In this document: positions 1 to 64,000 of the stretch, piece by piece | How the letters are laid out: each line of letters starts with the position of its first letter | How positions within the stretch are numbered: position 1 is the first letter of the stretch | Assembly (NCBI GenBank): GCA_965277715.1 | Contig: OZ255836.1 | Location: 1,664,001 to 1,728,000 of the forward strand | Direction of reading: 5' to 3' | Origin: Gammaproteobacteria bacterium | GTDB taxonomy: Bacteria; Pseudomonadota; Gammaproteobacteria; JBCCGL01 | DNA: 64,000 nt | Program-made: the position numbers and the translations under genes | The notes under the pieces: model-generated | What the model saw: the letters and a program-made list of their open reading frames with translations, nothing else | Database searches by the model: none | Told to the model about the DNA's origin: nothing

Positions 1-349
1 AAGCCAGAACCTACAGGGGTGCTTTGATAGTCGGCAATATAACGCTGTACCTTTTCTTCACACGCGGTCACCGTGCGATTCTGGAAGCTATGCGTGACCG
101 CCTTGGGCTTCACCTGTTCAGGAATGTACTTGTACTCTTGGCTTTCTGGATCAATGGCACGGCTGTTGAACTGTAGCGTCTTGTTACCGAACTTTTTGAA
201 GAAGGTATATTTCTTATGGTCCTGATACTTCGCGTTAGTACATGGGCAATAGAAGTCCTGTACAGGCGAGTATGAAGCCGGGTCAACATTCACGCCTTCT
301 GGCAACCGTGCCACCAGCTTGGTCACAATCTGCTTATAGTGTTCGGGTG
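1..349 (-). pseudogene. 5'-truncated ORF, possible primase/prim-pol fragment; runs off the window edge
   Basis: Manual translation gives a stop-free frame from the IS21 end to base 1 (PEHYKQIVTKLVARLPEGVNVDPASYSPVQDFYCPCT...). The D-x-x-S...Q-x-F-Y-x-P pattern recalls AEP prim-pol domains; this is inference only. Confidence 0.45.
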
Positions 350-435
350 TATTAAGTGACAATTATCTTGTCCGGTAGGTGACAATTATCCTGTCCGGTT
401 TCATGCTGGTACTTTTATAGCTCCTTGGAGATTAA

Positions 436-1941
436 GTGCCCGGTTTACGAATCCATCCCCGACAAGAGAAATTGTATATGAACTATCGAAACCAAAGCCT
501 TACACAAGAATCCGCAGCGGCTAAAGCGGGTATATCGAGTCGTAGTGGTCGTCGAATAGAGAAACAGGAACGACCTCACCAACCTCATCACTGGCGAACC
601 CGAGCTGACCCACTGGAAGCGGTCTGGAACTCGGAGTTAGTGCCGCTGCTGGAGAAGGAGTCGGGTTTAACCCCGATCACCTTGTTTGAGTATTTGGACG
701 ACCATTACCCCGGTGAGTATGGCCAGCGTATTATGCGTACCCTGCAAAGGCGGGTGAGTGATTGGAAAGCGCAATACGGCCCCGATAAGGCGGTTATCTT
801 TCGCCAGATAGCACAAGCAGGCCGTCAGGGGCTGTCAGACTTTAGCCATCCTAACGCTGCCATTACCCTTGGCGGCAAACCCTTTGCACATATGTTCTAC
901 CAATTTTGTCTGGCTTACAGTGGTTGGCGTAGCGTGACGGTTATTCAAGGCGGGGAGAGTTATGCGGCATTGAGTAGCGGTTTGCAAAATGCCCTTCATC
1001 AATTAGGCGGTAGTCCATTAGAGCACCGCACTGACAGCCTCAGTGCAGCGCGTAATAATCACACTAACCGATGGACCGATGCTTACCAGGCTTTATGTGC
1101 CCATTATGGGCTGGAACCCACGGTCAACAACCAAGGCAAAGGGCATGAAAACGGTGCGATTGAAGCCCGCCATGGTGTGTTAAAACGGCGTTTATCACAA
1201 GCCTTAAAATTACGCGGTTCCAACGATTTTGCTACCTTGGAAGCCTATACCCGGTTTGTCCAAAAAGTGGTCGATAAGCTCAACCGTCGTTTTGCCACAG
1301 GCTTGAGCGAAGAAAAAGCCGTATTGCAAGCTTTGCCCCATCACCGGTTTAGCGATTACCACTCCCTCACCGTCAAAGTCACACGCACCTCGACCATCGC
1401 CGTTAAACACGTGCTGTATAGCGTTCCTTCCCGCCTTATTGGAAAAGCCTTGCACATACACCTTTACCATGACCGTTTGGAAGGCTTTATCGGTCAGGCC
1501 AAGGTGGTGGAACAACCGCGACACTATACCAAGCCAGGCGAAACCCGTGCACGACAAATTGACTGTCGCCATGTTATTCGTGCCTTATCCGCCAAGCCTC
1601 AAGCCTTTCGTTGTCTGAATTACCGCGATCAGCTATTCCCCACGTCTACCTACCAGACGCTGTGGTCTATTGCGGATACGTATTTTGACTCTCGGGAAGC
1701 CTGCAAGTGGATGGTTCGGGTACTGTACATTCACTGTTTCTATGATAATCAACTCGATACCAAACTCTGGCAACAATGGCAGCAAACGCAAAAACTGCCC
1801 CCACGTCAGCAACTCGACAAAAAGGCGCTCCATACCACCGATCACCCACAACAACCTGGGGTACAGCAACATGATCTGAGCCAATACAATCAACTCCTCG
1901 CCGCCACCAAAACGGAGGCACACCATGTCCACAACACTTGA
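436..1941 (+). CDS. istA: IS21 transposase IstA
   Basis: N-terminal HTH, DDE core (SDF...RTDSLSAA...HENGAIE), 501 aa, overlaps istB. Confidence 0.93.
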   Translation: MPGLRIHPRQEKLYMNYRNQSLTQESAAAKAGISSRSGRRIEKQERPHQPHHWRTRADPLEAVWNSELVPLLEKESGLTPITLFEYLDDHYPGEYGQRIMRTLQRRVSDWKAQYGPDKAVIFRQIAQAGRQGLSDFSHPNAAITLGGKPFAHMFYQFCLAYSGWRSVTVIQGGESYAALSSGLQNALHQLGGSPLEHRTDSLSAARNNHTNRWTDAYQALCAHYGLEPTVNNQGKGHENGAIEARHGVLKRRLSQALKLRGSNDFATLEAYTRFVQKVVDKLNRRFATGLSEEKAVLQALPHHRFSDYHSLTVKVTRTSTIAVKHVLYSVPSRLIGKALHIHLYHDRLEGFIGQAKVVEQPRHYTKPGETRARQIDCRHVIRALSAKPQAFRCLNYRDQLFPTSTYQTLWSIADTYFDSREACKWMVRVLYIHCFYDNQLDTKLWQQWQQTQKLPPRQQLDKKALHTTDHPQQPGVQQHDLSQYNQLLAATKTEAHHVHNT

Positions 1942-2695
1942 ACTACTGTTACGTGAACTCAAACTACCCCGCTTTGTTCAGTACTACCCTGATACGCTAC
2001 AACAAGCTCAGGAACACCAATGGAGCTATCTACAGTTCCTCGAAACCTTGTGTGAGAAAGAACGGGCCGATCGTTATACCCGCCGTGTGCAGAACTGGAA
2101 TCGGGAAGCAAAATTGCCTCTCGGTAAAACCCTCTCCTCATGGTGTAGTGATCCGTTGTCTGTGACCGTACAGGATAGGCTACAAGCTCTTTGGCAGGAT
2201 ACCTCCTGGGTGGAACAGGCTCATAACCTGCTGCTGTTTGGTCCCAGTGGTATAGGCAAAACCCATATCGCCTGTGCTATCGGCTACGCTATGATTGAAC
2301 AAGGGGTTCGAGCCCGCTACTTCAAAGCCATGGAACTGGTACAACAGCTTCAACAGGCTAAAAAACAGCTCGAACTGATGAACGCCATGACCCGTCTGGA
2401 CAAGTACCGCATGATCATTGTTGATGATATCGGTTACGTCAAAAAGTCCGAAGCGGAAACTTCCGTTCTCTTTGAATTTATTGCGCACCGATACGAAAGC
2501 GCCAGCCTCATCATTACTGCTAACCAGCCTCTTAGCGAATGGGATAGTATTTTTCCCGACAGTATGATGACCGTGGCTGCCGTTGACAGGCTTATTCACC
2601 ATGCCGCCATTGTCGAAATGAACGGCGACAGCTATCGGAAAAAACAACAAATTAATAGCTTGAAAACACAGGGGAAAACAACCTCCCTTTTGTGA
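1925..2695 (+). CDS. istB: IS21 helper ATPase IstB
   Basis: Walker A GPSGIGKT, Walker B IIVDDIGY, AAVDRLIHH motif. Confidence 0.95.
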   Translation: MSTTLELLLRELKLPRFVQYYPDTLQQAQEHQWSYLQFLETLCEKERADRYTRRVQNWNREAKLPLGKTLSSWCSDPLSVTVQDRLQALWQDTSWVEQAHNLLLFGPSGIGKTHIACAIGYAMIEQGVRARYFKAMELVQQLQQAKKQLELMNAMTRLDKYRMIIVDDIGYVKKSEAETSVLFEFIAHRYESASLIITANQPLSEWDSIFPDSMMTVAAVDRLIHHAAIVEMNGDSYRKKQQINSLKTQGKTTSLL

Positions 2696-2751
2696 CAACT
2701 AACCGGACAACTTAATTGACGCCTATCGGACAAAATAATTGACACTTAACA

Positions 2752-2830
2752 GTTTGCAAACAGTTGAAGCGTAAATTCATTGGTATTGAAATCGACAATG
2801 AATATTTTGCACTTGCTAAGGAACGTATCA
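2752..2830 (+). pseudogene. C-terminal remnant of a beta-class N4/N6 DNA methyltransferase, truncated by IS21
   Basis: Reads VCKQLKRKFIGIEIDNEYFALAKERI from the first base after the IS. This is the typical segment following the FxGSG motif of beta-class MTases. Confidence 0.7.
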
Positions 2831-3369
2831 ATCAAAACACTGAAATCAGCAACCAAAGAAAAAACCACGTGGGTCACGAGCTTGGCTATCAACGCGGCTC
2901 AAAGCTGGCTGGTGACTTTGACACTATATTCACTGACAAGCCGGGGCGTGATGATGAACTACGACACTTGAAGGACGTGGTGGGAAATGGGTCACACGTA
3001 ACAGTGAATTCCTACATTGAATTTGGTGACAGCATGGAATCACTGTTTAAGAACGTGCGGCACGTTATCGCCAAGGGCGGCAGCATAGAATTTTTAGCTG
3101 AAGGTCATCGGTTCGACAATGAAGAACAGCTTGCCCTATTCGAATCATTGACACAGTTCAGCAAGCAGGCTGCACGGACCAAACTTGAACGCGGTCTTGA
3201 ACGTAGTAAGAAAAACAATGGTCGCCCCAGTCAGTTCACAAAGTCACAAATGAAGACCATGGTCAGACAGGCGCGCAAGATCAAAACCAAGGAAGACCGT
3301 GAAGCATTCTGTGAAAAGCATGGTATTAGCCGCCCATACAGCTACAAGCTGGCGAAAATGACCGGTTAA
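2764..3369 (+). CDS. Serine resolvase/invertase-like protein with C-terminal HTH (degenerate); possible own GTG start at 2869
   Basis: GYQRGS (cf. GYARVS), IFTDK, VTVNS, KGGSIEFLAE, GRP linker and HTH-like tail HGISRPYSYK. The DRLxR motif is replaced by IEFGD. Confidence 0.65.
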   Translation: MKRKFIGIEIDNEYFALAKERINQNTEISNQRKNHVGHELGYQRGSKLAGDFDTIFTDKPGRDDELRHLKDVVGNGSHVTVNSYIEFGDSMESLFKNVRHVIAKGGSIEFLAEGHRFDNEEQLALFESLTQFSKQAARTKLERGLERSKKNNGRPSQFTKSQMKTMVRQARKIKTKEDREAFCEKHGISRPYSYKLAKMTG

Positions 3370-3427
3370 ACACACCTTCAACAACACGTATAAGCCATAT
3401 ATGCCAAAAACCGTGAAAATCCGTATG

Positions 3428-3706
3428 TGAAGAATTTTGATTCTGAAAAACGGTTGAAAAACCCTGTTTTTAAATCGGGTGAAGAATAACGACCACCAGC
3501 CCCATGAAATAGCCTGTTTCACCACGGTCACACCATGTAATTAACCGTTAGACCCTGATTACCTGAAGAATGACACCGCGAAATATAGCTACATCGTCAG
3601 GACCAGCGTTTTCACCATCCCCCAGCATCAAAAAACCCGGTTTATCTGAAGAATTATAAAAATCACCGGGTCACCTTGCGTCACCATTTCCCAAAATTTG
3701 AAGAAT
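3428..3706 (+). repeat. Five direct TGAAGAAT octamers in a non-coding region
   Basis: Copies start at 3428, 3480, 3564, 3647 and 3699 (spacings 52, 84, 83, 52); several TCACC motifs are interspersed. Confidence 0.8.
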
Positions 3707-3818
3707 CTTGGTATCACAACCATTTTGCTAGTTACGTGATGCTATTTGTGCCTGTTTGTAACCGACGAAAACGCCTTTGTATAAATATAAAGACAACAAA
3801 CAAAGGAGTTTCCCGAAA

Positions 3819-4043
3819 ATGAACAATTATCTTGATGCCGCCGGTATTACACATTATGAACGCGCAATCTTAACAGCCCTTGCAACTGCCACAACGGGCG
3901 CTGAATTAGTAACCGCATTACAGACTTTTGACGTGACCCTTCAGGCGGATCGACTGCGCCAGTCATTAACGAATGTGCAAAAAAGCTGCGCGCTCAATAC
4001 TGCACGTGCAACTATCGTTAATGACGCATTGGCGGCACTGTAA
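3819..4043 (+). CDS. Hypothetical protein (74 aa, Ala/Thr-rich), first gene of the island operon
   Basis: AAGGAG RBS before ATG 3819; TAATG coupling to the next ORF. Confidence 0.75.
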   Translation: MNNYLDAAGITHYERAILTALATATTGAELVTALQTFDVTLQADRLRQSLTNVQKSCALNTARATIVNDALAAL

Positions 4044-4252
4044 TGGATGACCTACAAGTCTACCGGGATGCGTTAGCCAAGAATGGCGGCAATGCTAAGG
4101 AATCGGCGGCAAAGTACATCGCAGAAAGTGAATGGGATGATGTGGACATTCCAAAGTTCTGCATGGCGCTGAAAAACCGTCTTTTGTATGAACGTCTTTC
4201 CGAACATGAAAAACGATTGACCCGTGAAGTAATCCGTCAACTAGGGGGCTAA
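4043..4252 (+). CDS. Hypothetical protein (69 aa)
   Basis: Stop/start overlap with the upstream ORF; plausible helical protein. Confidence 0.7.
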   Translation: MDDLQVYRDALAKNGGNAKESAAKYIAESEWDDVDIPKFCMALKNRLLYERLSEHEKRLTREVIRQLGG

Positions 4253-4256
4253 TTCT

Positions 4257-4661
4257 ATGATTAGTGAGTTAACAGCACTTGATAAAGGGGACCCAGCAGT
4301 AAAGGAAAAGGTGATTGCTGAAATCAACCGCCTATATCGACGCCGGGATTTCCTACTTGTTCGCTATACATGGCAGGAAATGAAAGACGTGGCTTCCTAT
4401 CTACGGGACAACCACGGGTTCCTTCAGGGGGCAACGCCTGAATACGTTGACGCTATTTTGAAGCCATACAACGAAATTGAGTACGCGCACATTTTCGCCA
4501 TCGTTAAGGCATTGGGTACAGGTGAAGACCTAAAGCCCTTGCGTGATGCTGTACGGGCAGACTCGCAACGTATGCGCCGCATGGTGAAGAAACTGACCCG
4601 TGAAGACAAAAATACCGGCGGATTCATGAAGAAAATTAAGAATAAAATAGGAGTGAAATAA
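4257..4661 (+). CDS. Hypothetical protein (134 aa)
   Basis: AGGGGG RBS, tight operon spacing, basic C-terminus. Confidence 0.75.
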   Translation: MISELTALDKGDPAVKEKVIAEINRLYRRRDFLLVRYTWQEMKDVASYLRDNHGFLQGATPEYVDAILKPYNEIEYAHIFAIVKALGTGEDLKPLRDAVRADSQRMRRMVKKLTREDKNTGGFMKKIKNKIGVK

Positions 4662-4714
4662 AATGTTGAAATGTTGGTCTGAACTTAAAGCAGGCAGTGA
4701 AAAGCTATTCAATG

Positions 4715-6255
4715 CATCAGTGTTTCAAAATTCCTGGCTGTCGAGGTTTTAAATGCCTCACTAAGCTATGCATAATAGTTCTAAGGGACTTTCTTGTCAT
4801 TATTGCATTTTGCAGAGAGCGGATGGTGAATGAGCATATACGGGTAATTCTAGCGTAAAAAAAACAATGGATTAACAAAGCCGCCTTTTTTCTGGGCAAT
4901 TTGTTGTCTCTTATCAAGCATTTTAGTGTATTTTTTATCAGATGGATGAATACATTCCAGGTTCTTTGTTTTTGATATTTCTTCAAAAATACGCATGATA
5001 TTATAGGCCATGGCAGTAAAACGCATTTGACTGTTCAGCGCATTCAGGTTTGAAGACCAGGCTTTTCTTTCGGTGAAATCACTTTTGCTATTGTTGAATG
5101 ATTTTTCTATCGTCCAACGCTTGTAATAGAGCATAGCAATAGTGCCTGGGTTAATTGACTCTGGTAGCGTTGAAATAAATTGATGTAATTGACCTGTTTC
5201 TGGGTCGCGGTATTTAACAATATGAAATTGGACCTTTTTATTTTTATATACACTATAGCCTTCAACCCCTGTATTAATTTCACTACCCTGGTCATAGGGT
5301 ATAGAGTTGACAAAAGTTGCAACTGCATTTTCTTTGAGTACTGAAATCATAAAATTCTGATGCTGTTTTTGCTTTTCCCACCATGCATAATCAGTCACTG
5401 CCTTATCGTATATATAGAGATGCTTTTGCCAAGTCTCTTTTTCGCCACAACGTTGTTCAATATAAGAACGTAACGCGGGTATTTCCTGGTGCCGTTCAGT
5501 ACCGTTAGTCACGACACAAAGTGGTCTTAGAAGTCCATTTCTGAGGTTCAAGGCATGAATAAAGCCTGCTGCGAAGACGTTGCCCTGACGATTTTTCTCT
5601 GTGTGACAAGCATGCTGTATAAAATGACCATCAGCTGCTTCTACTCGATATTCTTCAAGTTCAGGAAATTGTTTTAAATAATCAATGTCCAAAGAAGATA
5701 ATTTCTCACTTTGCAGTTGATAGCTTTGCTTTTCCATGGCTTGCATCATCTTCATCCGTCTTGTCGACTTCAATGCGTTAAAATAGCTTGAATGACAAAT
5801 TGTCTCGTCGTATATTTCATCCGTAACCTGTAGATAGTGACGACCACTATGTACAAGACTTATACAGCGAAGTAACCCATGGCGAGAAAAAGCTACGTCA
5901 TCAATGGCATCGCATGATCTTTTCCATAAAGGGAAGCGTTCAGCAGCAATTGCTTTTTCCATACTTATTTTACAGTGTTCGGTGATATATTCTTCAACGG
6001 TCATCATTTCGTTCATATTAAATTTGCCCATTTAATCAGATATTAAATGGGTATTTTAAAAAAAATTCTGCTGGTGAATGCAAGTGTTTTTTTGGATAAT
6101 TTTATTTATTTTATGAATTATAAAGCGTGTTATCGGTTTATAAAAAAACAGTACAAATATTATAAAAAATACTATTTGTAGCTTATGGTGGCTCTTGTCA
6201 GGTGTTATTCATTGCGTTATTAGCTTCCTGGTAGGATTCTAGTGGTACACCCATG
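4715..6255 (-). mobile_element. IS4-family insertion sequence with 8-bp target duplication ATTCAATG
   Basis: ATTCAATG at 4707-4714 and 6256-6263; imperfect terminal repeats CATCAGTGT... / CATGGGTGT... (reverse complement); AT-rich. Confidence 0.88.
4850..6031 (-). CDS. IS4-family DDE transposase
   Basis: AADGH, IYDKA and the YREK signature YYKRWTIEKSFNNSK. Confidence 0.88.
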   Translation of the reverse strand: MGKFNMNEMMTVEEYITEHCKISMEKAIAAERFPLWKRSCDAIDDVAFSRHGLLRCISLVHSGRHYLQVTDEIYDETICHSSYFNALKSTRRMKMMQAMEKQSYQLQSEKLSSLDIDYLKQFPELEEYRVEAADGHFIQHACHTEKNRQGNVFAAGFIHALNLRNGLLRPLCVVTNGTERHQEIPALRSYIEQRCGEKETWQKHLYIYDKAVTDYAWWEKQKQHQNFMISVLKENAVATFVNSIPYDQGSEINTGVEGYSVYKNKKVQFHIVKYRDPETGQLHQFISTLPESINPGTIAMLYYKRWTIEKSFNNSKSDFTERKAWSSNLNALNSQMRFTAMAYNIMRIFEEISKTKNLECIHPSDKKYTKMLDKRQQIAQKKGGFVNPLFFLR

Positions 6256-6725
6256 ATTCAATGAATGTTTAGCCGCCGCAAATAAAGAACCGGGGTCTGA
6301 AGGCTAGCTTGTTCTACGGACTTGGAACGAACTGGCTAACACGTCTAAGTCCATTCGAAACAATATGTTTCAGATTGATAGCCAGAAAATCGCGGCACAG
6401 CTAACAAGTATGGAATGGTCATATGTTGAAGGCATGGTAAACACTACACGCACTAGCCATATTGAAGCACGTAAGGCACAGCATAAGACTATGGCGCAAC
6501 GTAGTGAACGATTTTTGAAATGGTTCTTGGACAATAATGCCGCGCTGGTTGAACTGGCAGAAATGGAAACAAAGATCAAAGGTCGTCGTATGCCTAGTGA
6601 ATCATCAACTGAATGGGCGAACCTTAGCCAACAACTGTTCAACTAAGAATTCACGTACACTGAATTCAAGTTAATAAATTTTTGGTTGTTATATCCAGTG
6701 TGCGCGAATGGCGGGGTGGCGATTG

Positions 6726-8216
6726 TCACCCCGTTTTTTTATCTTCCTTTTCTTCTTGAACAGCGTAGAAGTAATTCAGTGCGTCCTTATCGCGGTCACT
6801 GAAATTTTCAGTAAGAGTGCTGGCTTCGTCATCCATTTCTAATTCTTCAAGTTCGTGCAATAACTTAGCAAGTTGCTTGCCGCGTTGAAGTTGTTCGCCA
6901 GAATCATATTCATATGGAACAGGCTTCAACTTTGGCTTTGGTGGTTCGTCGGGATCGCCCCCTGATTCTGCTTGTTCCTTTTTTCGTAAACGGTCATTAA
7001 ACTTTTGATATTCTTCAAAGTCCAAAGGCGTTATGTGATTGGTATAATGATCTTCAATCATCTTTGGACTGTTACCACAGTTTTTAGCAATTTCGTTTAC
7101 GTTAACACCTTCAAGGAAGCGGTTTGAAATGAAGGAATGACGAAGTGATTCAAAGGTTCGATATTCACCTTTCTTTTCACCACGAATATCCTGTTCTTCC
7201 AGTATTTGAACGAAGCGCGAACGGTTATTTTGATCAAATAGTTTTTCATTAGAATTGCGGTCAAGCCCCCGGCGGGTCAAGATGCGCTTGTAAACAGTGC
7301 CAGAACCTTTAACCCCGACTGTCACCCGTGATTTAGTTTTTGCGCCATCTTCATCGGGAACATTGATTACAGTGACTTGATATACTTTTCCATTCTCACG
7401 AACACCTTTTAGCCGTACATCCTTACAGCGAATAATTCCGAGTTCTTCAGGGCGCAACCCGGTGTATAACATCAAATGTACTCGGTCACGCAATGATTCA
7501 GCACTGTACAGGTCTGTTTTTCGCGTCTTCCCCTGAATATTATCGTCAAGGGCTGTTAATAGCTTATGCTGTTCACGAATGCTAAACCATATACGCTTGG
7601 CATTGTTGTTATTGAATTTCAGACCATCTTTCAAAGTTGGTAGGCGATAATCTTCAACCAGTTCGTCTGCCACATTCAGACAGGTTCGAAGTGAACCCTT
7701 GATTAGTCGAACATAATTTTTGCTTATATCAGGCTTACGCTTATACAGGTCAGCAAGATAGTCCTTCCACATTTTGCTATTAACATCGGTGACCGGTGTG
7801 GTCCCAAAAAATGGCTGAATTTCTAACAGGTAGTTCTTTTCGATAGTGTTCCAATGGCTTTTGGTGTTGTGACCCATGCCAATACGAACACGATAGCTTT
7901 CCGTAGCGCGGTGGAAGCAATCATCAACCGTGACTTGACCGGAAAGGCTAACCCTTTCACCTTTACCAATAGTTTGTAGAAATTCTTCATAAGCTATTGC
8001 TGCAATTTTACAGGCTTCCTTGAAATCCTTCTTTCCAGTGGATTTACGATTGTCTGTGCCTTTGCCAGCACTACTAAGTTCAGTCTTGATAAACCAACGA
8101 TATTGCCAAACGTTGCCACGTTTGTGCATCGTGATTTCGTCGTAAAGGGGATGGTCTGCCATGGGGCTGGAATCCTTACACACATGTTGAAAATCGGTCA
8201 TCGTTAAAGATAACAC
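6726..8216 (-). CDS. Tyrosine recombinase/integrase (true start may be ATG 8162)
   Basis: LYTGLRPEEL (R), KTK (K), SLRHSF (HxxR-region variant), CGNSPKMIEDHY (catalytic Y); N-terminal arm-binding-like region; adjacent to tRNA. Confidence 0.92.
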   Translation of the reverse strand: MLSLTMTDFQHVCKDSSPMADHPLYDEITMHKRGNVWQYRWFIKTELSSAGKGTDNRKSTGKKDFKEACKIAAIAYEEFLQTIGKGERVSLSGQVTVDDCFHRATESYRVRIGMGHNTKSHWNTIEKNYLLEIQPFFGTTPVTDVNSKMWKDYLADLYKRKPDISKNYVRLIKGSLRTCLNVADELVEDYRLPTLKDGLKFNNNNAKRIWFSIREQHKLLTALDDNIQGKTRKTDLYSAESLRDRVHLMLYTGLRPEELGIIRCKDVRLKGVRENGKVYQVTVINVPDEDGAKTKSRVTVGVKGSGTVYKRILTRRGLDRNSNEKLFDQNNRSRFVQILEEQDIRGEKKGEYRTFESLRHSFISNRFLEGVNVNEIAKNCGNSPKMIEDHYTNHITPLDFEEYQKFNDRLRKKEQAESGGDPDEPPKPKLKPVPYEYDSGEQLQRGKQLAKLLHELEELEMDDEASTLTENFSDRDKDALNYFYAVQEEKEDKKTG

Positions 8217-8249
8217 AAAGTGTGCAAGAATGTGTAAGTGGTGTGTAAG
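8175..8249. promoter_or_regulatory. Putative integrase arm-type binding sites
   Basis: Direct repeats TGTGCAAG (8221), TGTGTAAG (8231), TGTGTAAG (8242) plus an inverted copy CTTACACA (8175). Confidence 0.6.
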
Positions 8250-8377
8250 GCTTTCTGCTCGCTTCCGGGGATCAAATTTGACCGATTTTCAGCCCCGAAA
8301 AGGTGTCTTTTTTGACCCTGTTTTAGGTCGTTTTCAATAAATCAAAAAGTCATGTAACTTAATGATTTTACTAAAGT

Positions 8378-8464
8378 TGGTGCTCGGGGCGGGAATCGAA
8401 CCCGCACGATATTTCTATCGCAAGATTTTAAGTCTTGTGTGTCTACCAATTTCACCACCCGAGC
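8378..8464 (-). tRNA. tRNA-Leu(UAA), complete, element-side copy
   Basis: Full cloverleaf: acceptor GCTCGGG/CCCGAGC, anticodon arm CAAGA-CTTAAAA-TCTTG, long variable arm CGATA-GAAA-TATCG, T-arm, encoded CCA. Confidence 0.95.
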
Positions 8465-8475
8465 ATAATAAGGAC

Positions 8476-8517
8476 GGATTTTAAGTCCCTTGCGTCTACC
8501 AATTTCGCCATCCGGGC
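8476..8517 (-). pseudogene. leuZ: 5' half of the host tRNA-Leu(UAA) (leuZ position), broken after the anticodon loop; att junction
   Basis: GCCCGGATGGCGAAATTGGTAGACGCAAGGGACTTAAAATCC is followed by unrelated GTCCTTATTAT; it lies directly after tRNA-Cys as in the conserved glyW-cysT-leuZ operon. Confidence 0.88.
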
Positions 8518-8532
8518 AGCGATGATTATCAA

Positions 8533-8606
8533 TGGAGGCTGAGACCGGAATCGAACCGGTGTACACGGCTTTGCAGGCCGCTGCATAACCACTCTGCCAC
8601 CCAGCC
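8533..8606 (-). tRNA. cysT: tRNA-Cys(GCA)
   Basis: 74-nt cloverleaf, anticodon loop CTGCAAA, CCA end. Confidence 0.96.
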
Positions 8607-8700
8607 ATTAACAAATCAGAGTAACACTAATTAACCGCGACAATCCAAACCTTATCGAGGCGGTAAAACAACAAGGCATATAGGGTGTATATGTCGCCAT

Positions 8701-8732
8701 AAAAAAACCCCGGTTAAGTGCCGGGGTTTTTT
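8701..8732 (-). terminator. Intrinsic terminator-like hairpin between tRNA-Gly and tRNA-Cys
   Basis: A7-CCCCGG-TTAAGTG-CCGGGG-T6. Confidence 0.7.
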
Positions 8733-8736
8733 AATC

Positions 8737-8812
8737 TGGAGCGGGAAACGAGATTCGAACTCGCGACCCCAACCTTGGCAAGGTTGTGCTCTACCAGCTG
8801 AGCTATTCCCGC
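8737..8812 (-). tRNA. glyW: tRNA-Gly(GCC)
   Basis: 76-nt GCGGGAATAGCTCAG...TTGCCAA...TCCA downstream of pgsA. Confidence 0.97.
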
Positions 8813-8822
8813 AGAGGGCGGC

Positions 8823-8850
8823 ATTCTAGCCAATGCTGCCATTATGTCAA
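8823..8850 (-). promoter_or_regulatory. Sigma70 stable-RNA promoter of the tRNA cluster
   Basis: TTGACA-16 bp-TAGAAT followed by GC-rich discriminator GCCGCCC. Confidence 0.8.
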
Positions 8851-8891
8851 TACTGTTGGCCGGTATTTCTCTAAATCTCTCTCAATCCCCC

Positions 8892-9458
8892 TTACTCATC
8901 GGCAACGCCCGCTTTGCGCGCTGCATTCAAGTACAGACACATCGAGTACAACGTCAACCCCGCAGCGACAACCAGCGCACAACTGCCCCAAAAATACATG
9001 GATTGGCCTGCAACGGGCAGTTGATACAACATCAGGAATATCGCCAACATCTGCAATGTCGTTTTCACTTTGCCAATCCAACTGACAGAAACCAACTGTT
9101 TTTTACCCAGCTCTGCCATCCACTCACGCAGGGCGGAGATAACAATTTCCCGGCTGATAATAATACACGCCGACAGGGTCAACCAGGTTTGTGAGTGAGT
9201 GGAAACCAGCAATAGCAAAGCGGTAACAACCATTAGTTTGTCCGCCACCGGATCGAGAAATGCACCAAATGCCGATTGTTGTTGTAGCTTTCTGGCCAGG
9301 TAACCATCCAGCCAATCGGTTATACCCGCCAGTGCAAACACAACGGCGCACGCAGGTCGCGCCCAGTCGGTGGGAATATAGAAAGCCAACACGATGATAG
9401 GCAGCAGAGCGATGCGCAGCAGTGTCAGTACAGTGGGCAGTGTGATGTGTATTTGCAT
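8892..9458 (-). CDS. pgsA: CDP-diacylglycerol--glycerol-3-phosphate 3-phosphatidyltransferase
   Basis: TDWLDGYLAR...GAFLDPVADK motif; uvrC-pgsA-tRNA synteny. Confidence 0.96.
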   Translation of the reverse strand: MQIHITLPTVLTLLRIALLPIIVLAFYIPTDWARPACAVVFALAGITDWLDGYLARKLQQQSAFGAFLDPVADKLMVVTALLLLVSTHSQTWLTLSACIIISREIVISALREWMAELGKKQLVSVSWIGKVKTTLQMLAIFLMLYQLPVAGQSMYFWGSCALVVAAGLTLYSMCLYLNAARKAGVADE

Positions 9459-9485
9459 GTTAATCGTCAGTTTGTACCGGGTTAT

Positions 9486-11318
9486 TCACGCGGGCGAATC
9501 GCCGTGAAATTTTTCATAAATTAATTTGGCCAGTGGTTGGCTAATGCCAGGCACTGCGGCCACGTCTTCAATACCGGCACGTTGTATACCCTGCATACCG
9601 CCAAAATGTGCCAACAGGTTGCGCCGCCGTTTTGGCCCCAGACCGGGTATGCCCTCAAGCACACTGCGTTTGCGTTGTTTGTCCCGTTTATTGCGGTGAC
9701 TGGTAATCGCAAAACGGTGCGCTTCGTCGCGTATTTGCTGAACCAGATGCAAAGCGGGTGATTCTTTACCCAGTACCAATTGTTCAGCGGTCTCCGCTAC
9801 AACCAGCACTTCTTCACCGGCAATGCGCTCGGGGCCTTTGGCGACGCCGACCAAGTATATCTCGTCCAGTTGCAATTCGTTGAGGACTTCTTTGGCAACA
9901 CTCACCTGCCCTTTGCCACCATCGACAAACAGGATATCCGGCAGGTTGGCGTTTTCTTTGATAGCGCGTGTATAACGACGCGTCAGTGCCTGACGCATCG
10001 CGGCATAGTCGTCCCCTGGGGTAATATCGGTGATAGAAAAACGGCGGTAGGCTTGCTTCATGGGGCCTTCCGCGTTGAATACAACGCAGGAGGCGATGGT
10101 GCCCTCCCCGCGTGTATGGCTTATATCAAAACATTCCATACGGCCTGGCAGTTCATCGAAACTGAGCACACTGCGCAGGTTTTCCAGCCGCTGGGCGTTA
10201 CCGGCACGGCTGGATAGGTGGACTGCCAGCGCCGATTCGGCATTGTGCCTGGCCATATCAATCCAGCGGGCGCGCTCACCGCGCATTTTGTCGCTGATAA
10301 GCACTTTGCGCTGGCAGCGCTCTGACAACACTCCTTCCAGCACCTCGCTCCCCATCACCGTATGGCTTAACAGGATTTCTTTAGGGACTTCATTGTGTAA
10401 ATAAAATTGGGTTAAGAAGGCGTACAGCACTTCTTCAGGGGTGGCATCAGTCGGCATTCTTGGATAGAAGGGCTTATTGCCTAAGTTCATACCGTTGCGA
10501 ATAAAAAACACCTGGATACAGCTTCGCCCGCCTTTGAGCGCACAGGCAACCACATCGATATTACCCTTATCACTGCTGACGTATTGCTTTTCCGCCACGG
10601 CTTTGATGTCGGCAATCTGATCCCGCAGCCGGGCGGCTTTTTCAAAATCCAGTTGTGCGGCGGCACTTTCCATGTCGGCCACCAATTGCAGGATCACTTC
10701 ATTGTCTTTGCCGGATAACAGCAACTGGGTGTGCTCGACATCCTGCTGGTAGCGCTGTTCGCTGATCAAGCCGACACAAGGTCCCGAGCAACGTTTGATT
10801 TGGTACTGCAAACAAGGGCGCGAGCGGTTGCTAAAGTAAGAGTCGACGCACTGCCTGACCTGAAACAGTTTCTGTACGTGCCGCAGTGATTTCTTTACCG
10901 CCCCCGCGTTAGGATAAGGGCCAATGTATTTACCCGGTTTTTTTTTGCCACCGCGATGGTAGGCCAGGCGCGGGTACTGGTCTTTTGACGAGATGTAGAT
11001 ATACGGGTAACTCTTATCGTCGCGCAGCAATATGTTATAGCGCGGTTTAAATTTTTTTATCAGGTGGTTTTCGAGAATCAGCGCCTCGGATTCGGTATTG
11101 GTCAGGGTCACCTCCACCCGTTCGATCTGTGCGACCAGCGCCCGGGTCTTCGGCGAACCGGGGTCCTTGCGAAAATAGCTGCTCAAGCGCTTGCGCAGGT
11201 TCCCGGCCTTGCCGACGTAGATAACCTCATCACCCGCATTCAGCATACGGTAGACACCGGGTGTCGTGCTCACAGTGGATAAGAAGTGGCTTGCATCAAA
11301 CACCGGCTTATCGTCCAT
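9486..11318 (-). CDS. uvrC: Excinuclease ABC subunit C
   Basis: GIY-YIG (PGVYRM...IYVGKA), ECFDISH, RDEAHRFA, HhH tail. Confidence 0.98.
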   Translation of the reverse strand: MDDKPVFDASHFLSTVSTTPGVYRMLNAGDEVIYVGKAGNLRKRLSSYFRKDPGSPKTRALVAQIERVEVTLTNTESEALILENHLIKKFKPRYNILLRDDKSYPYIYISSKDQYPRLAYHRGGKKKPGKYIGPYPNAGAVKKSLRHVQKLFQVRQCVDSYFSNRSRPCLQYQIKRCSGPCVGLISEQRYQQDVEHTQLLLSGKDNEVILQLVADMESAAAQLDFEKAARLRDQIADIKAVAEKQYVSSDKGNIDVVACALKGGRSCIQVFFIRNGMNLGNKPFYPRMPTDATPEEVLYAFLTQFYLHNEVPKEILLSHTVMGSEVLEGVLSERCQRKVLISDKMRGERARWIDMARHNAESALAVHLSSRAGNAQRLENLRSVLSFDELPGRMECFDISHTRGEGTIASCVVFNAEGPMKQAYRRFSITDITPGDDYAAMRQALTRRYTRAIKENANLPDILFVDGGKGQVSVAKEVLNELQLDEIYLVGVAKGPERIAGEEVLVVAETAEQLVLGKESPALHLVQQIRDEAHRFAITSHRNKRDKQRKRSVLEGIPGLGPKRRRNLLAHFGGMQGIQRAGIEDVAAVPGISQPLAKLIYEKFHGDSPA

Positions 11319-13117
11319 CAGTGCGTATCGGCAATGTGTTCAACCAGCAGTTGCAGGCTTCGCTGACCACGAAATACATTGACATCCAGTTTGTAGACCA
11401 TATCGACATCGCCCTCACCCAAATATTCACCCGTCTGGTTAAAGGCGATGGCATCGACCACCAGGTTGGGGTTATCAACAGGGTGAACACACATTTTCAG
11501 GTGGCTCTGACCGACAATGCGCTGCTGGGTGCGCTTGAATACGCCCTGGAACAGCGGCTCGGGAAAGTGTTGGCCCCACGGTGCAGCTAATCGCAGTGCC
11601 TGCGCAAATTCGAGCGAGAAACAATCTGTATCCAGCACGCCATCGGTATAAAGAACCGGCTCCAGTGCCTCGCCTTTGAGCTGCAGGTTAACACCCTCGG
11701 TAAACGCCCCGGCAAAGGTATCCAGATCAGTCGTTTCAAGCGTCAGGCCCGCCGCCATCGCGTGGCCACCAAATTTAATAATCAACCCCGGATACTGGCT
11801 GTCTACGTAGGCGATGGCGTCGCGGATATGCACCCCCGCCATCGAGCGTGCCGAGCCTTTTAAGTGGCCCTGTGCATCCTCCGTAAAGATAATCGTGGGC
11901 CGGTGTACCGACTCGCGCACACGCCCGGCCAGGATACCGATAACCCCTTCGTGCCACTCGGGGTTATACAGGCAAATACCCGCAGGAAACTGCCGCTGTT
12001 GGTTCTCCGCCAGCCACGCTTCCAGTAACACATTGGCCTGTTCGCGCATATCGGTTTCAATGGCGCGTCGCTCGCGGTTGAGTGCATCCAGCTTGACCGC
12101 TATCTCCCGGGCCTCCAGGTCATTCTCTGCCAGCAGGCAGGCAATCCCGAGCGACATATCCTCTAACCGACCGGCCGCATTCAAACGCGGGCCGACCGCG
12201 AAAGCCAGATCGCTGGCCACAGCGTCGCTGGCACTGCGCCCACTAACGGCTAAAAGACCGGCAATACCACAGCACATTTTCCCGGAGCGGATGCGGCGCA
12301 AACCTTGTTCAACCAGAATGCGGTTATTGCTGTCCAGAGGTACCACATCGGCCACTGTACCCAGCGCGACAAGATCCAGGTAGGCCGCTGTGTTTGGCAC
12401 AGCAATACCGTGTTGATCAAACCAGCCAAGTGCTTTCAGATGCGTGCGCAGGGCGGACAGCAGGTAAAAAATCACCCCGACACCCGCCAGGTTTTTACTC
12501 GGAAACGGATCGCCATTGAGATTGGGGTTGACAATCACATTGGCATTGGGCAGTTGTGCGGGTGGCAGGTGGTGATCGGTAATCAGTACATCAATTGCCA
12601 ATGCGCGTGCCGCTGCAACCCCCTCGACACTGGCGATACCGTTATCGACCGTGATCAATAAATCCGGTTTTAGCCCGGCAACACTATCGACCACTTCAGG
12701 ATTTAGGCCATAGCCAAAGCGAAACCTGTCTGGCACAAAATAATTTACCCGTTGCGCACCCAGTGCGCGCAATAGTTTCACCGCAAGCGCGGTGCTGGTG
12801 GCACCATCGGCATCGTAATCGCCGACGATAACAATGCGTTGCTGCTGTTGAATAGCTTCAGCCAGCAGCGATACCGCCGCATCAATACCCCCTAGGGCAC
12901 TGGCCGGGTGTAGATTTGCCAGTGAGGGATCCACTTGCCGAGGCTCTTCAACACCGCGTGCCGCTAATAACCGGGCAATGGTCGGGTGTGGGTGCAATGA
13001 CAGCCAATCGTTCTGATTATTATTCTGGCCGCTATTCTGGTCATTATTCTGGCCATTATCGTGGCCACCACCTTTAAAGTCTGGGCGTTGTACTATTTTA
13101 AGTGGGGGCTGGCTCAT
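11318..13117 (-). CDS. recJ: Single-stranded-DNA exonuclease RecJ
   Basis: GDYDADG, ITVDNG, ITDHH, GTVAD, GGHAMAAG motifs. Confidence 0.97.
   Translation of the reverse strand: MSQPPLKIVQRPDFKGGGHDNGQNNDQNSGQNNNQNDWLSLHPHPTIARLLAARGVEEPRQVDPSLANLHPASALGGIDAAVSLLAEAIQQQQRIVIVGDYDADGATSTALAVKLLRALGAQRVNYFVPDRFRFGYGLNPEVVDSVAGLKPDLLITVDNGIASVEGVAAARALAIDVLITDHHLPPAQLPNANVIVNPNLNGDPFPSKNLAGVGVIFYLLSALRTHLKALGWFDQHGIAVPNTAAYLDLVALGTVADVVPLDSNNRILVEQGLRRIRSGKMCCGIAGLLAVSGRSASDAVASDLAFAVGPRLNAAGRLEDMSLGIACLLAENDLEAREIAVKLDALNRERRAIETDMREQANVLLEAWLAENQQRQFPAGICLYNPEWHEGVIGILAGRVRESVHRPTIIFTEDAQGHLKGSARSMAGVHIRDAIAYVDSQYPGLIIKFGGHAMAAGLTLETTDLDTFAGAFTEGVNLQLKGEALEPVLYTDGVLDTDCFSLEFAQALRLAAPWGQHFPEPLFQGVFKRTQQRIVGQSHLKMCVHPVDNPNLVVDAIAFNQTGEYLGEGDVDMVYKLDVNVFRGQRSLQLLVEHIADTH
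13011..13058. repeat. Four imperfect 12-bp tandem repeats in the recJ 5' region
   Basis: TTCTGATTATTA TTCTGGCCGCTA TTCTGGTCATTA TTCTGGCCATTA, encoding NGQN-NDQN-SGQN-NNQN. Confidence 0.75.
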
Positions 13118-14211
13118 GGTGTTTCTTCTCCCAATACTTTTTCCTGCGGGGAAAAGTAGTCTTGCAAAGGTGTTCGTTTACGCCAGAATTTCTTCATCTC
13201 AACGCGTGATATATCGATGCGCTGCCCATTGCAGGGGTAAACACTGACACCCGGTATATGGCTGCGTTTTAACGCGTTAACCAATGGCACAAAGTAGCGT
13301 GCCTCCATACCCGCCAAGGCGTGTACCCATTCAGTCGTACGGCTGTATGTCGACAATGACAGTAACGTGGCATCCACCAGCGTGAAGGGTTGGTCAACAG
13401 ATAGGTTATTAGTCGGCAACGGCCTAACAGGCTGTTGCCGCCGTTCTGCCATGGCTTTGGGCAAGGCTTCATCGGTGTAGACACTATGCGTGCTTATATC
13501 ATTGCCCTTATCGCTATTGATACCAGGCAACACGCCCCCGCCCCACAACCACACACTATTGACCTCGCGCTGCCCGTGCGCTTGCCGGTGCTGATTAACC
13601 GGGTGGGTGTGTAACAGCATTTGTACCTCCGTGAGCAACGCTTTCCAGTACCCGCCCGAATCGCCACTGGGGAAGAAGTGATGGACGTTGCGACCCGCCG
13701 CGTACCCCGGTGGTGACATATTGACATCCAACGCCCGCCCGGCAGTCAAAAACCATTGCTTTGCACCCGCTCGATGAAACTGCATCGCGTCTTCAGCAAA
13801 GTGGGCATTTAACGCATCGACCAGCTCAGCGGCTTCGCCATCACTCAAATCCAGCGCCTCACCTTCAATCAGACGCGCCTGATCCCTGTCTACCTGCAAG
13901 TGCACCGGGTCGGCGCGCAGACAACCGTTAGTGGGCAGTGCATGCCGCCTCGTCTGGCTCGATTCCACCTGAAAATACAGCGGCCATTCGAGTGCTGCCA
14001 CCGGCACATCACCACGCACCGGATCAGTGCAATCAAATACCTTACCGAGCACCGCTTCAAACGAATGCCCAGTCATGTCATGCCGTGTAGCACGGCAGAA
14101 CAACGCCGACAATGCATCTAATGGTGTTTCTACCTGAAGCGCCGTTTGCGCCCCAGAGGGAGGGTCGAGTAGGCCGGGTAATACCAGCACAGCAAATTCA
14201 GTCGATACCAT
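13114..14211 (-). CDS. Conserved hypothetical protein (phosphoglycerate-mutase-like family, often found upstream of recJ)
   Basis: LRADPVHLQVDRD, EVQMLLHTHPVN...VNSVWLWGGG motifs; overlaps the recJ start. Confidence 0.75.
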   Translation of the reverse strand: MVSTEFAVLVLPGLLDPPSGAQTALQVETPLDALSALFCRATRHDMTGHSFEAVLGKVFDCTDPVRGDVPVAALEWPLYFQVESSQTRRHALPTNGCLRADPVHLQVDRDQARLIEGEALDLSDGEAAELVDALNAHFAEDAMQFHRAGAKQWFLTAGRALDVNMSPPGYAAGRNVHHFFPSGDSGGYWKALLTEVQMLLHTHPVNQHRQAHGQREVNSVWLWGGGVLPGINSDKGNDISTHSVYTDEALPKAMAERRQQPVRPLPTNNLSVDQPFTLVDATLLSLSTYSRTTEWVHALAGMEARYFVPLVNALKRSHIPGVSVYPCNGQRIDISRVEMKKFWRKRTPLQDYFSPQEKVLGEETP

Positions 14212-14368
14212 AGCGCGATTTAGCGGTTAAACAACGGGGGGTCTTCAGTTATAGTTGGCGCACATAGGGGCGTATTGGTAAAAATGCTACCCTTCGTCGT
14301 TGATCATCGCATATCAGTGTCATCGTTGGCTCAAAATTACCGCCGTAAATGGCGCCATAAAAAATATT

Positions 14369-16504
14369 ATGAATAAAAACAAACTGTTTCTCGTTATTGG
14401 TATCACAGTGGTTATCGGTGCCTTGTTCTATTTTGATCTCTGGCACTATCTAACCCTGGAAACAATCAAATCCAAACAGGCGGATCTGGCGGCATACTAT
14501 GCTGAAAACCCGGTGATTACCATCGCGGTTTACTTTTTGATTTACGTGCTGGTAACCGCCCTGTCACTGCCAGCGGCCACCCTGATCACCCTCTTGGGCG
14601 GGGCAATTTTCGGTTTGGTCGAGGGCACTATCATTGTCTCTTTTGCCTCGACCAGCGGGGCCACGCTGGCCTTTCTCGGTTGCCGTTACCTGTTTCGCGA
14701 TACCATGCAACAAAAATTTTCCGGGCAATTGGAAAATATAAACCGGGGCATGCAAAAAGATGGCATGTTTTATTTATTTACCCTGCGCATGATCCCTATT
14801 GTGCCGTTTTTCATGGTCAACCTGCTAATGGGTTTGACCTCTATTCGCACACGCACTTTCTTTATTATCAGCCAGCTCGGCATGTTGGCGGGCACCGCCG
14901 TCTATGTTAACGCGGGCACACAATTGGCTGAAATTGAATCGGTTAAGGATATTTTGTCCCCCCCGATATTTGCTTCATTTGCTGTACTCGGCTTATTTCC
15001 ATTGATTGCCAAAAAAATCATCGCGCTAATACAAAATAACCGCGCACTCAAACCCTTCCCCAAACCAAAACAGTTTGACCGCAACCTGATTGTCATTGGT
15101 GCCGGGTCAGCCGGCCTGGTAACCGCGTATATCGCTGCGGCAGTCAAAGCCAAAGTAACCCTGATTGAGCGAAATAAAATGGGTGGCGACTGCCTCAACA
15201 CCGGCTGTGTCCCCTCCAAGGCACTGATCCGCTCGGCAAAGCTGTTAAACCAGATCAGCCGTTCGATGCACTACGGCATCGGCAAAGCCAACGCAGAATT
15301 TGACTTCGCCGAAATTATGCAGCGGATAAAAGCAGTGATAGGGAAGATTGAACCACACGACTCCGTAGCGCGTTACACCTCGCTGGGTGTCGAGTGCTTA
15401 AGCGGTGAGGCAACCATCACCTCCCCCTGGAGCGTCACGGTCAACGGGCAGACGCTGACCACACGCAGCATTGTGATTGCCAGTGGTGCCAGGCCGTTTG
15501 TCCCCCCTATTCCGGGGATCGAAGAAACCGGGTACGTCACTTCAGACACAATATGGTCGCTGGACAAATTACCGGCGCGTTTTGTCGTATTGGGTGGTGG
15601 CCCTATCGGCAGTGAGCTTGCCCAGTGTTTTGCCCGCCTGGGTAGCGAAGTCACGCAAATAGAAATGCTGCCACGCATTTTATTTCGTGAAGACCCTGAG
15701 ATATCCGCACTGGTCACCGAACGCTTCAACGAAGAAGGCATAAAAGTACTCACCGAAACCCGTGCCGTGCAGTGCCTCAATAAAGACGGTGAAAAAGTAT
15801 TACGCTGCGAACACCAGGGGCAGACACTGGAAGTACCATTTGATGCCTTACTTGTAGCGGTGGGGCGAAAAGCGCGCACCGAGGGGTTTGGCCTGGAATC
15901 ACTGGGCATTGATCTTACCCAACAAAAAACCATCGACACCGACGCCTACCTGCAAACCATCATGCCAACAATATTTGCTGCGGGTGATGTCGTTGGCCCT
16001 TATCAATTTACCCACGTGGCGGCGCATCAAGCCTGGTATGCAGCTGTGAACGCCCTATTCGGCAAACTCTGGAAATTTCGCGTGGACTATACCGTTATCC
16101 CTTTTGCCACCTTCACTGACCCGGAAGTGGCGCGGGTCGGCTTAAACGAAACCGAAGCCAAAGAAAAAGGCATTGCCTACGAGCTCACTACCTACGGCAT
16201 CGACGATCTCGACCGAGCCATTGCCGACGGCGAGGCACACGGTTTTGTCAAAGTATTAACCGTACCGGGAAAAGACAAAATACTCGGCGCCACCATCGTC
16301 GGCGACCACGCCGGAGACCTGCTCAGCGAATTTATCCTCGCCATGCGCCACGGCCTTGGCCTGAACAAAATACTCGGCACCATCCACATCTACCCGACAA
16401 TGGCCGAAGCAAACCGCTATGTCGCGGGCAACTGGAAGCGTGCGCACGCACCGGAGAAATTATTAAAATGGGTAGCGCGCTATCACCAATGGCGACTTGG
16501 CTAG
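14369..16504 (+). CDS. VTT/DedA (TVP38) membrane domain fused to a pyridine nucleotide-disulfide oxidoreductase
   Basis: N-terminal hydrophobic SNARE-associated-type domain (LRMIPIVPFF); GAGSAG, GGDCLNTGCVPSK, GGGPIG, HIYPTMAE. Confidence 0.9.
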   Translation: MNKNKLFLVIGITVVIGALFYFDLWHYLTLETIKSKQADLAAYYAENPVITIAVYFLIYVLVTALSLPAATLITLLGGAIFGLVEGTIIVSFASTSGATLAFLGCRYLFRDTMQQKFSGQLENINRGMQKDGMFYLFTLRMIPIVPFFMVNLLMGLTSIRTRTFFIISQLGMLAGTAVYVNAGTQLAEIESVKDILSPPIFASFAVLGLFPLIAKKIIALIQNNRALKPFPKPKQFDRNLIVIGAGSAGLVTAYIAAAVKAKVTLIERNKMGGDCLNTGCVPSKALIRSAKLLNQISRSMHYGIGKANAEFDFAEIMQRIKAVIGKIEPHDSVARYTSLGVECLSGEATITSPWSVTVNGQTLTTRSIVIASGARPFVPPIPGIEETGYVTSDTIWSLDKLPARFVVLGGGPIGSELAQCFARLGSEVTQIEMLPRILFREDPEISALVTERFNEEGIKVLTETRAVQCLNKDGEKVLRCEHQGQTLEVPFDALLVAVGRKARTEGFGLESLGIDLTQQKTIDTDAYLQTIMPTIFAAGDVVGPYQFTHVAAHQAWYAAVNALFGKLWKFRVDYTVIPFATFTDPEVARVGLNETEAKEKGIAYELTTYGIDDLDRAIADGEAHGFVKVLTVPGKDKILGATIVGDHAGDLLSEFILAMRHGLGLNKILGTIHIYPTMAEANRYVAGNWKRAHAPEKLLKWVARYHQWRLG

Positions 16505-16565
16505 CAACAGCCTGTTCAACAACACTTTGATCAATTCAACGTTGAGGGTGTAGGCGTAACTAACG

Positions 16566-17564
16566 TTACGCAACGGCAAGTGCTTCCACCGCCGCCCAAA
16601 GCGCTGCATCAATCGATACATCAACGCCATTGGAAAAGGGCTTACCGGAACCGGGTAGCCGTGCATTAGGCTGTGCCGATACTGCCTGTACCAGGCAATC
16701 CAAACGCTGCCAAAAGTCCTCACCGGCAAACAGGGTCGGGTCGAGGAGAAAATAGAACTGCCCGAGATCGTGTGGTGGGCCTTCCGGGGTTTTTAGCGGT
16801 GGCGCACTGACACTGTTTAGCGAGCCGGTCAGTGCCGCCGCCAGTACCTCGGCCATCAGACCAAACCCATAACCTTTATAGCCTCCCGCCGAAACCAACG
16901 AGCCTGCCAGCGCCGCCTTGGGGTCATCAGTCGGCTGGCCATTTTTATCCACGGCCCAACCCAGTGGGATTTTCTCACCCGCTGCCGCCGCAACGCGAAT
17001 TTTACCAATGGCAATCGCGCTGGTGGACTGATCAAACTGGAACGCGACGCCTCCCGCTTGCGCCGGCACGGACATGGACATTGGGTTAGTACCCAGCACC
17101 GCTTGGGTGCCACCCGGTGGCGACACACAAGCCGGTGCGTTGGTCATGCCGATACCAATCAAACCCGCCTGAGCAATCTGTTCAGTGAAATACCCCATAG
17201 AAGTACAGGTGTGGGAGTGGCAAATCGCCAAGGCGCAGTTGCCGTGTTTTTTTGCCACGTCAACCGCCATGCCGATACCCCGATCAAACGCGGGCTGGGC
17301 AAAACCATACTGCGCATCAACCTGGACAGCGGCTGTTTTTGGCTGGCTAACCAGTGGTTCTATGCGACCATTGACCCGCCCACTGCGCAGTTGTACGCAG
17401 TAGCTCTCCAGATAATAAAGGCCACAGATCAGGTTCCCCGTCGCTTCGGCTTTGCGCACCGCCCGTGCCACGGATTCGGCTATCCAGCGGTCGGCCCCAT
17501 GTGCGACCAGTGCCTGGGTGGTTTTAGCCTCGATATCATCCAGGCGTACGGTGGTTTTAGTCAT
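16566..17564 (-). CDS. Ldh_2 family oxidoreductase (malate/L-lactate/sulfolactate dehydrogenase, ComC-like)
   Basis: VDAQYGFAQPA, GTNP, GGYKGYG, RLPG motifs. Confidence 0.85.
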   Translation of the reverse strand: MTKTTVRLDDIEAKTTQALVAHGADRWIAESVARAVRKAEATGNLICGLYYLESYCVQLRSGRVNGRIEPLVSQPKTAAVQVDAQYGFAQPAFDRGIGMAVDVAKKHGNCALAICHSHTCTSMGYFTEQIAQAGLIGIGMTNAPACVSPPGGTQAVLGTNPMSMSVPAQAGGVAFQFDQSTSAIAIGKIRVAAAAGEKIPLGWAVDKNGQPTDDPKAALAGSLVSAGGYKGYGFGLMAEVLAAALTGSLNSVSAPPLKTPEGPPHDLGQFYFLLDPTLFAGEDFWQRLDCLVQAVSAQPNARLPGSGKPFSNGVDVSIDAALWAAVEALAVA

Positions 17565-17672
17565 TTTGTTCGTTTTCCCATTTTTAGTTTCCCCGGCACA
17601 GTGGTTTTAGTCATGCGGTTATTTTGGTTTTGTGGCAATTTGGCAGCACAATGCGTCACGCCACTACGGTGA

Positions 17673-19067
17673 GTGGAGTATGCCGGTGCGACTGATATGT
17701 TTCAATTGACCTGTAGCAACGTGACTGACATGCTTGGTCTTATGCCGCAATCTACACAACAAACCACTCAACAGAAAGTACTCCCCAATTCGCTATGGGC
17801 CGCAACAGCCGAACCAGCGCCAGAGACGTTATCGCTCAATCGGGATATCAATGTCGATGTCGCCATTGTCGGGGCCGGATTTAGCGGCCTGCGAGCCGCG
17901 CTGGTACTGGCAGAATCAGGTCTTCAGGTGGCGGTATTCGACGCAGGGGATATTGGCTGGGGCGCATCCGGGCGCAATGGCGGGCAGGTTAACCCTATTG
18001 GGCATGAGCCACCCAGTGTCATCGCGCAGCGATGGGACAAGCAATATGGTGGCGATTACGCCCAACGCTTTACAGCACTCATCACCCAATCCGCTGATGA
18101 AGTGTTTGATGTTATCAAACACTATGCGATCCGCTGCGATGCCGAGCAAAATGGCTGGATTCGCGCCCTGCATAGCAATATCGCCAGGCCAGCATTTGAA
18201 ACCCTGTACCGGGATTGGCGCGATGCCGGTGCCGACCTACACTGGATTGAGCCTCAAACACTTGAGCAGCTAAGTGGTGCAAAAGGCTATAAAGCGGGCT
18301 GGATTGCCAGGCGTGGTGGCTCAGTGCAACCTTTATCTTATGTACGTGGCCTGGCACGCGCCGCGCAGTCAGCGGGGGCAAATATCTATACCCACATACC
18401 GATTGAACACCACAGGCGCGTATCAGGAAAGTGGCAGTTAACATCGCGACAGCGAAAAATCACTGCCGATCAGGTGTTACTGTGCACGAATGGCTACACC
18501 GATGATTTATACTCACAACTTCGCGAGAGTATTGTGCCCGTTGTCAGTATCCAGGCGGCGACGCAGGTACTCAGCGAGGCACAGTGCCAGGCCATACTGG
18601 TTAACCGACATACCTTTGCAGACACGCGCCGGGTTATTTTTTACTTTAGAAAAACCGGGGAAAATCGGCTGGTATTTGGCAGTGCGGGGATTGCCGATGA
18701 GATACCCGGTACTGCCGAAAGGCAGCGAATTTTAAATGGCTTAAATACCGTTTATCCACAGTTCCCCACGCTCAAAATAGACTATATATGGGGTGGTAAA
18801 ATCGCCGTTACACAAGATCATTTACCCCACATTCACCAACCGGCCCCCGGCATTTACGCTGGCCTGGGTTGTAATGGGCGCGGTGTTGCCCTGTCGACTG
18901 TAATGGGCAGGCTGCTCGCTGAGCTAGTACTGGGTAAAGATAAAAAAGCACTGGCGATTCCTATCACTACAATTAAAAAATACCCCTTCCATCGCTTTCA
19001 CCGCACAGGCATTAAAATCGCGGTACACTGGAAGGAATTTCAAGACAACAGAGAGGCAAATGCCTAA
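17673..19067 (+). CDS. FAD-dependent oxidoreductase, DAO/PuuB-like (start may be 17742)
   Basis: SLWAATA, GAGFSG, GASGRNGG, GCNGRGVA. Confidence 0.85.
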   Translation: MEYAGATDMFQLTCSNVTDMLGLMPQSTQQTTQQKVLPNSLWAATAEPAPETLSLNRDINVDVAIVGAGFSGLRAALVLAESGLQVAVFDAGDIGWGASGRNGGQVNPIGHEPPSVIAQRWDKQYGGDYAQRFTALITQSADEVFDVIKHYAIRCDAEQNGWIRALHSNIARPAFETLYRDWRDAGADLHWIEPQTLEQLSGAKGYKAGWIARRGGSVQPLSYVRGLARAAQSAGANIYTHIPIEHHRRVSGKWQLTSRQRKITADQVLLCTNGYTDDLYSQLRESIVPVVSIQAATQVLSEAQCQAILVNRHTFADTRRVIFYFRKTGENRLVFGSAGIADEIPGTAERQRILNGLNTVYPQFPTLKIDYIWGGKIAVTQDHLPHIHQPAPGIYAGLGCNGRGVALSTVMGRLLAELVLGKDKKALAIPITTIKKYPFHRFHRTGIKIAVHWKEFQDNREANA

Positions 19068-19530
19068 GAATACCGATATGATGAAAATATTTAGACTACA
19101 CAGCGAGATGTTAAAAGAGGAATGGCTGGATGGCTACGGCCACCTGAATGAGGCTTACTACCTGGTGCCCTTTAGCAATACCACCTGGCTATTGCAGGAT
19201 CAATTTGGCATCGGGATGGATTATTTTCATAAAACAGCGTGCGCCGTTTACACAGTAGAGACCCATATTCGCTACTTATACGATGTGCGCCAACCGGCCA
19301 TCATGGACATCCAGAGCATTATCCTCGGTTCAGATACCAAGCGGATATGGTTTGCTCACCAGATGTTGGTCGGTGATAAAGTGTGTGCTACAGGGGAGTT
19401 TATGGCGTTACACCACAACACCAGTTCAGGTAGAACGGAGAACATGCCAGAGGAGGTACAGGCACGGTTAAAAGCAGCCGAAGTGGAAGAAAAACCGCCC
19501 TGGGTTTCCCGGCAGATTGGCTTAACATAG
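19060..19530 (+). CDS. 4HBT-type thioesterase
   Basis: EWLDGYGHLNEAYY and YTVETHIRYL motifs. Confidence 0.8.
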   Translation: MPKNTDMMKIFRLHSEMLKEEWLDGYGHLNEAYYLVPFSNTTWLLQDQFGIGMDYFHKTACAVYTVETHIRYLYDVRQPAIMDIQSIILGSDTKRIWFAHQMLVGDKVCATGEFMALHHNTSSGRTENMPEEVQARLKAAEVEEKPPWVSRQIGLT

Positions 19531-19588
19531 AAACTCAATGGTACGTTATCGGTAGTACCTGGCCAGTAGCACTTGGCCGGGAATACTA

Positions 19589-19619
19589 TGATAGGGGCGT
19601 ACTGATCGCGCCCCTATCA
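19589..19619. terminator. Hairpin between the convergent thioesterase and dnaK genes
   Basis: TGATAGGGGCG...CGCCCCTATCA 11-bp stem; no clear U-tract. Confidence 0.5.
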
Positions 19620-19633
19620 GCCGCATTGCCAGC

Positions 19634-21583
19634 CTACGATTTTTTATCGTCGTCTTTTACTTCTTCAAACTCAGCGTCGACAACATCGTCAGCTTTGGCA
19701 CTGACATTGCTGTCACCGGTGCCATCGCCAGCATCCGCAGCGGGTTCCACCCCTTCAGCCTGCTGCGCATTGGCGTAAACACGCTCTGCCAATTTTGCCG
19801 ATACTTCGGTCAGGGCATCGCGTTTTTGTTGAATGGTCGCCAGGTCATCAGATGCAATGGCTTTGCGCAGATCGTCAACTTTCGCTTCGATATCCTTCTT
19901 CTCGGCTTCTTCCATCTGATCCGCGAGATCCTTCAAGGACTTTTCAGTTGCGTGAATCAGGCCATCAGCCTGGTTACGTGCCTCAATCAGCTCTTTCATC
20001 TTGCGGTCTTCGTCAGCGTGTGCCTCGGCATCTTTGACCATGCGTTCGACTTCTTCGTCTGACAGACCGCTGGATGCCTTAATCACAATCGACTGCTCTT
20101 TACCCGTGGCCTTATCTTTGGCCGATACGTTCAGAATGCCGTTGGCATCAATGTCAAAAATCACATCAATTTGCGGCATACCACGCGGTGCAGGCGGAAT
20201 ATCGGTCAGGTCGAAACGGCCCAGCGATTTATTCGTCGTGGCCATTTCGCGCTCACCCTGTAAGACGTGCACAGTAACGGCGGTCTGGTTATCGTCGGCG
20301 GTGGAGAACACTTGATTCGCCTTGGTCGGAATGGTGGTGTTCTTATCGATCAACTTGGTCATTACACCACCCAGTGTTTCGATACCGAGTGACAGCGGCG
20401 TCACATCAAGCAGTAATACGTCGGTAACAGAACCCCCAAGCACACCACCCTGAATCGCCGCGCCAATGGCGACGGCTTCATCTGGGTTAACATCGCGGCG
20501 AGGCTCTTTCCCAAAGAAGTTTTTCACCTCTTCCTGCACTTTCGGCATACGAATCTGGCCACCGACCAAAATCACATCATCGATATCACTGGCTTTCAGG
20601 CCCGCATCTTTGAGTGCGACTTTGCAGGGTTCGATAGTGCGCATAATCAAGTCTTCAACCAGTGACTCAAGCTTGGCGCGGCTCACTTTAATGTTCAGGT
20701 GTTTGGGGCCTGATGCATCGGCGGTGATATACGGCAGGTTGACTTCGGTCTGCTGGCTGGAAGACAGTTCGATTTTGGCTTTTTCGGCCGCTTCTTTAAG
20801 GCGTTGCAGCGCCAGCGGATCGCTGTGCAGGTCAATACCTGAATCTTTTTTAAATTCGCCGGTCAGGTAGTCGATTAAGCGCAGATCAAAGTCTTCACCA
20901 CCGAGAAAAGTATCACCGTTAGTCGACAGCACTTCAAACTGGTGCTCACCATCGATTTCAGCAATTTCGATAATTGATACGTCAAAGGTGCCACCACCCA
21001 GATCGTAAACGGCTACCTTGACATCCCCCCGCTGTTTATCCATACCGTATGCAAGCGCAGCGGCAGTCGGTTCATTGATGATACGCTTGACATCAAGACC
21101 GGCAATCTTGCCCGCATCTTTAGTGGCCTGGCGTTGCGAATCATTGAAGTAGGCAGGCACGGTAATCACTGCCTCAGTTACTGATTCGCCAAGGTACTCC
21201 TCCGCAGTAGATTTCATTTTCATCAGGGTGCGTGCGGAGATCTCCGGTGAAGCCATGCCCTTGCCATTGACTTCAACCCATGCATCACCGTTGCCCGCTT
21301 TGGTGATTTTATACGGCACCAGCTCAATGTCTTTTTGCACTGCAGCTTCTTCGTAGCGACGACCGATCAGGCGTTTTACCGCATAGATCGTATTCAGCGG
21401 GTTGGTAACTGCCTGACGTTTGGCAGGTTGTCCCACCAACACTTCGCCATCGTCGGCAAACGCGACGACCGAGGGGGTGGTGCGATCCCCTTCACTGTTT
21501 TCGATAACACGGGCGCCATCAGCCTCCATTACAGCAACACAGGAGTTGGTTGTGCCCAAGTCGATTCCGATAATTTTTCCCAT
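19634..21583 (-). CDS. dnaK: Chaperone DnaK
   Basis: [29 protein letters not shown]. Confidence 0.99.
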
Positions 21584-21640
21584 TGGTTTCTCCACGCCGA
21601 AGCGCTTGTTGAGGTTGTACTAATTCAGTAGGCCGGTATG

Positions 21641-21666
21641 TATGGGCCTAAATAGGGATATTCAAG
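21641..21666 (-). promoter_or_regulatory. Sigma32-type promoter upstream of dnaK
   Basis: CTTGAA-14 bp-CCCATA on the minus strand. Confidence 0.7.
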
Positions 21667-21700
21667 CTAATACGCCACCAAGCCTGTTATTTATGCACGA

Positions 21701-22354
21701 TTATTTAGCCACCATGACTAGCGCAGGCCGCAGCAGACGCTGATTCAGGGTATAGCCCTTTTGCATGACAGCAACCACTGTATTGGGCTCGCTATCGGGC
21801 ACTTCCTGCATACTCATTGCCTGGTGCATATCCGGGTTAAATTTCTCACCCATAGGGTCGACTTCGACAATGCTAAATTTTTCCATAGCCTGGGTCAGTT
21901 GTTTAAGGATCAGTTCACTGCCCTCCTGCAGTTTGGACACGTCGGCATCGTCAGCCATGCCCGCACCAATAGCGCTTTCCAGGCTATCGCGCACCACCAA
22001 TAACTCGCTGGCGATTTTATCCAGCGCAAATTTATGCGCGTTTTCAATTTCACGCGCCTGGCGCTTACGCAGGTTATCCATCTCGGCCTGCATACGCGTC
22101 AGCCGATCCCAGTTTTCATCGGCGCGGGTATTGGCGATGATCAACTGCGCACGCAATTCGCCTTCGTCGTCACTATCTTCAGACTGACTGTGATCCTCTT
22201 GCTCCTCATCGGCACCCATGTCTATGCCGGGAGTATCATCCATCTGGATAATACCCTCCAACGGCTCTGCATCATTTGTTTCAACAGGCTTTGGTGCGAC
22301 ATCGTCAACGAGTGGCTCGCCACCCGATTGTTCAGCGTTTTTTTCATTGGCCAT
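21701..22354 (-). CDS. grpE: Nucleotide exchange factor GrpE
   Basis: AEMDNLRKR, FNPDMHQA, QKGYTLNQRLLRPALV; start MANEK preceded by GGAG. Confidence 0.96.
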   Translation of the reverse strand: MANEKNAEQSGGEPLVDDVAPKPVETNDAEPLEGIIQMDDTPGIDMGADEEQEDHSQSEDSDDEGELRAQLIIANTRADENWDRLTRMQAEMDNLRKRQAREIENAHKFALDKIASELLVVRDSLESAIGAGMADDADVSKLQEGSELILKQLTQAMEKFSIVEVDPMGEKFNPDMHQAMSMQEVPDSEPNTVVAVMQKGYTLNQRLLRPALVMVAK

Positions 22355-22433
22355 ATAAAAGCTCCAGCAGTGCCAGGAATTGACTATCGATAATGAATGA
22401 AGGTGGTTCCAGACAGAACCATAACGCATGAGT

Positions 22434-22461
22434 GAATGGTGATTATTTCTGGAAATTCAAG
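22434..22461 (-). promoter_or_regulatory. Possible sigma32 promoter for grpE, overlapping the hrcA 3' end
   Basis: CTTGAA-N14-CACCATTC on the minus strand. Confidence 0.45.
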
Positions 22462-23504
22462 GCGGCACTTAACAATTTTGAGGTCACATCGACAATCGGG
22501 ATAACCCGTTCGTAAGCCATACGCGTCGGCCCGACGACACCGAGCACACCCACTACATTGTCCTCGACGGTGTAAGGCGCCGTCACCAGGCTGCAATCGT
22601 CGAACACGCCATAGCCGGACTCGCGACCGATAAAAATCTGAATGCCTTCAGCGTGTACGCTGCGCTCAAGCAGGCTGTACATATCGCGCTTGCGGTTAAA
22701 TGCATCAAACAGGCCCTTGAGCTTGTCAACATCTGAAAGTTCGCTGAAGTTCATTAGGTTGGTTTGTCCCTCAACCACCAGAGCATCATCGCTGATGCGC
22801 TCATCCACATCGGCAACGGCTGCCCCAACAGCCTCGGTCATCGCCTGCATACATTGATTCATATCGTTGCGCGAGCTTTCCAGTTCCTGGCGAATGGTTT
22901 TTCGCACCGCTTCAAGAGAGCGACCAACATAGTGCTCATTGATAAAATTTGCCGCCTCGACAAGCTCCGACTGGCTGTACTCGCGCTCGACCGGGATAAT
23001 TTTATTTTGCACTTCCTTTTCATTGATCACCAGGATAGCCAATACGCGCTGGCTGGAAAGTGGCAAAAACTCGATATGCCGGAAGGTAGTCCCGGCGCGC
23101 CTGGGCACTGTCACAACACTCGCCATTTGTGTCAGATTAGATAAATTGGCGATGGCGGTTTTTACCAGTGCGTCGGGGTTGCCTTCCACTTCCAGGCTTT
23201 CGCGCAATGCCCCCAATTGCAATGTATCCAGAGATTGCACTTCCAGCATGGTGTCGACAAAAATACGGTAGCCACTGGCAGAGGGTATACGTCCCGACGA
23301 TGTGTGTGGCGACACCAATAAACCCATTTCCTCAAGGTCACCCATGACATTGCGAATCGTCGCCGCACTGAGACCAATACCGGGCAGTTTCGACAAGGTA
23401 CGTGAACCCACCGGCTGCCCATCGCGAATATAGTGCTCCACCAACAGGCGCAAAATACCGTGCGCACGATCATTGAGTGGGTATTCACTGGTTTGTAGAG
23501 ACAT
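22443..23504 (-). CDS. hrcA: Heat-inducible transcription repressor HrcA
   Basis: PVGSRTL, SAATIRNVM, PHTSSGRIP, GVVGPTRMAY. Confidence 0.97.
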   Translation of the reverse strand: MSLQTSEYPLNDRAHGILRLLVEHYIRDGQPVGSRTLSKLPGIGLSAATIRNVMGDLEEMGLLVSPHTSSGRIPSASGYRIFVDTMLEVQSLDTLQLGALRESLEVEGNPDALVKTAIANLSNLTQMASVVTVPRRAGTTFRHIEFLPLSSQRVLAILVINEKEVQNKIIPVEREYSQSELVEAANFINEHYVGRSLEAVRKTIRQELESSRNDMNQCMQAMTEAVGAAVADVDERISDDALVVEGQTNLMNFSELSDVDKLKGLFDAFNRKRDMYSLLERSVHAEGIQIFIGRESGYGVFDDCSLVTAPYTVEDNVVGVLGVVGPTRMAYERVIPIVDVTSKLLSAALNFQK

Positions 23505-23595
23505 AGCGGGTCATTCTAACCGAGAAGCTATTATTTGACACTGGGATAAAAAATAACCCGCAGTGTTTTTTATAAACAACTGAACCTGATAGGCA

Positions 23596-23673
23596 CTAAC
23601 TGACGTTAACAGCGCCATATACCAATACAGCACAAAATAAAATAGCGATAACCAACAAGGTTATAGTAGCCAT
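23596..23673 (-). CDS. Putative 25-aa hydrophobic peptide MATITLLVIAILFCAVLVYGAVNVS
   Basis: TAATG overlap with the upstream ORF; single TM-like stretch; below the ORF-track cutoff. Confidence 0.45.
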   Translation of the reverse strand: MATITLLVIAILFCAVLVYGAVNVS

Positions 23674-23903
23674 TATATTCTCCCAGGTTGTTGTATATGC
23701 CGTTCAATTTTTAGCATCACTTTAAAACAGGCAAAAAGAATAACAATAGTAACACCGCAGCCAAGCCAGAAAATATCATCTACCTGATTTTGGGTATGCA
23801 GGCTGATAAGCCCACTACAAATTAAAACGATTCTTCCCAACAATAGCGTTAAAAAACCCTTGAGATGGTTTATCCTATCTTTCAATTCTTCAGATTTTGA
23901 CAT
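23673..23903 (-). CDS. Small two-TM hypothetical protein (76 aa)
   Basis: Charged N-terminal helix and two hydrophobic segments; AT-richer than its neighbours. Confidence 0.6.
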   Translation of the reverse strand: MSKSEELKDRINHLKGFLTLLLGRIVLICSGLISLHTQNQVDDIFWLGCGVTIVILFACFKVMLKIERHIQQPGRI

Positions 23904-24041
23904 TGCTACCCGCCGTTTGCTTTAGAAGGGCCGACCACGTGTCCTAATTCAGGGTTTAGTCAATCGCAGGAAGTCAAAAAATGATACAGCTCTGCGTGTC
24001 AATTCTATACTATCAACCACTATATTGACCTGAAAAACACC

Positions 24042-25265
24042 ATGGATTCAACCCGCAATAACCCCCTAAAAAAGCCTGCCGTAAAAGTCGGTGATGTACT
24101 GATCGGCGGTGGTAACCCAATAGTCGTGCAGTCGATGACCAACACAGACACCGGAGACGTAATCCGCACCGCTGTGCAGATTGCAGAACTGGCCAAAGCC
24201 GGTTCTGAGCTGGTGCGTATTACCGTCAACGATGATGCCGCCGCCGCCGCTGTACCCCACATTAAAGACCAGCTTGAAAAAATGGCCTGCCAGGTGCCGT
24301 TGGTCGGTGATTTCCATTTCAACGGCCACCGCCTGCTGGCAAAGCACCCCGGCTGTGCCCAGGCGCTGGATAAATACCGTATAAATCCCGGCAATGTCGG
24401 CCGTGGCAAAAAACGCGATGAGCAGTTTACGACCATGATCGAGACCGCCTGTCAATACGGTAAAACTGTGCGTATCGGGGCCAACTGGGGCAGCCTGGAC
24501 CAGGCGTTGCTGGCCAAAATGCTGGATGAAAATGCCCGCCGTGAACACCCCCGCACACTCGGTGAAATCAACCGTGAGGCCGTAGTTAATTCGGCACTGG
24601 AAAGTGCCGCCCGCGCTGAAGCAATTGGCTTGGCCCGCGAGCGCATTGTAGTTTCCTGCAAAATGAGCGGGGTGCAGGATTTAATCGCGGTATACCGCGA
24701 TTTAGCGCGCCGTTGCGATTACGCGCTACACCTCGGCTTAACAGAAGCCGGCATGGGGTCTAAAGGCATTGTCGCATCGACCGCCGCACTGGCCGTGCTG
24801 CTCCAGGAAGGCATCGGTGACACCATTCGCATTTCGCTCACCCCTGAGCCGGGCGGTGACCGCAGCCGCGAGGTGATTGTGGCACAGGAAATCCTGCAAA
24901 CGATGGGATTGCGCTCATTTACGCCTATGGTCATCGCCTGCCCCGGCTGTGGCCGCACCAGTAGCACGTATTTCCAAACACTGGCGGGCGATATTCAGGC
25001 CTACCTGCGCGATAAAATGCCGGTGTGGAAAGCCCACCACCCCGGTGTGGAATCGATGACAGTTGCCGTGATGGGTTGTGTCGTCAACGGCCCAGGCGAA
25101 AGTAAGCACGCCAATATTGGCATTAGCCTGCCGGGTACGGGTGAGCGACCGGTGGCACCAGTTTACGTCGATGGGCAGAAGGGCGTTACATTAAAAGGGG
25201 ATAGTATCGCCGCTGAATTTCAACAAATTGTCGAAGAATATGTCCGCCACCACTATCCTGTTTAA
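24042..25265 (+). CDS. ispG: 4-hydroxy-3-methylbut-2-en-1-yl diphosphate synthase
   Basis: [39 protein letters not shown]. Confidence 0.98.
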
Positions 25266-25290
25266 CCGATTACTGTAGAGTTAAGGCGAC

Positions 25291-26577
25291 ATGGCGATAC
25301 CGCCCTGGTTGGCTTACCCTGAGAGCCAGCCCAACCACCAAAAACGTGCGGTGATTATTGGGGCCGGGCTGGCAGGGTGCTCAGTCGCAACAGCACTGGC
25401 CAGGCGGGATTGGGATGTTACCTTAGTAGAGCGCCACCCGGCATTGTCAATGGAGGCTTCTGGCAACCCCGGTGGTGTGGTAATGCCAACGCTGTCACGC
25501 GATAACACCCCCGGCAGCCAGTTTTCCCAAGAGGCTTTTGCCTATGCATTGCAACATTTCCAACAACTCAAAGCGATTACCGGTTCGCATTTTTTTCACT
25601 CGACCGGCGTTATGCAACTCACTCAACACGCTGCCCAGCTCAAGGCGGCTATTGATCTATCTGACACAGCGCTGCCTGCGTATTTACTCACTGCGGCACA
25701 AGCCGCAACGGTCAGTGGTATCGATACCTCCCTCTCTGGCACTAACAACTCATTTGAGGATACAGTTGCACTGCACTACCCAACTGCGGGCTGGGTTAAC
25801 CCAAACACATTGTGCTCAGCCCAGATTAACGCGCAACACCCACGCATCAAGGTACTGCTCAATCGTAAAGTAGTTCAACTACGACGGAACCCATCCACAT
25901 GGTCGATCATCGATCAGCACGGTGAACTGACCGACGCACCCGTGGTGGTACTCGCTAATGGCACCACCGCCAATCAATTCCAACAAACCACCCCCATCGA
26001 ATTGGTGCCTGTTCGCGGTCAAATCAGTTATATAGCGGCGCACGCCTTCCCGACACCGATAAAAATGGTGGTGTGCAGTAGGCAAGGGTATTTGATTCCA
26101 GATAAACCGGGCACCGTGATCGTTGGTGCCAGCTATGAACGCACAACACTGCATACACAAGTCACCCAACAGGGGCACCACGACAACCTGCACCGACTGC
26201 ACACCCTTTGCCCACTCGCCCAATGCCCACTCACCAGGCATGACGAGGCGATAGTAACCGGTGGCAGGGCTGCCATCCGTGTCGGCACACCAGATCGTTT
26301 ACCACTGCTTGGAGGCATACCGGATTTCCCTGCTTACAGAGAAACCTATAATGACTTGCACCACGGGCGCGCAGCAAAAAATTACCCACTGCCCTGTTAT
26401 CACCCCGGTTTATTCATTGCGGCGGGGTTTGGTTCACACGGCATTACCCATTGCCCCTATACGGGGGAGTTGTTATCGATGTTGATTAATGGCGAGACAA
26501 ATAGCATAGACCGGGAGCGACTGGCGTTGCTCCATCCAGGTCGTTTTTTGGCCAGGAAACTGAGAAAGACTCAATAG
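25291..26577 (+). CDS. mnmC: Stand-alone FAD-dependent cmnm5s2U34 oxidoreductase (MnmC C-terminal domain only)
   Basis: PPW..., IIGAGLAG, ASGNPGG, PVRGQIS, DRLPLLG, GFGSHG, HPGRFLARKL; no methyltransferase domain. Confidence 0.8.
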   Translation: MAIPPWLAYPESQPNHQKRAVIIGAGLAGCSVATALARRDWDVTLVERHPALSMEASGNPGGVVMPTLSRDNTPGSQFSQEAFAYALQHFQQLKAITGSHFFHSTGVMQLTQHAAQLKAAIDLSDTALPAYLLTAAQAATVSGIDTSLSGTNNSFEDTVALHYPTAGWVNPNTLCSAQINAQHPRIKVLLNRKVVQLRRNPSTWSIIDQHGELTDAPVVVLANGTTANQFQQTTPIELVPVRGQISYIAAHAFPTPIKMVVCSRQGYLIPDKPGTVIVGASYERTTLHTQVTQQGHHDNLHRLHTLCPLAQCPLTRHDEAIVTGGRAAIRVGTPDRLPLLGGIPDFPAYRETYNDLHHGRAAKNYPLPCYHPGLFIAAGFGSHGITHCPYTGELLSMLINGETNSIDRERLALLHPGRFLARKLRKTQ

Positions 26578-26611
26578 GGAGGTCGCAATAGAGACGTAAT
26601 TTATCGCCTCT

Positions 26612-27460
26612 CTATTGCTTTAACAGAGAGCTGTGTACCCAACCGCGCAGCGGCTCAGCGCCCATCACATTGACCTCAACCCATTTACCCTGTGAAGAGG
26701 AAACCAACACAAGCTGACCATTGTCCAAACGACTTATCACATCGACCGATGTGCTCGGCCCGGCCCGCAGGTTGACCCCGGATCCTTTGATATACCGGCG
26801 TATATCGGCAATATCTGACTCTAGTGAGGTCAACTCTGTTTTTGCCGGTTGATACCCCTGCAATGCAGCCCGGTTAAGCCAATTAAACGCCGCTATGGGG
26901 TCCTGCTCCAGCACGTCTCCCTCAGCATATAATTCGCCGAGCCGGTGTTGTGCATGGGCTAGACCTTGCTTAGCGGCTTTCTGATACCAGTCAGCCGCTT
27001 GCTGCATATCCCTCTCAATGCCGTAACCGTTTTCATACATTGCACCCAAATTGTATTGCGCGCTGGCATCCCCTTTATCTGCCGCCATTTGATACCAGTG
27101 CACAGCATCCTGGTAGCTCTGCGCTACCCCTTCACCTTCACGGTACATATTGCCCAAATTAAACGCCGCACTGATAATCCCCTGTTCGGCAGCAACGGCA
27201 TACCACTTCACCGCTGTTTCGTCATTTTCCTCGACACCATTACCTGCGTCATACATCGCCGCAAGGTTATATTGTGCGTGAGGCTCGCCCCGCTCCGCCA
27301 GGCGCTGCAGAATTTCCAACGCATTGGTGTAATTGCCTTCATTGTAGGCATTCAGTGCCGTTTCTATCGTTTCTGCATGGGTGTAGGGTGCAAGCGACAG
27401 CCCCGCCATCAATACAACGGGAAGTGTCAATTTAATATAACAACGCAATTTCATATTCAA
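26612..27460 (-). CDS. Secreted Sel1-repeat protein with C-terminal SH3b domain
   Basis: Signal peptide, AQYNLGAMY-type repeats, VNLRAGPS...GWVHS. Confidence 0.9.
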   Translation of the reverse strand: MNMKLRCYIKLTLPVVLMAGLSLAPYTHAETIETALNAYNEGNYTNALEILQRLAERGEPHAQYNLAAMYDAGNGVEENDETAVKWYAVAAEQGIISAAFNLGNMYREGEGVAQSYQDAVHWYQMAADKGDASAQYNLGAMYENGYGIERDMQQAADWYQKAAKQGLAHAQHRLGELYAEGDVLEQDPIAAFNWLNRAALQGYQPAKTELTSLESDIADIRRYIKGSGVNLRAGPSTSVDVISRLDNGQLVLVSSSQGKWVEVNVMGAEPLRGWVHSSLLKQ

Positions 27461-27691
27461 ATCCCTCGTCAGTGAATGCTACGATTAAAGTAGCAAGCTA
27501 TTTCGATGCCAACCAATGCTTTATATCTGAGGAAAAGGTTGCCAATAGCCTTTCACAGGCCAATTGATCCCCCTAAAACACCCAGGAAAAACGCCAGTTT
27601 TAACAGAGTATAGAATAATTACACGTTTTGCAAAAATCTTTTCATTAAAAACAGGGGCATACAGTATTAAGATAATGTCAAATCTAGATTT

Positions 27692-30142
27692 TCAACATTT
27701 GATACGGTGGTTCTTGGGGTCGTGCATCGGTGCAAGGCTGGCCATTGCCGAAAAACGTTCACAAGCCACTTCGATTTCATAGCGGCCAGAATGGATAAAA
27801 TCGGGTGTACAGATGCCTTCGCTATTGGTCACATAGGCCAGGCCCATCGCCGCACCGAGAAAGTGGCCGTAGTTACCGGAGGTCAAATACCCCACACACA
27901 CGCCATCACGCAGCACGGGCTCATTGTGTAGCAGCAATGGCTCCGGGTCTTCCAATTTAAACTGCACAAGCCTGCGGTCAACACCTGTTTCCCTTTGTTT
28001 TTCAATCACATCCCGGCCGATAAAGGGGATATCAGTATTCAGCTTGCAGGCAAATGCCAGGCCGGCGTGAATGGGGGTATCGCCATCGTTAATATCGTGG
28101 CCAAAGTGTCGATAGGCCTTCTCCAGCCTAAGTGAATCCATCGCATGCATACCTATCGGTTGCATACCAAACTCAACCCCAGCCTGCCAGACAATATCGA
28201 ACACATGCCGCGCCTGCTCAGCGGGAATAACCAACTCCCAGCCCAGCTCCCCCACATAGGTGATCCGGCAGGCAAGGACAACGGCACAACCAATTTCAAT
28301 TTCGCGGGCGGTGGCAAAGGGAAATCCCTGTAAAGACAGATCCGCCTGTGCCACTTTACTCAGCACACTGCGCGCATTAGGTCCCATCACACCGAGAATC
28401 GCATAGGCGCTGGTCACCTCCTTAACAAAACAGTGCGCCTGCTCGGGAATGTGTTTGCTCAGCCAATCGTACTCCCTGTTACTGGTGGCCGCCGAGGTGG
28501 TCACCCGGTAGCTGTTTTCCGCCAGGCGCGTCACCGTGAGGTCGGCCTCGATACCACCGCGTTCATTGAGCCATTGGGTGTAAACCATTTTTCCCGCGTC
28601 GACATCGACATTATTGGCACACACGTTCTGTAACACAGCGCAGGCATCGCGGCCATCGACATCGAATTTAGCGAACGATGACAATTCGATCAGTCCGACG
28701 TTATTACGCACGGCATTGTGTTCAGCCGCCGAATACTCAAACCAGTTTTGTCGCTTAAAGCTATAAACGTATTTCGGTTCCACGCCGTCCGGTGCGAACC
28801 AGTTGGGTCGCTCCCAACCCGCTACTTCACCAAAACAGGCATTCAACCCCTGCCATTTTTCGTACAGTGGCAAATGCCGCACATTGCGGCTGGTTTCATA
28901 CTGGCGGTAGGGGTAGTGGTGGGCGTACAGCAAACCGAGCGATTCTGATACGCGTTCGCGCAGATAGCAGTCAGTCCCCTGAAACGGGTAGTTTCGACGC
29001 AGGTCATTAACCCACATCTCGTGTGGTGGGTAGCCTTGCATAATCCACTGCGCCAGGGCTTTCATCACACCGCCCGACTGAATACCGATCGAGTTAAACC
29101 CGCAGGCGACAAAGAAATTTTTCAGGTTTGGCGCCTCTCCCATATGAAACTGATCATCGTGGGTGAAACTTTCCGGGCCATTAAAGAAACTGCGGATACC
29201 ACTCTCACCGATTATCGGCACACGGTGCATGGCACCTTCGAGCACAGGCATTAGATGATCCCAATCCTCGGGCAGGGTCTCAAAACTGTGGTCATCGGCA
29301 ATACCGCTCATTCCCCAGGGTTTTGCATGGGGCTCAAATGCGCCAATCAACAACGAACCGGCATCCTCACGATAATAGGCGCTGGCGCCCTGTTCACGCA
29401 ATGTGGGTAGGGTTGTGGGTAGATCATCCATTTTTTCAGTGTGCACATAGAAGTGTTCGCACGCGTGTAAAGGAATATTCACCCCTGCCATACGGCCAAT
29501 TTCACGCCCCCACATGCCACCACAGTTGACGACAAAATCAGCCTGAATACTGCCCTGGTCAGTCTCGACTCCGGTTACCTTGCCATTTGCCTGGTGAATG
29601 GCAGTGACTTTGATCCCTTCAAAAATCTGCGCGCCGAGATTGCGGGCGCCACGCGCCAGTGCATTGGTGACATCCACTGGGCTGGCCTGGCCTTCAGTCG
29701 GTGTATAAAAGCCACCATAGAGATCGTCGCTGTTAATATAGGGCCATAGATCTTTTATTTCCTGTGGGGTGACCAAATGGATATCCAGGCCCCAGGCTTT
29801 ACCCGTGGAAACGGTGCGCTTTATTTCCTCAAACTTTTCCGCATCGGCGGCCACGCCAATACCACCATTTTGCCGATACCCGGTATCCTGCCCAGTCTCT
29901 TCACGCAACAGGGTTTTGTATAGTTCAGTGGTGTACAGCGCCAGCTGGGTCATCTCATAAGTGGTGCGAATTTGCCCTATCAGGCCCGCCGCATGCCAAG
30001 TGGTACCACAGGTGAGTTGCTTGCGCTCCAGCAAAACCACATCGGTTGCGCCCGCTTTGGCCAAATGGTAAGCGAGGCTGGTGCCGATAACGCCCCCGCC
30101 AATAATAACAATGTGCGCCTTTTGCGGGATTGAGTTTGCCAT
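27692..30142 (-). CDS. GcvT-domain FAD-dependent oxidoreductase (sarcosine/dimethylglycine dehydrogenase family)
   Basis: IGGGVIG, GTTWHAAG, NGPESFT, GWERPNWF, YVGELGWEL, SLRLEK. Confidence 0.92.
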   Translation of the reverse strand: MANSIPQKAHIVIIGGGVIGTSLAYHLAKAGATDVVLLERKQLTCGTTWHAAGLIGQIRTTYEMTQLALYTTELYKTLLREETGQDTGYRQNGGIGVAADAEKFEEIKRTVSTGKAWGLDIHLVTPQEIKDLWPYINSDDLYGGFYTPTEGQASPVDVTNALARGARNLGAQIFEGIKVTAIHQANGKVTGVETDQGSIQADFVVNCGGMWGREIGRMAGVNIPLHACEHFYVHTEKMDDLPTTLPTLREQGASAYYREDAGSLLIGAFEPHAKPWGMSGIADDHSFETLPEDWDHLMPVLEGAMHRVPIIGESGIRSFFNGPESFTHDDQFHMGEAPNLKNFFVACGFNSIGIQSGGVMKALAQWIMQGYPPHEMWVNDLRRNYPFQGTDCYLRERVSESLGLLYAHHYPYRQYETSRNVRHLPLYEKWQGLNACFGEVAGWERPNWFAPDGVEPKYVYSFKRQNWFEYSAAEHNAVRNNVGLIELSSFAKFDVDGRDACAVLQNVCANNVDVDAGKMVYTQWLNERGGIEADLTVTRLAENSYRVTTSAATSNREYDWLSKHIPEQAHCFVKEVTSAYAILGVMGPNARSVLSKVAQADLSLQGFPFATAREIEIGCAVVLACRITYVGELGWELVIPAEQARHVFDIVWQAGVEFGMQPIGMHAMDSLRLEKAYRHFGHDINDGDTPIHAGLAFACKLNTDIPFIGRDVIEKQRETGVDRRLVQFKLEDPEPLLLHNEPVLRDGVCVGYLTSGNYGHFLGAAMGLAYVTNSEGICTPDFIHSGRYEIEVACERFSAMASLAPMHDPKNHRIKC

Positions 30143-30202
30143 TGGAGTACCTCTTAATTGTTTGCCGGATTGTGTACTGATTGATTAGAGGCGGAATAGT
30201 AA

Positions 30203-30230
30203 AGGGTAAAGGGTGAGGGGTGAAGGGTGA
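30203..30230 (+). repeat. Four 7-bp G-rich tandem repeats
   Basis: AGGGTAA AGGGTGA GGGGTGA AGGGTGA in a divergent intergenic region. Confidence 0.7.
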
Positions 30231-30274
30231 AAGTGGCTATATGGTCGGCTAAATTCAGGTTAGCATAGTGGCTA

Positions 30275-31093
30275 ATGCCTACATTAGAACAAGCTACCCG
30301 CCCCTCACTGTGTGTCACTGTTGCTGCGGCAACATATCGACAAACAGCCGCCGCACAACACCTTGCCACCTGTTTACAACTTGACCTGGTTGCGCAGGGT
30401 GAAGCGCCGCCCGGTTATCTACTGTTACTGTGCGAAGCGCGGCTGGCATTACACAGCACGCTATCCCCCCCGCTCCACGGCCCGGTGTTTGTCGATTTTG
30501 TAACAGGAAAATCGGCACACAGGCGCGCATTTGGTGGTGGCCGGGGGCAACACATGGCCAGGGCGGTGGGCATCAAACCGGGTTACAACCCCACGATAAT
30601 CGACGCAACGGCAGGGCTGGGGCGTGATGCGTTTGTGTTAGCGACACTGGGTTGTAAAGTCATAATGATCGAACAATCCCCTGTAGTCGCCCGCTTGCTC
30701 GAAGATGGCCTGTCGCGTGCACACACTACAGAGGAGACACACGCTATTGCATTACGTATGCAATTAAATTGTGGTAATGCCCTTGAGGTTATTCCGGTAC
30801 TGGTAGACAGATCGACACGGACAGATAGGCCAAAACCCGATGTAATCTACCTCGACCCGATGTACCCACCCCGTGATAAATCCGCTGCGGTTAAAAAGGA
30901 GATGCAGATGTTGCAGATGTTGGCTGAAAAAAACACCGATAACGCTGAACTACTGGCTTGCGCACTGCAACACGCGGGCAAGCGCGTTGTGGTCAAACGC
31001 CCGCGTACCGCCGCCGCTCTTGCGGGCAAAACACCACACGCCTGTATTAAAAACACTAATACCCGTTATGATATTTATATCCCAATGGGGTAG
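30275..31093 (+). CDS. rsmJ: 16S rRNA m2G1516 methyltransferase
   Basis: DATAGLGRDAFVLA, YLDPMYP, RVVVKRP. Confidence 0.93.
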   Translation: MPTLEQATRPSLCVTVAAATYRQTAAAQHLATCLQLDLVAQGEAPPGYLLLLCEARLALHSTLSPPLHGPVFVDFVTGKSAHRRAFGGGRGQHMARAVGIKPGYNPTIIDATAGLGRDAFVLATLGCKVIMIEQSPVVARLLEDGLSRAHTTEETHAIALRMQLNCGNALEVIPVLVDRSTRTDRPKPDVIYLDPMYPPRDKSAAVKKEMQMLQMLAEKNTDNAELLACALQHAGKRVVVKRPRTAAALAGKTPHACIKNTNTRYDIYIPMG

Positions 31094-31124
31094 TACGCTG
31101 GAGTAGCGCACTGGGGGCTAAAAA

Positions 31125-31607
31125 TTAATCGCGGAAATTTTGGTATTGTAACGGCTGACCCATATCCTCTGCCTTTAAACGGGCCATCACTTGCTGGAGG
31201 TCATCGCGTTTTTTACCGGTCACCCGCACCTGTTGATCCTGAATCGCCGCCTGTACCTTGAGTTTACTGTCTTTAATCAGGCGGATAATTTTTCTGGCGA
31301 TGTCCTTGTCGATGCCCTCACACACAGTCATTAACTGACGGGCACGCTGGCCAACCTCTTCAATCCTGCCCTCGTCCAGGCACGCCACATCGATACCGCG
31401 CTTGCTCATTTTTTGATACAGAATGGGCTGCATCTGCTCCACCTGAAACGTACTTTGCGCGTGCAGCGTTAACAACTGACCGGCAACCTCAACCCTGGAG
31501 TCACTGCCTTTAAAATCATAGCGGGTAGCAATCTCCCGGTTGGCCTGATCGACGGCATTGCGCAGCTCGTGGCTATCAACTTCAGAAACGATATCAAAGG
31601 ATGGCAT
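31125..31607 (-). CDS. yajQ: YajQ family nucleotide-binding protein
   Basis: MPSFDIVSE...RVTGKKRDDLQ...NFRD. Confidence 0.96.
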   Translation of the reverse strand: MPSFDIVSEVDSHELRNAVDQANREIATRYDFKGSDSRVEVAGQLLTLHAQSTFQVEQMQPILYQKMSKRGIDVACLDEGRIEEVGQRARQLMTVCEGIDKDIARKIIRLIKDSKLKVQAAIQDQQVRVTGKKRDDLQQVMARLKAEDMGQPLQYQNFRD

Positions 31608-32015
31608 AGAATATATCCTGGAGCGATAAAACCCATTCAGAAGGTGTTGGAAAACTACTGTGTATAAGTGACAAGCGTGAATCTTTACGCTGCCAGTGTT
31701 TCTATCATATCGCCATTTGCGCTGCGACAGTGTAACGCCCTGTTCCAATACCGCTTTTTTCGGTCATCGCGGATCTCCATTGGCAAAACGCACCGCCAGT
31801 ATAGAGGATCACCGATGGTATTAATAGAAACGCTATTTTAAGGGCGTCTATTGTTTCCATTTTTCCTGTCAGATAAATTCTAGCTCTATCACTGGCATAA
31901 AATTATCCTGTAAATAGATCGGTCGTTTATAATCCCTACACGGCATTTCCCCATACCTGCCGGACGAAAAAATGGTTCCCAAGAATGGCAATGTTGTAGT
32001 GTTAACAGGCTCCCC

Positions 32016-32663
32016 ATGACACCAGAAATTGATTTACGCGATACGCGCCGCGACTACCAAAGTACAGGTATTCGCCGCGCCGATATGCACAGCGACCCCG
32101 TACAACAGTTCGCCACCTGGTTACAGGATGCCGTCGATGCCAACGCTATCGACGCCACATCAATGACCCTGGCCACCGCCAGTAAAGCGGCGATTCCCAG
32201 CGCCCGCATTGTATTACTCAAACACTTCGATAGACACGGTTTCTGCTGGTACACTGATTCGCGCAGCCAAAAAGGCCAACAACTGGCCGAGAACCCCAAC
32301 GCAGCGCTGGTGTTTCACTGGCGCGACCTCAACCGGCAAGTGCGCATTGTTGGCACAGTGGAAAAACTCGGCACAGAAGATGCTGACAATTATTATTACA
32401 GCCGCCCCCAAGGCAGCCGTTTTAGCGCAGCAGCATCACATCAGACATCGACAATCGACAACCGCGAGCAGCTCGAACAATGCGTCGAATCACTGCACAC
32501 GCAATACCCCGATGGTGACGTACCGAGACCTGGTGCCTGGATTGGGTACCGGCTGATACCGGATGAATTTGAGTTTTGGCAGGGTAAATCCAACCGCCTG
32601 CACGACCGGATTATTTACCAACCCACTAAACAGGGGTGGATGTTATTGCGACGCTCGCCTTAA
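32016..32663 (+). CDS. pdxH: Pyridoxamine 5'-phosphate oxidase
   Basis: ARIVLLK, RQVRI, EFWQG..RLHDR. Confidence 0.96.
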   Translation: MTPEIDLRDTRRDYQSTGIRRADMHSDPVQQFATWLQDAVDANAIDATSMTLATASKAAIPSARIVLLKHFDRHGFCWYTDSRSQKGQQLAENPNAALVFHWRDLNRQVRIVGTVEKLGTEDADNYYYSRPQGSRFSAAASHQTSTIDNREQLEQCVESLHTQYPDGDVPRPGAWIGYRLIPDEFEFWQGKSNRLHDRIIYQPTKQGWMLLRRSP

Positions 32664-32677
32664 AGGGTAACTGTAGA

Positions 32678-32872
32678 ATGAAAAACACCCCCGACTACTA
32701 CCTGGACTTAATCGACCAGATTGAAAGCATCCGTGGCCGTAACAACAAAAACTGGATGGATTTACTGCGCCTGGCATTCCGCCACGCCCCCCAGGAAGCC
32801 GCGCAAATCGTCAGCGAAATCTACCGCTACGACCAGGACATCTCCGAATTGACAAAAAAACTAACCCAGTGA
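32678..32872 (+). CDS. Small helical hypothetical protein (64 aa)
   Basis: IDQIESIRGRNNKNWMDLLRLAF; strong coding-like codon bias; fills the gap between pdxH and pseI. Confidence 0.7.
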   Translation: MKNTPDYYLDLIDQIESIRGRNNKNWMDLLRLAFRHAPQEAAQIVSEIYRYDQDISELTKKLTQ

Positions 32873-32884
32873 AAAATTCACCCT

Positions 32885-33943
32885 TCACCAAACCACATGC
32901 TGCATCTGCAAAGCCGTGCCACGCAGCAGATCCTGCGTACAACACTTACCCATCAACTGTGCATAATATTTAGGCGGCAAACCACCTGCCGGGCGTATGC
33001 TACGAACGTGCCGCCTATCAAAGCACTCTCCCTTGCGGATATCTTCAACCACGTAAAGTGACCGACGAAACCGTGCACCAGCCGCTTCACCCCGGTTATC
33101 GATGCACCCGTTGCCCAACGCAGACCACGACTGGCGCAGCTGCTCGCAGTAAACCGCCAGCTCTGCCGGTTCGATTGAAAAATCACTGTCCAGCCCGGGT
33201 GATGCACGATCCAGCGTCACATGTTTTTCCACCATACAGGCACCCAGCGCGACAGCGGCAATCGCAACCGTATTGCCCAACGTGTGATCTGACAACCCCG
33301 AACAAACTGCATAGCGGGCAGCATAAGCGGGGATAGCGCGTAAATTAGCCTGTGCCACTGGCGCGGGATAACAGCTCGTGCACTGCAACAATACAATATC
33401 CTTACAACCCTGTAAGCGCGCCGCGTGCAGTGCATCGACAATTTCTGTGTGACCGGCAACCCCTGTCGACATGATGATCGGCTTGCCGGTTTTTGCCACA
33501 TAGCTAATCAGGGGAATATCCGTCATCTCAAACGATGCAATTTTATAGGCTGGCGCACCGAGGCTCTCCAACAAATCGACAGCCTGTTCGTCGAAAGGCG
33601 AGCTAAACAACGTCAGGCCGATAGCACGTGCATGGTCAAATAACGCTTTATGCCACGCATAGGGCGTGCTGCCATGTTGGTAAAGTTGGTACAGCGTGTT
33701 GCCCGCCCATAGGCCATCATCAATCTTAAACGCCTGATCATCACTCTCAATAGTCATGCTATCGGCGGTGTAGGTTTGCAGCTTCATCGCATCTGCGCCA
33801 GCCTTTTTGACCGCATCGAGGGTGTCCAGTGCCCGCTGTAAACTGCCGTTGTGGTTTGCCGAAAGCTCAGCGACCACATACGGCGGACAATGGGTGCCAA
33901 TGACCCTGCCATCGATGGCCAGGGTATGGCTCAGGCGGCGCAT
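32885..33943 (-). CDS. pseI: Pseudaminic acid synthase
   Basis: AELSANHNG, KLQTYT, KIASFE, GLSDHT, C-terminal SAF domain. Confidence 0.9.
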   Translation of the reverse strand: MRRLSHTLAIDGRVIGTHCPPYVVAELSANHNGSLQRALDTLDAVKKAGADAMKLQTYTADSMTIESDDQAFKIDDGLWAGNTLYQLYQHGSTPYAWHKALFDHARAIGLTLFSSPFDEQAVDLLESLGAPAYKIASFEMTDIPLISYVAKTGKPIIMSTGVAGHTEIVDALHAARLQGCKDIVLLQCTSCYPAPVAQANLRAIPAYAARYAVCSGLSDHTLGNTVAIAAVALGACMVEKHVTLDRASPGLDSDFSIEPAELAVYCEQLRQSWSALGNGCIDNRGEAAGARFRRSLYVVEDIRKGECFDRRHVRSIRPAGGLPPKYYAQLMGKCCTQDLLRGTALQMQHVVW

Positions 33944-34659
33944 GCCGTTCGCTTAATGTTATCGTTTTGCAGGCTGCGATACATATTCTCTGCACACTGC
34001 CAGTCTTCCGGGGTATCAATATCATGCACCCGGTGACGGGGGAGTATCACCGGTATACTGTGCGCTGAAAATATCTCCACTCGGTGTAAAAATGCCGTGT
34101 ATTTACCAAAATAAAACTGGCCGGCATCGTGATAAGTGGCTGGTAAATCCTGCGTGCGTGTGTACCGGTGTTGTGGCCATAAACACGCGATCTGATTGTG
34201 CGCATCAATGCGCAATGCACGCTGTACAGGTGATGCGTAAGAGGTGATTGAAAAGGCAAAATCTTTATCGCTGGCAGTTAGCTGATGATACGCTGTAATT
34301 AAATCACCCGCCTGTAAGAAAGGCGCCGTTGCGTAAATACAGCAAACATAAGTCATCGATTGTTTCTGACGCTTAAAATAATCAATGGCATCGTTAATCA
34401 CATCCACCGTACCACAATGATCATCGGCGAGATGTGCTGCACGTATAAACGGGGTTTGCGCGCCATATTGTCTGGCAATACAGGCAATCTCCGCATCGTC
34501 GGTCGAGACGATAACACGGTCAAATAAACCACAAGCCAGAGCTGTTTCAATTGAATAGGCAATGATGGGTTTACCGGCAAACGGCTTTATGTTTTTTCCG
34601 GGAATGCGTTTGCTGCCACCGCGTGCCGGTATAACGGCTATACATTGTCTGTTGTGCAT
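33931..34659 (-). CDS. pseF: Pseudaminic acid cytidylyltransferase
   Basis: IPARGGSKRIPGKN, CCIYATAPF, HDAGQFY, DIDTPEDW. Confidence 0.9.
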   Translation of the reverse strand: MHNRQCIAVIPARGGSKRIPGKNIKPFAGKPIIAYSIETALACGLFDRVIVSTDDAEIACIARQYGAQTPFIRAAHLADDHCGTVDVINDAIDYFKRQKQSMTYVCCIYATAPFLQAGDLITAYHQLTASDKDFAFSITSYASPVQRALRIDAHNQIACLWPQHRYTRTQDLPATYHDAGQFYFGKYTAFLHRVEIFSAHSIPVILPRHRVHDIDTPEDWQCAENMYRSLQNDNIKRTACAA

Positions 34660-34670
34660 ACCGGCAGACT

Positions 34671-35840
34671 CTAGGCGACCGCTAACGCCGGTTTTTCATA
34701 CACGACATTCTCTCTCAGGGCAGTGACAACATAAGCCACCTGCTCGGGTGTCATCGCCGGGTACAGTGGTAGTGTAATCGCCGTATCAAAATGCCGTTCG
34801 GCACAGGGAAAATCACCTTGTGAAAAACCGCGCTGCCGATACCAGCTATGCCGGTGAATAGGCACATAATGCACATTCACTGCAACCCCTGCCCGCCCCA
34901 ACGCCTGACATAAAGCGTCACGCCCCACAGCGTCCACAACACGCACAACAAATAAATGCCAGGCACTTTCCACACCATCGATAAGTGGCGGCAAGTGTAA
35001 GGGTAAGTGTGATAATTCACGTAAATAACGCGTGGCAATAGTGCGCCGCTGCGCAATAAAATAATCGAGCTTTTTAATTTGGCTAATACCCAGCGCAGCG
35101 TGTAACTCACTCATACGCGCATTAATACCCGGTAACGGCATATCACAATACCAGGGCATATCGTGTGCATTTTTACTCACGCCGCCGTTAGCCAGCAGGC
35201 GAACCCTCTCAATCAATGCCTCATCATTGCTCAGCACCATGCCACCTTCACCCGTAGTAATCGATTTTACCGGGTGAAAACTAAACACCACCGCATCAGA
35301 CCAACGGCAACTCCCTACTTTCTCCCCCTGATAAGTGCCACCCAGCGCATGGCAGGCATCTTCAATCACACGAAAACCAAAGCGCTGTGCCAATTGGCCA
35401 AGCACCTGCATATCACAACTCTGACCGGCAAAATGTACCGGCACAACAATATCCGGCAAACGCCCCTGACATTCGGCCTGCAATAGCTTCTCGTGCAAAC
35501 GCACGACATCCATATTGCCCGTGGCACAATCAATATCGACAAAATCCACATCGGCACCGCAATAATGCGCACAGTTTGCCGATGCAACATAACTGTTCGG
35601 TGAAGTCCAGAGTAAGCCACCGGCACGCAGACCCATCGCCCGTGCACACAAATACAACGCCATTGTGCCGTTGCACAACGCAACTGCGGCGCGGGCACGA
35701 CAGTATTCACTCAGCTGGTGTTCAAACACTGTTGCCAAACTACCCTGGGTAATGCGCTCGGCACGCAACGCCGTCACGACTGCATCAATATCGTCTTCGT
35801 CGAGGGTTTGTCGGCCATAGGAAATCACCCTACAAACCAT
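34671..35840 (-). CDS. pseC: UDP-4-amino-4,6-dideoxy-N-acetyl-beta-L-altrosamine transaminase
   Basis: YGRQ, EDACHALG, SFHPVKSITTGEGG. Confidence 0.9.
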   Translation of the reverse strand: MVCRVISYGRQTLDEDDIDAVVTALRAERITQGSLATVFEHQLSEYCRARAAVALCNGTMALYLCARAMGLRAGGLLWTSPNSYVASANCAHYCGADVDFVDIDCATGNMDVVRLHEKLLQAECQGRLPDIVVPVHFAGQSCDMQVLGQLAQRFGFRVIEDACHALGGTYQGEKVGSCRWSDAVVFSFHPVKSITTGEGGMVLSNDEALIERVRLLANGGVSKNAHDMPWYCDMPLPGINARMSELHAALGISQIKKLDYFIAQRRTIATRYLRELSHLPLHLPPLIDGVESAWHLFVVRVVDAVGRDALCQALGRAGVAVNVHYVPIHRHSWYRQRGFSQGDFPCAERHFDTAITLPLYPAMTPEQVAYVVTALRENVVYEKPALAVA

Positions 35841-35919
35841 CGTTTAGTGCTGAAAGAACGACCACCCATTGGTACAAACGTCATTAATGCCGACACGCTA
35901 TCAACCACGATTTTCAGGA

Positions 35920-36216
35920 TCACGCGCAAGCGCCAATAGGCTCAATCGCCTGGCGGTTCATGCGCCGTAGATCGGTCACGTTGAGGAAGTGCTGATTACT
36001 ACCCGATTGATACTCAAAATCGGCATCGCGCACATCACCAATAAAATAGCGCATTTGCGGTTGACCGAAACGCTGCTGCATTTCGTATTGCTTCAACTCA
36101 TCGCATGAGAAAATCACCAGGCGCCTGGGTTGATAACGGCTTAATATCCACTGCACACAAACATTACCGAAAGAGCCCGTACTAGCGGTAATCAAAATGG
36201 ATTTATTGTCGAACAT
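35920..36216 (-). pseudogene. pseB: UDP-GlcNAc 4,6-dehydratase PseB, internally deleted
   Basis: N-terminus (SILITASTGSFG...DELKQYEM...FIGDVRDA) joined directly to the C-terminal DFEYQSGSNQHFL; 98 aa versus roughly 330 aa for intact PseB. Confidence 0.85.
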
Positions 36217-36591
36217 ACCCACCCAAATGTGACAAGCCAAAAAAATGGCTCTGTGGGTTGCTATACAAATTTAGCGCCAAGATGTGGTAGGGGGTTGGGC
36301 GGTTAAGAGGTACTTGTAATTATACTGGCGCTTATCCTTCCAGATTCACTGCATCAAGCGCTCTATAATCACTGGGTTCAACCTAAATTCCTCAGAAGAC
36401 TCTAATGGAGAAGGGTTTTGTGACTAATACCGAAATATACAATACGGAATGAAAACCTTAGCAAATAATAGCAATTGCACTACAAAAGAAAAAAGGGACG
36501 ATCAAATCTGATACTCTTCCACACCTTCACCTGCCAGAAAAGCACTGGAATTGTACAATATCAACCATTTTTTAACAGCGAGTCAGTTCAA

Positions 36592-36690
36592 GTGCGTGAA
36601 CTGACAACCGATGACTTCAAACATTTCAGGCCCGCATCAGAGGTAGCGCCCGGTGTTGTAGCGCACTACCAGCGCTCGCTTGACCCCGCC
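36592..36690 (+). pseudogene. Possible BrnA-type antitoxin N-terminal remnant
   Basis: VRELTTDDFKHFRPASEVAPGVVAHYQR resembles BrnA/DUF4415 N-termini; no C-terminal RHH domain and no toxin seen. Confidence 0.4.
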
Positions 36691-36691
36691 T

Positions 36692-37987
36692 CTAAACCAA
36701 GCCCTCAAACAACTGCACCTCAACAACATCCCCAGGTTCCACCCGCGCCAGTGTCGGCGGCAACACAATCATGCAATTGGCGGCGCACATCGAACTCAGC
36801 CGCCCTGCCCCTTGTTTGCCTGTCGTTCGCACAGTCGGCACACCGTCGATGGTTTCCAAAATACCCCGCTGATACTCAACCCGGCCAGGAGATTTCCGCA
36901 GTGTCGAAGTACAAGGGACACACAGCCTGGGTGTGAATACTTCGGTGCAGCCCATTAACTGTCGAATAGCGGGCTGCACAAACTCATAAAATGCCACCAT
37001 CACCGCTACCGGATTGCCCGGCAGGCCAAAAAACAACGCATTACCCACTCGCCCACAGGCCAACGGCCGCCCCGGTCGCATCGCCAGTTTCCAAAATGAC
37101 ACATCACCCAACGCATTCAGGGTTTCGGTAACAAAGTCTTTGGCACCCGCCGAAACACCACCGGAAGTGAGTACCAAATCCGCCTGCGCAGAGGCATCGA
37201 GAAACGCCTGGCGCGTCGATGCACGATCATCGCGCACGACACCTAAGTCGATAATATCCACGCCCAGGCGTGACAACATACCGAACAGGGTATAGCGGTT
37301 GCTATCAAATAACTCGCCAGGGTTGAGCCTGGCACCCGCGTGTTCATCGAGTGAGCGCAGTTCATCGCCCGTTGTGAAATAAGCGACGGTAGGTTTGCGA
37401 AAAACCGGTATCTGGTCGATACCCAGCGATGCCAACAGACCGAGCTGTGCCGGTCGCACCAATGTACCTTTTGGCAACACCATTTCCCCACTAGCCACAT
37501 CTTCACCCGCTTGCCGTACGTTGCGCCCAGGCTGCACGTGCGCATCAATCATAATATGTTCACCGTGCACTTCAACATGCTCCTGAATGACCACAGTGTC
37601 TGTCCCTTCAGGCATCATGGCACCCGTCATAATACGCACACACTGCCCGCGCTCAAGCGGTGCATTCCCGGATTGTCCGACCTGAGACTCCCCGCTCCAG
37701 GGTTGTCCGGCCCAGGCCGTACCTACTACCTGCAAGGCCCTTTCCCCCTGAGCGGGTATGTCATCACGGTTAATGGCGTAGCCATCCATCGCGGAATTGA
37801 TATAAGCAGGCACATCGATTGGCGAAACAATCGCCTCACCCAGCACACGATCCAACGCCTGGCGAATAGCCACATATTGCACCGCCTCAACCGGCTTAAC
37901 CAGGTTGCGCAACCGCTGCAAGGCCGTCTCTACCGGCAATAAGCCCGTTTCATTTTCATCATCACAGGAAGCTTGTTTGTTGATCAT
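36692..37987 (-). CDS. moeA: Molybdopterin molybdenum/tungsten transferase MoeA
   Basis: SAMDGYA, IMTGA, TTGDEL, TSGGVS, RPGRP, GLPGNPV. Confidence 0.96.
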   Translation of the reverse strand: MINKQASCDDENETGLLPVETALQRLRNLVKPVEAVQYVAIRQALDRVLGEAIVSPIDVPAYINSAMDGYAINRDDIPAQGERALQVVGTAWAGQPWSGESQVGQSGNAPLERGQCVRIMTGAMMPEGTDTVVIQEHVEVHGEHIMIDAHVQPGRNVRQAGEDVASGEMVLPKGTLVRPAQLGLLASLGIDQIPVFRKPTVAYFTTGDELRSLDEHAGARLNPGELFDSNRYTLFGMLSRLGVDIIDLGVVRDDRASTRQAFLDASAQADLVLTSGGVSAGAKDFVTETLNALGDVSFWKLAMRPGRPLACGRVGNALFFGLPGNPVAVMVAFYEFVQPAIRQLMGCTEVFTPRLCVPCTSTLRKSPGRVEYQRGILETIDGVPTVRTTGKQGAGRLSSMCAANCMIVLPPTLARVEPGDVVEVQLFEGLV

Positions 37988-38024
37988 TATGTTGTTCTGT
38001 CAATTGCTGTGTGGCCGAACGCTC

Positions 38025-38085
38025 CTAGGAGTCTGCCGGATTTAGGCGCTCGTAGCGAGGGAAAGACCAATGTGAGTCATTTTTG
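38025..38085 (+). repeat. Possible truncated MITE end
   Basis: CTAGGAGTCTGCCGGATTTAG resembles, from recall, ends of small proteobacterial palindromic repeats; no partner end seen. Confidence 0.3.
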
Positions 38086-38106
38086 TGCACTGTTACCGAC
38101 ATCGCG

Positions 38107-38760
38107 CTAAGAATATTGCATAGCCAGACGTTTTTCTGCACTGGCACACTCTTGTGGAGTATTGATATTGATAAACGTATCGAGGCTGTCTGAAAAATCC
38201 ACTTCAATTAGCTTCTGCTGCCGATACCAAAACATAATTTTGCGCTCACCGTCAGCGAGAAACTTCACCAGCCCAGGCAACAAAGCACAACGGATAAGCG
38301 CAAATACAGGCTGCGGTCGCTCCCCATCGTGCGCCACAGCAATATCGGCATCCGCCGCAATGAGCGGTGCGCGCAGGCGTTCCACAATATCACCACACAA
38401 AAAAGGGGAATCACACGGGCAGATGAACAACAGTTCGCTATCCACTGCACGCATCGCCGCCGCTATACCGGCCAGTGGCCCCAGAAAATCAGTAACGGGT
38501 GAGTCGCCAAGGCTGTCAGTAACTGTTTGCACACCCAGCGCCGCATAATCTGATTGACTCCGGTTAGCACTGACCACCATACAGTCGACCTGTGTTTTCA
38601 ACGCATCGAGCACATAGCTAACCAGAGGTTTTCCATTCAGCGCGACCAGGCCTTTATCGACACCGTGCATACGTGTGGCCTGACCGCCCGCAAGTACCAC
38701 AGCAGCCGTGGTGAAGCTTTTAGCTACTGCACTGTGTTTACCTGTACCGTGGTTACTCAT
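38107..38760 (-). CDS. mobA: Molybdenum cofactor guanylyltransferase
   Basis: LAGGQATRM..DKG, GPLAG, PCDSPF, NINTP. Confidence 0.95.
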   Translation of the reverse strand: MSNHGTGKHSAVAKSFTTAAVVLAGGQATRMHGVDKGLVALNGKPLVSYVLDALKTQVDCMVVSANRSQSDYAALGVQTVTDSLGDSPVTDFLGPLAGIAAAMRAVDSELLFICPCDSPFLCGDIVERLRAPLIAADADIAVAHDGERPQPVFALIRCALLPGLVKFLADGERKIMFWYRQQKLIEVDFSDSLDTFININTPQECASAEKRLAMQYS

Positions 38761-39416
38761 ACTGTCGTGCTCATCTCAATCAATCGCCCCTTTTCCAGAG
38801 ACAAAAACATATCGGCAAAATCGGTATTGGCCATCACTTCATGGCTGCTGATCATAATACTCATGCCCTCGTTGCGCATTTCGCCGATTAACAGCAATGC
38901 CTGTTGGCGCGATGCGGCATCCATTCCCACCGTTGGTTCATCCAATAACATAACGGCGGGTTTCAGCACATATGCCCGTGCCAGTGCAACACGCTGGCGC
39001 TCACCACCGGATAATTGTCTGGCGTTACGCGATGACAAATGAGTCAGCTCCCCCCAGTGCAGTGCAGTATCGACGTGTTGGCAAATGTCGTGTGGTGTCA
39101 TATGCCGACGTCGCAAGCCGTAGGCGATATTGTCATAAACGCTGCGATCAAATAAATACGGTTGCTGATGCAGGTAGAGGATATGTTTACGCAATGACAC
39201 TGCTTCCAGCGCCGTCCCTTTGTAAGTAACCGACAGTGTATCAGCGGGCACCAGGCCAGACAGAATTTTCATCAGTGTGGATTTGCCCACCCCATTGTCA
39301 CCACGCAACAAAATACACTGGGCTGGCGCCAACACCAGATCATCGATTGCCAGTAGATCGCGCCCGGCAATACGTTTGTATAACTGCGAAAAATGAAACA
39401 GCGGCGGCCCGCTCAA
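38757..39416 (-). CDS. tupC: Tungstate ABC transporter ATPase (TTG start overlapping the tupB stop)
   Basis: GDNGVGKS, LSGGERQR, LLDEPT; follows tupB. Confidence 0.8.
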   Translation of the reverse strand: MSGPPLFHFSQLYKRIAGRDLLAIDDLVLAPAQCILLRGDNGVGKSTLMKILSGLVPADTLSVTYKGTALEAVSLRKHILYLHQQPYLFDRSVYDNIAYGLRRRHMTPHDICQHVDTALHWGELTHLSSRNARQLSGGERQRVALARAYVLKPAVMLLDEPTVGMDAASRQQALLLIGEMRNEGMSIMISSHEVMANTDFADMFLSLEKGRLIEMSTTV

Positions 39417-40114
39417 AGTGCTTCTCCCCGGCCACGAAAAAACACCACGGTGAAGTTCAGTACCATCGCCAACACCACCAGCACAATACCCAACGCAATC
39501 CCCTGATCGAATGTACCTTTGCTGGTTTCCAGGGCAATCGCAGTGGGGATGTTGCGCGTATAGTGCAAGATGTTGCCGCCGACCATCATCGCACACCCCA
39601 CTTCGGCAACTACCCGGCCAAAGCTTGCGACCAGCGCCGCCGCCAGACCAAAGCGCACTTCGTACATCACCGTAAACACTGCCCGCAACGGCGTCGCCCC
39701 CAAGGTAATGGCTGTTTCCCAGGCGCGCCGGTCACCGGCTTGAAATGCGGTGTGCGACATGGCCACCAAAATGGGAAAACACAATAACATTTGCCCCATA
39801 ATCATTGCTGTTTGGGTGAATAGCAGTTTCCAGTCACCAAACGGGCCGATACGCGAAAGCATCAGATAGAGAATAAGGCCAACAACAACAGCGGGCAGCG
39901 CCCACAGGGTGTTAATCAGGGAAATAACAATTTGGCGGCCAGTGAAGTCTCTGTACGCCAGCAAAAAGCCCAGGGCAACGGCCAGCGGTGTTGTGTACAG
40001 CACCGCCTGTAGGGATACACTGAAGGAAATACCGACAATTTCCCATAAATCCCGATCAAACGTGACGAGTAGGTAGAGTGCATCCAGCGTGGTCTGCCAC
40101 AAACTGAGTTGCAT
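39413..40114 (-). CDS. tupB: Tungstate ABC transporter permease
   Basis: LPAVVVGL, FGRVVAEVG, GGNI..TR..TAIALETSKG. Confidence 0.88.
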   Translation of the reverse strand: MQLSLWQTTLDALYLLVTFDRDLWEIVGISFSVSLQAVLYTTPLAVALGFLLAYRDFTGRQIVISLINTLWALPAVVVGLILYLMLSRIGPFGDWKLLFTQTAMIMGQMLLCFPILVAMSHTAFQAGDRRAWETAITLGATPLRAVFTVMYEVRFGLAAALVASFGRVVAEVGCAMMVGGNILHYTRNIPTAIALETSKGTFDQGIALGIVLVVLAMVLNFTVVFFRGRGEAL

Positions 40115-40153
40115 AGTAGCCAGTACCGTCTATCTTATCAGTGCGTCTTAAAA

Positions 40154-41725
40154 CTACTGCGCAAAATAGCGCTGCAAAAATGTGTCAAATGACACATCAT
40201 CCGCCTGCTCAATCGCCACTTGCCGCACCAGCGAATCACTCGCCGCCGCCACAGATGCACGTTGGGCCGGCACAGGTAATGGCCGCTGTTTAAACCACTG
40301 CTGGTGCTGTATTGAAAGGCGCAGTGAAAAATCAAAAAACTCCTCACGGTTTTGCATCATCTCGGCCAGTATACGCGCAGAGGGGGTTTGCTCTGGATCT
40401 TCAATCTTTTCACGCTGTTGTTGCAATACCACACAATACACCGGCGACGCTCTACCATTGTCTAACAGCTCGCAGGTCATCGACAATTGGTGGAAAATAT
40501 CCCGTGCCCAATCGCGCAATAAGATATCCCGGCCCGATTTTCTTAAACACAAGGCTGGATCGCGGCCACGCTGGGCAACCGCATTAAAATTGTACTTGAT
40601 ATCTGCCTGTTCACTATCGCTCAGGGCATCACTGGGTAACAGCAGGCTAAACAGCAAAAATGATTCGAGAAAGCGCATCTGTTCCTGGTTGATTCCCAGT
40701 GGCTCGTAAGGATTGACATCCAGCGAACGCAGTTCGATATAGGCTATCCCCCGACTGGCCAGCGCCAGTGTCGGTTTTTCCTCCCCCTGTAAAATCTGTT
40801 TTGGGCGCACCGTCGAATAGTGTTCGTTTTCGATCTGGAGAATATTCTGGTTAAGCTGTTGCCATTCTCCATCGGCACACAATGCAATTTTTTTATACTG
40901 GGCACTGGGCGTGGAAATCGCCTGTGTCAGGCTATCAATATAGTCGCGCAAGCTACTGTAGTTGATGGCGATTCCGGCTTCCTTTTCCTTGCTGTTCTGA
41001 TAGCCAATATCCCCCATTCGCAGGGAGGTGGCAAACGGCCCGTAGTAAGTATGGTCGTATAAAGCCTGTAATGCGGTGGGCTTATCACCGAGAAATGAAC
41101 GGCAAATTGCCGGGGATGCGCCAAATAGATACGGCACCAGCCAGCCATAGCGTTGTAGGTTACGCACCATGCCCATATACGCCGCAGAGATAAAGGTCTG
41201 GCTATTGGACGTGTCACCGAGCAGGGATTGGTATAACGGCCAAAATGAAAGCGGGTAGGAGTAATTGTAGTGAACCCCCGCAATCGCCTGCATAACCCGG
41301 CCATAGCGATGACCCAGCCCACGCCGGTACGCCGTTTTCATTTTGGCGGCATTGGAGCGACCGTATTGGGCAATGGGGATGCTGGCTTCACCGGCCACAA
41401 CACACGGCATGCTGGTGGTCCACAACACTTCATCACCTAGCTGGCTGTACACAAACCGATGTGTATCATCGAGAAATTGCAATGTCTGTGCAGAGTCCTG
41501 AAAGGGCGGGGTCACCAGTTCCAGCAGTGCTTCAGAGTAGTCGGTGGTGATACTCGGGTGGGTTAACGCTGACCCCAGGCCATTGGGGTGAGGTGTTTGT
41601 GCAATACCGCCGTCAGCGGCGACACGCAGGCTTTCTTTTTCCAGGCCGATTTTGCGGCCCTGTAGAGGGTGGTGTGCACCACTGGCCAGTAGCTGTGCAA
41701 CACGACTTTCAATAACGGACTTCAA
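40154..41725 (-). CDS. gshA: Glutamate--cysteine ligase
   Basis: GLEKESLR, ITTDYSEALLE, ATSLRM, LQIENE.Y, IELRSLD. Confidence 0.97.
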   Translation of the reverse strand: MKSVIESRVAQLLASGAHHPLQGRKIGLEKESLRVAADGGIAQTPHPNGLGSALTHPSITTDYSEALLELVTPPFQDSAQTLQFLDDTHRFVYSQLGDEVLWTTSMPCVVAGEASIPIAQYGRSNAAKMKTAYRRGLGHRYGRVMQAIAGVHYNYSYPLSFWPLYQSLLGDTSNSQTFISAAYMGMVRNLQRYGWLVPYLFGASPAICRSFLGDKPTALQALYDHTYYGPFATSLRMGDIGYQNSKEKEAGIAINYSSLRDYIDSLTQAISTPSAQYKKIALCADGEWQQLNQNILQIENEHYSTVRPKQILQGEEKPTLALASRGIAYIELRSLDVNPYEPLGINQEQMRFLESFLLFSLLLPSDALSDSEQADIKYNFNAVAQRGRDPALCLRKSGRDILLRDWARDIFHQLSMTCELLDNGRASPVYCVVLQQQREKIEDPEQTPSARILAEMMQNREEFFDFSLRLSIQHQQWFKQRPLPVPAQRASVAAASDSLVRQVAIEQADDVSFDTFLQRYFAQ

Positions 41726-41754
41726 CTACAGCTCCTGGGCAGCGCCCTGACTGG

Positions 41755-41902
41755 GGGGCGTTCTCAATCACTTTCACGGTCTGATTTCGGCTCTTTTCCG
41801 CGCTGGCGGCGTTGCAACGCGTCACAATAGAATGACTATTGCGCCTTGCCAGCACGAAAAATAGCTCAAGATCAGTCTCGCTCTGGTAATTGAGAACGCC
41901 CC
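41755..41902. repeat. MITE-like palindromic element A (148 bp)
   Basis: Terminal inverted repeats GGGGCGTTCTCAATCAC / GTAATTGAGAACGCCCC with nested internal stems. Confidence 0.75.
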
Positions 41903-41937
41903 TTAGCACTTCAGGCAAGGATTTGAACCTAAATTAA

Positions 41938-42059
41938 CTAAACCTCATGTACTAACTTGCAACTAATTGTTCCAGAGCGCTTTTTTTCTGGAACAATTAT
42001 TGGCTAATACCTCAGACATCATGTATTGGCTTGTGTGCAAGTTAATACATGGGGTCTAG
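41938..42059. repeat. MITE-like palindromic element B (122 bp)
   Basis: CTAAACCTCATGTACTAACTTGCA ... TGCAAGTTAATACATGGGGTCTAG with two internal hairpins. Confidence 0.7.
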
Positions 42060-42169
42060 CTGAATAATAACAGAGCTATTGCAATGGCGGCACCAACGGG
42101 CACGAAAAAAACGCAATTACATTTTCCACGGTGATAGTATCAGGGCGTCCCTGAACCCTACTGAACTCG

Positions 42170-42937
42170 ATGCAAACACTGCACTACAATGTTACTGGAG
42201 ACACAGGCCCATACTTGTGCATTCTTCATGGATTATTCGGTTCACTGGAAAACTGGGGTTCTCAGGCCCGTGCATTATCCAGGCATTTTCAGGTTATTAA
42301 TATTGATTTACGCAATCATGGTCGTTCACCACACCACTCGTGTATGGGGTATACGGCAATGGCGGAGGATGTGTTACACCTGTTGAATCACCTCGCTATC
42401 GACAGAACCTATATACTGGGCCATTCGATGGGGGGTAAAACAGCCATGCAGTTTGCCCTCGACCACGCTGCCTACGTCGATAAATTGATTGTTGTAGACA
42501 TCGCACCAAAACACTACCCCCGACACCACGATGCAATTTTCGATGCGTTGGACAGTATTGACTTGGCGACCCTGGTTTCCCGAAACGAGGCGGATGCACA
42601 AATCAAACACGCCATACCTGAGCGGGACATTCGCGCTTTTTTGCTCAAAAACCTGCAACGGGGGGAAAGGGGTTTTCACTGGAAAATGAATTTGGCGGTT
42701 CTTCGTGACGATTACCCCAATATCGCCGCTGGTATGCAGTGCAGGCAACCTTTTTCAGGCGAAACGCTGTTTATCAAAGGGGGGCGTTCTGATTATATCC
42801 AGCCCGGTGATCAACACAGCACTCAGCAGTTTTTCCCCAACGCCCGTGCAAAAATTATTGATAATACAGGGCACTGGCCACATGTGGAGAAAGCGGCGGT
42901 ATTCACAAAAATTACCACCGATTTCTTGTTGGGTTAA
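42170..42937 (+). CDS. ybfF: Alpha/beta hydrolase, YbfF-like esterase
   Basis: HGLFGS..NW, DLRNHG.S, GHSMGGK, GHWPH. Confidence 0.88.
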   Translation: MQTLHYNVTGDTGPYLCILHGLFGSLENWGSQARALSRHFQVINIDLRNHGRSPHHSCMGYTAMAEDVLHLLNHLAIDRTYILGHSMGGKTAMQFALDHAAYVDKLIVVDIAPKHYPRHHDAIFDALDSIDLATLVSRNEADAQIKHAIPERDIRAFLLKNLQRGERGFHWKMNLAVLRDDYPNIAAGMQCRQPFSGETLFIKGGRSDYIQPGDQHSTQQFFPNARAKIIDNTGHWPHVEKAAVFTKITTDFLLG

Positions 42938-42938
42938 T

Positions 42939-43694
42939 TTACGCTTCAATCCAGATCAATGTTGCCATGCGCCCGCTGTGCGCACCATCGCGACGATATG
43001 AAAAGAACCGTTGTCTATCTGTATAAGTGCACCAGTTGCCGCCAAACAGTGAAGTCACCCCCGCTTTTTGCAGTCGCTGCCGTGCCAGGCCAGGTAAGTT
43101 GGCAATCCATTTTCCGGGCGTTTCAGTGCGCTGAAAATGGGTTTTGTTTGTATCATCCTGTATACAAAAAACATCGTAAACATCCGCACCCACTTCAAAG
43201 GCAGATAGACCGATCGACGGGCCGAGCCAGGCACACAACTGCGTCGGGGCGACAGGCAGCGAGTCGATAACCGATTCCAGCACACCATTGAGCAGGCCGC
43301 GCCAGCCGGCATGTGCAGCCGCAACACAGCTCCCGGTGCGGTCGGCAAACAAGACGGGCAGGCAATCGGCTGTCATTACCGTACATACTGTTCCCGGCAA
43401 CTGCGTCCAGGCCGCATCAGCCTGCTCATCACGTCCGGCTCTGGCGGCGTCGACCACGCGTGTTCCATGAACCTGCCAAAGCCAGCAGGGCGCTGTGGGT
43501 AAATTCATTTTTTCCTGCAACAGTGCACGATTTTTCAACACATTATCCGCCGTATCGGCACTGCGTACACCGAGGTTAAAACTGTCAAAGGGTTTCTGGC
43601 TAAAGCCACCGACCCGCGTAGTCGAACAGGCGTGTACGTTGGCGGGAGCGGGCCAATCGGGGAGGATAAACTCGGGTATGTTTTGCGTTTTCAT
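42939..43694 (-). CDS. pgeF: Peptidoglycan editing factor PgeF/YfiH
   Basis: QVHG, TADCLPV, HAGWRG, FFSYRR; downstream of rluD. Confidence 0.95.
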   Translation of the reverse strand: MKTQNIPEFILPDWPAPANVHACSTTRVGGFSQKPFDSFNLGVRSADTADNVLKNRALLQEKMNLPTAPCWLWQVHGTRVVDAARAGRDEQADAAWTQLPGTVCTVMTADCLPVLFADRTGSCVAAAHAGWRGLLNGVLESVIDSLPVAPTQLCAWLGPSIGLSAFEVGADVYDVFCIQDDTNKTHFQRTETPGKWIANLPGLARQRLQKAGVTSLFGGNWCTYTDRQRFFSYRRDGAHSGRMATLIWIEA

Positions 43695-44710
43695 CGCAAC
43701 GCACCCCGGTTATCGGCTTCAGCATCGGTGCGCAATAGCGTCCGCAATTGTTCAAAATCACCCGGCAGGGGTGACTCCCATGCCATTTCCTGCTGGGTGT
43801 TGGGGTGTATCAAACAGAGCCGGGTGGCGTGCAGCGCCTGGCGGGGAAAACCATGTAAACCATCGGCCAGTTGTGCACCGATGGCCGCCGGAATACGCAA
43901 TCGCCCGGCATACACAGGGTCACCGATCAATGGGTAGTGACGATGCGCCATATGCACACGGATCTGGTGGGTACGGCCAGTTTCAAGTTGCAGTTTGAGG
44001 TAGCTGTGTGCACGGTATTTTTCCAGTACGCGGTAGTGCGTTATCGCCGGTTTACCGCCAGCGACAACCGCCATGCGTTTGCGATCAACCGGATGGCGAC
44101 CGATAGGTTCATCAACCACACCGCCCGCCACCAGCACACCACTCACCAGTGCACGGTACTCCCGGTGCACTGTGCGTGCCTGCAACTGGGCCACTAACGC
44201 GGTATGCGCTTGCACAGTGCGCGCTACAACAAACAAACCGGTAGTGTCTTTATCGAGCCGGTGCACAATGCCTGCACGCGGCACCTGAGCCAGAGCGGGG
44301 TCGTAATGCAGTAAGCCATTTAGTACAGTGCCATCACGGTTTCCCACTGCCGGATGCATTACTAACCCGGCGGGTTTATCGATTACCAGTAGATGCCTAT
44401 CCTGATAGATGATGTTGAGGCCGATTACCTGGGGTTGGTAATCGACAACTTCGCTGAACACGGGGCTAAGTACTACTTGCTCACCACCGGTCAGCTTATT
44501 TCGCGGCCTGGCTATGTCTCCATCCACATGTACCTGCTGGTTGCGAATCCACTGCTGTAACGCATTGCGCGAATACTCGGGATACAACGCAGCCAATGCC
44601 TGATCCAGTCGCCAACCACGATAATGATCAGGTATTCGACAGTTGAACGGATTGGCAGTATCTTCATCGGCATTTGTCATAGTGTTTGTCTTTAGGGGTA
44701 TTTGTTTCAC
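43691..44710 (-). CDS. rluD: 23S rRNA pseudouridine synthase RluD
   Basis: S4 domain, GIVHRLDKDTTG, TGRTHQIRVH. Confidence 0.96.
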   Translation of the reverse strand: MKQIPLKTNTMTNADEDTANPFNCRIPDHYRGWRLDQALAALYPEYSRNALQQWIRNQQVHVDGDIARPRNKLTGGEQVVLSPVFSEVVDYQPQVIGLNIIYQDRHLLVIDKPAGLVMHPAVGNRDGTVLNGLLHYDPALAQVPRAGIVHRLDKDTTGLFVVARTVQAHTALVAQLQARTVHREYRALVSGVLVAGGVVDEPIGRHPVDRKRMAVVAGGKPAITHYRVLEKYRAHSYLKLQLETGRTHQIRVHMAHRHYPLIGDPVYAGRLRIPAAIGAQLADGLHGFPRQALHATRLCLIHPNTQQEMAWESPLPGDFEQLRTLLRTDAEADNRGALR

Positions 44711-44720
44711 GGTAAATTAC

Positions 44721-44867
44721 TATCGAGGGTATCGAAAAACGACTGTACTTGATGATGTGGCGTTGAAAATCGACAAAAAATGCGCACTTGCGCTGTGTAA
44801 ACTGCGTTTTTTTATCAATTTTCACCTTGCCTCGTCTTCGTTCGCAACATTTTCCGACGCTCCCTAT
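44721..44867. repeat. Degenerate MITE-like palindromic element C
   Basis: Central stem GAAAATCGACAAAAAATGCGCA...TGCGTTTTTTTATCAATTTTC with decayed terminal repeats. Confidence 0.55.
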
Positions 44868-44949
44868 CGGTATCTTCATGTTCCAGCACAATGAAATCAA
44901 CCGACTCTACGGGTATACTCGGCATCGATTATAAAAACTGTTTACTGCT

Positions 44950-45729
44950 ATGTTTCGATTTTCCCCGTTTTCTGCCCCCCTTTTAATGATACTCGTGTTC
45001 GCGGGGTTAGCTGCGTGCTCGACAGCGCCACCAGTAGACCCGACCGCAGACTGGTCCGCACGCAAAATTTACAATGAAGCCTCAAGTGCACTGGCCAACA
45101 GCAAGTTTGACCAGGCGGTGGAGTATTTTGAGCTGCTTGAATCCCGGTTTCCATTTGGCCGCTACACACTCCAATCACAACTGGATATTGCCTACGCCCA
45201 CTATAAGCGCCGCGAGTACGATTCAGCTATTGATGCCGCCAATCGCTTTATCAGGCTACATCCAGGCAACACACATATCGACTACGCCTACTACCTCAAA
45301 GGGCTATCAAACTTCAGCCGGGGCTCTGGTTTATTCACCAATTTTACCGGGCGCAAGCTGGCAAACATCGACCAACAGGCATTGAACAATGCATTCGCCG
45401 ACTTCGACACGCTAGTTCAACGTTTTCCGGATAGTATTTACGCGGCTGATTCGCACAAGCGCATGGTGTTTTTACGCAATGAAATGGCCGATCACGAACT
45501 GGATATCGCAACGTTTTATTATGGCCGGGGCGCTATGCTGGCATCGATCAACCGGGTTAAGTATATTATTAAACACTTTGACGGCGCACCCGCCGTTACC
45601 GAGGGACTGGCCCTCATGGCACAGGCCTACCGCAATATGGGCCTGGATGATCTCGCTGAAGATACCTTCCGCGTATTGGAAAAAACCGACCCAACACATG
45701 CTGCCTTAAAAAGTAAAGACCTGGAATAG
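44950..45729 (+). CDS. bamD: Outer membrane protein assembly lipoprotein BamD
   Basis: Lipobox LAAC, TPR-like repeats, divergent from rluD. Confidence 0.95.
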   Translation: MFRFSPFSAPLLMILVFAGLAACSTAPPVDPTADWSARKIYNEASSALANSKFDQAVEYFELLESRFPFGRYTLQSQLDIAYAHYKRREYDSAIDAANRFIRLHPGNTHIDYAYYLKGLSNFSRGSGLFTNFTGRKLANIDQQALNNAFADFDTLVQRFPDSIYAADSHKRMVFLRNEMADHELDIATFYYGRGAMLASINRVKYIIKHFDGAPAVTEGLALMAQAYRNMGLDDLAEDTFRVLEKTDPTHAALKSKDLE

Positions 45730-45869
45730 AATAAATATTATGCTGATAATTGAGTTCAGTTTATGTCTGAGTTAGATGCAGGATAAAGAAAGTATTGGGT
45801 TTCTCACCAAATTGTTCTTCGCTATTGTCGGCATTCTTAATTATTTCAAAAATGCCATAAGTCACATCG

Positions 45870-47543
45870 TTATTTAACGTAGCCTGAAGTAATCGGGTAA
45901 CGCCGATCCTTACCAAAAGCACGCTTGCTAACACGCACACCCGGCGGCGCCTGCCGACGTTTATGCTCATTGCGCACCACCATTGCCACCACACGCGCCA
46001 CCGTGGCGCGATCAAATCCCAAGTCAACAATCTGATCAACCGACCAGTCCTCTTCAACATAGCGTTGCAAAATAGCATCGAGCTGATCGTAAGGGGGCAG
46101 GCTGTCCTGGTCCACCTGCCCCGGTGCCAACTCCGCAGAAGCGGGCCGATCAATTACCCGCTGAGGTATCAGTGGGTAGCCAGCCTGTCGATTACGGTAT
46201 TCTGCCAATTGATAAACCGTGGTCTTGGGCACATCTTTAAGCGGCGCAAAGCCACCGGCCATATCACCATAAAGCGTCGCATAACCCACCGCCATTTCAC
46301 TCTTGTTACCGGTGGTTAGCACCAACCGATGGCGCTTGTTGGCGAGAGCCATCAGTGTCAGGCCACGGCATCGTGCCTGAATATTTTCCTCGGTGGTGTC
46401 CATTGCTGTATCGGCAAACGCCCCCTGCAACATACCCATAAAAGCCTTATAGGCGGGCGCAATTGGAACAACGCTGTACTCTACACTCAGGTTATTCGCC
46501 TGTTTTTCAGCGTCCTCCTGACTCATTTGCGAGGTGTAATCAAATGGCATCATCACCGCCTGCACCTTATCTGTACCCAAGCCTGCACCTAAGGCATCGA
46601 CGGCGATGGCCAGAGTTAGCGCCGAATCAATCCCCCCCGACAAACCAAGCACCGCACCGGCAAACCCGTTTTTCCTCATATAGTCACGCACACCGCACAC
46701 CAGTGCCTGGTAAATCAATGCGAGTGATCGCTCTGCCGATGGCGCGCTCTGCTCACAGCCTGCAGAATCGACAACATCGCCAGCAATATCGTCCAGTACA
46801 CCCTCAGTGGATATCGTCACGGCGGCAATACCTTCTTCAAACGGCGGCATCCGCAACACCACTTCCCCCTGCTGGCTCAATGCCAAAGAGTGACCATCAA
46901 ACACCAGCTCATCTTGCCCACCAACCTGGTTGACATAGATCAATGGCAAACCACTTTCGGTTACACGTCCATGCGCCTCACACTCCCGATGCCGCAAATT
47001 ATCCAAATCAAACGGCGAGGCGTTCAGCGAAACAATGACCTCAGCACCTGCAACCCGGCTGGCCTCAACCGCTGCAGGAAACCAAATATCCTCGCACACC
47101 GTCACCCCCACCTGTACCCCCTGAATATCGAGCACCAGCGGCTGAGTGCCTGCCGTGAAATAACGCTGCTCATCAAATACGCCATAATTGGGTAACACGT
47201 TTTTATAGTAATTGTACTGTCTGCCATCCGCATGCAATACCACGGCTGTGTTGTAGAGATGCCCGCCCTCGTACAACGGCGCGCCAACAATCACACTAAC
47301 ACCCTCCAGTGATTGCTTTATCCTGTCCAAACACACTTGTACACGAGGGTGCATATCTGCACGCAACAACAAATCCTCCGGCGGATAACCCGTGAGCGCC
47401 AGCTCGGTATACACCACCAGTGAAGCCTGATGCTCATTGTGTGCACGCCTGGCTATAGCGATAATTTTTTTTGTATTACCCTCTATATCACCCACAACGG
47501 GGTTAATTTGTGCGAGTGCGATGCGCAGTGACTGACTATTCAT
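45870..47543 (-). CDS. nadE: Glutamine-dependent NAD+ synthetase
   Basis: CN-hydrolase domain (CEDIW), GLSGGIDS, TGNKSE, SAEL. Confidence 0.96.
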   Translation of the reverse strand: MNSQSLRIALAQINPVVGDIEGNTKKIIAIARRAHNEHQASLVVYTELALTGYPPEDLLLRADMHPRVQVCLDRIKQSLEGVSVIVGAPLYEGGHLYNTAVVLHADGRQYNYYKNVLPNYGVFDEQRYFTAGTQPLVLDIQGVQVGVTVCEDIWFPAAVEASRVAGAEVIVSLNASPFDLDNLRHRECEAHGRVTESGLPLIYVNQVGGQDELVFDGHSLALSQQGEVVLRMPPFEEGIAAVTISTEGVLDDIAGDVVDSAGCEQSAPSAERSLALIYQALVCGVRDYMRKNGFAGAVLGLSGGIDSALTLAIAVDALGAGLGTDKVQAVMMPFDYTSQMSQEDAEKQANNLSVEYSVVPIAPAYKAFMGMLQGAFADTAMDTTEENIQARCRGLTLMALANKRHRLVLTTGNKSEMAVGYATLYGDMAGGFAPLKDVPKTTVYQLAEYRNRQAGYPLIPQRVIDRPASAELAPGQVDQDSLPPYDQLDAILQRYVEEDWSVDQIVDLGFDRATVARVVAMVVRNEHKRRQAPPGVRVSKRAFGKDRRYPITSGYVK

Positions 47544-47646
47544 AATGATCGTATAAGCTGTTCAGCAATACATTTTGCCCGCATTCGCCCTTTTTGTGCA
47601 AAAATAATTACCTGCCTGTCTACTTATTATTAAACCGAACGATCAG

Positions 47647-49248
47647 TTGAATACCAAACACAGCAATACACACAATCCCGACGACTGGGCGTCATTACGT
47701 CTGTTGAATGTCTACCGTCTGTTCGTCACTTTTATCTTATTGGCTACACTGTACTATCTCGAACCGGACAATAATGTACTGGGCCAACGCAATACCACAC
47801 TGTTTACTGCTACGCTTCTGAGTTACCTTGCTCTTAGCCTTATATTTATTGCTTGCCTGCACGCTCGCTGGCCACGATTCGAGTCCCAGGTTTATCTCCA
47901 GGTTTATGTTGATATAGGTGCCATTACATTGCTGATGCACGCCAGTGGTGGCACCAGCAGTGGGCTGGGAATCTTGATGGTTGTGGCCATAGCGGGTACT
48001 GCGTTGATTACCATGAACCGCTTTGCCCTGTTATTTGCGGCACTCGGCTCTCTGGCTCTTCTTGGCGAACAGTTTTACACACATGCCACCTACGGCATTT
48101 CGCAAACAGCCTATTTGCAGGCAGGCGCACTGGGCGCCACGCTACTGGTTACCGCATTACTGGCAATGGTGTTGGCCCGCCGCAGCCGACGGGCAGATAC
48201 CGTGGCACGGCGCCGCACAACTGAGCGCGATAATCTGGCTAAACTAAATGAACAGATTATCCAGCAAATGGCTTCTGCACTATTATTTGTCAGCCCGATG
48301 GGGAAAATACGCATTTCCAATAGCAGTGCCCACCAATTGCTGAATATGCCACGCGATACCGAAAGCCTTAGTTTGCGGGTTGTGTCAGAACCGTTAGCAA
48401 CAGCACTTGAACACTGGCGAAAGGACAGATCACAACAACCACAACCGACGTTCGACGAGAAACTTGGCATTGAGTTAAATATGCATTTCCTGCCTCTTGG
48501 CAACGCGGGAACACTCATCCGGGTAGAGGATAATTTCGCGCTAAAACAACAAATGCTGCAATCCAGCCTCGCCTCGCTTGGCCGCCTGACTGCCAACATT
48601 GCCCATGAAATCCGTAACCCCTTGGGTGCTATCAGCCACGCGGCTCAGTTGCTCGAAGAATCTGCCTCGATAAGTCAAGGGGATAACCGCCTTGTGCAGA
48701 TAGTAATAACCCAGTCACAGCGGATGAACAAAATTATCGAAGATATTATGCAATTATCGCGGCAGCAGAAGGTCACGCCAGAAAAGATTAACTTGCATCA
48801 ATATCTTACTGAATTCGCTGCCGATTTTTGTACCCAGCAACAATTGCAGGCCAACGCGATACGCATAACTGCCGAGGCCACCACGCACGCCTGGATAGAT
48901 CCAGATCACCTGCACCAGGTATTGTGGAACTTATGCAACAACAGCGTGCTACACAGCAAGAGCGAAGACCTTGTTATCAACCTCACTGTCAAGGAGACAC
49001 CCAATCCTGCCGATCACAGAACCGACGTCAACCTGGAAATAAGCGATAACGGCGTGGGCATTCCCACTGAAAAACACGCAGAAGTATTTGAACCATTCTA
49101 CACCTCCAGCCATCGGGGAACCGGCCTGGGTTTGTACATTGCACGGGAACTCTGTGAATTCAGCCGTGCACAGCTATCACTACTCCCCAGTGGTAACGGC
49201 ACCTGCTTTCGCATAACATTCGGTTTACCACCCGAGATAACCACATAA
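47647..49248 (+). CDS. pilS: Type IV pilus sensor kinase PilS
   Basis: Multi-TM N-terminus, AHEIRNPL, DNG.G, GTGLGL; precedes pilR. Confidence 0.9.
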   Translation: MNTKHSNTHNPDDWASLRLLNVYRLFVTFILLATLYYLEPDNNVLGQRNTTLFTATLLSYLALSLIFIACLHARWPRFESQVYLQVYVDIGAITLLMHASGGTSSGLGILMVVAIAGTALITMNRFALLFAALGSLALLGEQFYTHATYGISQTAYLQAGALGATLLVTALLAMVLARRSRRADTVARRRTTERDNLAKLNEQIIQQMASALLFVSPMGKIRISNSSAHQLLNMPRDTESLSLRVVSEPLATALEHWRKDRSQQPQPTFDEKLGIELNMHFLPLGNAGTLIRVEDNFALKQQMLQSSLASLGRLTANIAHEIRNPLGAISHAAQLLEESASISQGDNRLVQIVITQSQRMNKIIEDIMQLSRQQKVTPEKINLHQYLTEFAADFCTQQQLQANAIRITAEATTHAWIDPDHLHQVLWNLCNNSVLHSKSEDLVINLTVKETPNPADHRTDVNLEISDNGVGIPTEKHAEVFEPFYTSSHRGTGLGLYIARELCEFSRAQLSLLPSGNGTCFRITFGLPPEITT

Positions 49249-49267
49249 ACGCCCCCTGACAAACGCC

Positions 49268-50623
49268 ATGCCCAAAGCCCTTATTGTCGACGACGAACCC
49301 GATATCCGCGAATTACTGGAAATGACACTTATGCGCATGGATATCGACACACATGCCGCCGCCAATATCGAGCAGGCGCGCACCCTGCTCAACAGTGAAT
49401 CATTCGATGTCTGCTTAACCGATATGCGCCTCCCGGATGGCAATGGTATTGGACTGGTTGAATATATTCAGACACTAAAGCACCCACTTCCCGTCGCAGT
49501 TATCACCGCTCACGGAAATATAGAGCTGGCCGTGCAGGCATTAAAAGCTGGTGCCTTTGACTTTATCTCCAAGCCCGTTAATTTAAGCGCATTGCGTGAC
49601 CTGGTCGATACCGCCATACGCTCAAATACCCCTGCGACAACCCAACCTCATATGCCCAGTAAAAATCCCCAGGATCAGTTGGTAGGCCAATCAAAGGCAA
49701 TGCAAACGCTTAAAGCCACAATCACCAAACTGGCACGCAGCCAGGCACCGGTGTGGATTCGTGGTGAGTCGGGTACAGGTAAGGAGCTTGTGGCGAAAAT
49801 CATCCACCAGCAGGGGCCGCGTCAAAATGGGCCATTTATACCGGTCAACTGTGGGGCTATTCCGTCAGAATTGATGGAGAGTGAGTTTTTTGGCCACCGC
49901 AAGGGCAGTTTTACCGGCGCCACCCATGATAACCCCGGTTTGTTCCAAAGTGCCGATGGGGGCACATTGTTCCTTGATGAAGTAGCAGACCTCCCACTGT
50001 CGATGCAAGTTAAGTTATTGCGGGCGATTCAGGAAAAAGCGGTGCGCCCGGTGGGTGAAAGTAATGAGATTCCCGTCAATGTACGCATTTTATCAGCCTC
50101 ACACAAAGACCTCACAGCAGAAGTAGCCACAGAGCGTTTCAGGCAAGACCTCTATTACCGCTTGAATGTTATTGAACTGCGAGTACCTAGTCTACGTGAG
50201 CGCCGTAGTGATATCCCTATCTTGATAACAGCCTTGCTCAGACGCATGATTTCAAATAGTAATGAAGATATTCCGACGCTATCTGACCAGGCACTAACGC
50301 TGCTCAACCAGCATGATTTTCCCGGCAATGTGCGGGAACTGGAAAACCGGCTGGAACGTGCGCTGGCGTTATATGAAAACGATAGAATAAGCGCAGAGGA
50401 TTTGGGGTTCCAGCAAGCGACTGATGAATCAAAGAATACTATCGCTTCCCCTGACACAACACTGGAAAAAACTCATTTAGCAAGCACTTCATTAGCAGAA
50501 CATGAGCGCACAGTATTGTTATCAGCTCTGGAAAAAACCCGCTGGAACAAAAAATCCGCCGCAGAATTATTGAATATCAGCTACCGACAGCTACGCTATA
50601 AAGTGAGTAAATTAGGACTATAA
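49268..50623 (+). CDS. pilR: Sigma54 response regulator PilR
   Basis: REC domain, GESGTGKE, GSFTGA, Fis-type HTH. Confidence 0.92.
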   Translation: MPKALIVDDEPDIRELLEMTLMRMDIDTHAAANIEQARTLLNSESFDVCLTDMRLPDGNGIGLVEYIQTLKHPLPVAVITAHGNIELAVQALKAGAFDFISKPVNLSALRDLVDTAIRSNTPATTQPHMPSKNPQDQLVGQSKAMQTLKATITKLARSQAPVWIRGESGTGKELVAKIIHQQGPRQNGPFIPVNCGAIPSELMESEFFGHRKGSFTGATHDNPGLFQSADGGTLFLDEVADLPLSMQVKLLRAIQEKAVRPVGESNEIPVNVRILSASHKDLTAEVATERFRQDLYYRLNVIELRVPSLRERRSDIPILITALLRRMISNSNEDIPTLSDQALTLLNQHDFPGNVRELENRLERALALYENDRISAEDLGFQQATDESKNTIASPDTTLEKTHLASTSLAEHERTVLLSALEKTRWNKKSAAELLNISYRQLRYKVSKLGL

Positions 50624-50691
50624 GAGTAACATTTGCATAAACGTACTATTTAACCCAAGTCTAAGCATATTTGGAGACAGTATTTATGTCA

Positions 50692-50715
50692 TATAGTGAC
50701 AAATATGTCACTATA
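50692..50715. promoter_or_regulatory. Palindromic upstream activator site (candidate PilR site)
   Basis: TATAGTGACA-AATA-TGTCACTATA about 95 bp upstream of the sigma54 promoter. Confidence 0.6.
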
Positions 50716-50807
50716 TACGAATATATATGTTTTGAAATAAACATATCTTCTTTAAGTTTAAGATCAAAGTACGTTAGCGGCAGTAGGTTTGCATGATAAA
50801 AATCACT

Positions 50808-50823
50808 TGGCACCTATCTTGCT
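50808..50823 (+). promoter_or_regulatory. Sigma54 promoter of pilA
   Basis: TGGCAC-N5-TTGCT. Confidence 0.88.
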
Positions 50824-50917
50824 TATCCACTATTAAGGTTATATAAAAGCGGCCAATGCTGTTCATAACCGAACACAAAACTTACTTTATCAACACTACC
50901 TATCCGGAGATTTGAAA

Positions 50918-51391
50918 ATGAAGAGAACCCAGCAAGGTTTTACCCTTATTGAGCTAATGGTTACCGTTGCAATTGTCGGTATTTTATCAGCAGTAGCAAT
51001 ACCTTCTTATCAAGGCTACACTACTCGCGCAAAAATAACTGAAGGCTTGGCCATAGCTGATGGCATCAAGAAAGAACTGACTATTGGCCTTGCTGAAAAC
51101 GGCATGACAAGAGTTGATTCTATAGCAGATGTATTTAATACTGACGTAACAGCAGGTAACGTACTTACTGACATTGTAACTGCTGCATCTGTCTCTGATA
51201 CCACCGGAGTAATCAGTATAACTTTCGGTGGAATACCTGCTCTTGGACCAACTAACAATGTCATCACTTTTGTTCCTCAAATCGGTGGTCAAGCTATATC
51301 CGTTACCAATGATACGGGCTCAGTTAGATGGAATTGCGCTACAGCAACAACATTAGTTGAAGATAAATATTTACCCAGTGATTGCCAATAG
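50918..51391 (+). CDS. pilA: Type IVa major pilin
   Basis: [10 protein letters not shown] prepilin motif, C-terminal Cys pair. Confidence 0.95.
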
Positions 51392-51466
51392 AACCCGGTA
51401 TCAAGTGCACAGCTCTTTTGATATATTATATAAGTTAATAAATTTTTAACCAAAAGATTACAAGTT

Positions 51467-51504
51467 AAACACCAGTTGGTATAAATACCAACTGGTGTTT
51501 TTTT
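51467..51504 (+). terminator. Intrinsic terminator after pilA
   Basis: AAACACCAGTTGGT...ACCAACTGGTGTTTTTTT. Confidence 0.8.
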
Positions 51505-51684
51505 GAAGGCGCAAGAATAGAGGTAAAAGGCCAAACCAGAGTGACGCTTCTTAAAGCACAAGTACATGAAAATAGCTAATAAATATTACGCGACGAGGCA
51601 TAAGGAACACGAGTAAAAGTTTTCCTATTGTGTATACTTTACAAGCACTTATCCATTACTTAACAGCAAAAAGTATATACTAAT

Positions 51685-53403
51685 ATGGCAACACCCGCCT
51701 CAAAACCCCTACTTAACGGCTTACCCAAAAGGTTGGTACAAGACAACCTTATGTCCGAGAAAGACGCATTGGCGGCAGTTGCTGATGCGCAAAAAAAACA
51801 ACAGAAGTTTGTTTCCATCGCGATTAACGATTATCACGTAGCGGCTAATGACTTGGCCTATACCGCAGGCCAGGAATTTGGTCTGCCCGTATTTGATCTC
51901 AGTGCCTTTACTCCAGATAACTTACCCAAAGAACATCTTAACGAGACGTTAATCAACAAACACCGCGCTCTGCCTCTCTCCAAAAAAGGCACTCGTCTCT
52001 ATATCGGCATCTCCGATCCGACCAATGTTACCGCATTGGATGAGTTCAAATTCTATACCGGTCTGACCAGCGAACCTGTATTGGTCGAAGACAACAAGCT
52101 CGACAATGCCATTCAGCAGGCACTCAACCAGCAGGATGATGGGTTTAGTGACAGTATAGATGAAGACCTGGAAGACCTTGATATTACCTTTGAGGATGAC
52201 GCAGATCAGCAGGATGAAGCTACCGATGTTGCCGGTATAAACGATACCCCTATAGTACGTTTTGTAAATAAAGTACTGCTGGATGCTATCAATCGAGGCG
52301 CTTCCGATATTCATATCGAACCCTATGAAAAGCTATTTCGCATTCGCTACCGGATCGATGGCGTACTTGAGGCGGTGGCCCAACCACCATTGAATATGGC
52401 TTCACGCCTTATCGCACGGGTAAAAGTAATGTCACGTATGGATATTTCCGAGCGACGGGTGCCACAGGATGGCCGTATCAAACTAAAAATTTCCCGTAAT
52501 CGCGCCATCGACTTTCGGGTTAATACCTGCCCCACGCTGTTTGGCGAAAAAATTGTATTGCGTATTCTCGACCCCACCAGCGCTCAGCTCGGTATCGAAG
52601 TGCTGGGGTACGAGGACGACCAGAAAGACCTATACCTTAAAGCACTGAAAAACCCCTATGGCATGATCCTGGTAACTGGCCCCACAGGCAGTGGTAAAAC
52701 CGTTTCGCTCTACACAGGATTGAATATTTTAAACGAACCAGAAATCAATATTTCCACGGCGGAAGACCCTGCCGAAATCAATATGCCGGGGATCAATCAG
52801 GTCAACGTCAACACCCGGGTGGGTCTCACCTTCGCCGAGGCGCTCAAGTCTTTTTTACGCCAGGACCCGGATGTAATTATGGTCGGCGAGATCCGCGACC
52901 TAGAAACCGCCAGCATCGCCATCAAAGCGGCACAAACCGGGCATTTAGTACTCTCCACATTGCACACCAATGATGCCCCGCAAACGCTGACCCGACTAGT
53001 CAATATGGGCGTACCACCGTTTAATATTGCTACCGCTGTATCACTTATTATCGCCCAGCGATTGGCCCGGCGTTTATGTGATCACTGTAAAGTGGTTGAA
53101 AACATTCCAACCGACATCCTGCTGCAAGAAGGGTTTACAAAACCCGAATTGGATAACCTAAAAGTATACGGGCCAACCGGGTGTAGCCGATGCACCAAAG
53201 GATATAAGGGTCGTGTTGGTATCTATCAAGTTATGCCGGTTTCTGATGAAATTGGCCGTATTATTATGTCGGGTGGTAACTCAATTGATATCGCCGATCA
53301 AGCAGTAAAGGAAGGTGTCGATGACCTGCGCCGCTCGGCACTAAAAAAAGTCAAAGCTGGTGTGTTAAGCCTTGAAGAAGCCAACCGGGTAACCAAAGAA
53401 TAG
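51685..53403 (+). CDS. pilB: Type IV pilus assembly ATPase
   Basis: ASDIHIEP, GPTGSGKT, LRQDPD, tetracysteine motif. Confidence 0.97.
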   Translation: MATPASKPLLNGLPKRLVQDNLMSEKDALAAVADAQKKQQKFVSIAINDYHVAANDLAYTAGQEFGLPVFDLSAFTPDNLPKEHLNETLINKHRALPLSKKGTRLYIGISDPTNVTALDEFKFYTGLTSEPVLVEDNKLDNAIQQALNQQDDGFSDSIDEDLEDLDITFEDDADQQDEATDVAGINDTPIVRFVNKVLLDAINRGASDIHIEPYEKLFRIRYRIDGVLEAVAQPPLNMASRLIARVKVMSRMDISERRVPQDGRIKLKISRNRAIDFRVNTCPTLFGEKIVLRILDPTSAQLGIEVLGYEDDQKDLYLKALKNPYGMILVTGPTGSGKTVSLYTGLNILNEPEINISTAEDPAEINMPGINQVNVNTRVGLTFAEALKSFLRQDPDVIMVGEIRDLETASIAIKAAQTGHLVLSTLHTNDAPQTLTRLVNMGVPPFNIATAVSLIIAQRLARRLCDHCKVVENIPTDILLQEGFTKPELDNLKVYGPTGCSRCTKGYKGRVGIYQVMPVSDEIGRIIMSGGNSIDIADQAVKEGVDDLRRSALKKVKAGVLSLEEANRVTKE

Positions 53404-53405
53404 AT

Positions 53406-54635
53406 ATGGCAGCAAAAAAGGCCAATAACACCAAAAACTTCACTTTTTACTGGGAAGGTAAAGACCGTGCTGGCAGCAAAATCACCGGCGCTATTGAAAG
53501 CACCAGCCAGGCCATTGTTAGAGCACAGTTGCGTAAACAGGGCATCACTCCGCTAAAAATGCGTAAAAAGTCACAATCACGCAGCAACGCTGGTGGAAAG
53601 AAAATAACCGCTACTGATATCGCAATTTTTTCTCGCCAGCTAACCACTATGCTATCAGCAGGTATACCGATGGTACAATCCTTTGAAATTGTTGCCGACG
53701 GACTGGATAACAAGTCAATGCGAAAATTAGTACTAGAGGTAAAGGCAGATGTTGAATCTGGTAGCAACCTTGCTACCGCTATGCGCAAACACCCCAATCA
53801 GTTTGATGATTTGTTTTGCAGCCTGGTGGCAGTGGGGGAGCAGTCGGGCACACTTGAAGCTCTGCTAAATGAAATTGCCGTCTACAAAGAAAAAACCGAG
53901 GCATTAAAAGCAAAAATAAAAAAAGCCATGTTTTACCCAATAGCGGTAATGATCATTGCCTTTTGCGTCACTGCTATTTTATTGATTTTTGTCGTACCCC
54001 AGTTTGAAACACTGTTCAATAATGCCGGTTCTGATTTACCTGCATTTACACAGTTCGTTGTTAGCTTATCTGAATTTCTCCAAGCCTGGTGGTACATTAT
54101 ATTTGGCGTGATAGTTGGCACGGTGTTCGCGTTGCTTCACCTTAAAAAAACCTCTAAAAGTTTTTCTGCAACCTTGGATAAACTATCACTCAAACTACCT
54201 GTAGTGGGCGATTTACTGGGTAAAGCAGCCACCGCCCGATTTACCCGCACACTGTCAACTATGTCCGTCGCTGGTGTACCGTTAGTTGAAGCCATGGATT
54301 CAGTGGCCAGCACCGCTGGAAACGCCTTATATTATGATGCCATTATGCAAGTTAGAGATGAAATAGCCACAGGGCAGCGACTACAGCGGGCGCTCCGACA
54401 AACAGGTTTATTCTCCAGCATGGTGATACAAATGGTCGCTATCGGTGAAGAGTCAGGTGCGCTCGATAAAATGCTGGCTAAAGTAGCAGAATACTACGAA
54501 GAGGAAGTCGATAATGGTGTCGATAGCCTCACCAGCTTGATGGAACCTATGATCATGGCGTTTTTGGGGATCGTTGTGGGCGGCTTAGTCGTCGCTATGT
54601 ACCTGCCTATATTCAAACTGGGCGATTCATTTTGA
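53406..54635 (+). CDS. pilC: Type IV pilus platform protein
   Basis: Two T2SSF domains; GEQSG, GEESG, AMYLPIF. Confidence 0.96.
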   Translation: MAAKKANNTKNFTFYWEGKDRAGSKITGAIESTSQAIVRAQLRKQGITPLKMRKKSQSRSNAGGKKITATDIAIFSRQLTTMLSAGIPMVQSFEIVADGLDNKSMRKLVLEVKADVESGSNLATAMRKHPNQFDDLFCSLVAVGEQSGTLEALLNEIAVYKEKTEALKAKIKKAMFYPIAVMIIAFCVTAILLIFVVPQFETLFNNAGSDLPAFTQFVVSLSEFLQAWWYIIFGVIVGTVFALLHLKKTSKSFSATLDKLSLKLPVVGDLLGKAATARFTRTLSTMSVAGVPLVEAMDSVASTAGNALYYDAIMQVRDEIATGQRLQRALRQTGLFSSMVIQMVAIGEESGALDKMLAKVAEYYEEEVDNGVDSLTSLMEPMIMAFLGIVVGGLVVAMYLPIFKLGDSF

Positions 54636-54648
54636 TTTCACGCATCTA

Positions 54649-55524
54649 ATGAGCGTAATAACACTATTCAATGACTCGCCTGGGTTATTATTAATTCTGG
54701 CATTACTTATCGGCTTAAGCATCGGTAGTTTTCTCAATGTCGTTATCCACCGTTTGCCCATAATGATGGAAAAACGCTGGCACAATGAATGCGCAAATCT
54801 AATAGCAACAGAAACAACCGGAACAACTCAAGAACAAGCAACCTATAACCTTCTTGTACCACGTTCCCGCTGCCCAGGGTGTGACGCACAAATTACCCCC
54901 CTGCAGAATATTCCCGTTATCAGTTGGCTGTTTCTTCGTGGTCGATGTGCAAACTGCCAGGCACGGATATCCATCCAATACCCTGCTATTGAAATAGTGA
55001 CCGCTATTCTAAGCGTAGTAGTGATATGGCACTTTGGCGTCACAGCACAATCAATCGCCGCACTTGTGTTCACCTGGACACTCATCGCGCTCAGTGCCAT
55101 CGATTTCAAAACCACTCTGCTACCAGACGACCTGACACTCCCTTTACTATGGCTGGGTTTGTTATGTAATACGCTGGGGCTTTTTACTGATCTGAACTCA
55201 GCCGTAATAGGTGCAGTATTAGGTTACCTGGTACTCTGGTTGGTATACCATGCCTTTCGCCTGATTACTGGCAAGGAAGGTATGGGTTACGGCGATTTTA
55301 AATTACTTGCCGCGCTGGGTGCATGGCTCGGTTGGCAGCAACTGCCATTGGTTATTTTATTGTCTTCCCTGCTCGGCGCTATCGTGGGAATCGGCCTGAT
55401 TATCGTGCGCGGTAGAGATAAAAACATTCCTATACCGTTTGGCCCTTATTTGGCTGGTGCCGGTTGGATTGCACTATTATGGGGTGAGCAGATTATGCAT
55501 TATTACCTGCAACTCAGCGCCTGA
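54649..55524 (+). CDS. pilD: Prepilin peptidase/N-methyltransferase
   Basis: GSFLNVVI.R.P, two CxxC, GMGYGDFKL, PFGPYL. Confidence 0.97.
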   Translation: MSVITLFNDSPGLLLILALLIGLSIGSFLNVVIHRLPIMMEKRWHNECANLIATETTGTTQEQATYNLLVPRSRCPGCDAQITPLQNIPVISWLFLRGRCANCQARISIQYPAIEIVTAILSVVVIWHFGVTAQSIAALVFTWTLIALSAIDFKTTLLPDDLTLPLLWLGLLCNTLGLFTDLNSAVIGAVLGYLVLWLVYHAFRLITGKEGMGYGDFKLLAALGAWLGWQQLPLVILLSSLLGAIVGIGLIIVRGRDKNIPIPFGPYLAGAGWIALLWGEQIMHYYLQLSA

Positions 55525-55525
55525 T

Positions 55526-56131
55526 ATGCTGCGAGTCGGTTTAACCGGCGGGATTGCCTGCGGTAAAACCACTGTATCGACACTGTTTGGCCAGTATGGT
55601 GCCCCGATAGTCGATGCCGATGTGTTGGCGCGTGAAGCGGTGTTACCTGGAAGCGCAGGGCTAGCAGAAATAGTGGACCGTTTTGGCACGGGTGTACTGA
55701 CCGCCCAGGGAGCACTTGATCGCCTGGCGATGCGACAGCTAATATTTTCAGATCATCAGGCAAAACAGTATCTGGAAAATATTTTACACCCACGCATTCG
55801 ACAACAAATGGCACGTGCTATTCAACAGTTTAAAAGTAACGGCTATGCCTATTGCATCAGCGTTATCCCACTGTTGTTTGAAACCTCGCAGCAAGACACT
55901 GTCGACAGGGTCTTGGTCATAGACTGCGAGGAAGCCGTTCAGATTGCACGGATTATGGCGCGTGATGCATCAACCAGAGAGGAAGCGGAGCAAATACTTG
56001 CAGTGCAAATACCAAGAGCACAACGGATGGCACTCGCTGATGATTTGATTGAGAATAACCAAGGCCCTGATCAGCTTGAACAACGGGTTGCCGATTTGCA
56101 CAACCTATATTTAGCTTACAGCTCGTCATAA
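55526..56131 (+). CDS. coaE: Dephospho-CoA kinase
   Basis: VGLTGGIACGKT, ILHP.I, PLLFE. Confidence 0.95.
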   Translation: MLRVGLTGGIACGKTTVSTLFGQYGAPIVDADVLAREAVLPGSAGLAEIVDRFGTGVLTAQGALDRLAMRQLIFSDHQAKQYLENILHPRIRQQMARAIQQFKSNGYAYCISVIPLLFETSQQDTVDRVLVIDCEEAVQIARIMARDASTREEAEQILAVQIPRAQRMALADDLIENNQGPDQLEQRVADLHNLYLAYSSS

Positions 56132-56359
56132 AGGAACGAATAAAATGGCGCAAGCAGTAGTTTATAAAAATAGGTTCTTCGTAAATTATTGTAAAAATAC
56201 CATCAGTGTTCCAAAATTTTCCCTGTCGCCGCCGTTTTACGGGTGTTACAGGTGCGATTAAGGCACTATTTTACACGCCGGAAAAATATTAAATTAAACC
56301 AATATGTTAATTATATTGGCGTACTCAAATCGGATAAAATCAGGCTTATATGAATTGGG

Positions 56360-57307
56360 CTAATGTGTTCGAATCAACCGTTTCGGCGCCAAACGTGCCT
56401 CAGACGCACAAATACCAATACCGAGAAACCGCTGATCAGCACCATAAACCCGGTATAACAAGCCCGGTTTCTGCACCAAAGCAGTGGCCACCACCTGCCC
56501 CATCAACAAACTTTGTGCCTGCTGTACATCTAAGTGGACGGCTGAAAACGTAAGTGCCGTATCCTCTGCTAATAACAATGCGTCGATTGCCAGTTCGGAA
56601 GTAGTCGATACTTCAGTTGATTGCCGGTTACCTGGCAACAATGCTTCAAGTTGCTCAAAAGTGTACGTAGGAGCGTCGACAAAAGGCTGCACCCAGTTTC
56701 GGTGCAGTTTGGTAACATGGGCACCACAATGTAAAACAGCGCCAATATCGGCAACTAATGAGCGGATGTAAGTGCCCTTGGTGCATTCAACATAAAGGCT
56801 GAACCGGTTATTGTCGAAGTGCAGTAAATCGAGTTTCTTAATCGTGACACAACGGGCTTTTCGTTTGATCTCCTCCCCTTTTCGCGCCAGTTTATAAAGC
56901 GGTTGCCCGTTGTGTTTCAAGGCCGAGTACATAGGGGGTATTTGTTCGATAGCACCTCGAAACTGGCTCAGCGCAGTTTCGAGCATGGGCAGGTTGACAT
57001 CGACACATTCCACGCGGGTAATCACCTCGCCATCGGCATCACCGGTATTGGTCACTTCACCCAGTTGAGCGGTAACGGTATAGGCTTTATCTGAATCGAG
57101 CAGAAACCCGGCCATTTTCGTGGCTTCACCAAAACAAATCGGCAACATACCACTGGCGAGTGGGTCGAGGCTGCCCGTGTGACCGGCCTTGCGCGCATTA
57201 AAAAGGCGTGCAGCGCGCTGCAATGCTTTGTTTGAGGTAATGCCGACAGGCTTTTCTAACAATAGGATGCCGTTCAGATCGCGTCCGGTATGTTTTTTGC
57301 GCGCCAT
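56360..57307 (-). CDS. truB: tRNA pseudouridine(55) synthase
   Basis: GHTGSLDPLASG, PPMYSALK, KGTYIRSL. Confidence 0.97.
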   Translation of the reverse strand: MARKKHTGRDLNGILLLEKPVGITSNKALQRAARLFNARKAGHTGSLDPLASGMLPICFGEATKMAGFLLDSDKAYTVTAQLGEVTNTGDADGEVITRVECVDVNLPMLETALSQFRGAIEQIPPMYSALKHNGQPLYKLARKGEEIKRKARCVTIKKLDLLHFDNNRFSLYVECTKGTYIRSLVADIGAVLHCGAHVTKLHRNWVQPFVDAPTYTFEQLEALLPGNRQSTEVSTTSELAIDALLLAEDTALTFSAVHLDVQQAQSLLMGQVVATALVQKPGLLYRVYGADQRFLGIGICASEARLAPKRLIRTH

Positions 57308-57328
57308 TGGCTCACAAAATATCGGTAG

Positions 57329-57700
57329 CTAGTTGTCGTCGTTTGATTGATCGGATTGCACAGCGGCATCGATCAATCCAGACAAATGCTCACCCTGTTC
57401 AATCGATTCATCGTAGTAAAAGCGCAGTTGTGGCACTGAGCGCAGCGACATACGGCTGGCAAGTTGTGATCGCAAATAACCGCTGGCGCGCGCCAGTGCT
57501 GCCATCGAAGATTCGCGTTGCTCGTCACCCAGCACGGTAATATAGATTTTGGCAACCGATAAATCGCGTGACACATCCACCGCAGAGATAGTTAACAACG
57601 GCGATATGCCGGGGTCTTTAACCTGATTGCGCACCAACGATGACAATTCATGCTGAATCTGATCTGCAACACGGTAGCTGCGGGGAAAATCTTTACTCAT
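57329..57700 (-). CDS. rbfA: Ribosome-binding factor A
   Basis: RVADQI, VSRDLSVAK, PQLRFYYD. Confidence 0.96.
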   Translation of the reverse strand: MSKDFPRSYRVADQIQHELSSLVRNQVKDPGISPLLTISAVDVSRDLSVAKIYITVLGDEQRESSMAALARASGYLRSQLASRMSLRSVPQLRFYYDESIEQGEHLSGLIDAAVQSDQSNDDN

Positions 57701-57735
57701 TTTAATGCTAATGCCCAGGTTTGCAGTGGGTGAGC

Positions 57736-60303
57736 CTACAATGTGCGGGCCACTTCAGTACGTTCAAACACTTCAATATGGTCACCCGGCTGCACATCGG
57801 TGTAGTTTTTCACGGCTATACCGCACTCGATACCGGAACGCACTTCATTCATATCGTCTTTGAAGCGTCGCAATGATTCCAACTCACCCTCATAGATCAC
57901 AATGTTGTCACGCAATACGCGAATAGGCGAGCTACGACGCACAACACCATCAAGCACAATCGAGCCTGCCACCGCACCAAATTTTGGCGAGCGGAAGACA
58001 TCTTTGACCTGAGCTGTGCCAATAATTTTCTCTTTCACCTCAGGTGAAAGCATACCGCCCGCAGCCGCTTTTACCTGTTCAATAACATCGTAGATGACGC
58101 TGTGGTAGTGCAACCCGACTTCCTGTTCATTAATCACCTTGCGTGCCGAGCTCTCTGCACGCACATTAAAGCCAATCAGGATCGCATTGGATGCCACCGC
58201 CAAATTAACATCCGATTCGGTGATACCACCTACGCCACCACCAATCACGCGCACACTAATTTCATCGGTGGATAACCGTTCAAGTGAATCGCGCATCGCT
58301 TCAAAACTACCCTGCACATCGGTTTTGGCAACCACATTGAGCGTTTGCGTTTCAGTGCTGCCCATGGTGGAAAACATATCTTCCAGCTTGCTCGATTTGC
58401 GCGATGCCAAACGCACATCGCGCAGGCGATTTTGCCGCAAGGCGGCCAACTCACGCGCATCGCGTTCATCGGCGGCAACCAGCATTTCATCTCCCGCATC
58501 CGGCGTGCGCGACAAGCCCAGAACAGCGACAGGAATGGATGGGCCTGCACGTTCAACAGGGAGTGCGTTTTCATCAAACATAGCGCGAACGCGACCGTAT
58601 TCCGAGCCGCATATCATAATGTCGCCTTTCTTGAGTTGGCCACTCTGTACCAGAACAGTCGCCACAGGGCCGCGCCCTTTATCGAGGGTTGCCTCAATAA
58701 CAACACCCCGTGCGGGGCCATCGGGCATTGCCTGAAGTTCAAGTACCTCCGATTGCACCAAAATAGCATCCAACAAGTCCTCGACACCCTCTCCCGTTTG
58801 TGCAGAGAGGTGGACAAACATATGCTCACCACCCCAGTCTTCAGGAATAATCTCATGCGCCGCCAAACCATTTTTCACACGATCCGGGTCGGCATCAGGT
58901 TTGTCCATTTTATTAACGGCAACAATTACGGGTACACCCGCCGCTTTAGCATGCTGGATCGCTTCAACCGTTTGCGGCATCACACCATCATCGGCCGCGA
59001 CAATCAAAATAACAATATCGGTACACCTGGCACCTCGGGCACGCATGGCAGTAAACGCAGCGTGACCGGGGGTATCCAGGAAGGTGATCATGCCCTTGTT
59101 AGTTTCTACATGATAGGCACCGATATGCTGCGTAATGCCGCCCGCTTCACCCGCTGTAACATGCGTACGTCGAATATGGTCCAGTAATGAGGTCTTGCCG
59201 TGATCGACGTGCCCCATCACCGCCACAACCGGCGATCTGGGCACCCCGCCCTCAATATCGACAGGTGTACTGGTAAGCTTTTCAGCCAGGGCCAGCTCGG
59301 CGTCGTTATCCGCCTGCGCCACGGCATTATGACCCATCTCTTCAACAACTAGTGTGGCGGTATCCTGGTCAATCACTTGATTGATGGTTGCCATCACACC
59401 AATACCCATCATCACCTTGATAACTTCACTGGCTTTAACCGCCATCTTGTTAGCTAAATCGGCAACACTAATCGTTTCTGGTACGCTGATATCACGTACT
59501 ACCGGTTCAGTAGGTTTTTCAAAAACGTGGCGGGACTCCGTTGTCCAGGTCGGTTCACGACGAGCGCTACGGCCTTTCTTTTTGCGTTTGCCCGATTTTT
59601 CCTTGGCGACATGCAATTCATTACGGCCATAGCGGGTACCGCGATCATCGTCCTGGCTACTGCGGGATTTACCCGAGCGGGACTTACCGCCTCTGGCGTC
59701 AGTTTTAGCCGGTTTAGTCGGCTTGGCTGGTTCAGCTTTGCCCCTGGCCTGCTCTGCAGCCTGTTTAAGCGCAGTGGCGGCGGCAGCTTCAGCTTCCATT
59801 TTCAAACGCTCAACTTCTTCATTCGCCAGCCTGCTCGCCTCCTGCATGGCCGCTTGCCTGGCATCGTCCAGGCGTTTATTTTGTTCGGTCTCCTGGCGTT
59901 GGCGTTCCAGTTCCAGCGCCTCTTCCTGCTTGCGCCTGATTTCTTCCGGGTCCTCTTCGACAACCGGTGTTGGCTCTTCTATGGGTGTTTCGCTGGGGGC
60001 GGCGGCACGCTTCATGTAAGTCCGTTTACCACGCACCTCAACCGCCACTGTTTTCTTACCTGTGCCGGATAGCTTTACCGCGCCAATGCGTTTGCGTTTA
60101 AGGGTGATTTTTTTACTGCCATCGGCGCCTTTATCCTTACCGTGTGAACGGCGTAGCGAGTCGAGCAATTGCATCTTTTCATCATTGGTAACAACATCGT
60201 CATTACCTACCTTATTAATACCCGCATCGCGCAACTGTTCAAGTAGCTTATCTACTGGCGTCGCGACAACCTCGGCCAATTGCTTTACTGTTACGTCAGG
60301 CAT
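57736..60303 (-). CDS. infB: Translation initiation factor IF-2
   Basis: [17 protein letters not shown]. Confidence 0.99.
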
Positions 60304-60333
60304 TTTTATTCCTCTGATTTGACTGGTTTATTC

Positions 60334-61830
60334 TCACGCTTCTGCTTCGTCAAACCAGCGCTCACGCGCAGTCATAATTAATTTAGCGGCTTTCTCTTCA
60401 TCCATGTCTTCAACGACCATTAACTCATCTATCGATTGTTCGGCCAAATCGTCGAGGGTGGTAATGCCGACAGCGGCCATATAGTGTGCGGTCTCTTCAT
60501 CCATTCCCTGCATGTCAAGCAGCTCTTGTGTGGGTGCCTTATCGCCGATTTCCTCTTCGGTTGCAATCGCTTTGGTGAGTAGCGCATCGCGTGCACGACT
60601 GCGTAACTCTTCAACAATATCCTCATCAAACTCTTCGACATCGACGAGTTCCTGCTTGGGTACATAAGCGACCTCTTCGACACTGGTAAACCCTTCCTGC
60701 ACCAGAATCATCGCCACCTCTTCATCAACATCCAAATGCTGCTTAAACAATTCGACCGATTGCCTGGTCTCGCCTTCACTCTTTTCTTCCGCTTGCGCGG
60801 CATCCATCACATTCAATGTCCACCCGGTCAATTCGCTGGCAAGGCGCACATTTTGACCACCGCGCCCAATCGCCAGTGACAGTTTGTCCTCTTCAACGGC
60901 AATATCCATGCTATTGGATTCTTCATCGACAACAATCGAAATAACCTCGGCCGGTGCCATCGCGTTGACGACGTATTGCGCCGGGTTTTCATCCCACATA
61001 ATAATATCGATGCGCTCGCCCGCCAGTTCGTTCGATACCGTTTGCACTCGTGAGCCGCGCATACCGACGCAGGCACCCACCGGATCGAGGCGTGGCTCGT
61101 GTGATTGCACCGCAATTTTTGCACGCGAACCTGGATCACGTGCCGCGCCCATAATCTCGATTAGCCCCTGGCCGACTTCGGGCACTTCGAGCTTGAACAA
61201 CTCGGTTAAAAATGCCGGTGCCGTTCGGCTCACAAACAATTGTGGCCCCCGCACCTCTTCACGCACTTCGTTCAAATAGCCACGAATGCGGTCACCGGAA
61301 CGCACTGCCTCTCTTGGAATCATTTCCTCGCGGGAAATAAACGCTTCGGCATTACCACCGAGGTCAATATAGACGCCGTTGCGCTCCGTGCGCTTAACAA
61401 TACCCATGAGCAATTCACCAATGCGCTCCCGATAAGCATCGACAACCCGTGAACGCTCAGCCTCACGTACTTTTTGCACAATAACCTGTTTGGCGGCTTG
61501 TGCAGCGATGCGGCCAAATTCAACCGAATCGATAGGTTCTTCGGTAAAGTCACCGATTTGTATCTCCTCCTGATCCAAAGAGGCGGCGGAAAAGCTGATT
61601 TGTCGTGTGGGTGCTTCCTGCTCCTCGTCATCCGCCATTACTTCCCAGCGGCGAAACGTATCGTATTGGCCTGTCTGTCGATTAATAGCAACACGCACAT
61701 CGACATCGTAGGCGTATTTCTTTCGAGTAGCAGAGGCCAATGCCGATTCCAACGCCTGAAAAATGACTTCTTCTTCAACGCTTTTCTCGTTGGAGACAGC
61801 ATCCACAACCATCAAAATTTCTTTACTCAT
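60334..61830 (-). CDS. nusA: Transcription factor NusA
   Basis: [23 protein letters not shown], acidic repeats. Confidence 0.98.
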
Positions 61831-61874
61831 CGTCTAATAACCTTTACCGATTAATTCATACAGGCGAAGCGCTA

Positions 61875-62369
61875 TTACGCGCTGTGCTCCGCCAGGTTCC
61901 TGGACTTATACGCTTGTGCAGGGAGCACCAGGTTCGCATTATCAATTTTTTCCAGTGGAATAAAGTAATGCTCGCCATCAACCTCTATTTCTATCTCATT
62001 ATTCTGACAACCAATCAGTGGGCCTTTAAAGCGTCGCCTGCCCATTTGGGGTGTCAACAGTTTTAAAGCCACCTCAGTGCCACTAAAACGGATAAAATCT
62101 TTTTCATCAAACAGTGGGCGATCCAGGCCCGGTGAAGACACTTCCAGCGTATATGCTGTACTCAGTAAGTCCTCTACATCGAGCACTGCACTTAACTGTC
62201 GGCTGACTTCGGCGCAATCATCGACATCAATGCCCCGATCATTATCGATAAAAACACGCAGCACCATCTCGCCCTGCTCCTGACCATAACGCGCACCGAC
62301 AAATTCGTAATCAAGGCCGACAACCACTTGACCTACACAATTCCAAACATCCGGGGCAGCACGTTTCAT
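61875..62369 (-). CDS. rimP: Ribosome maturation factor RimP
   Basis: DDCA.VSR, LEVSSPGLDRPL. Confidence 0.96.
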   Translation of the reverse strand: MKRAAPDVWNCVGQVVVGLDYEFVGARYGQEQGEMVLRVFIDNDRGIDVDDCAEVSRQLSAVLDVEDLLSTAYTLEVSSPGLDRPLFDEKDFIRFSGTEVALKLLTPQMGRRRFKGPLIGCQNNEIEIEVDGEHYFIPLEKIDNANLVLPAQAYKSRNLAEHSA

Positions 62370-62441
62370 AGCATTTCCAGCATCAAGAACCTATCGGATT
62401 CAAAACCGGAGATATCCGACACAAACATTTTTGAAGCTAAT

Positions 62442-62469
62442 AAAAAAGCCCCTATAGAGGGGCCTTTTT
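62442..62469 (-). terminator. Terminator hairpin between tRNA-fMet and rimP
   Basis: AAAAAAGCCCCT-ATAG-AGGGGCCTTTTT. Confidence 0.7.
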
Positions 62470-62480
62470 ATCAAAAAACT

Positions 62481-62557
<77 letters not shown>

Positions 62558-62571
62558 TCAGACAGGCGCGC

Positions 62572-62600
62572 ATGATACGGCTACTCCAAGCAAACTTCAA
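62572..62600 (-). promoter_or_regulatory. Sigma70 promoter of the tRNA-fMet/rimP operon
   Basis: TTGAAG-17 bp-TATCAT-GCGCGCC discriminator. Confidence 0.7.
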
Positions 62601-62688
62601 GCACTATTAATCTTTAATTTATGCGCTATTTATTAATTAGGCAGATGACAGTTAAATGGCCTGGTAAATGACCTGGGCGTCCTATAGT

Positions 62689-63027
62689 TTACCGGCTGCC
62701 ACGCATGTGTTTTTTCAGATCGTGACAGTAAATAAACCCAGGGATGGCAAAGACGGTAAAAAGTAACGCCGTCACCGAATAAAACTCCCAATCCTGCGGG
62801 TAAATTTCACCGTTATGCATACGTTCAAAACCCAGGCCCAATAACATAAAACCACAATAAAACAGCAACCACTCCAGCAAACGCATGTATTCCCGTTTAC
62901 CGCCCGAGGGCAGAACAAGGAAAAAGATGCGATCACTCAGCCAAGGCAAATTGGCACAGACAAATCCCAAGCCAAGAAAAAGCCATACCGATACCACGTT
63001 TGTCAGCCGGGAAAAGCCGCTATACAA
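62689..63027 (-). CDS. DUF2818-like membrane protein (start probably nearer 62997)
   Basis: ANLPW...Q.WEFY...PGFIY; characteristic position after nuoN. Confidence 0.8.
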
Positions 63028-64000
63028 GCACTCATTAAAGCAGCGGGAAATAAACCCAAACCGAGCACAGCGAGACCATTGGCGCTGAGCAGAACGCGTA
63101 TTACTGCGCCCTGTTCGATACCGGCATTATTTTCCGGAGCATCAAAAAAGATAATTTTTACCGCACGCAAATAATAGTAAGCGCCGATAATTGAAAACAG
63201 AACGGCATAAGCGGCCAACCAGACCAGGTCAATATCGACAATCGACTTGAGTACCGAAAGCTTTGCGTAAAACCCAACAGTCGGCGGCACACCCGCCATA
63301 GAAAACAAAATTAACATCATGATTAGAGCAAACCAGGGGCTACGACGAAATAAGCCTTTCAGATCATCCAGTTTTTCGGCTTCAAAGCCTTTTTTACTGA
63401 GGAGTATTAATACCCCAAACCCACCGATACTGGTCAACGCATAGGTTAACGCATAAAACATGGCCGAGGCGTAACCCTCTGCAGTGCCTGCCAGTAAACC
63501 GAGCAACAGAAAACCAACATGCGATACTGTCGAGTAGGCCAGCATACGTTTGATATTGTTCTGGGCAATCGCAATAACGTTGCCAACGGCCAGTGACAAT
63601 ACAGCCAATACAAGCAACATTCCCTGCCAATCGACCTGCAGCTCCTGCAAGCCATCCGCGAGAAAGCGGATCGCCAAGGCGAACCCGGCAATTTTTGGCG
63701 CACTGGATATATACAATGTCACTGATATTGGCGCACCGTCGTATACATCCGGCACCCACATATGGAATGGCACGGCACCCAGCTTAAATGCGAGGCCGAC
63801 GACAATACACGCAAGGCCCAATAGCAAGGCGATATTGTCACCCCCACTGTCGATTAAGAAGCGGTTTATATCCGCAAAATTAATCGAGCCGGAGATACCA
63901 TAAACCATCGAAATACCGTACAACAACATGCCGGAAGCCAGGGCACCCAGCACAAAGTATTTGATCGCCGCTTCGCTGGAGCGGGCATTGTCGCGGCGAA
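63003..64000 (-). CDS. nuoN: NADH-quinone oxidoreductase subunit N (5' part outside the window)
   Basis: [35 protein letters not shown]. Confidence 0.96.

What the first reader, a model, noticed from the sequence alone, without database searches (positions are those of the whole stretch)
8378..8517. Island breaks the host tRNA-Leu(UAA) and supplies a complete, different replacement tRNA
Seen: the leuZ-position gene stops 3 nt after the anticodon loop (AGGGA-CTTAAAA-TCC|GT instead of TCCCT). Eleven bp later, on the same strand, a full tRNA-Leu(UAA) begins with different acceptor, D and anticodon stems. Established: tRNA-targeting integrases usually carry the gene's 3' part in attP and so rebuild it; leuZ-type tRNA is normally the only UUA decoder. 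From memory, compensation by an element-borne tRNA has been reported for some actinobacterial phages; I do not know it as a common pattern in Gammaproteobacteria. Inference: a break-and-replace integration with only a short core, where the replacement is transcribed from the host tRNA operon. Imprecise loss of the island end would then be lethal, and the altered anticodon stem (CAAGA/TCTTG) may stop the new tRNA being re-targeted or cleaved.
Basis: partly seen in the sequence, partly recalled or inferred. Interest (0 to 1): 0.85.

Follow-up and report, generated by a model that had tools for sequence, protein, structure and literature searches.

The report
Island breaks tRNA-Leu, supplies its own
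A mobile island in a sponge-associated bacterium has cut the host's tRNA-Leu(UAA) gene in half at the anticodon loop and, 11 bases further on, carries a complete and different tRNA-Leu(UAA) gene. This "break and replace" trick was so far shown mainly for phages of mycobacteria.

Summary
On the minus strand the order is glyW, cysT, a 42-nt 5' half of tRNA-Leu(UAA) (8517..8476), 11 nt, a complete and different tRNA-Leu(UAA) (8464..8378; Rfam 61.9 bits), 215 nt, then a 478-aa tyrosine integrase and low-GC DNA rich in IS elements.

The half is the host's own gene. It equals the first 42 nt of the gene at this position in 4 other gammaproteobacteria and matches 41/42 in the closest genome held. In two other sponge metagenomes, contigs of near-identical strains follow the host flank exactly to 8476 and then continue with a normal tRNA-Leu 3' half.

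A 40%-identical integrase also lies next to a tRNA-Leu(UAA), with conserved DNA between them. One viral contig shows the expected attP form: anticodon-loop 13-mer, 14 nt, full tRNA-Leu(UAA), integrase.

This is the principle of tRNA-dependent lysogeny (PMC10865867). It appears here in a gammaproteobacterium, with a rare integrase family and the replacement gene placed in line in the host operon.

Not tested: the far att site, how many UAA decoders the genome has, and expression. No whole genome was available.

The parts
8737..8812 (-). Host tRNA-Gly(GCC), in the glyW position. It is preceded by the only sigma-70-like promoter found in 8100-8900 (8850..8823).
   Evidence: ARAGORN; Rfam 69.6 bits; promoter scan.
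8533..8606 (-). Host tRNA-Cys(GCA), in the cysT position, 15 nt upstream of the broken tRNA-Leu.
   Evidence: ARAGORN; Rfam 62.2 bits. The same gene order is seen in many gammaproteobacterial loci.
8476..8517 (-). 5' half (42 nt) of the host's native tRNA-Leu(UAA), cut after AAAATCC. This is the host side of the attL junction.
   Evidence: Sequence. 42/42 identical to 4 other genomes' genes and 41/42 to the closest genome G265. Contigs of runs X1 and X2 match down to exactly 8476 and then continue as a tRNA-Leu 3' half.
8477..8487 (-). GACTTAAAATC: end of the anticodon stem, the loop and 2 nt beyond. Putative common core and crossover region. The same 11-mer recurs in the full tRNA at 8434..8424.
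   Evidence: One search found 2 matches in the window, both here. The extent of the core is inferred, because attR and attP were not seen.
8465..8475 (-). 11-nt element-side spacer GTCCTTATTAT between the break and the new tRNA. GTCCTT can pair with AAGGGAC of the half, forming a pseudo anticodon stem.
   Evidence: Sequence; fold. Compare GGTCGATTTGTCAT at the same place in L132.
8378..8464 (-). Complete island-borne tRNA-Leu(UAA): acceptor GCTCGGG/CCCGAGC, anticodon stem CAAGA/TCTTG, discriminator A, encoded CCA.
   Evidence: ARAGORN; Rfam 61.9 bits, all pairs standard. Best identity to any of 101 collected tRNA-Leu(UAA) genes is 85%. Its variable arm is of the same type as in the integrase homologue's locus L095.
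8163..8377 (-). Non-coding element DNA between the tRNA and int, with TTACACAC / GTGTGTAAG repeats. These are putative arm-type integrase sites or int regulatory sites.
   Evidence: Blocks are conserved with L095, whose integrase is only 40% identical. Their function is inferred.
6726..8162 (-). Tyrosine integrase, 478 aa, from a rare divergent family.
   Evidence: Pfam PF00589 30 bits against a cut-off of 27.1. PHROG 1 integrase, E 4.7e-25. Only 5 homologues among the candidates scored from 5.8 billion proteins. Alignment A1.
4850..6031 (-). IS4-family DDE transposase inside the island; the IS is multicopy.
   Evidence: Pfam and NCBIfam. Summed contig depth over 4400-6400 is well above the flank's in all 4 runs.
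436..2695 (+). IS21-family element (istA 436-1941, istB 1925-2695) inside the island.
   Evidence: NCBIfam transpos_IS21 202.7 bits; Pfam IstB_IS21 230 bits.
1..8377 (.). Visible part of the island, with GC about 41-50% against about 52% for the host. It runs off the left edge of the window, and no 3' half of the tRNA lies in the window.
   Evidence: Composition; motif searches.

Best explanation
An integrative element with a tyrosine integrase recombined with the host chromosome inside the anticodon loop region of the tRNA-Leu(UAA) gene that ends the glyW-cysT-leuZ cluster.

Its attP shares only a short core with the gene (about GACTTAAAATCC), not the whole 3' half. The host gene was therefore left as a dead 5' half.

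Directly behind the core, 11 nt on and in the same direction, the element carries a complete tRNA-Leu(UAA) gene of its own. After integration this gene sits where the host gene was. It is presumably transcribed with cysT and cut out by RNase P and the 3' processing enzymes, which keeps UUA/UUG decoding alive.

Shown: the broken half, the intact foreign gene, the integrase, the intact native gene in island-free strains, and the link of this integrase family to tRNA-Leu(UAA).

Inferred: the core length, the crossover point, expression and function of the new tRNA, that it is needed for survival, and that the missing 3' half lies at the far end of the island.
For: 1. Structure.

2. The half is the host type. 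It is 42/42 identical to 4 other genomes' genes and 41/42 to G265, the closest genome held (UvrC 71% identical), which has an intact gene here.

3. Island-free strains exist. X1 contig record 6 (2686 nt, depth 21.7; flank depth 20.5) and X2 record 15 (2959 nt) match the host flank with 0 differences down to exactly 8476 and then run on unlike the window. The reverse complement of their loose-end consensus begins CTCGGTT and ends CGGTTCGAGTC, which is a tRNA-Leu variable arm and T arm. By my hand comparison it is about 27/30 like G265's 3' half.

4. The full tRNA is foreign. It has 8 differences in the first 42 nt, and its best identity to any of 101 collected genes is 85%. The island has lower GC.

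5. Family link. L095 (integrase 40% identical) also lies about 150 nt downstream of a tRNA-Leu(UAA) 3' end. Blocks between tRNA and int are conserved, and the variable arm is of the same type with compensatory changes.

6. Expected attP form elsewhere. Viral contig L132 has GAGACTTAAAATC, then 14 nt, then a full tRNA-Leu(UAA), then about 200 nt, then a 459-aa tyrosine integrase. Upstream lies phage DNA rather than a tRNA half.

7. No sigma-70-like promoter was found between cysT and the new gene. The cloverleaf of the new gene is kept in the fold of the 140-nt half-plus-full RNA.

8. The mechanism has experimental precedent (PMC10865867; abstract and sections 5, 6, 10, 11 read).
Against: - The far end of the island, attR and attP were not seen, so the core length and the site-specific origin of the break are inferred.
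- The loose-end consensus pools 3 contigs (X1, agreement 0.68) and 2 contigs (X2, 0.85), so its letters are partly uncertain.
- No contig of the independent sample X8 that bridges 8464-8476 was among the listed pieces.
- No expression data exist.
- The number of UAA decoders in this genome is unknown.
- The visible 8.4 kb shows no phage or conjugation genes, only IS elements and small ORFs. The element may be decayed, and its type is unknown.
- The integrase family lacks the two histidines that I recall as usual in the catalytic pocket: E338 and N364 in alignment A1. Activity is therefore not certain.
- L132's integrase is barely related (22% identity, pairwise E 0.006), and its 13-mer was picked out after the fact from 44 pattern hits.
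Confidence: 0.75

Rival explanations
1. Two-step history. An older, unrelated element broke the host gene and left the GCTCGGG-type tRNA. The present integrase's element then integrated in the ordinary way into that resident tRNA and rebuilt it as a hybrid. On this reading the present integrase is a normal gene-restoring one.
For: L095's contig starts in the anticodon stem, so it is compatible with an ordinary attP that carries only a 3' half. The 3'-half features (variable arm) are what the window and L095 share. The full tRNA contains the same 11-mer core.
Against: It needs two events at one site, and it still needs a break-and-replace event. The acceptor and anticodon stems of the full tRNA are perfectly paired. 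The 11-nt spacer resembles the spacer of L132's attP-like site. No remnant of a second element lies between the half and the full gene.
Confidence: 0.1
2. The break is not site-specific. Illegitimate recombination, a deletion or an IS-mediated rearrangement joined foreign DNA that happened to carry a tRNA-Leu to the middle of the host gene. The neighbouring integrase is incidental.
For: The island is full of IS elements, and one of them is multicopy. No att site at the far end was seen.
Against: The break lies at the 3' edge of the anticodon loop, a classic crossover place for tyrosine integrases (Williams 2002, recalled; cited in PMC11476347). The integrase lies 215 nt from the new tRNA on the same strand. 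A homologue also sits beside tRNA-Leu(UAA). The junction forms an inverted repeat around the loop.
Confidence: 0.08
3. Assembly artefact: the half-plus-full arrangement is a mis-join of two tRNA-Leu alleles from a mixed sample.
For: The two copies share a 14-nt D-loop stretch and the 11-nt loop stretch, the kind of repeat that confuses assemblers. The source habitat holds several strains.
Against: The integrase protein lies on a contig of 4,294,796 bases, which suggests a finished genome. Another sample of the same organism (X8) holds the island at a depth like the flank's (33.7-48.4 against about 53). A mis-join would not create the 11-nt spacer or a self-consistent full tRNA.
Confidence: 0.03

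Closest known systems
tRNA-dependent lysogeny of actinobacteriophages (Fionnbharth, LeBron, Gaia and others; Guerrero-Bustamante and Hatfull, mBio 2024, PMC10865867; abstract and sections 5, 6, 10, 11 read)
   Same: A tyrosine integrase acts on an attB that overlaps a host tRNA gene. The common core is short (8-17 bp there), so no functional tRNA is rebuilt at attL. [quoted passage not shown] Gaia even targets a tRNA-Leu gene (CAA). Closely related integrases use either the rebuilding or the replacing strategy.
   Different: The host is a gammaproteobacterium from sponges, not an actinobacterium. The element shows no phage genes in the part seen. The integrase family is different. The replacement gene lies 11 nt from the junction, co-oriented, and no promoter-like site was found for it. 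In Fionnbharth it lies elsewhere in the genome with its own demonstrated promoter, and in Gaia it lies downstream of int. Need for the tRNA was shown by experiment there and not here.
Prophage-related sequences of Sinorhizobium meliloti that inactivate tRNA-Leu(UAG) and carry a replacement (PMC11476347; passages found with 'find' read)
   Same: A bioinformatic report that a host tRNA-Leu gene is inactivated by integration and replaced by an element-borne gene that looks like another taxon's.
   Different: Alphaproteobacteria, a different anticodon, and a prophage like a Mesorhizobium phage. I did not see from the passages how far the replacement gene lies from the junction.
Prophage Lj965 of Lactobacillus johnsonii (named in the discussion of PMC10865867; original papers not read)
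   Same: Said there not to rebuild the tRNA at the junction and to encode a cognate tRNA.
   Different: A Firmicute prophage. I checked no details.
Ordinary tRNA-targeting genomic islands and prophages (Williams 2002, recalled; Islander database PMC4383910, abstract seen in a search listing)
   Same: The integrase lies next to the tRNA gene, and the crossover is in the anticodon-loop region of a tRNA gene at the end of a tRNA cluster.
   Different: There the island carries the 3' part of the gene and regenerates it as a hybrid. Here the host 5' half is left unjoined and a whole gene is supplied.

Membership tests
tRNA-dependent lysogeny (break and complement) | Tyrosine integrase element inserted in a host tRNA gene | tested here: met
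   The integrase lies 215 nt from the tRNA pair. The host 5' half ends at 8476. The intact gene is present in island-free strains.
tRNA-dependent lysogeny (break and complement) | No functional tRNA rebuilt at the junction | tested here: met
   The half is followed by GTCCTTATTAT, not a 3' half. Neither ARAGORN nor Rfam calls it.
tRNA-dependent lysogeny (break and complement) | [quoted passage not shown] | tested here: inconclusive
   The right-hand limit of identity is AAAATCC. The left-hand limit needs attR or attP, which are outside the window, and no genome is held.
tRNA-dependent lysogeny (break and complement) | [quoted passage not shown] | tested here: met
   Full tRNA-Leu(UAA) at 8464..8378. 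It was not found behind the intact gene in the island-free contigs.
tRNA-dependent lysogeny (break and complement) | The broken host tRNA is essential or single-copy, so the element tRNA is required | not testable with these tools
   No genome is held. The 3 nearest genomes each have one match to a tRNA-Leu(UAA) D-arm/anticodon pattern. This is only indirect.
tRNA-dependent lysogeny (break and complement) | The element is a temperate phage | tested here: inconclusive
   No phage structural or lysis genes in the visible 8.4 kb; only the integrase, IS elements and small ORFs. The rest of the island was not seen.
Ordinary tRNA-restoring genomic island | Island sequence completes the host 5' part into a hybrid functional gene | tested here: not met
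Ordinary tRNA-restoring genomic island | Displaced 3' fragment of the tRNA at the far end | not testable with these tools
   It is not in the window. The island runs off the left edge.
Tyrosine recombinase (Pfam PF00589) | Match to the family model above its curated cut-off | tested here: met
   30 bits against a cut-off of 27.1. PHROG 1 integrase, E 4.7e-25.
Tyrosine recombinase (Pfam PF00589) | Catalytic R, K, H-x-x-R, H/W, Y (motif recalled) | tested here: inconclusive
   In alignment A1, R237, K275, R341 and Y373 are invariant. The position 3 residues before R341 is E in all 6 sequences. The usual G-H is G-N in 5 of 6 and G-T in one. The assignment of positions is by eye.

The most novel reading that the evidence does not exclude
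There may be a distinct class of integrative elements, in marine Gammaproteobacteria and their phages, whose attP is a promoterless tRNA cassette. A minimal anticodon-loop core would be fused within about 11-14 nt to a complete tRNA gene. Integration would then swap the host's tRNA-Leu(UAA) allele in place, under the host operon's own promoter. This would free the element from having to match each host's 3' half, and so widen its host range. It would make its tRNA-proximal end undeletable. It could also install an allele with changed stems that escapes tRNA-targeting nucleases or re-targeting by the same integrase.
Probability: 0.3. Interest if true: 0.75.

Novelty: new variant of a known kind. 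Interest (0 to 1): 0.6.

Why it matters
Break-and-replace integration was demonstrated in 2024 for actinobacteriophages. Its authors asked how far it reaches beyond them (PMC10865867, section 11). This locus is a clear case in a sponge-associated gammaproteobacterium, with natural island-free and island-bearing strains to compare.

It also shows a tidier layout than the known cases. The replacement tRNA sits in line, 11 nt behind the crossover, in the host's own tRNA cluster.

If the layout is general, three things follow.
- Island finders that look for a regenerated tRNA plus a displaced 3' fragment will mis-map such islands.
- tRNA genes can be replaced by foreign alleles through integration.
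- The int + core + tRNA module could serve as a compact integration tool.

My searches for other reports found cases in Actinobacteria, Lactobacillus and Sinorhizobium, and none in Gammaproteobacteria. This covers only the open-access library searched.

Tried and rejected
- **Whole genome.** None is held. I therefore could not look for the far att site or count UAA decoders.
- **Integrase relatives.** The genome-contig scan gave 59 pattern hits and no relative. Phage records gave no match. Plasmid records gave 6 records, all at or below about 25% identity over most of the length. Viral contigs searched with alignment A1 gave none. Metagenome contigs gave 6 loci, of which only L095 is a true relative; the other 5 match 55-71 residues.
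- **Host relatives.** A sample of 400 genomes of the class gave G265 as the best match, at 71% UvrC identity. G265 is alone in its family and order in the collection. No close island-free genome could be read as a locus.
- **Viral contigs with the same anticodon arm** (8 loci). Most are tRNA clusters of phages with other acceptor stems. They are not the same element and no donor was identified.
- **Layout pattern** (anticodon loop, 15-45 nt, D loop, anticodon loop).
  - 44 viral hits, mostly AT-rich chance matches upstream of ordinary phage tRNAs. Only L132 and L110 were of interest.
  - 0 of 400 sampled genomes of the class. This means not found in those searched, not absent.
  - None in the host loci L001-L094.
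- **L132's integrase** has no relative in viral contigs besides itself.
- **Parts without cover.** The integrase stretch 6401-8000 had depth 0 in X1 and X2 and about 0.4 in X4. The argument rests on the contigs that stop matching at 8476 and on their loose ends.
- **Promoter scan.** Nothing was found between cysT and the new tRNA. The scan also missed the hairpin plus T-run after glyW that I read by eye, so it is weak evidence.
- **N-terminal part of a methyltransferase** upstream of the IS21 element: none found.
- **Tallies** include 4 genomes flagged unpublished (G311, G145, G299, G044) and one limited genome (G251). No specific claim rests on them.
- **Supplementary files of papers** were not opened. 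Supplementary figures S1/S2 of PMC10865867 (arm-type sites) might bear on the comparison of attP anatomy.

Full report
**What is there**

The description below follows the minus strand of the window.
- uvrC lies at 11318..9486 and pgsA at 9458..8892.
- tRNA-Gly(GCC) lies at 8812..8737 and tRNA-Cys(GCA) at 8606..8533.
- A 15-nt spacer follows, then 42 nt (8517..8476) that read as the 5' half of a tRNA-Leu(UAA). This half holds the acceptor 5' strand, the D arm, the anticodon stem 5' strand AGGGA, the loop CTTAAAA and TCC.
- The gene stops there.
- Eleven nt follow (GTCCTTATTAT), and then a complete tRNA-Leu(UAA) at 8464..8378.
- ARAGORN calls the complete gene. Rfam's tRNA model scores it 61.9 bits with every pair standard, against 62.2 for cysT and 69.6 for glyW. 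Neither tool calls the half a tRNA.
- The first 42 nt of the full gene differ from the half at 8 positions, all in stems. The D loop and the anticodon loop are the same.
- After 215 nt more comes a 478-aa tyrosine integrase at 8162..6726. It scores 30 bits on Pfam PF00589 (cut-off 27.1) and E 4.7e-25 on PHROG 1.
- Further left lie an IS4-family transposase, small ORFs and an IS21 element. This DNA has 41-50% GC, against about 52% for the host part.

**Which copy is the host's**

- uvrC-pgsA-Gly-Cys-Leu(UAA) is a widespread gammaproteobacterial arrangement.
- I collected 101 tRNA-Leu(UAA) genes from 144 loci. The 42-nt half is identical to the start of 4 of them and at least 40/42 identical to 21 of them. 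The full gene's best overall identity to any of them is 85%.
- No genome is held for the window.
- The closest genome I could reach is G265, with UvrC 71% identical. It was the best of the 399 genomes scored from a 400-genome sample of the class, and it is alone in its family and order in the collection.
- G265 has an intact GCCCGG-type gene at this place, 41/42 like the half, and no island.

**Island-free strains**

- The host flank 8520-11300 is held by sponge metagenomes of three studies and by runs of a coded organism A.
- Contigs of four runs were laid on window 1-12000.
- In X1, a 2686-nt contig of the same depth as the flank (21.7 against 20.5) matches 8593..8476 without a difference and then runs on unlike the window.
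- In X2, a 2959-nt contig does the same over 8784..8476.
- The flanks differ from the window at only 14 and 17 of 3234 positions.
- The loose-end consensus just beyond 8476, read on the tRNA's strand, begins CTCGGTT and ends CGGTTCGAGTC. That is the rest of the anticodon stem, a variable arm and the T arm of a tRNA-Leu.
- By my hand comparison, about 27 of 30 of its letters are as in G265's 3' half.
- The consensus pools 3 contigs (X1) and 2 contigs (X2), with agreement 0.68 and 0.85, so single letters are uncertain.
- X8, another sample of organism A, holds the island at a depth like the flank's. No piece bridging the junction was among those listed.

**Is the new tRNA the element's**

- The integrase family is rare: 5 homologues at 40-59% identity among the candidates scored from 5.8 billion proteins.
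- Only one homologue could be seen in its DNA context. L095 is a 1691-nt metagenome contig whose integrase is 40% identical to the window's and 82% identical to P0006.
- L095 begins inside the anticodon stem of a tRNA-Leu(UAA). That gene ends about 150 nt before the integrase start.
- The DNA between tRNA and int shares conserved blocks with the window, including TTACACAC / GTGTGTAAG repeats.
- The variable arm of L095's tRNA is of the window's full-gene type, with compensatory changes: GATAGAAATATC against GACAGCAATGTC.
- So this integrase family goes with tRNA-Leu(UAA), and the DNA from the tRNA's 3' part onwards is element DNA.
- Whether L095 has a half upstream cannot be told, because the contig is cut there.

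**An attP-like form elsewhere**

- I scanned viral contigs for an anticodon loop followed within 15-45 nt by a D loop and a second anticodon loop. This gave 44 hits, mostly chance AT-rich matches.
- One hit, L132, is a 10.3-kb viral contig. After phage genes including a peptidase M15, it has GAGACTTAAAATC, then 14 nt (GGTCGATTTGTCAT), then a full tRNA-Leu(UAA), then about 200 nt, then a 459-aa tyrosine integrase on the same strand.
- This is what the window's element should look like before integration. The junction motifs are alike: GACTTAAAATC-C-GTC in the window and GACTTAAAATC-G-GTC in L132.
- L132's integrase is barely related to the window's (22% identity, E 0.006 for the pair), and the 13-mer was picked out after the fact. 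I count L132 as suggestive only.
- The layout was not found in 400 sampled genomes of the class or in the host loci L001-L094.

**Mechanism**

- I infer that attP shares with the gene only a short core around the anticodon loop.
- The right-hand limit of identity is AAAATCC, with an imperfect extension: native CTC against element GTC.
- The left-hand limit is unknown.
- The element side (GTCCTT) can pair with AAGGGAC of the half. This mimics the inverted repeat that an anticodon stem offers to an integrase.
- The full gene follows in the same direction.
- The only sigma-70-like promoter found in 8100-8900 lies upstream of glyW, and none lies between cysT and the new gene. This is a weak scan.
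- In a fold of the 140-nt half-plus-full RNA, the new tRNA's cloverleaf is kept.
- I therefore think it most likely that the new gene is transcribed with cysT and processed normally. This is not shown.
- The new tRNA keeps discriminator A73, the encoded CCA and the host's D-loop sequence. From what I recall of Escherichia coli LeuRS identity rules, this fits charging with leucine.
- Precise excision would restore the native gene if the 3' half is kept at the far end. Loss of the tRNA-proximal end alone would remove the decoder, if it is the only one.
- The 3 nearest genomes each have one match to a tRNA-Leu(UAA) pattern. This is only indirect support.

**What is known**

- Guerrero-Bustamante and Hatfull (PMC10865867; abstract and sections 5, 6, 10, 11 read) described tRNA-dependent lysogeny.
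- In it, tyrosine integrases act on cores of 8-17 bp that overlap tRNA-Lys, tRNA-Ile2 or tRNA-Leu(CAA) genes, and no tRNA is rebuilt at attL.
- A phage tRNA of the same isotype is needed for viable lysogens.
- The Fionnbharth tRNA lies elsewhere in the genome with its own promoter. Gaia's lies downstream of int.
- Related integrases use either strategy.
- The authors name Lj965 of Lactobacillus johnsonii as a possible case outside Actinobacteria, and they call for a wider survey.
- A Sinorhizobium study (PMC11476347; passages read) reports a tRNA-Leu(UAG) inactivated by a prophage-like sequence and replaced by its tRNA.
- My five searches showed no gammaproteobacterial case. This holds for the open-access library only.

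**Verdict**

- The finding is real and its main interpretation holds.
- It is not a new principle. It is a new variant of a recently described one, and it differs in four ways:
  - the host group (a gammaproteobacterium);
  - a rare, atypical integrase family;
  - an element that is not visibly a phage in the part seen;
  - an in-line placement of the replacement gene 11 nt behind the crossover, inside the host's tRNA cluster.
- The far att site, the number of UAA decoders, expression and the element's mobility remain to be tested.

Noticed in passing
window 4400-6400: The IS4-family element inside the island is multicopy. Its summed contig depth is far above the chromosomal flank's in all four runs laid (for example 175-226 against about 20 in X1). 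Many contigs end at 4715 and near 6257, which are probably the IS ends.
   Followed up: partly
window 436-2695: This is an IS21-family element (istA/istB). Runs X1 and X4, which have the intact tRNA-Leu, hold 1309-2720 at chromosomal depth with 11 differences. A related copy therefore exists elsewhere in those strains.
   Followed up: partly
window 2764-3369: The first 35 residues of this ORF match the C-terminal end of DNA methyltransferases (PHROG, NCBIfam), and the rest weakly matches a resolvase domain (Pfam, below cut-off). It may be a truncated or fused gene beside the IS21 element. No N-terminal methyltransferase part was found in 1-450.
   Followed up: partly
window 8700-8736: A GC-rich hairpin followed by a T-run lies between tRNA-Gly and tRNA-Cys. 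It was read by eye, and Rfam's Trp_leader terminator part matches it at 27 bits, below threshold. G265 has a similar hairpin after its tRNA-Gly. If it terminates transcription, cysT and the Leu gene need a promoter of their own, and the scan did not find one.
   Followed up: partly
alignment A1 (window 6726-8162 and P0002-P0006): All six members of the integrase family have E where I recall the first catalytic histidine (3 residues before R341). They have N or T where G-H usually precedes the tyrosine. This looks like an atypical active site.
   Followed up: no
L110 6581-6681 (viral contig): An orphan 5' half of a tRNA-Leu(UAA) is cut after AAAATC. About 45 nt beyond it lies the end of a convergent 322-aa tyrosine integrase. 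No tRNA gene lies anywhere in the 14.3-kb contig. This may be a second break-type integration at the same spot, with the replacement, if any, out of view.
   Followed up: partly
L132 1758-2075 (viral contig): An attP-like module in a phage contig: anticodon-loop 13-mer, 14 nt, full tRNA-Leu(UAA), then an integrase. No relative of this integrase was found in viral contigs.
   Followed up: partly
L043 17525-19016 (Photobacterium locus): Tandem repeats of tRNA-Cys, tRNA-Gly and tRNA-Leu(UAA) units: three identical Leu genes plus a Leu(CAA). In some gammaproteobacteria the UAA decoder is therefore not single-copy.
   Followed up: no
L004, L005, L024, L026, L032 (pgsA loci): In several genomes the tRNA-Leu(UAA), or the Cys-Leu pair, lies 0.4 to 4 kb from its usual neighbour or on the other strand. 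This hints at other insertions in this tRNA cluster.
   Followed up: no
window 50912-56131: A type IV pilus cluster (pilin, pilB-, pilC- and pilD-like genes) followed by coaE. The pilin region is a local low-GC dip (41%). The rest of the window's right part (truB, infB, nusA, rimP, tRNA-Met) is ordinary housekeeping.
   Followed up: partly
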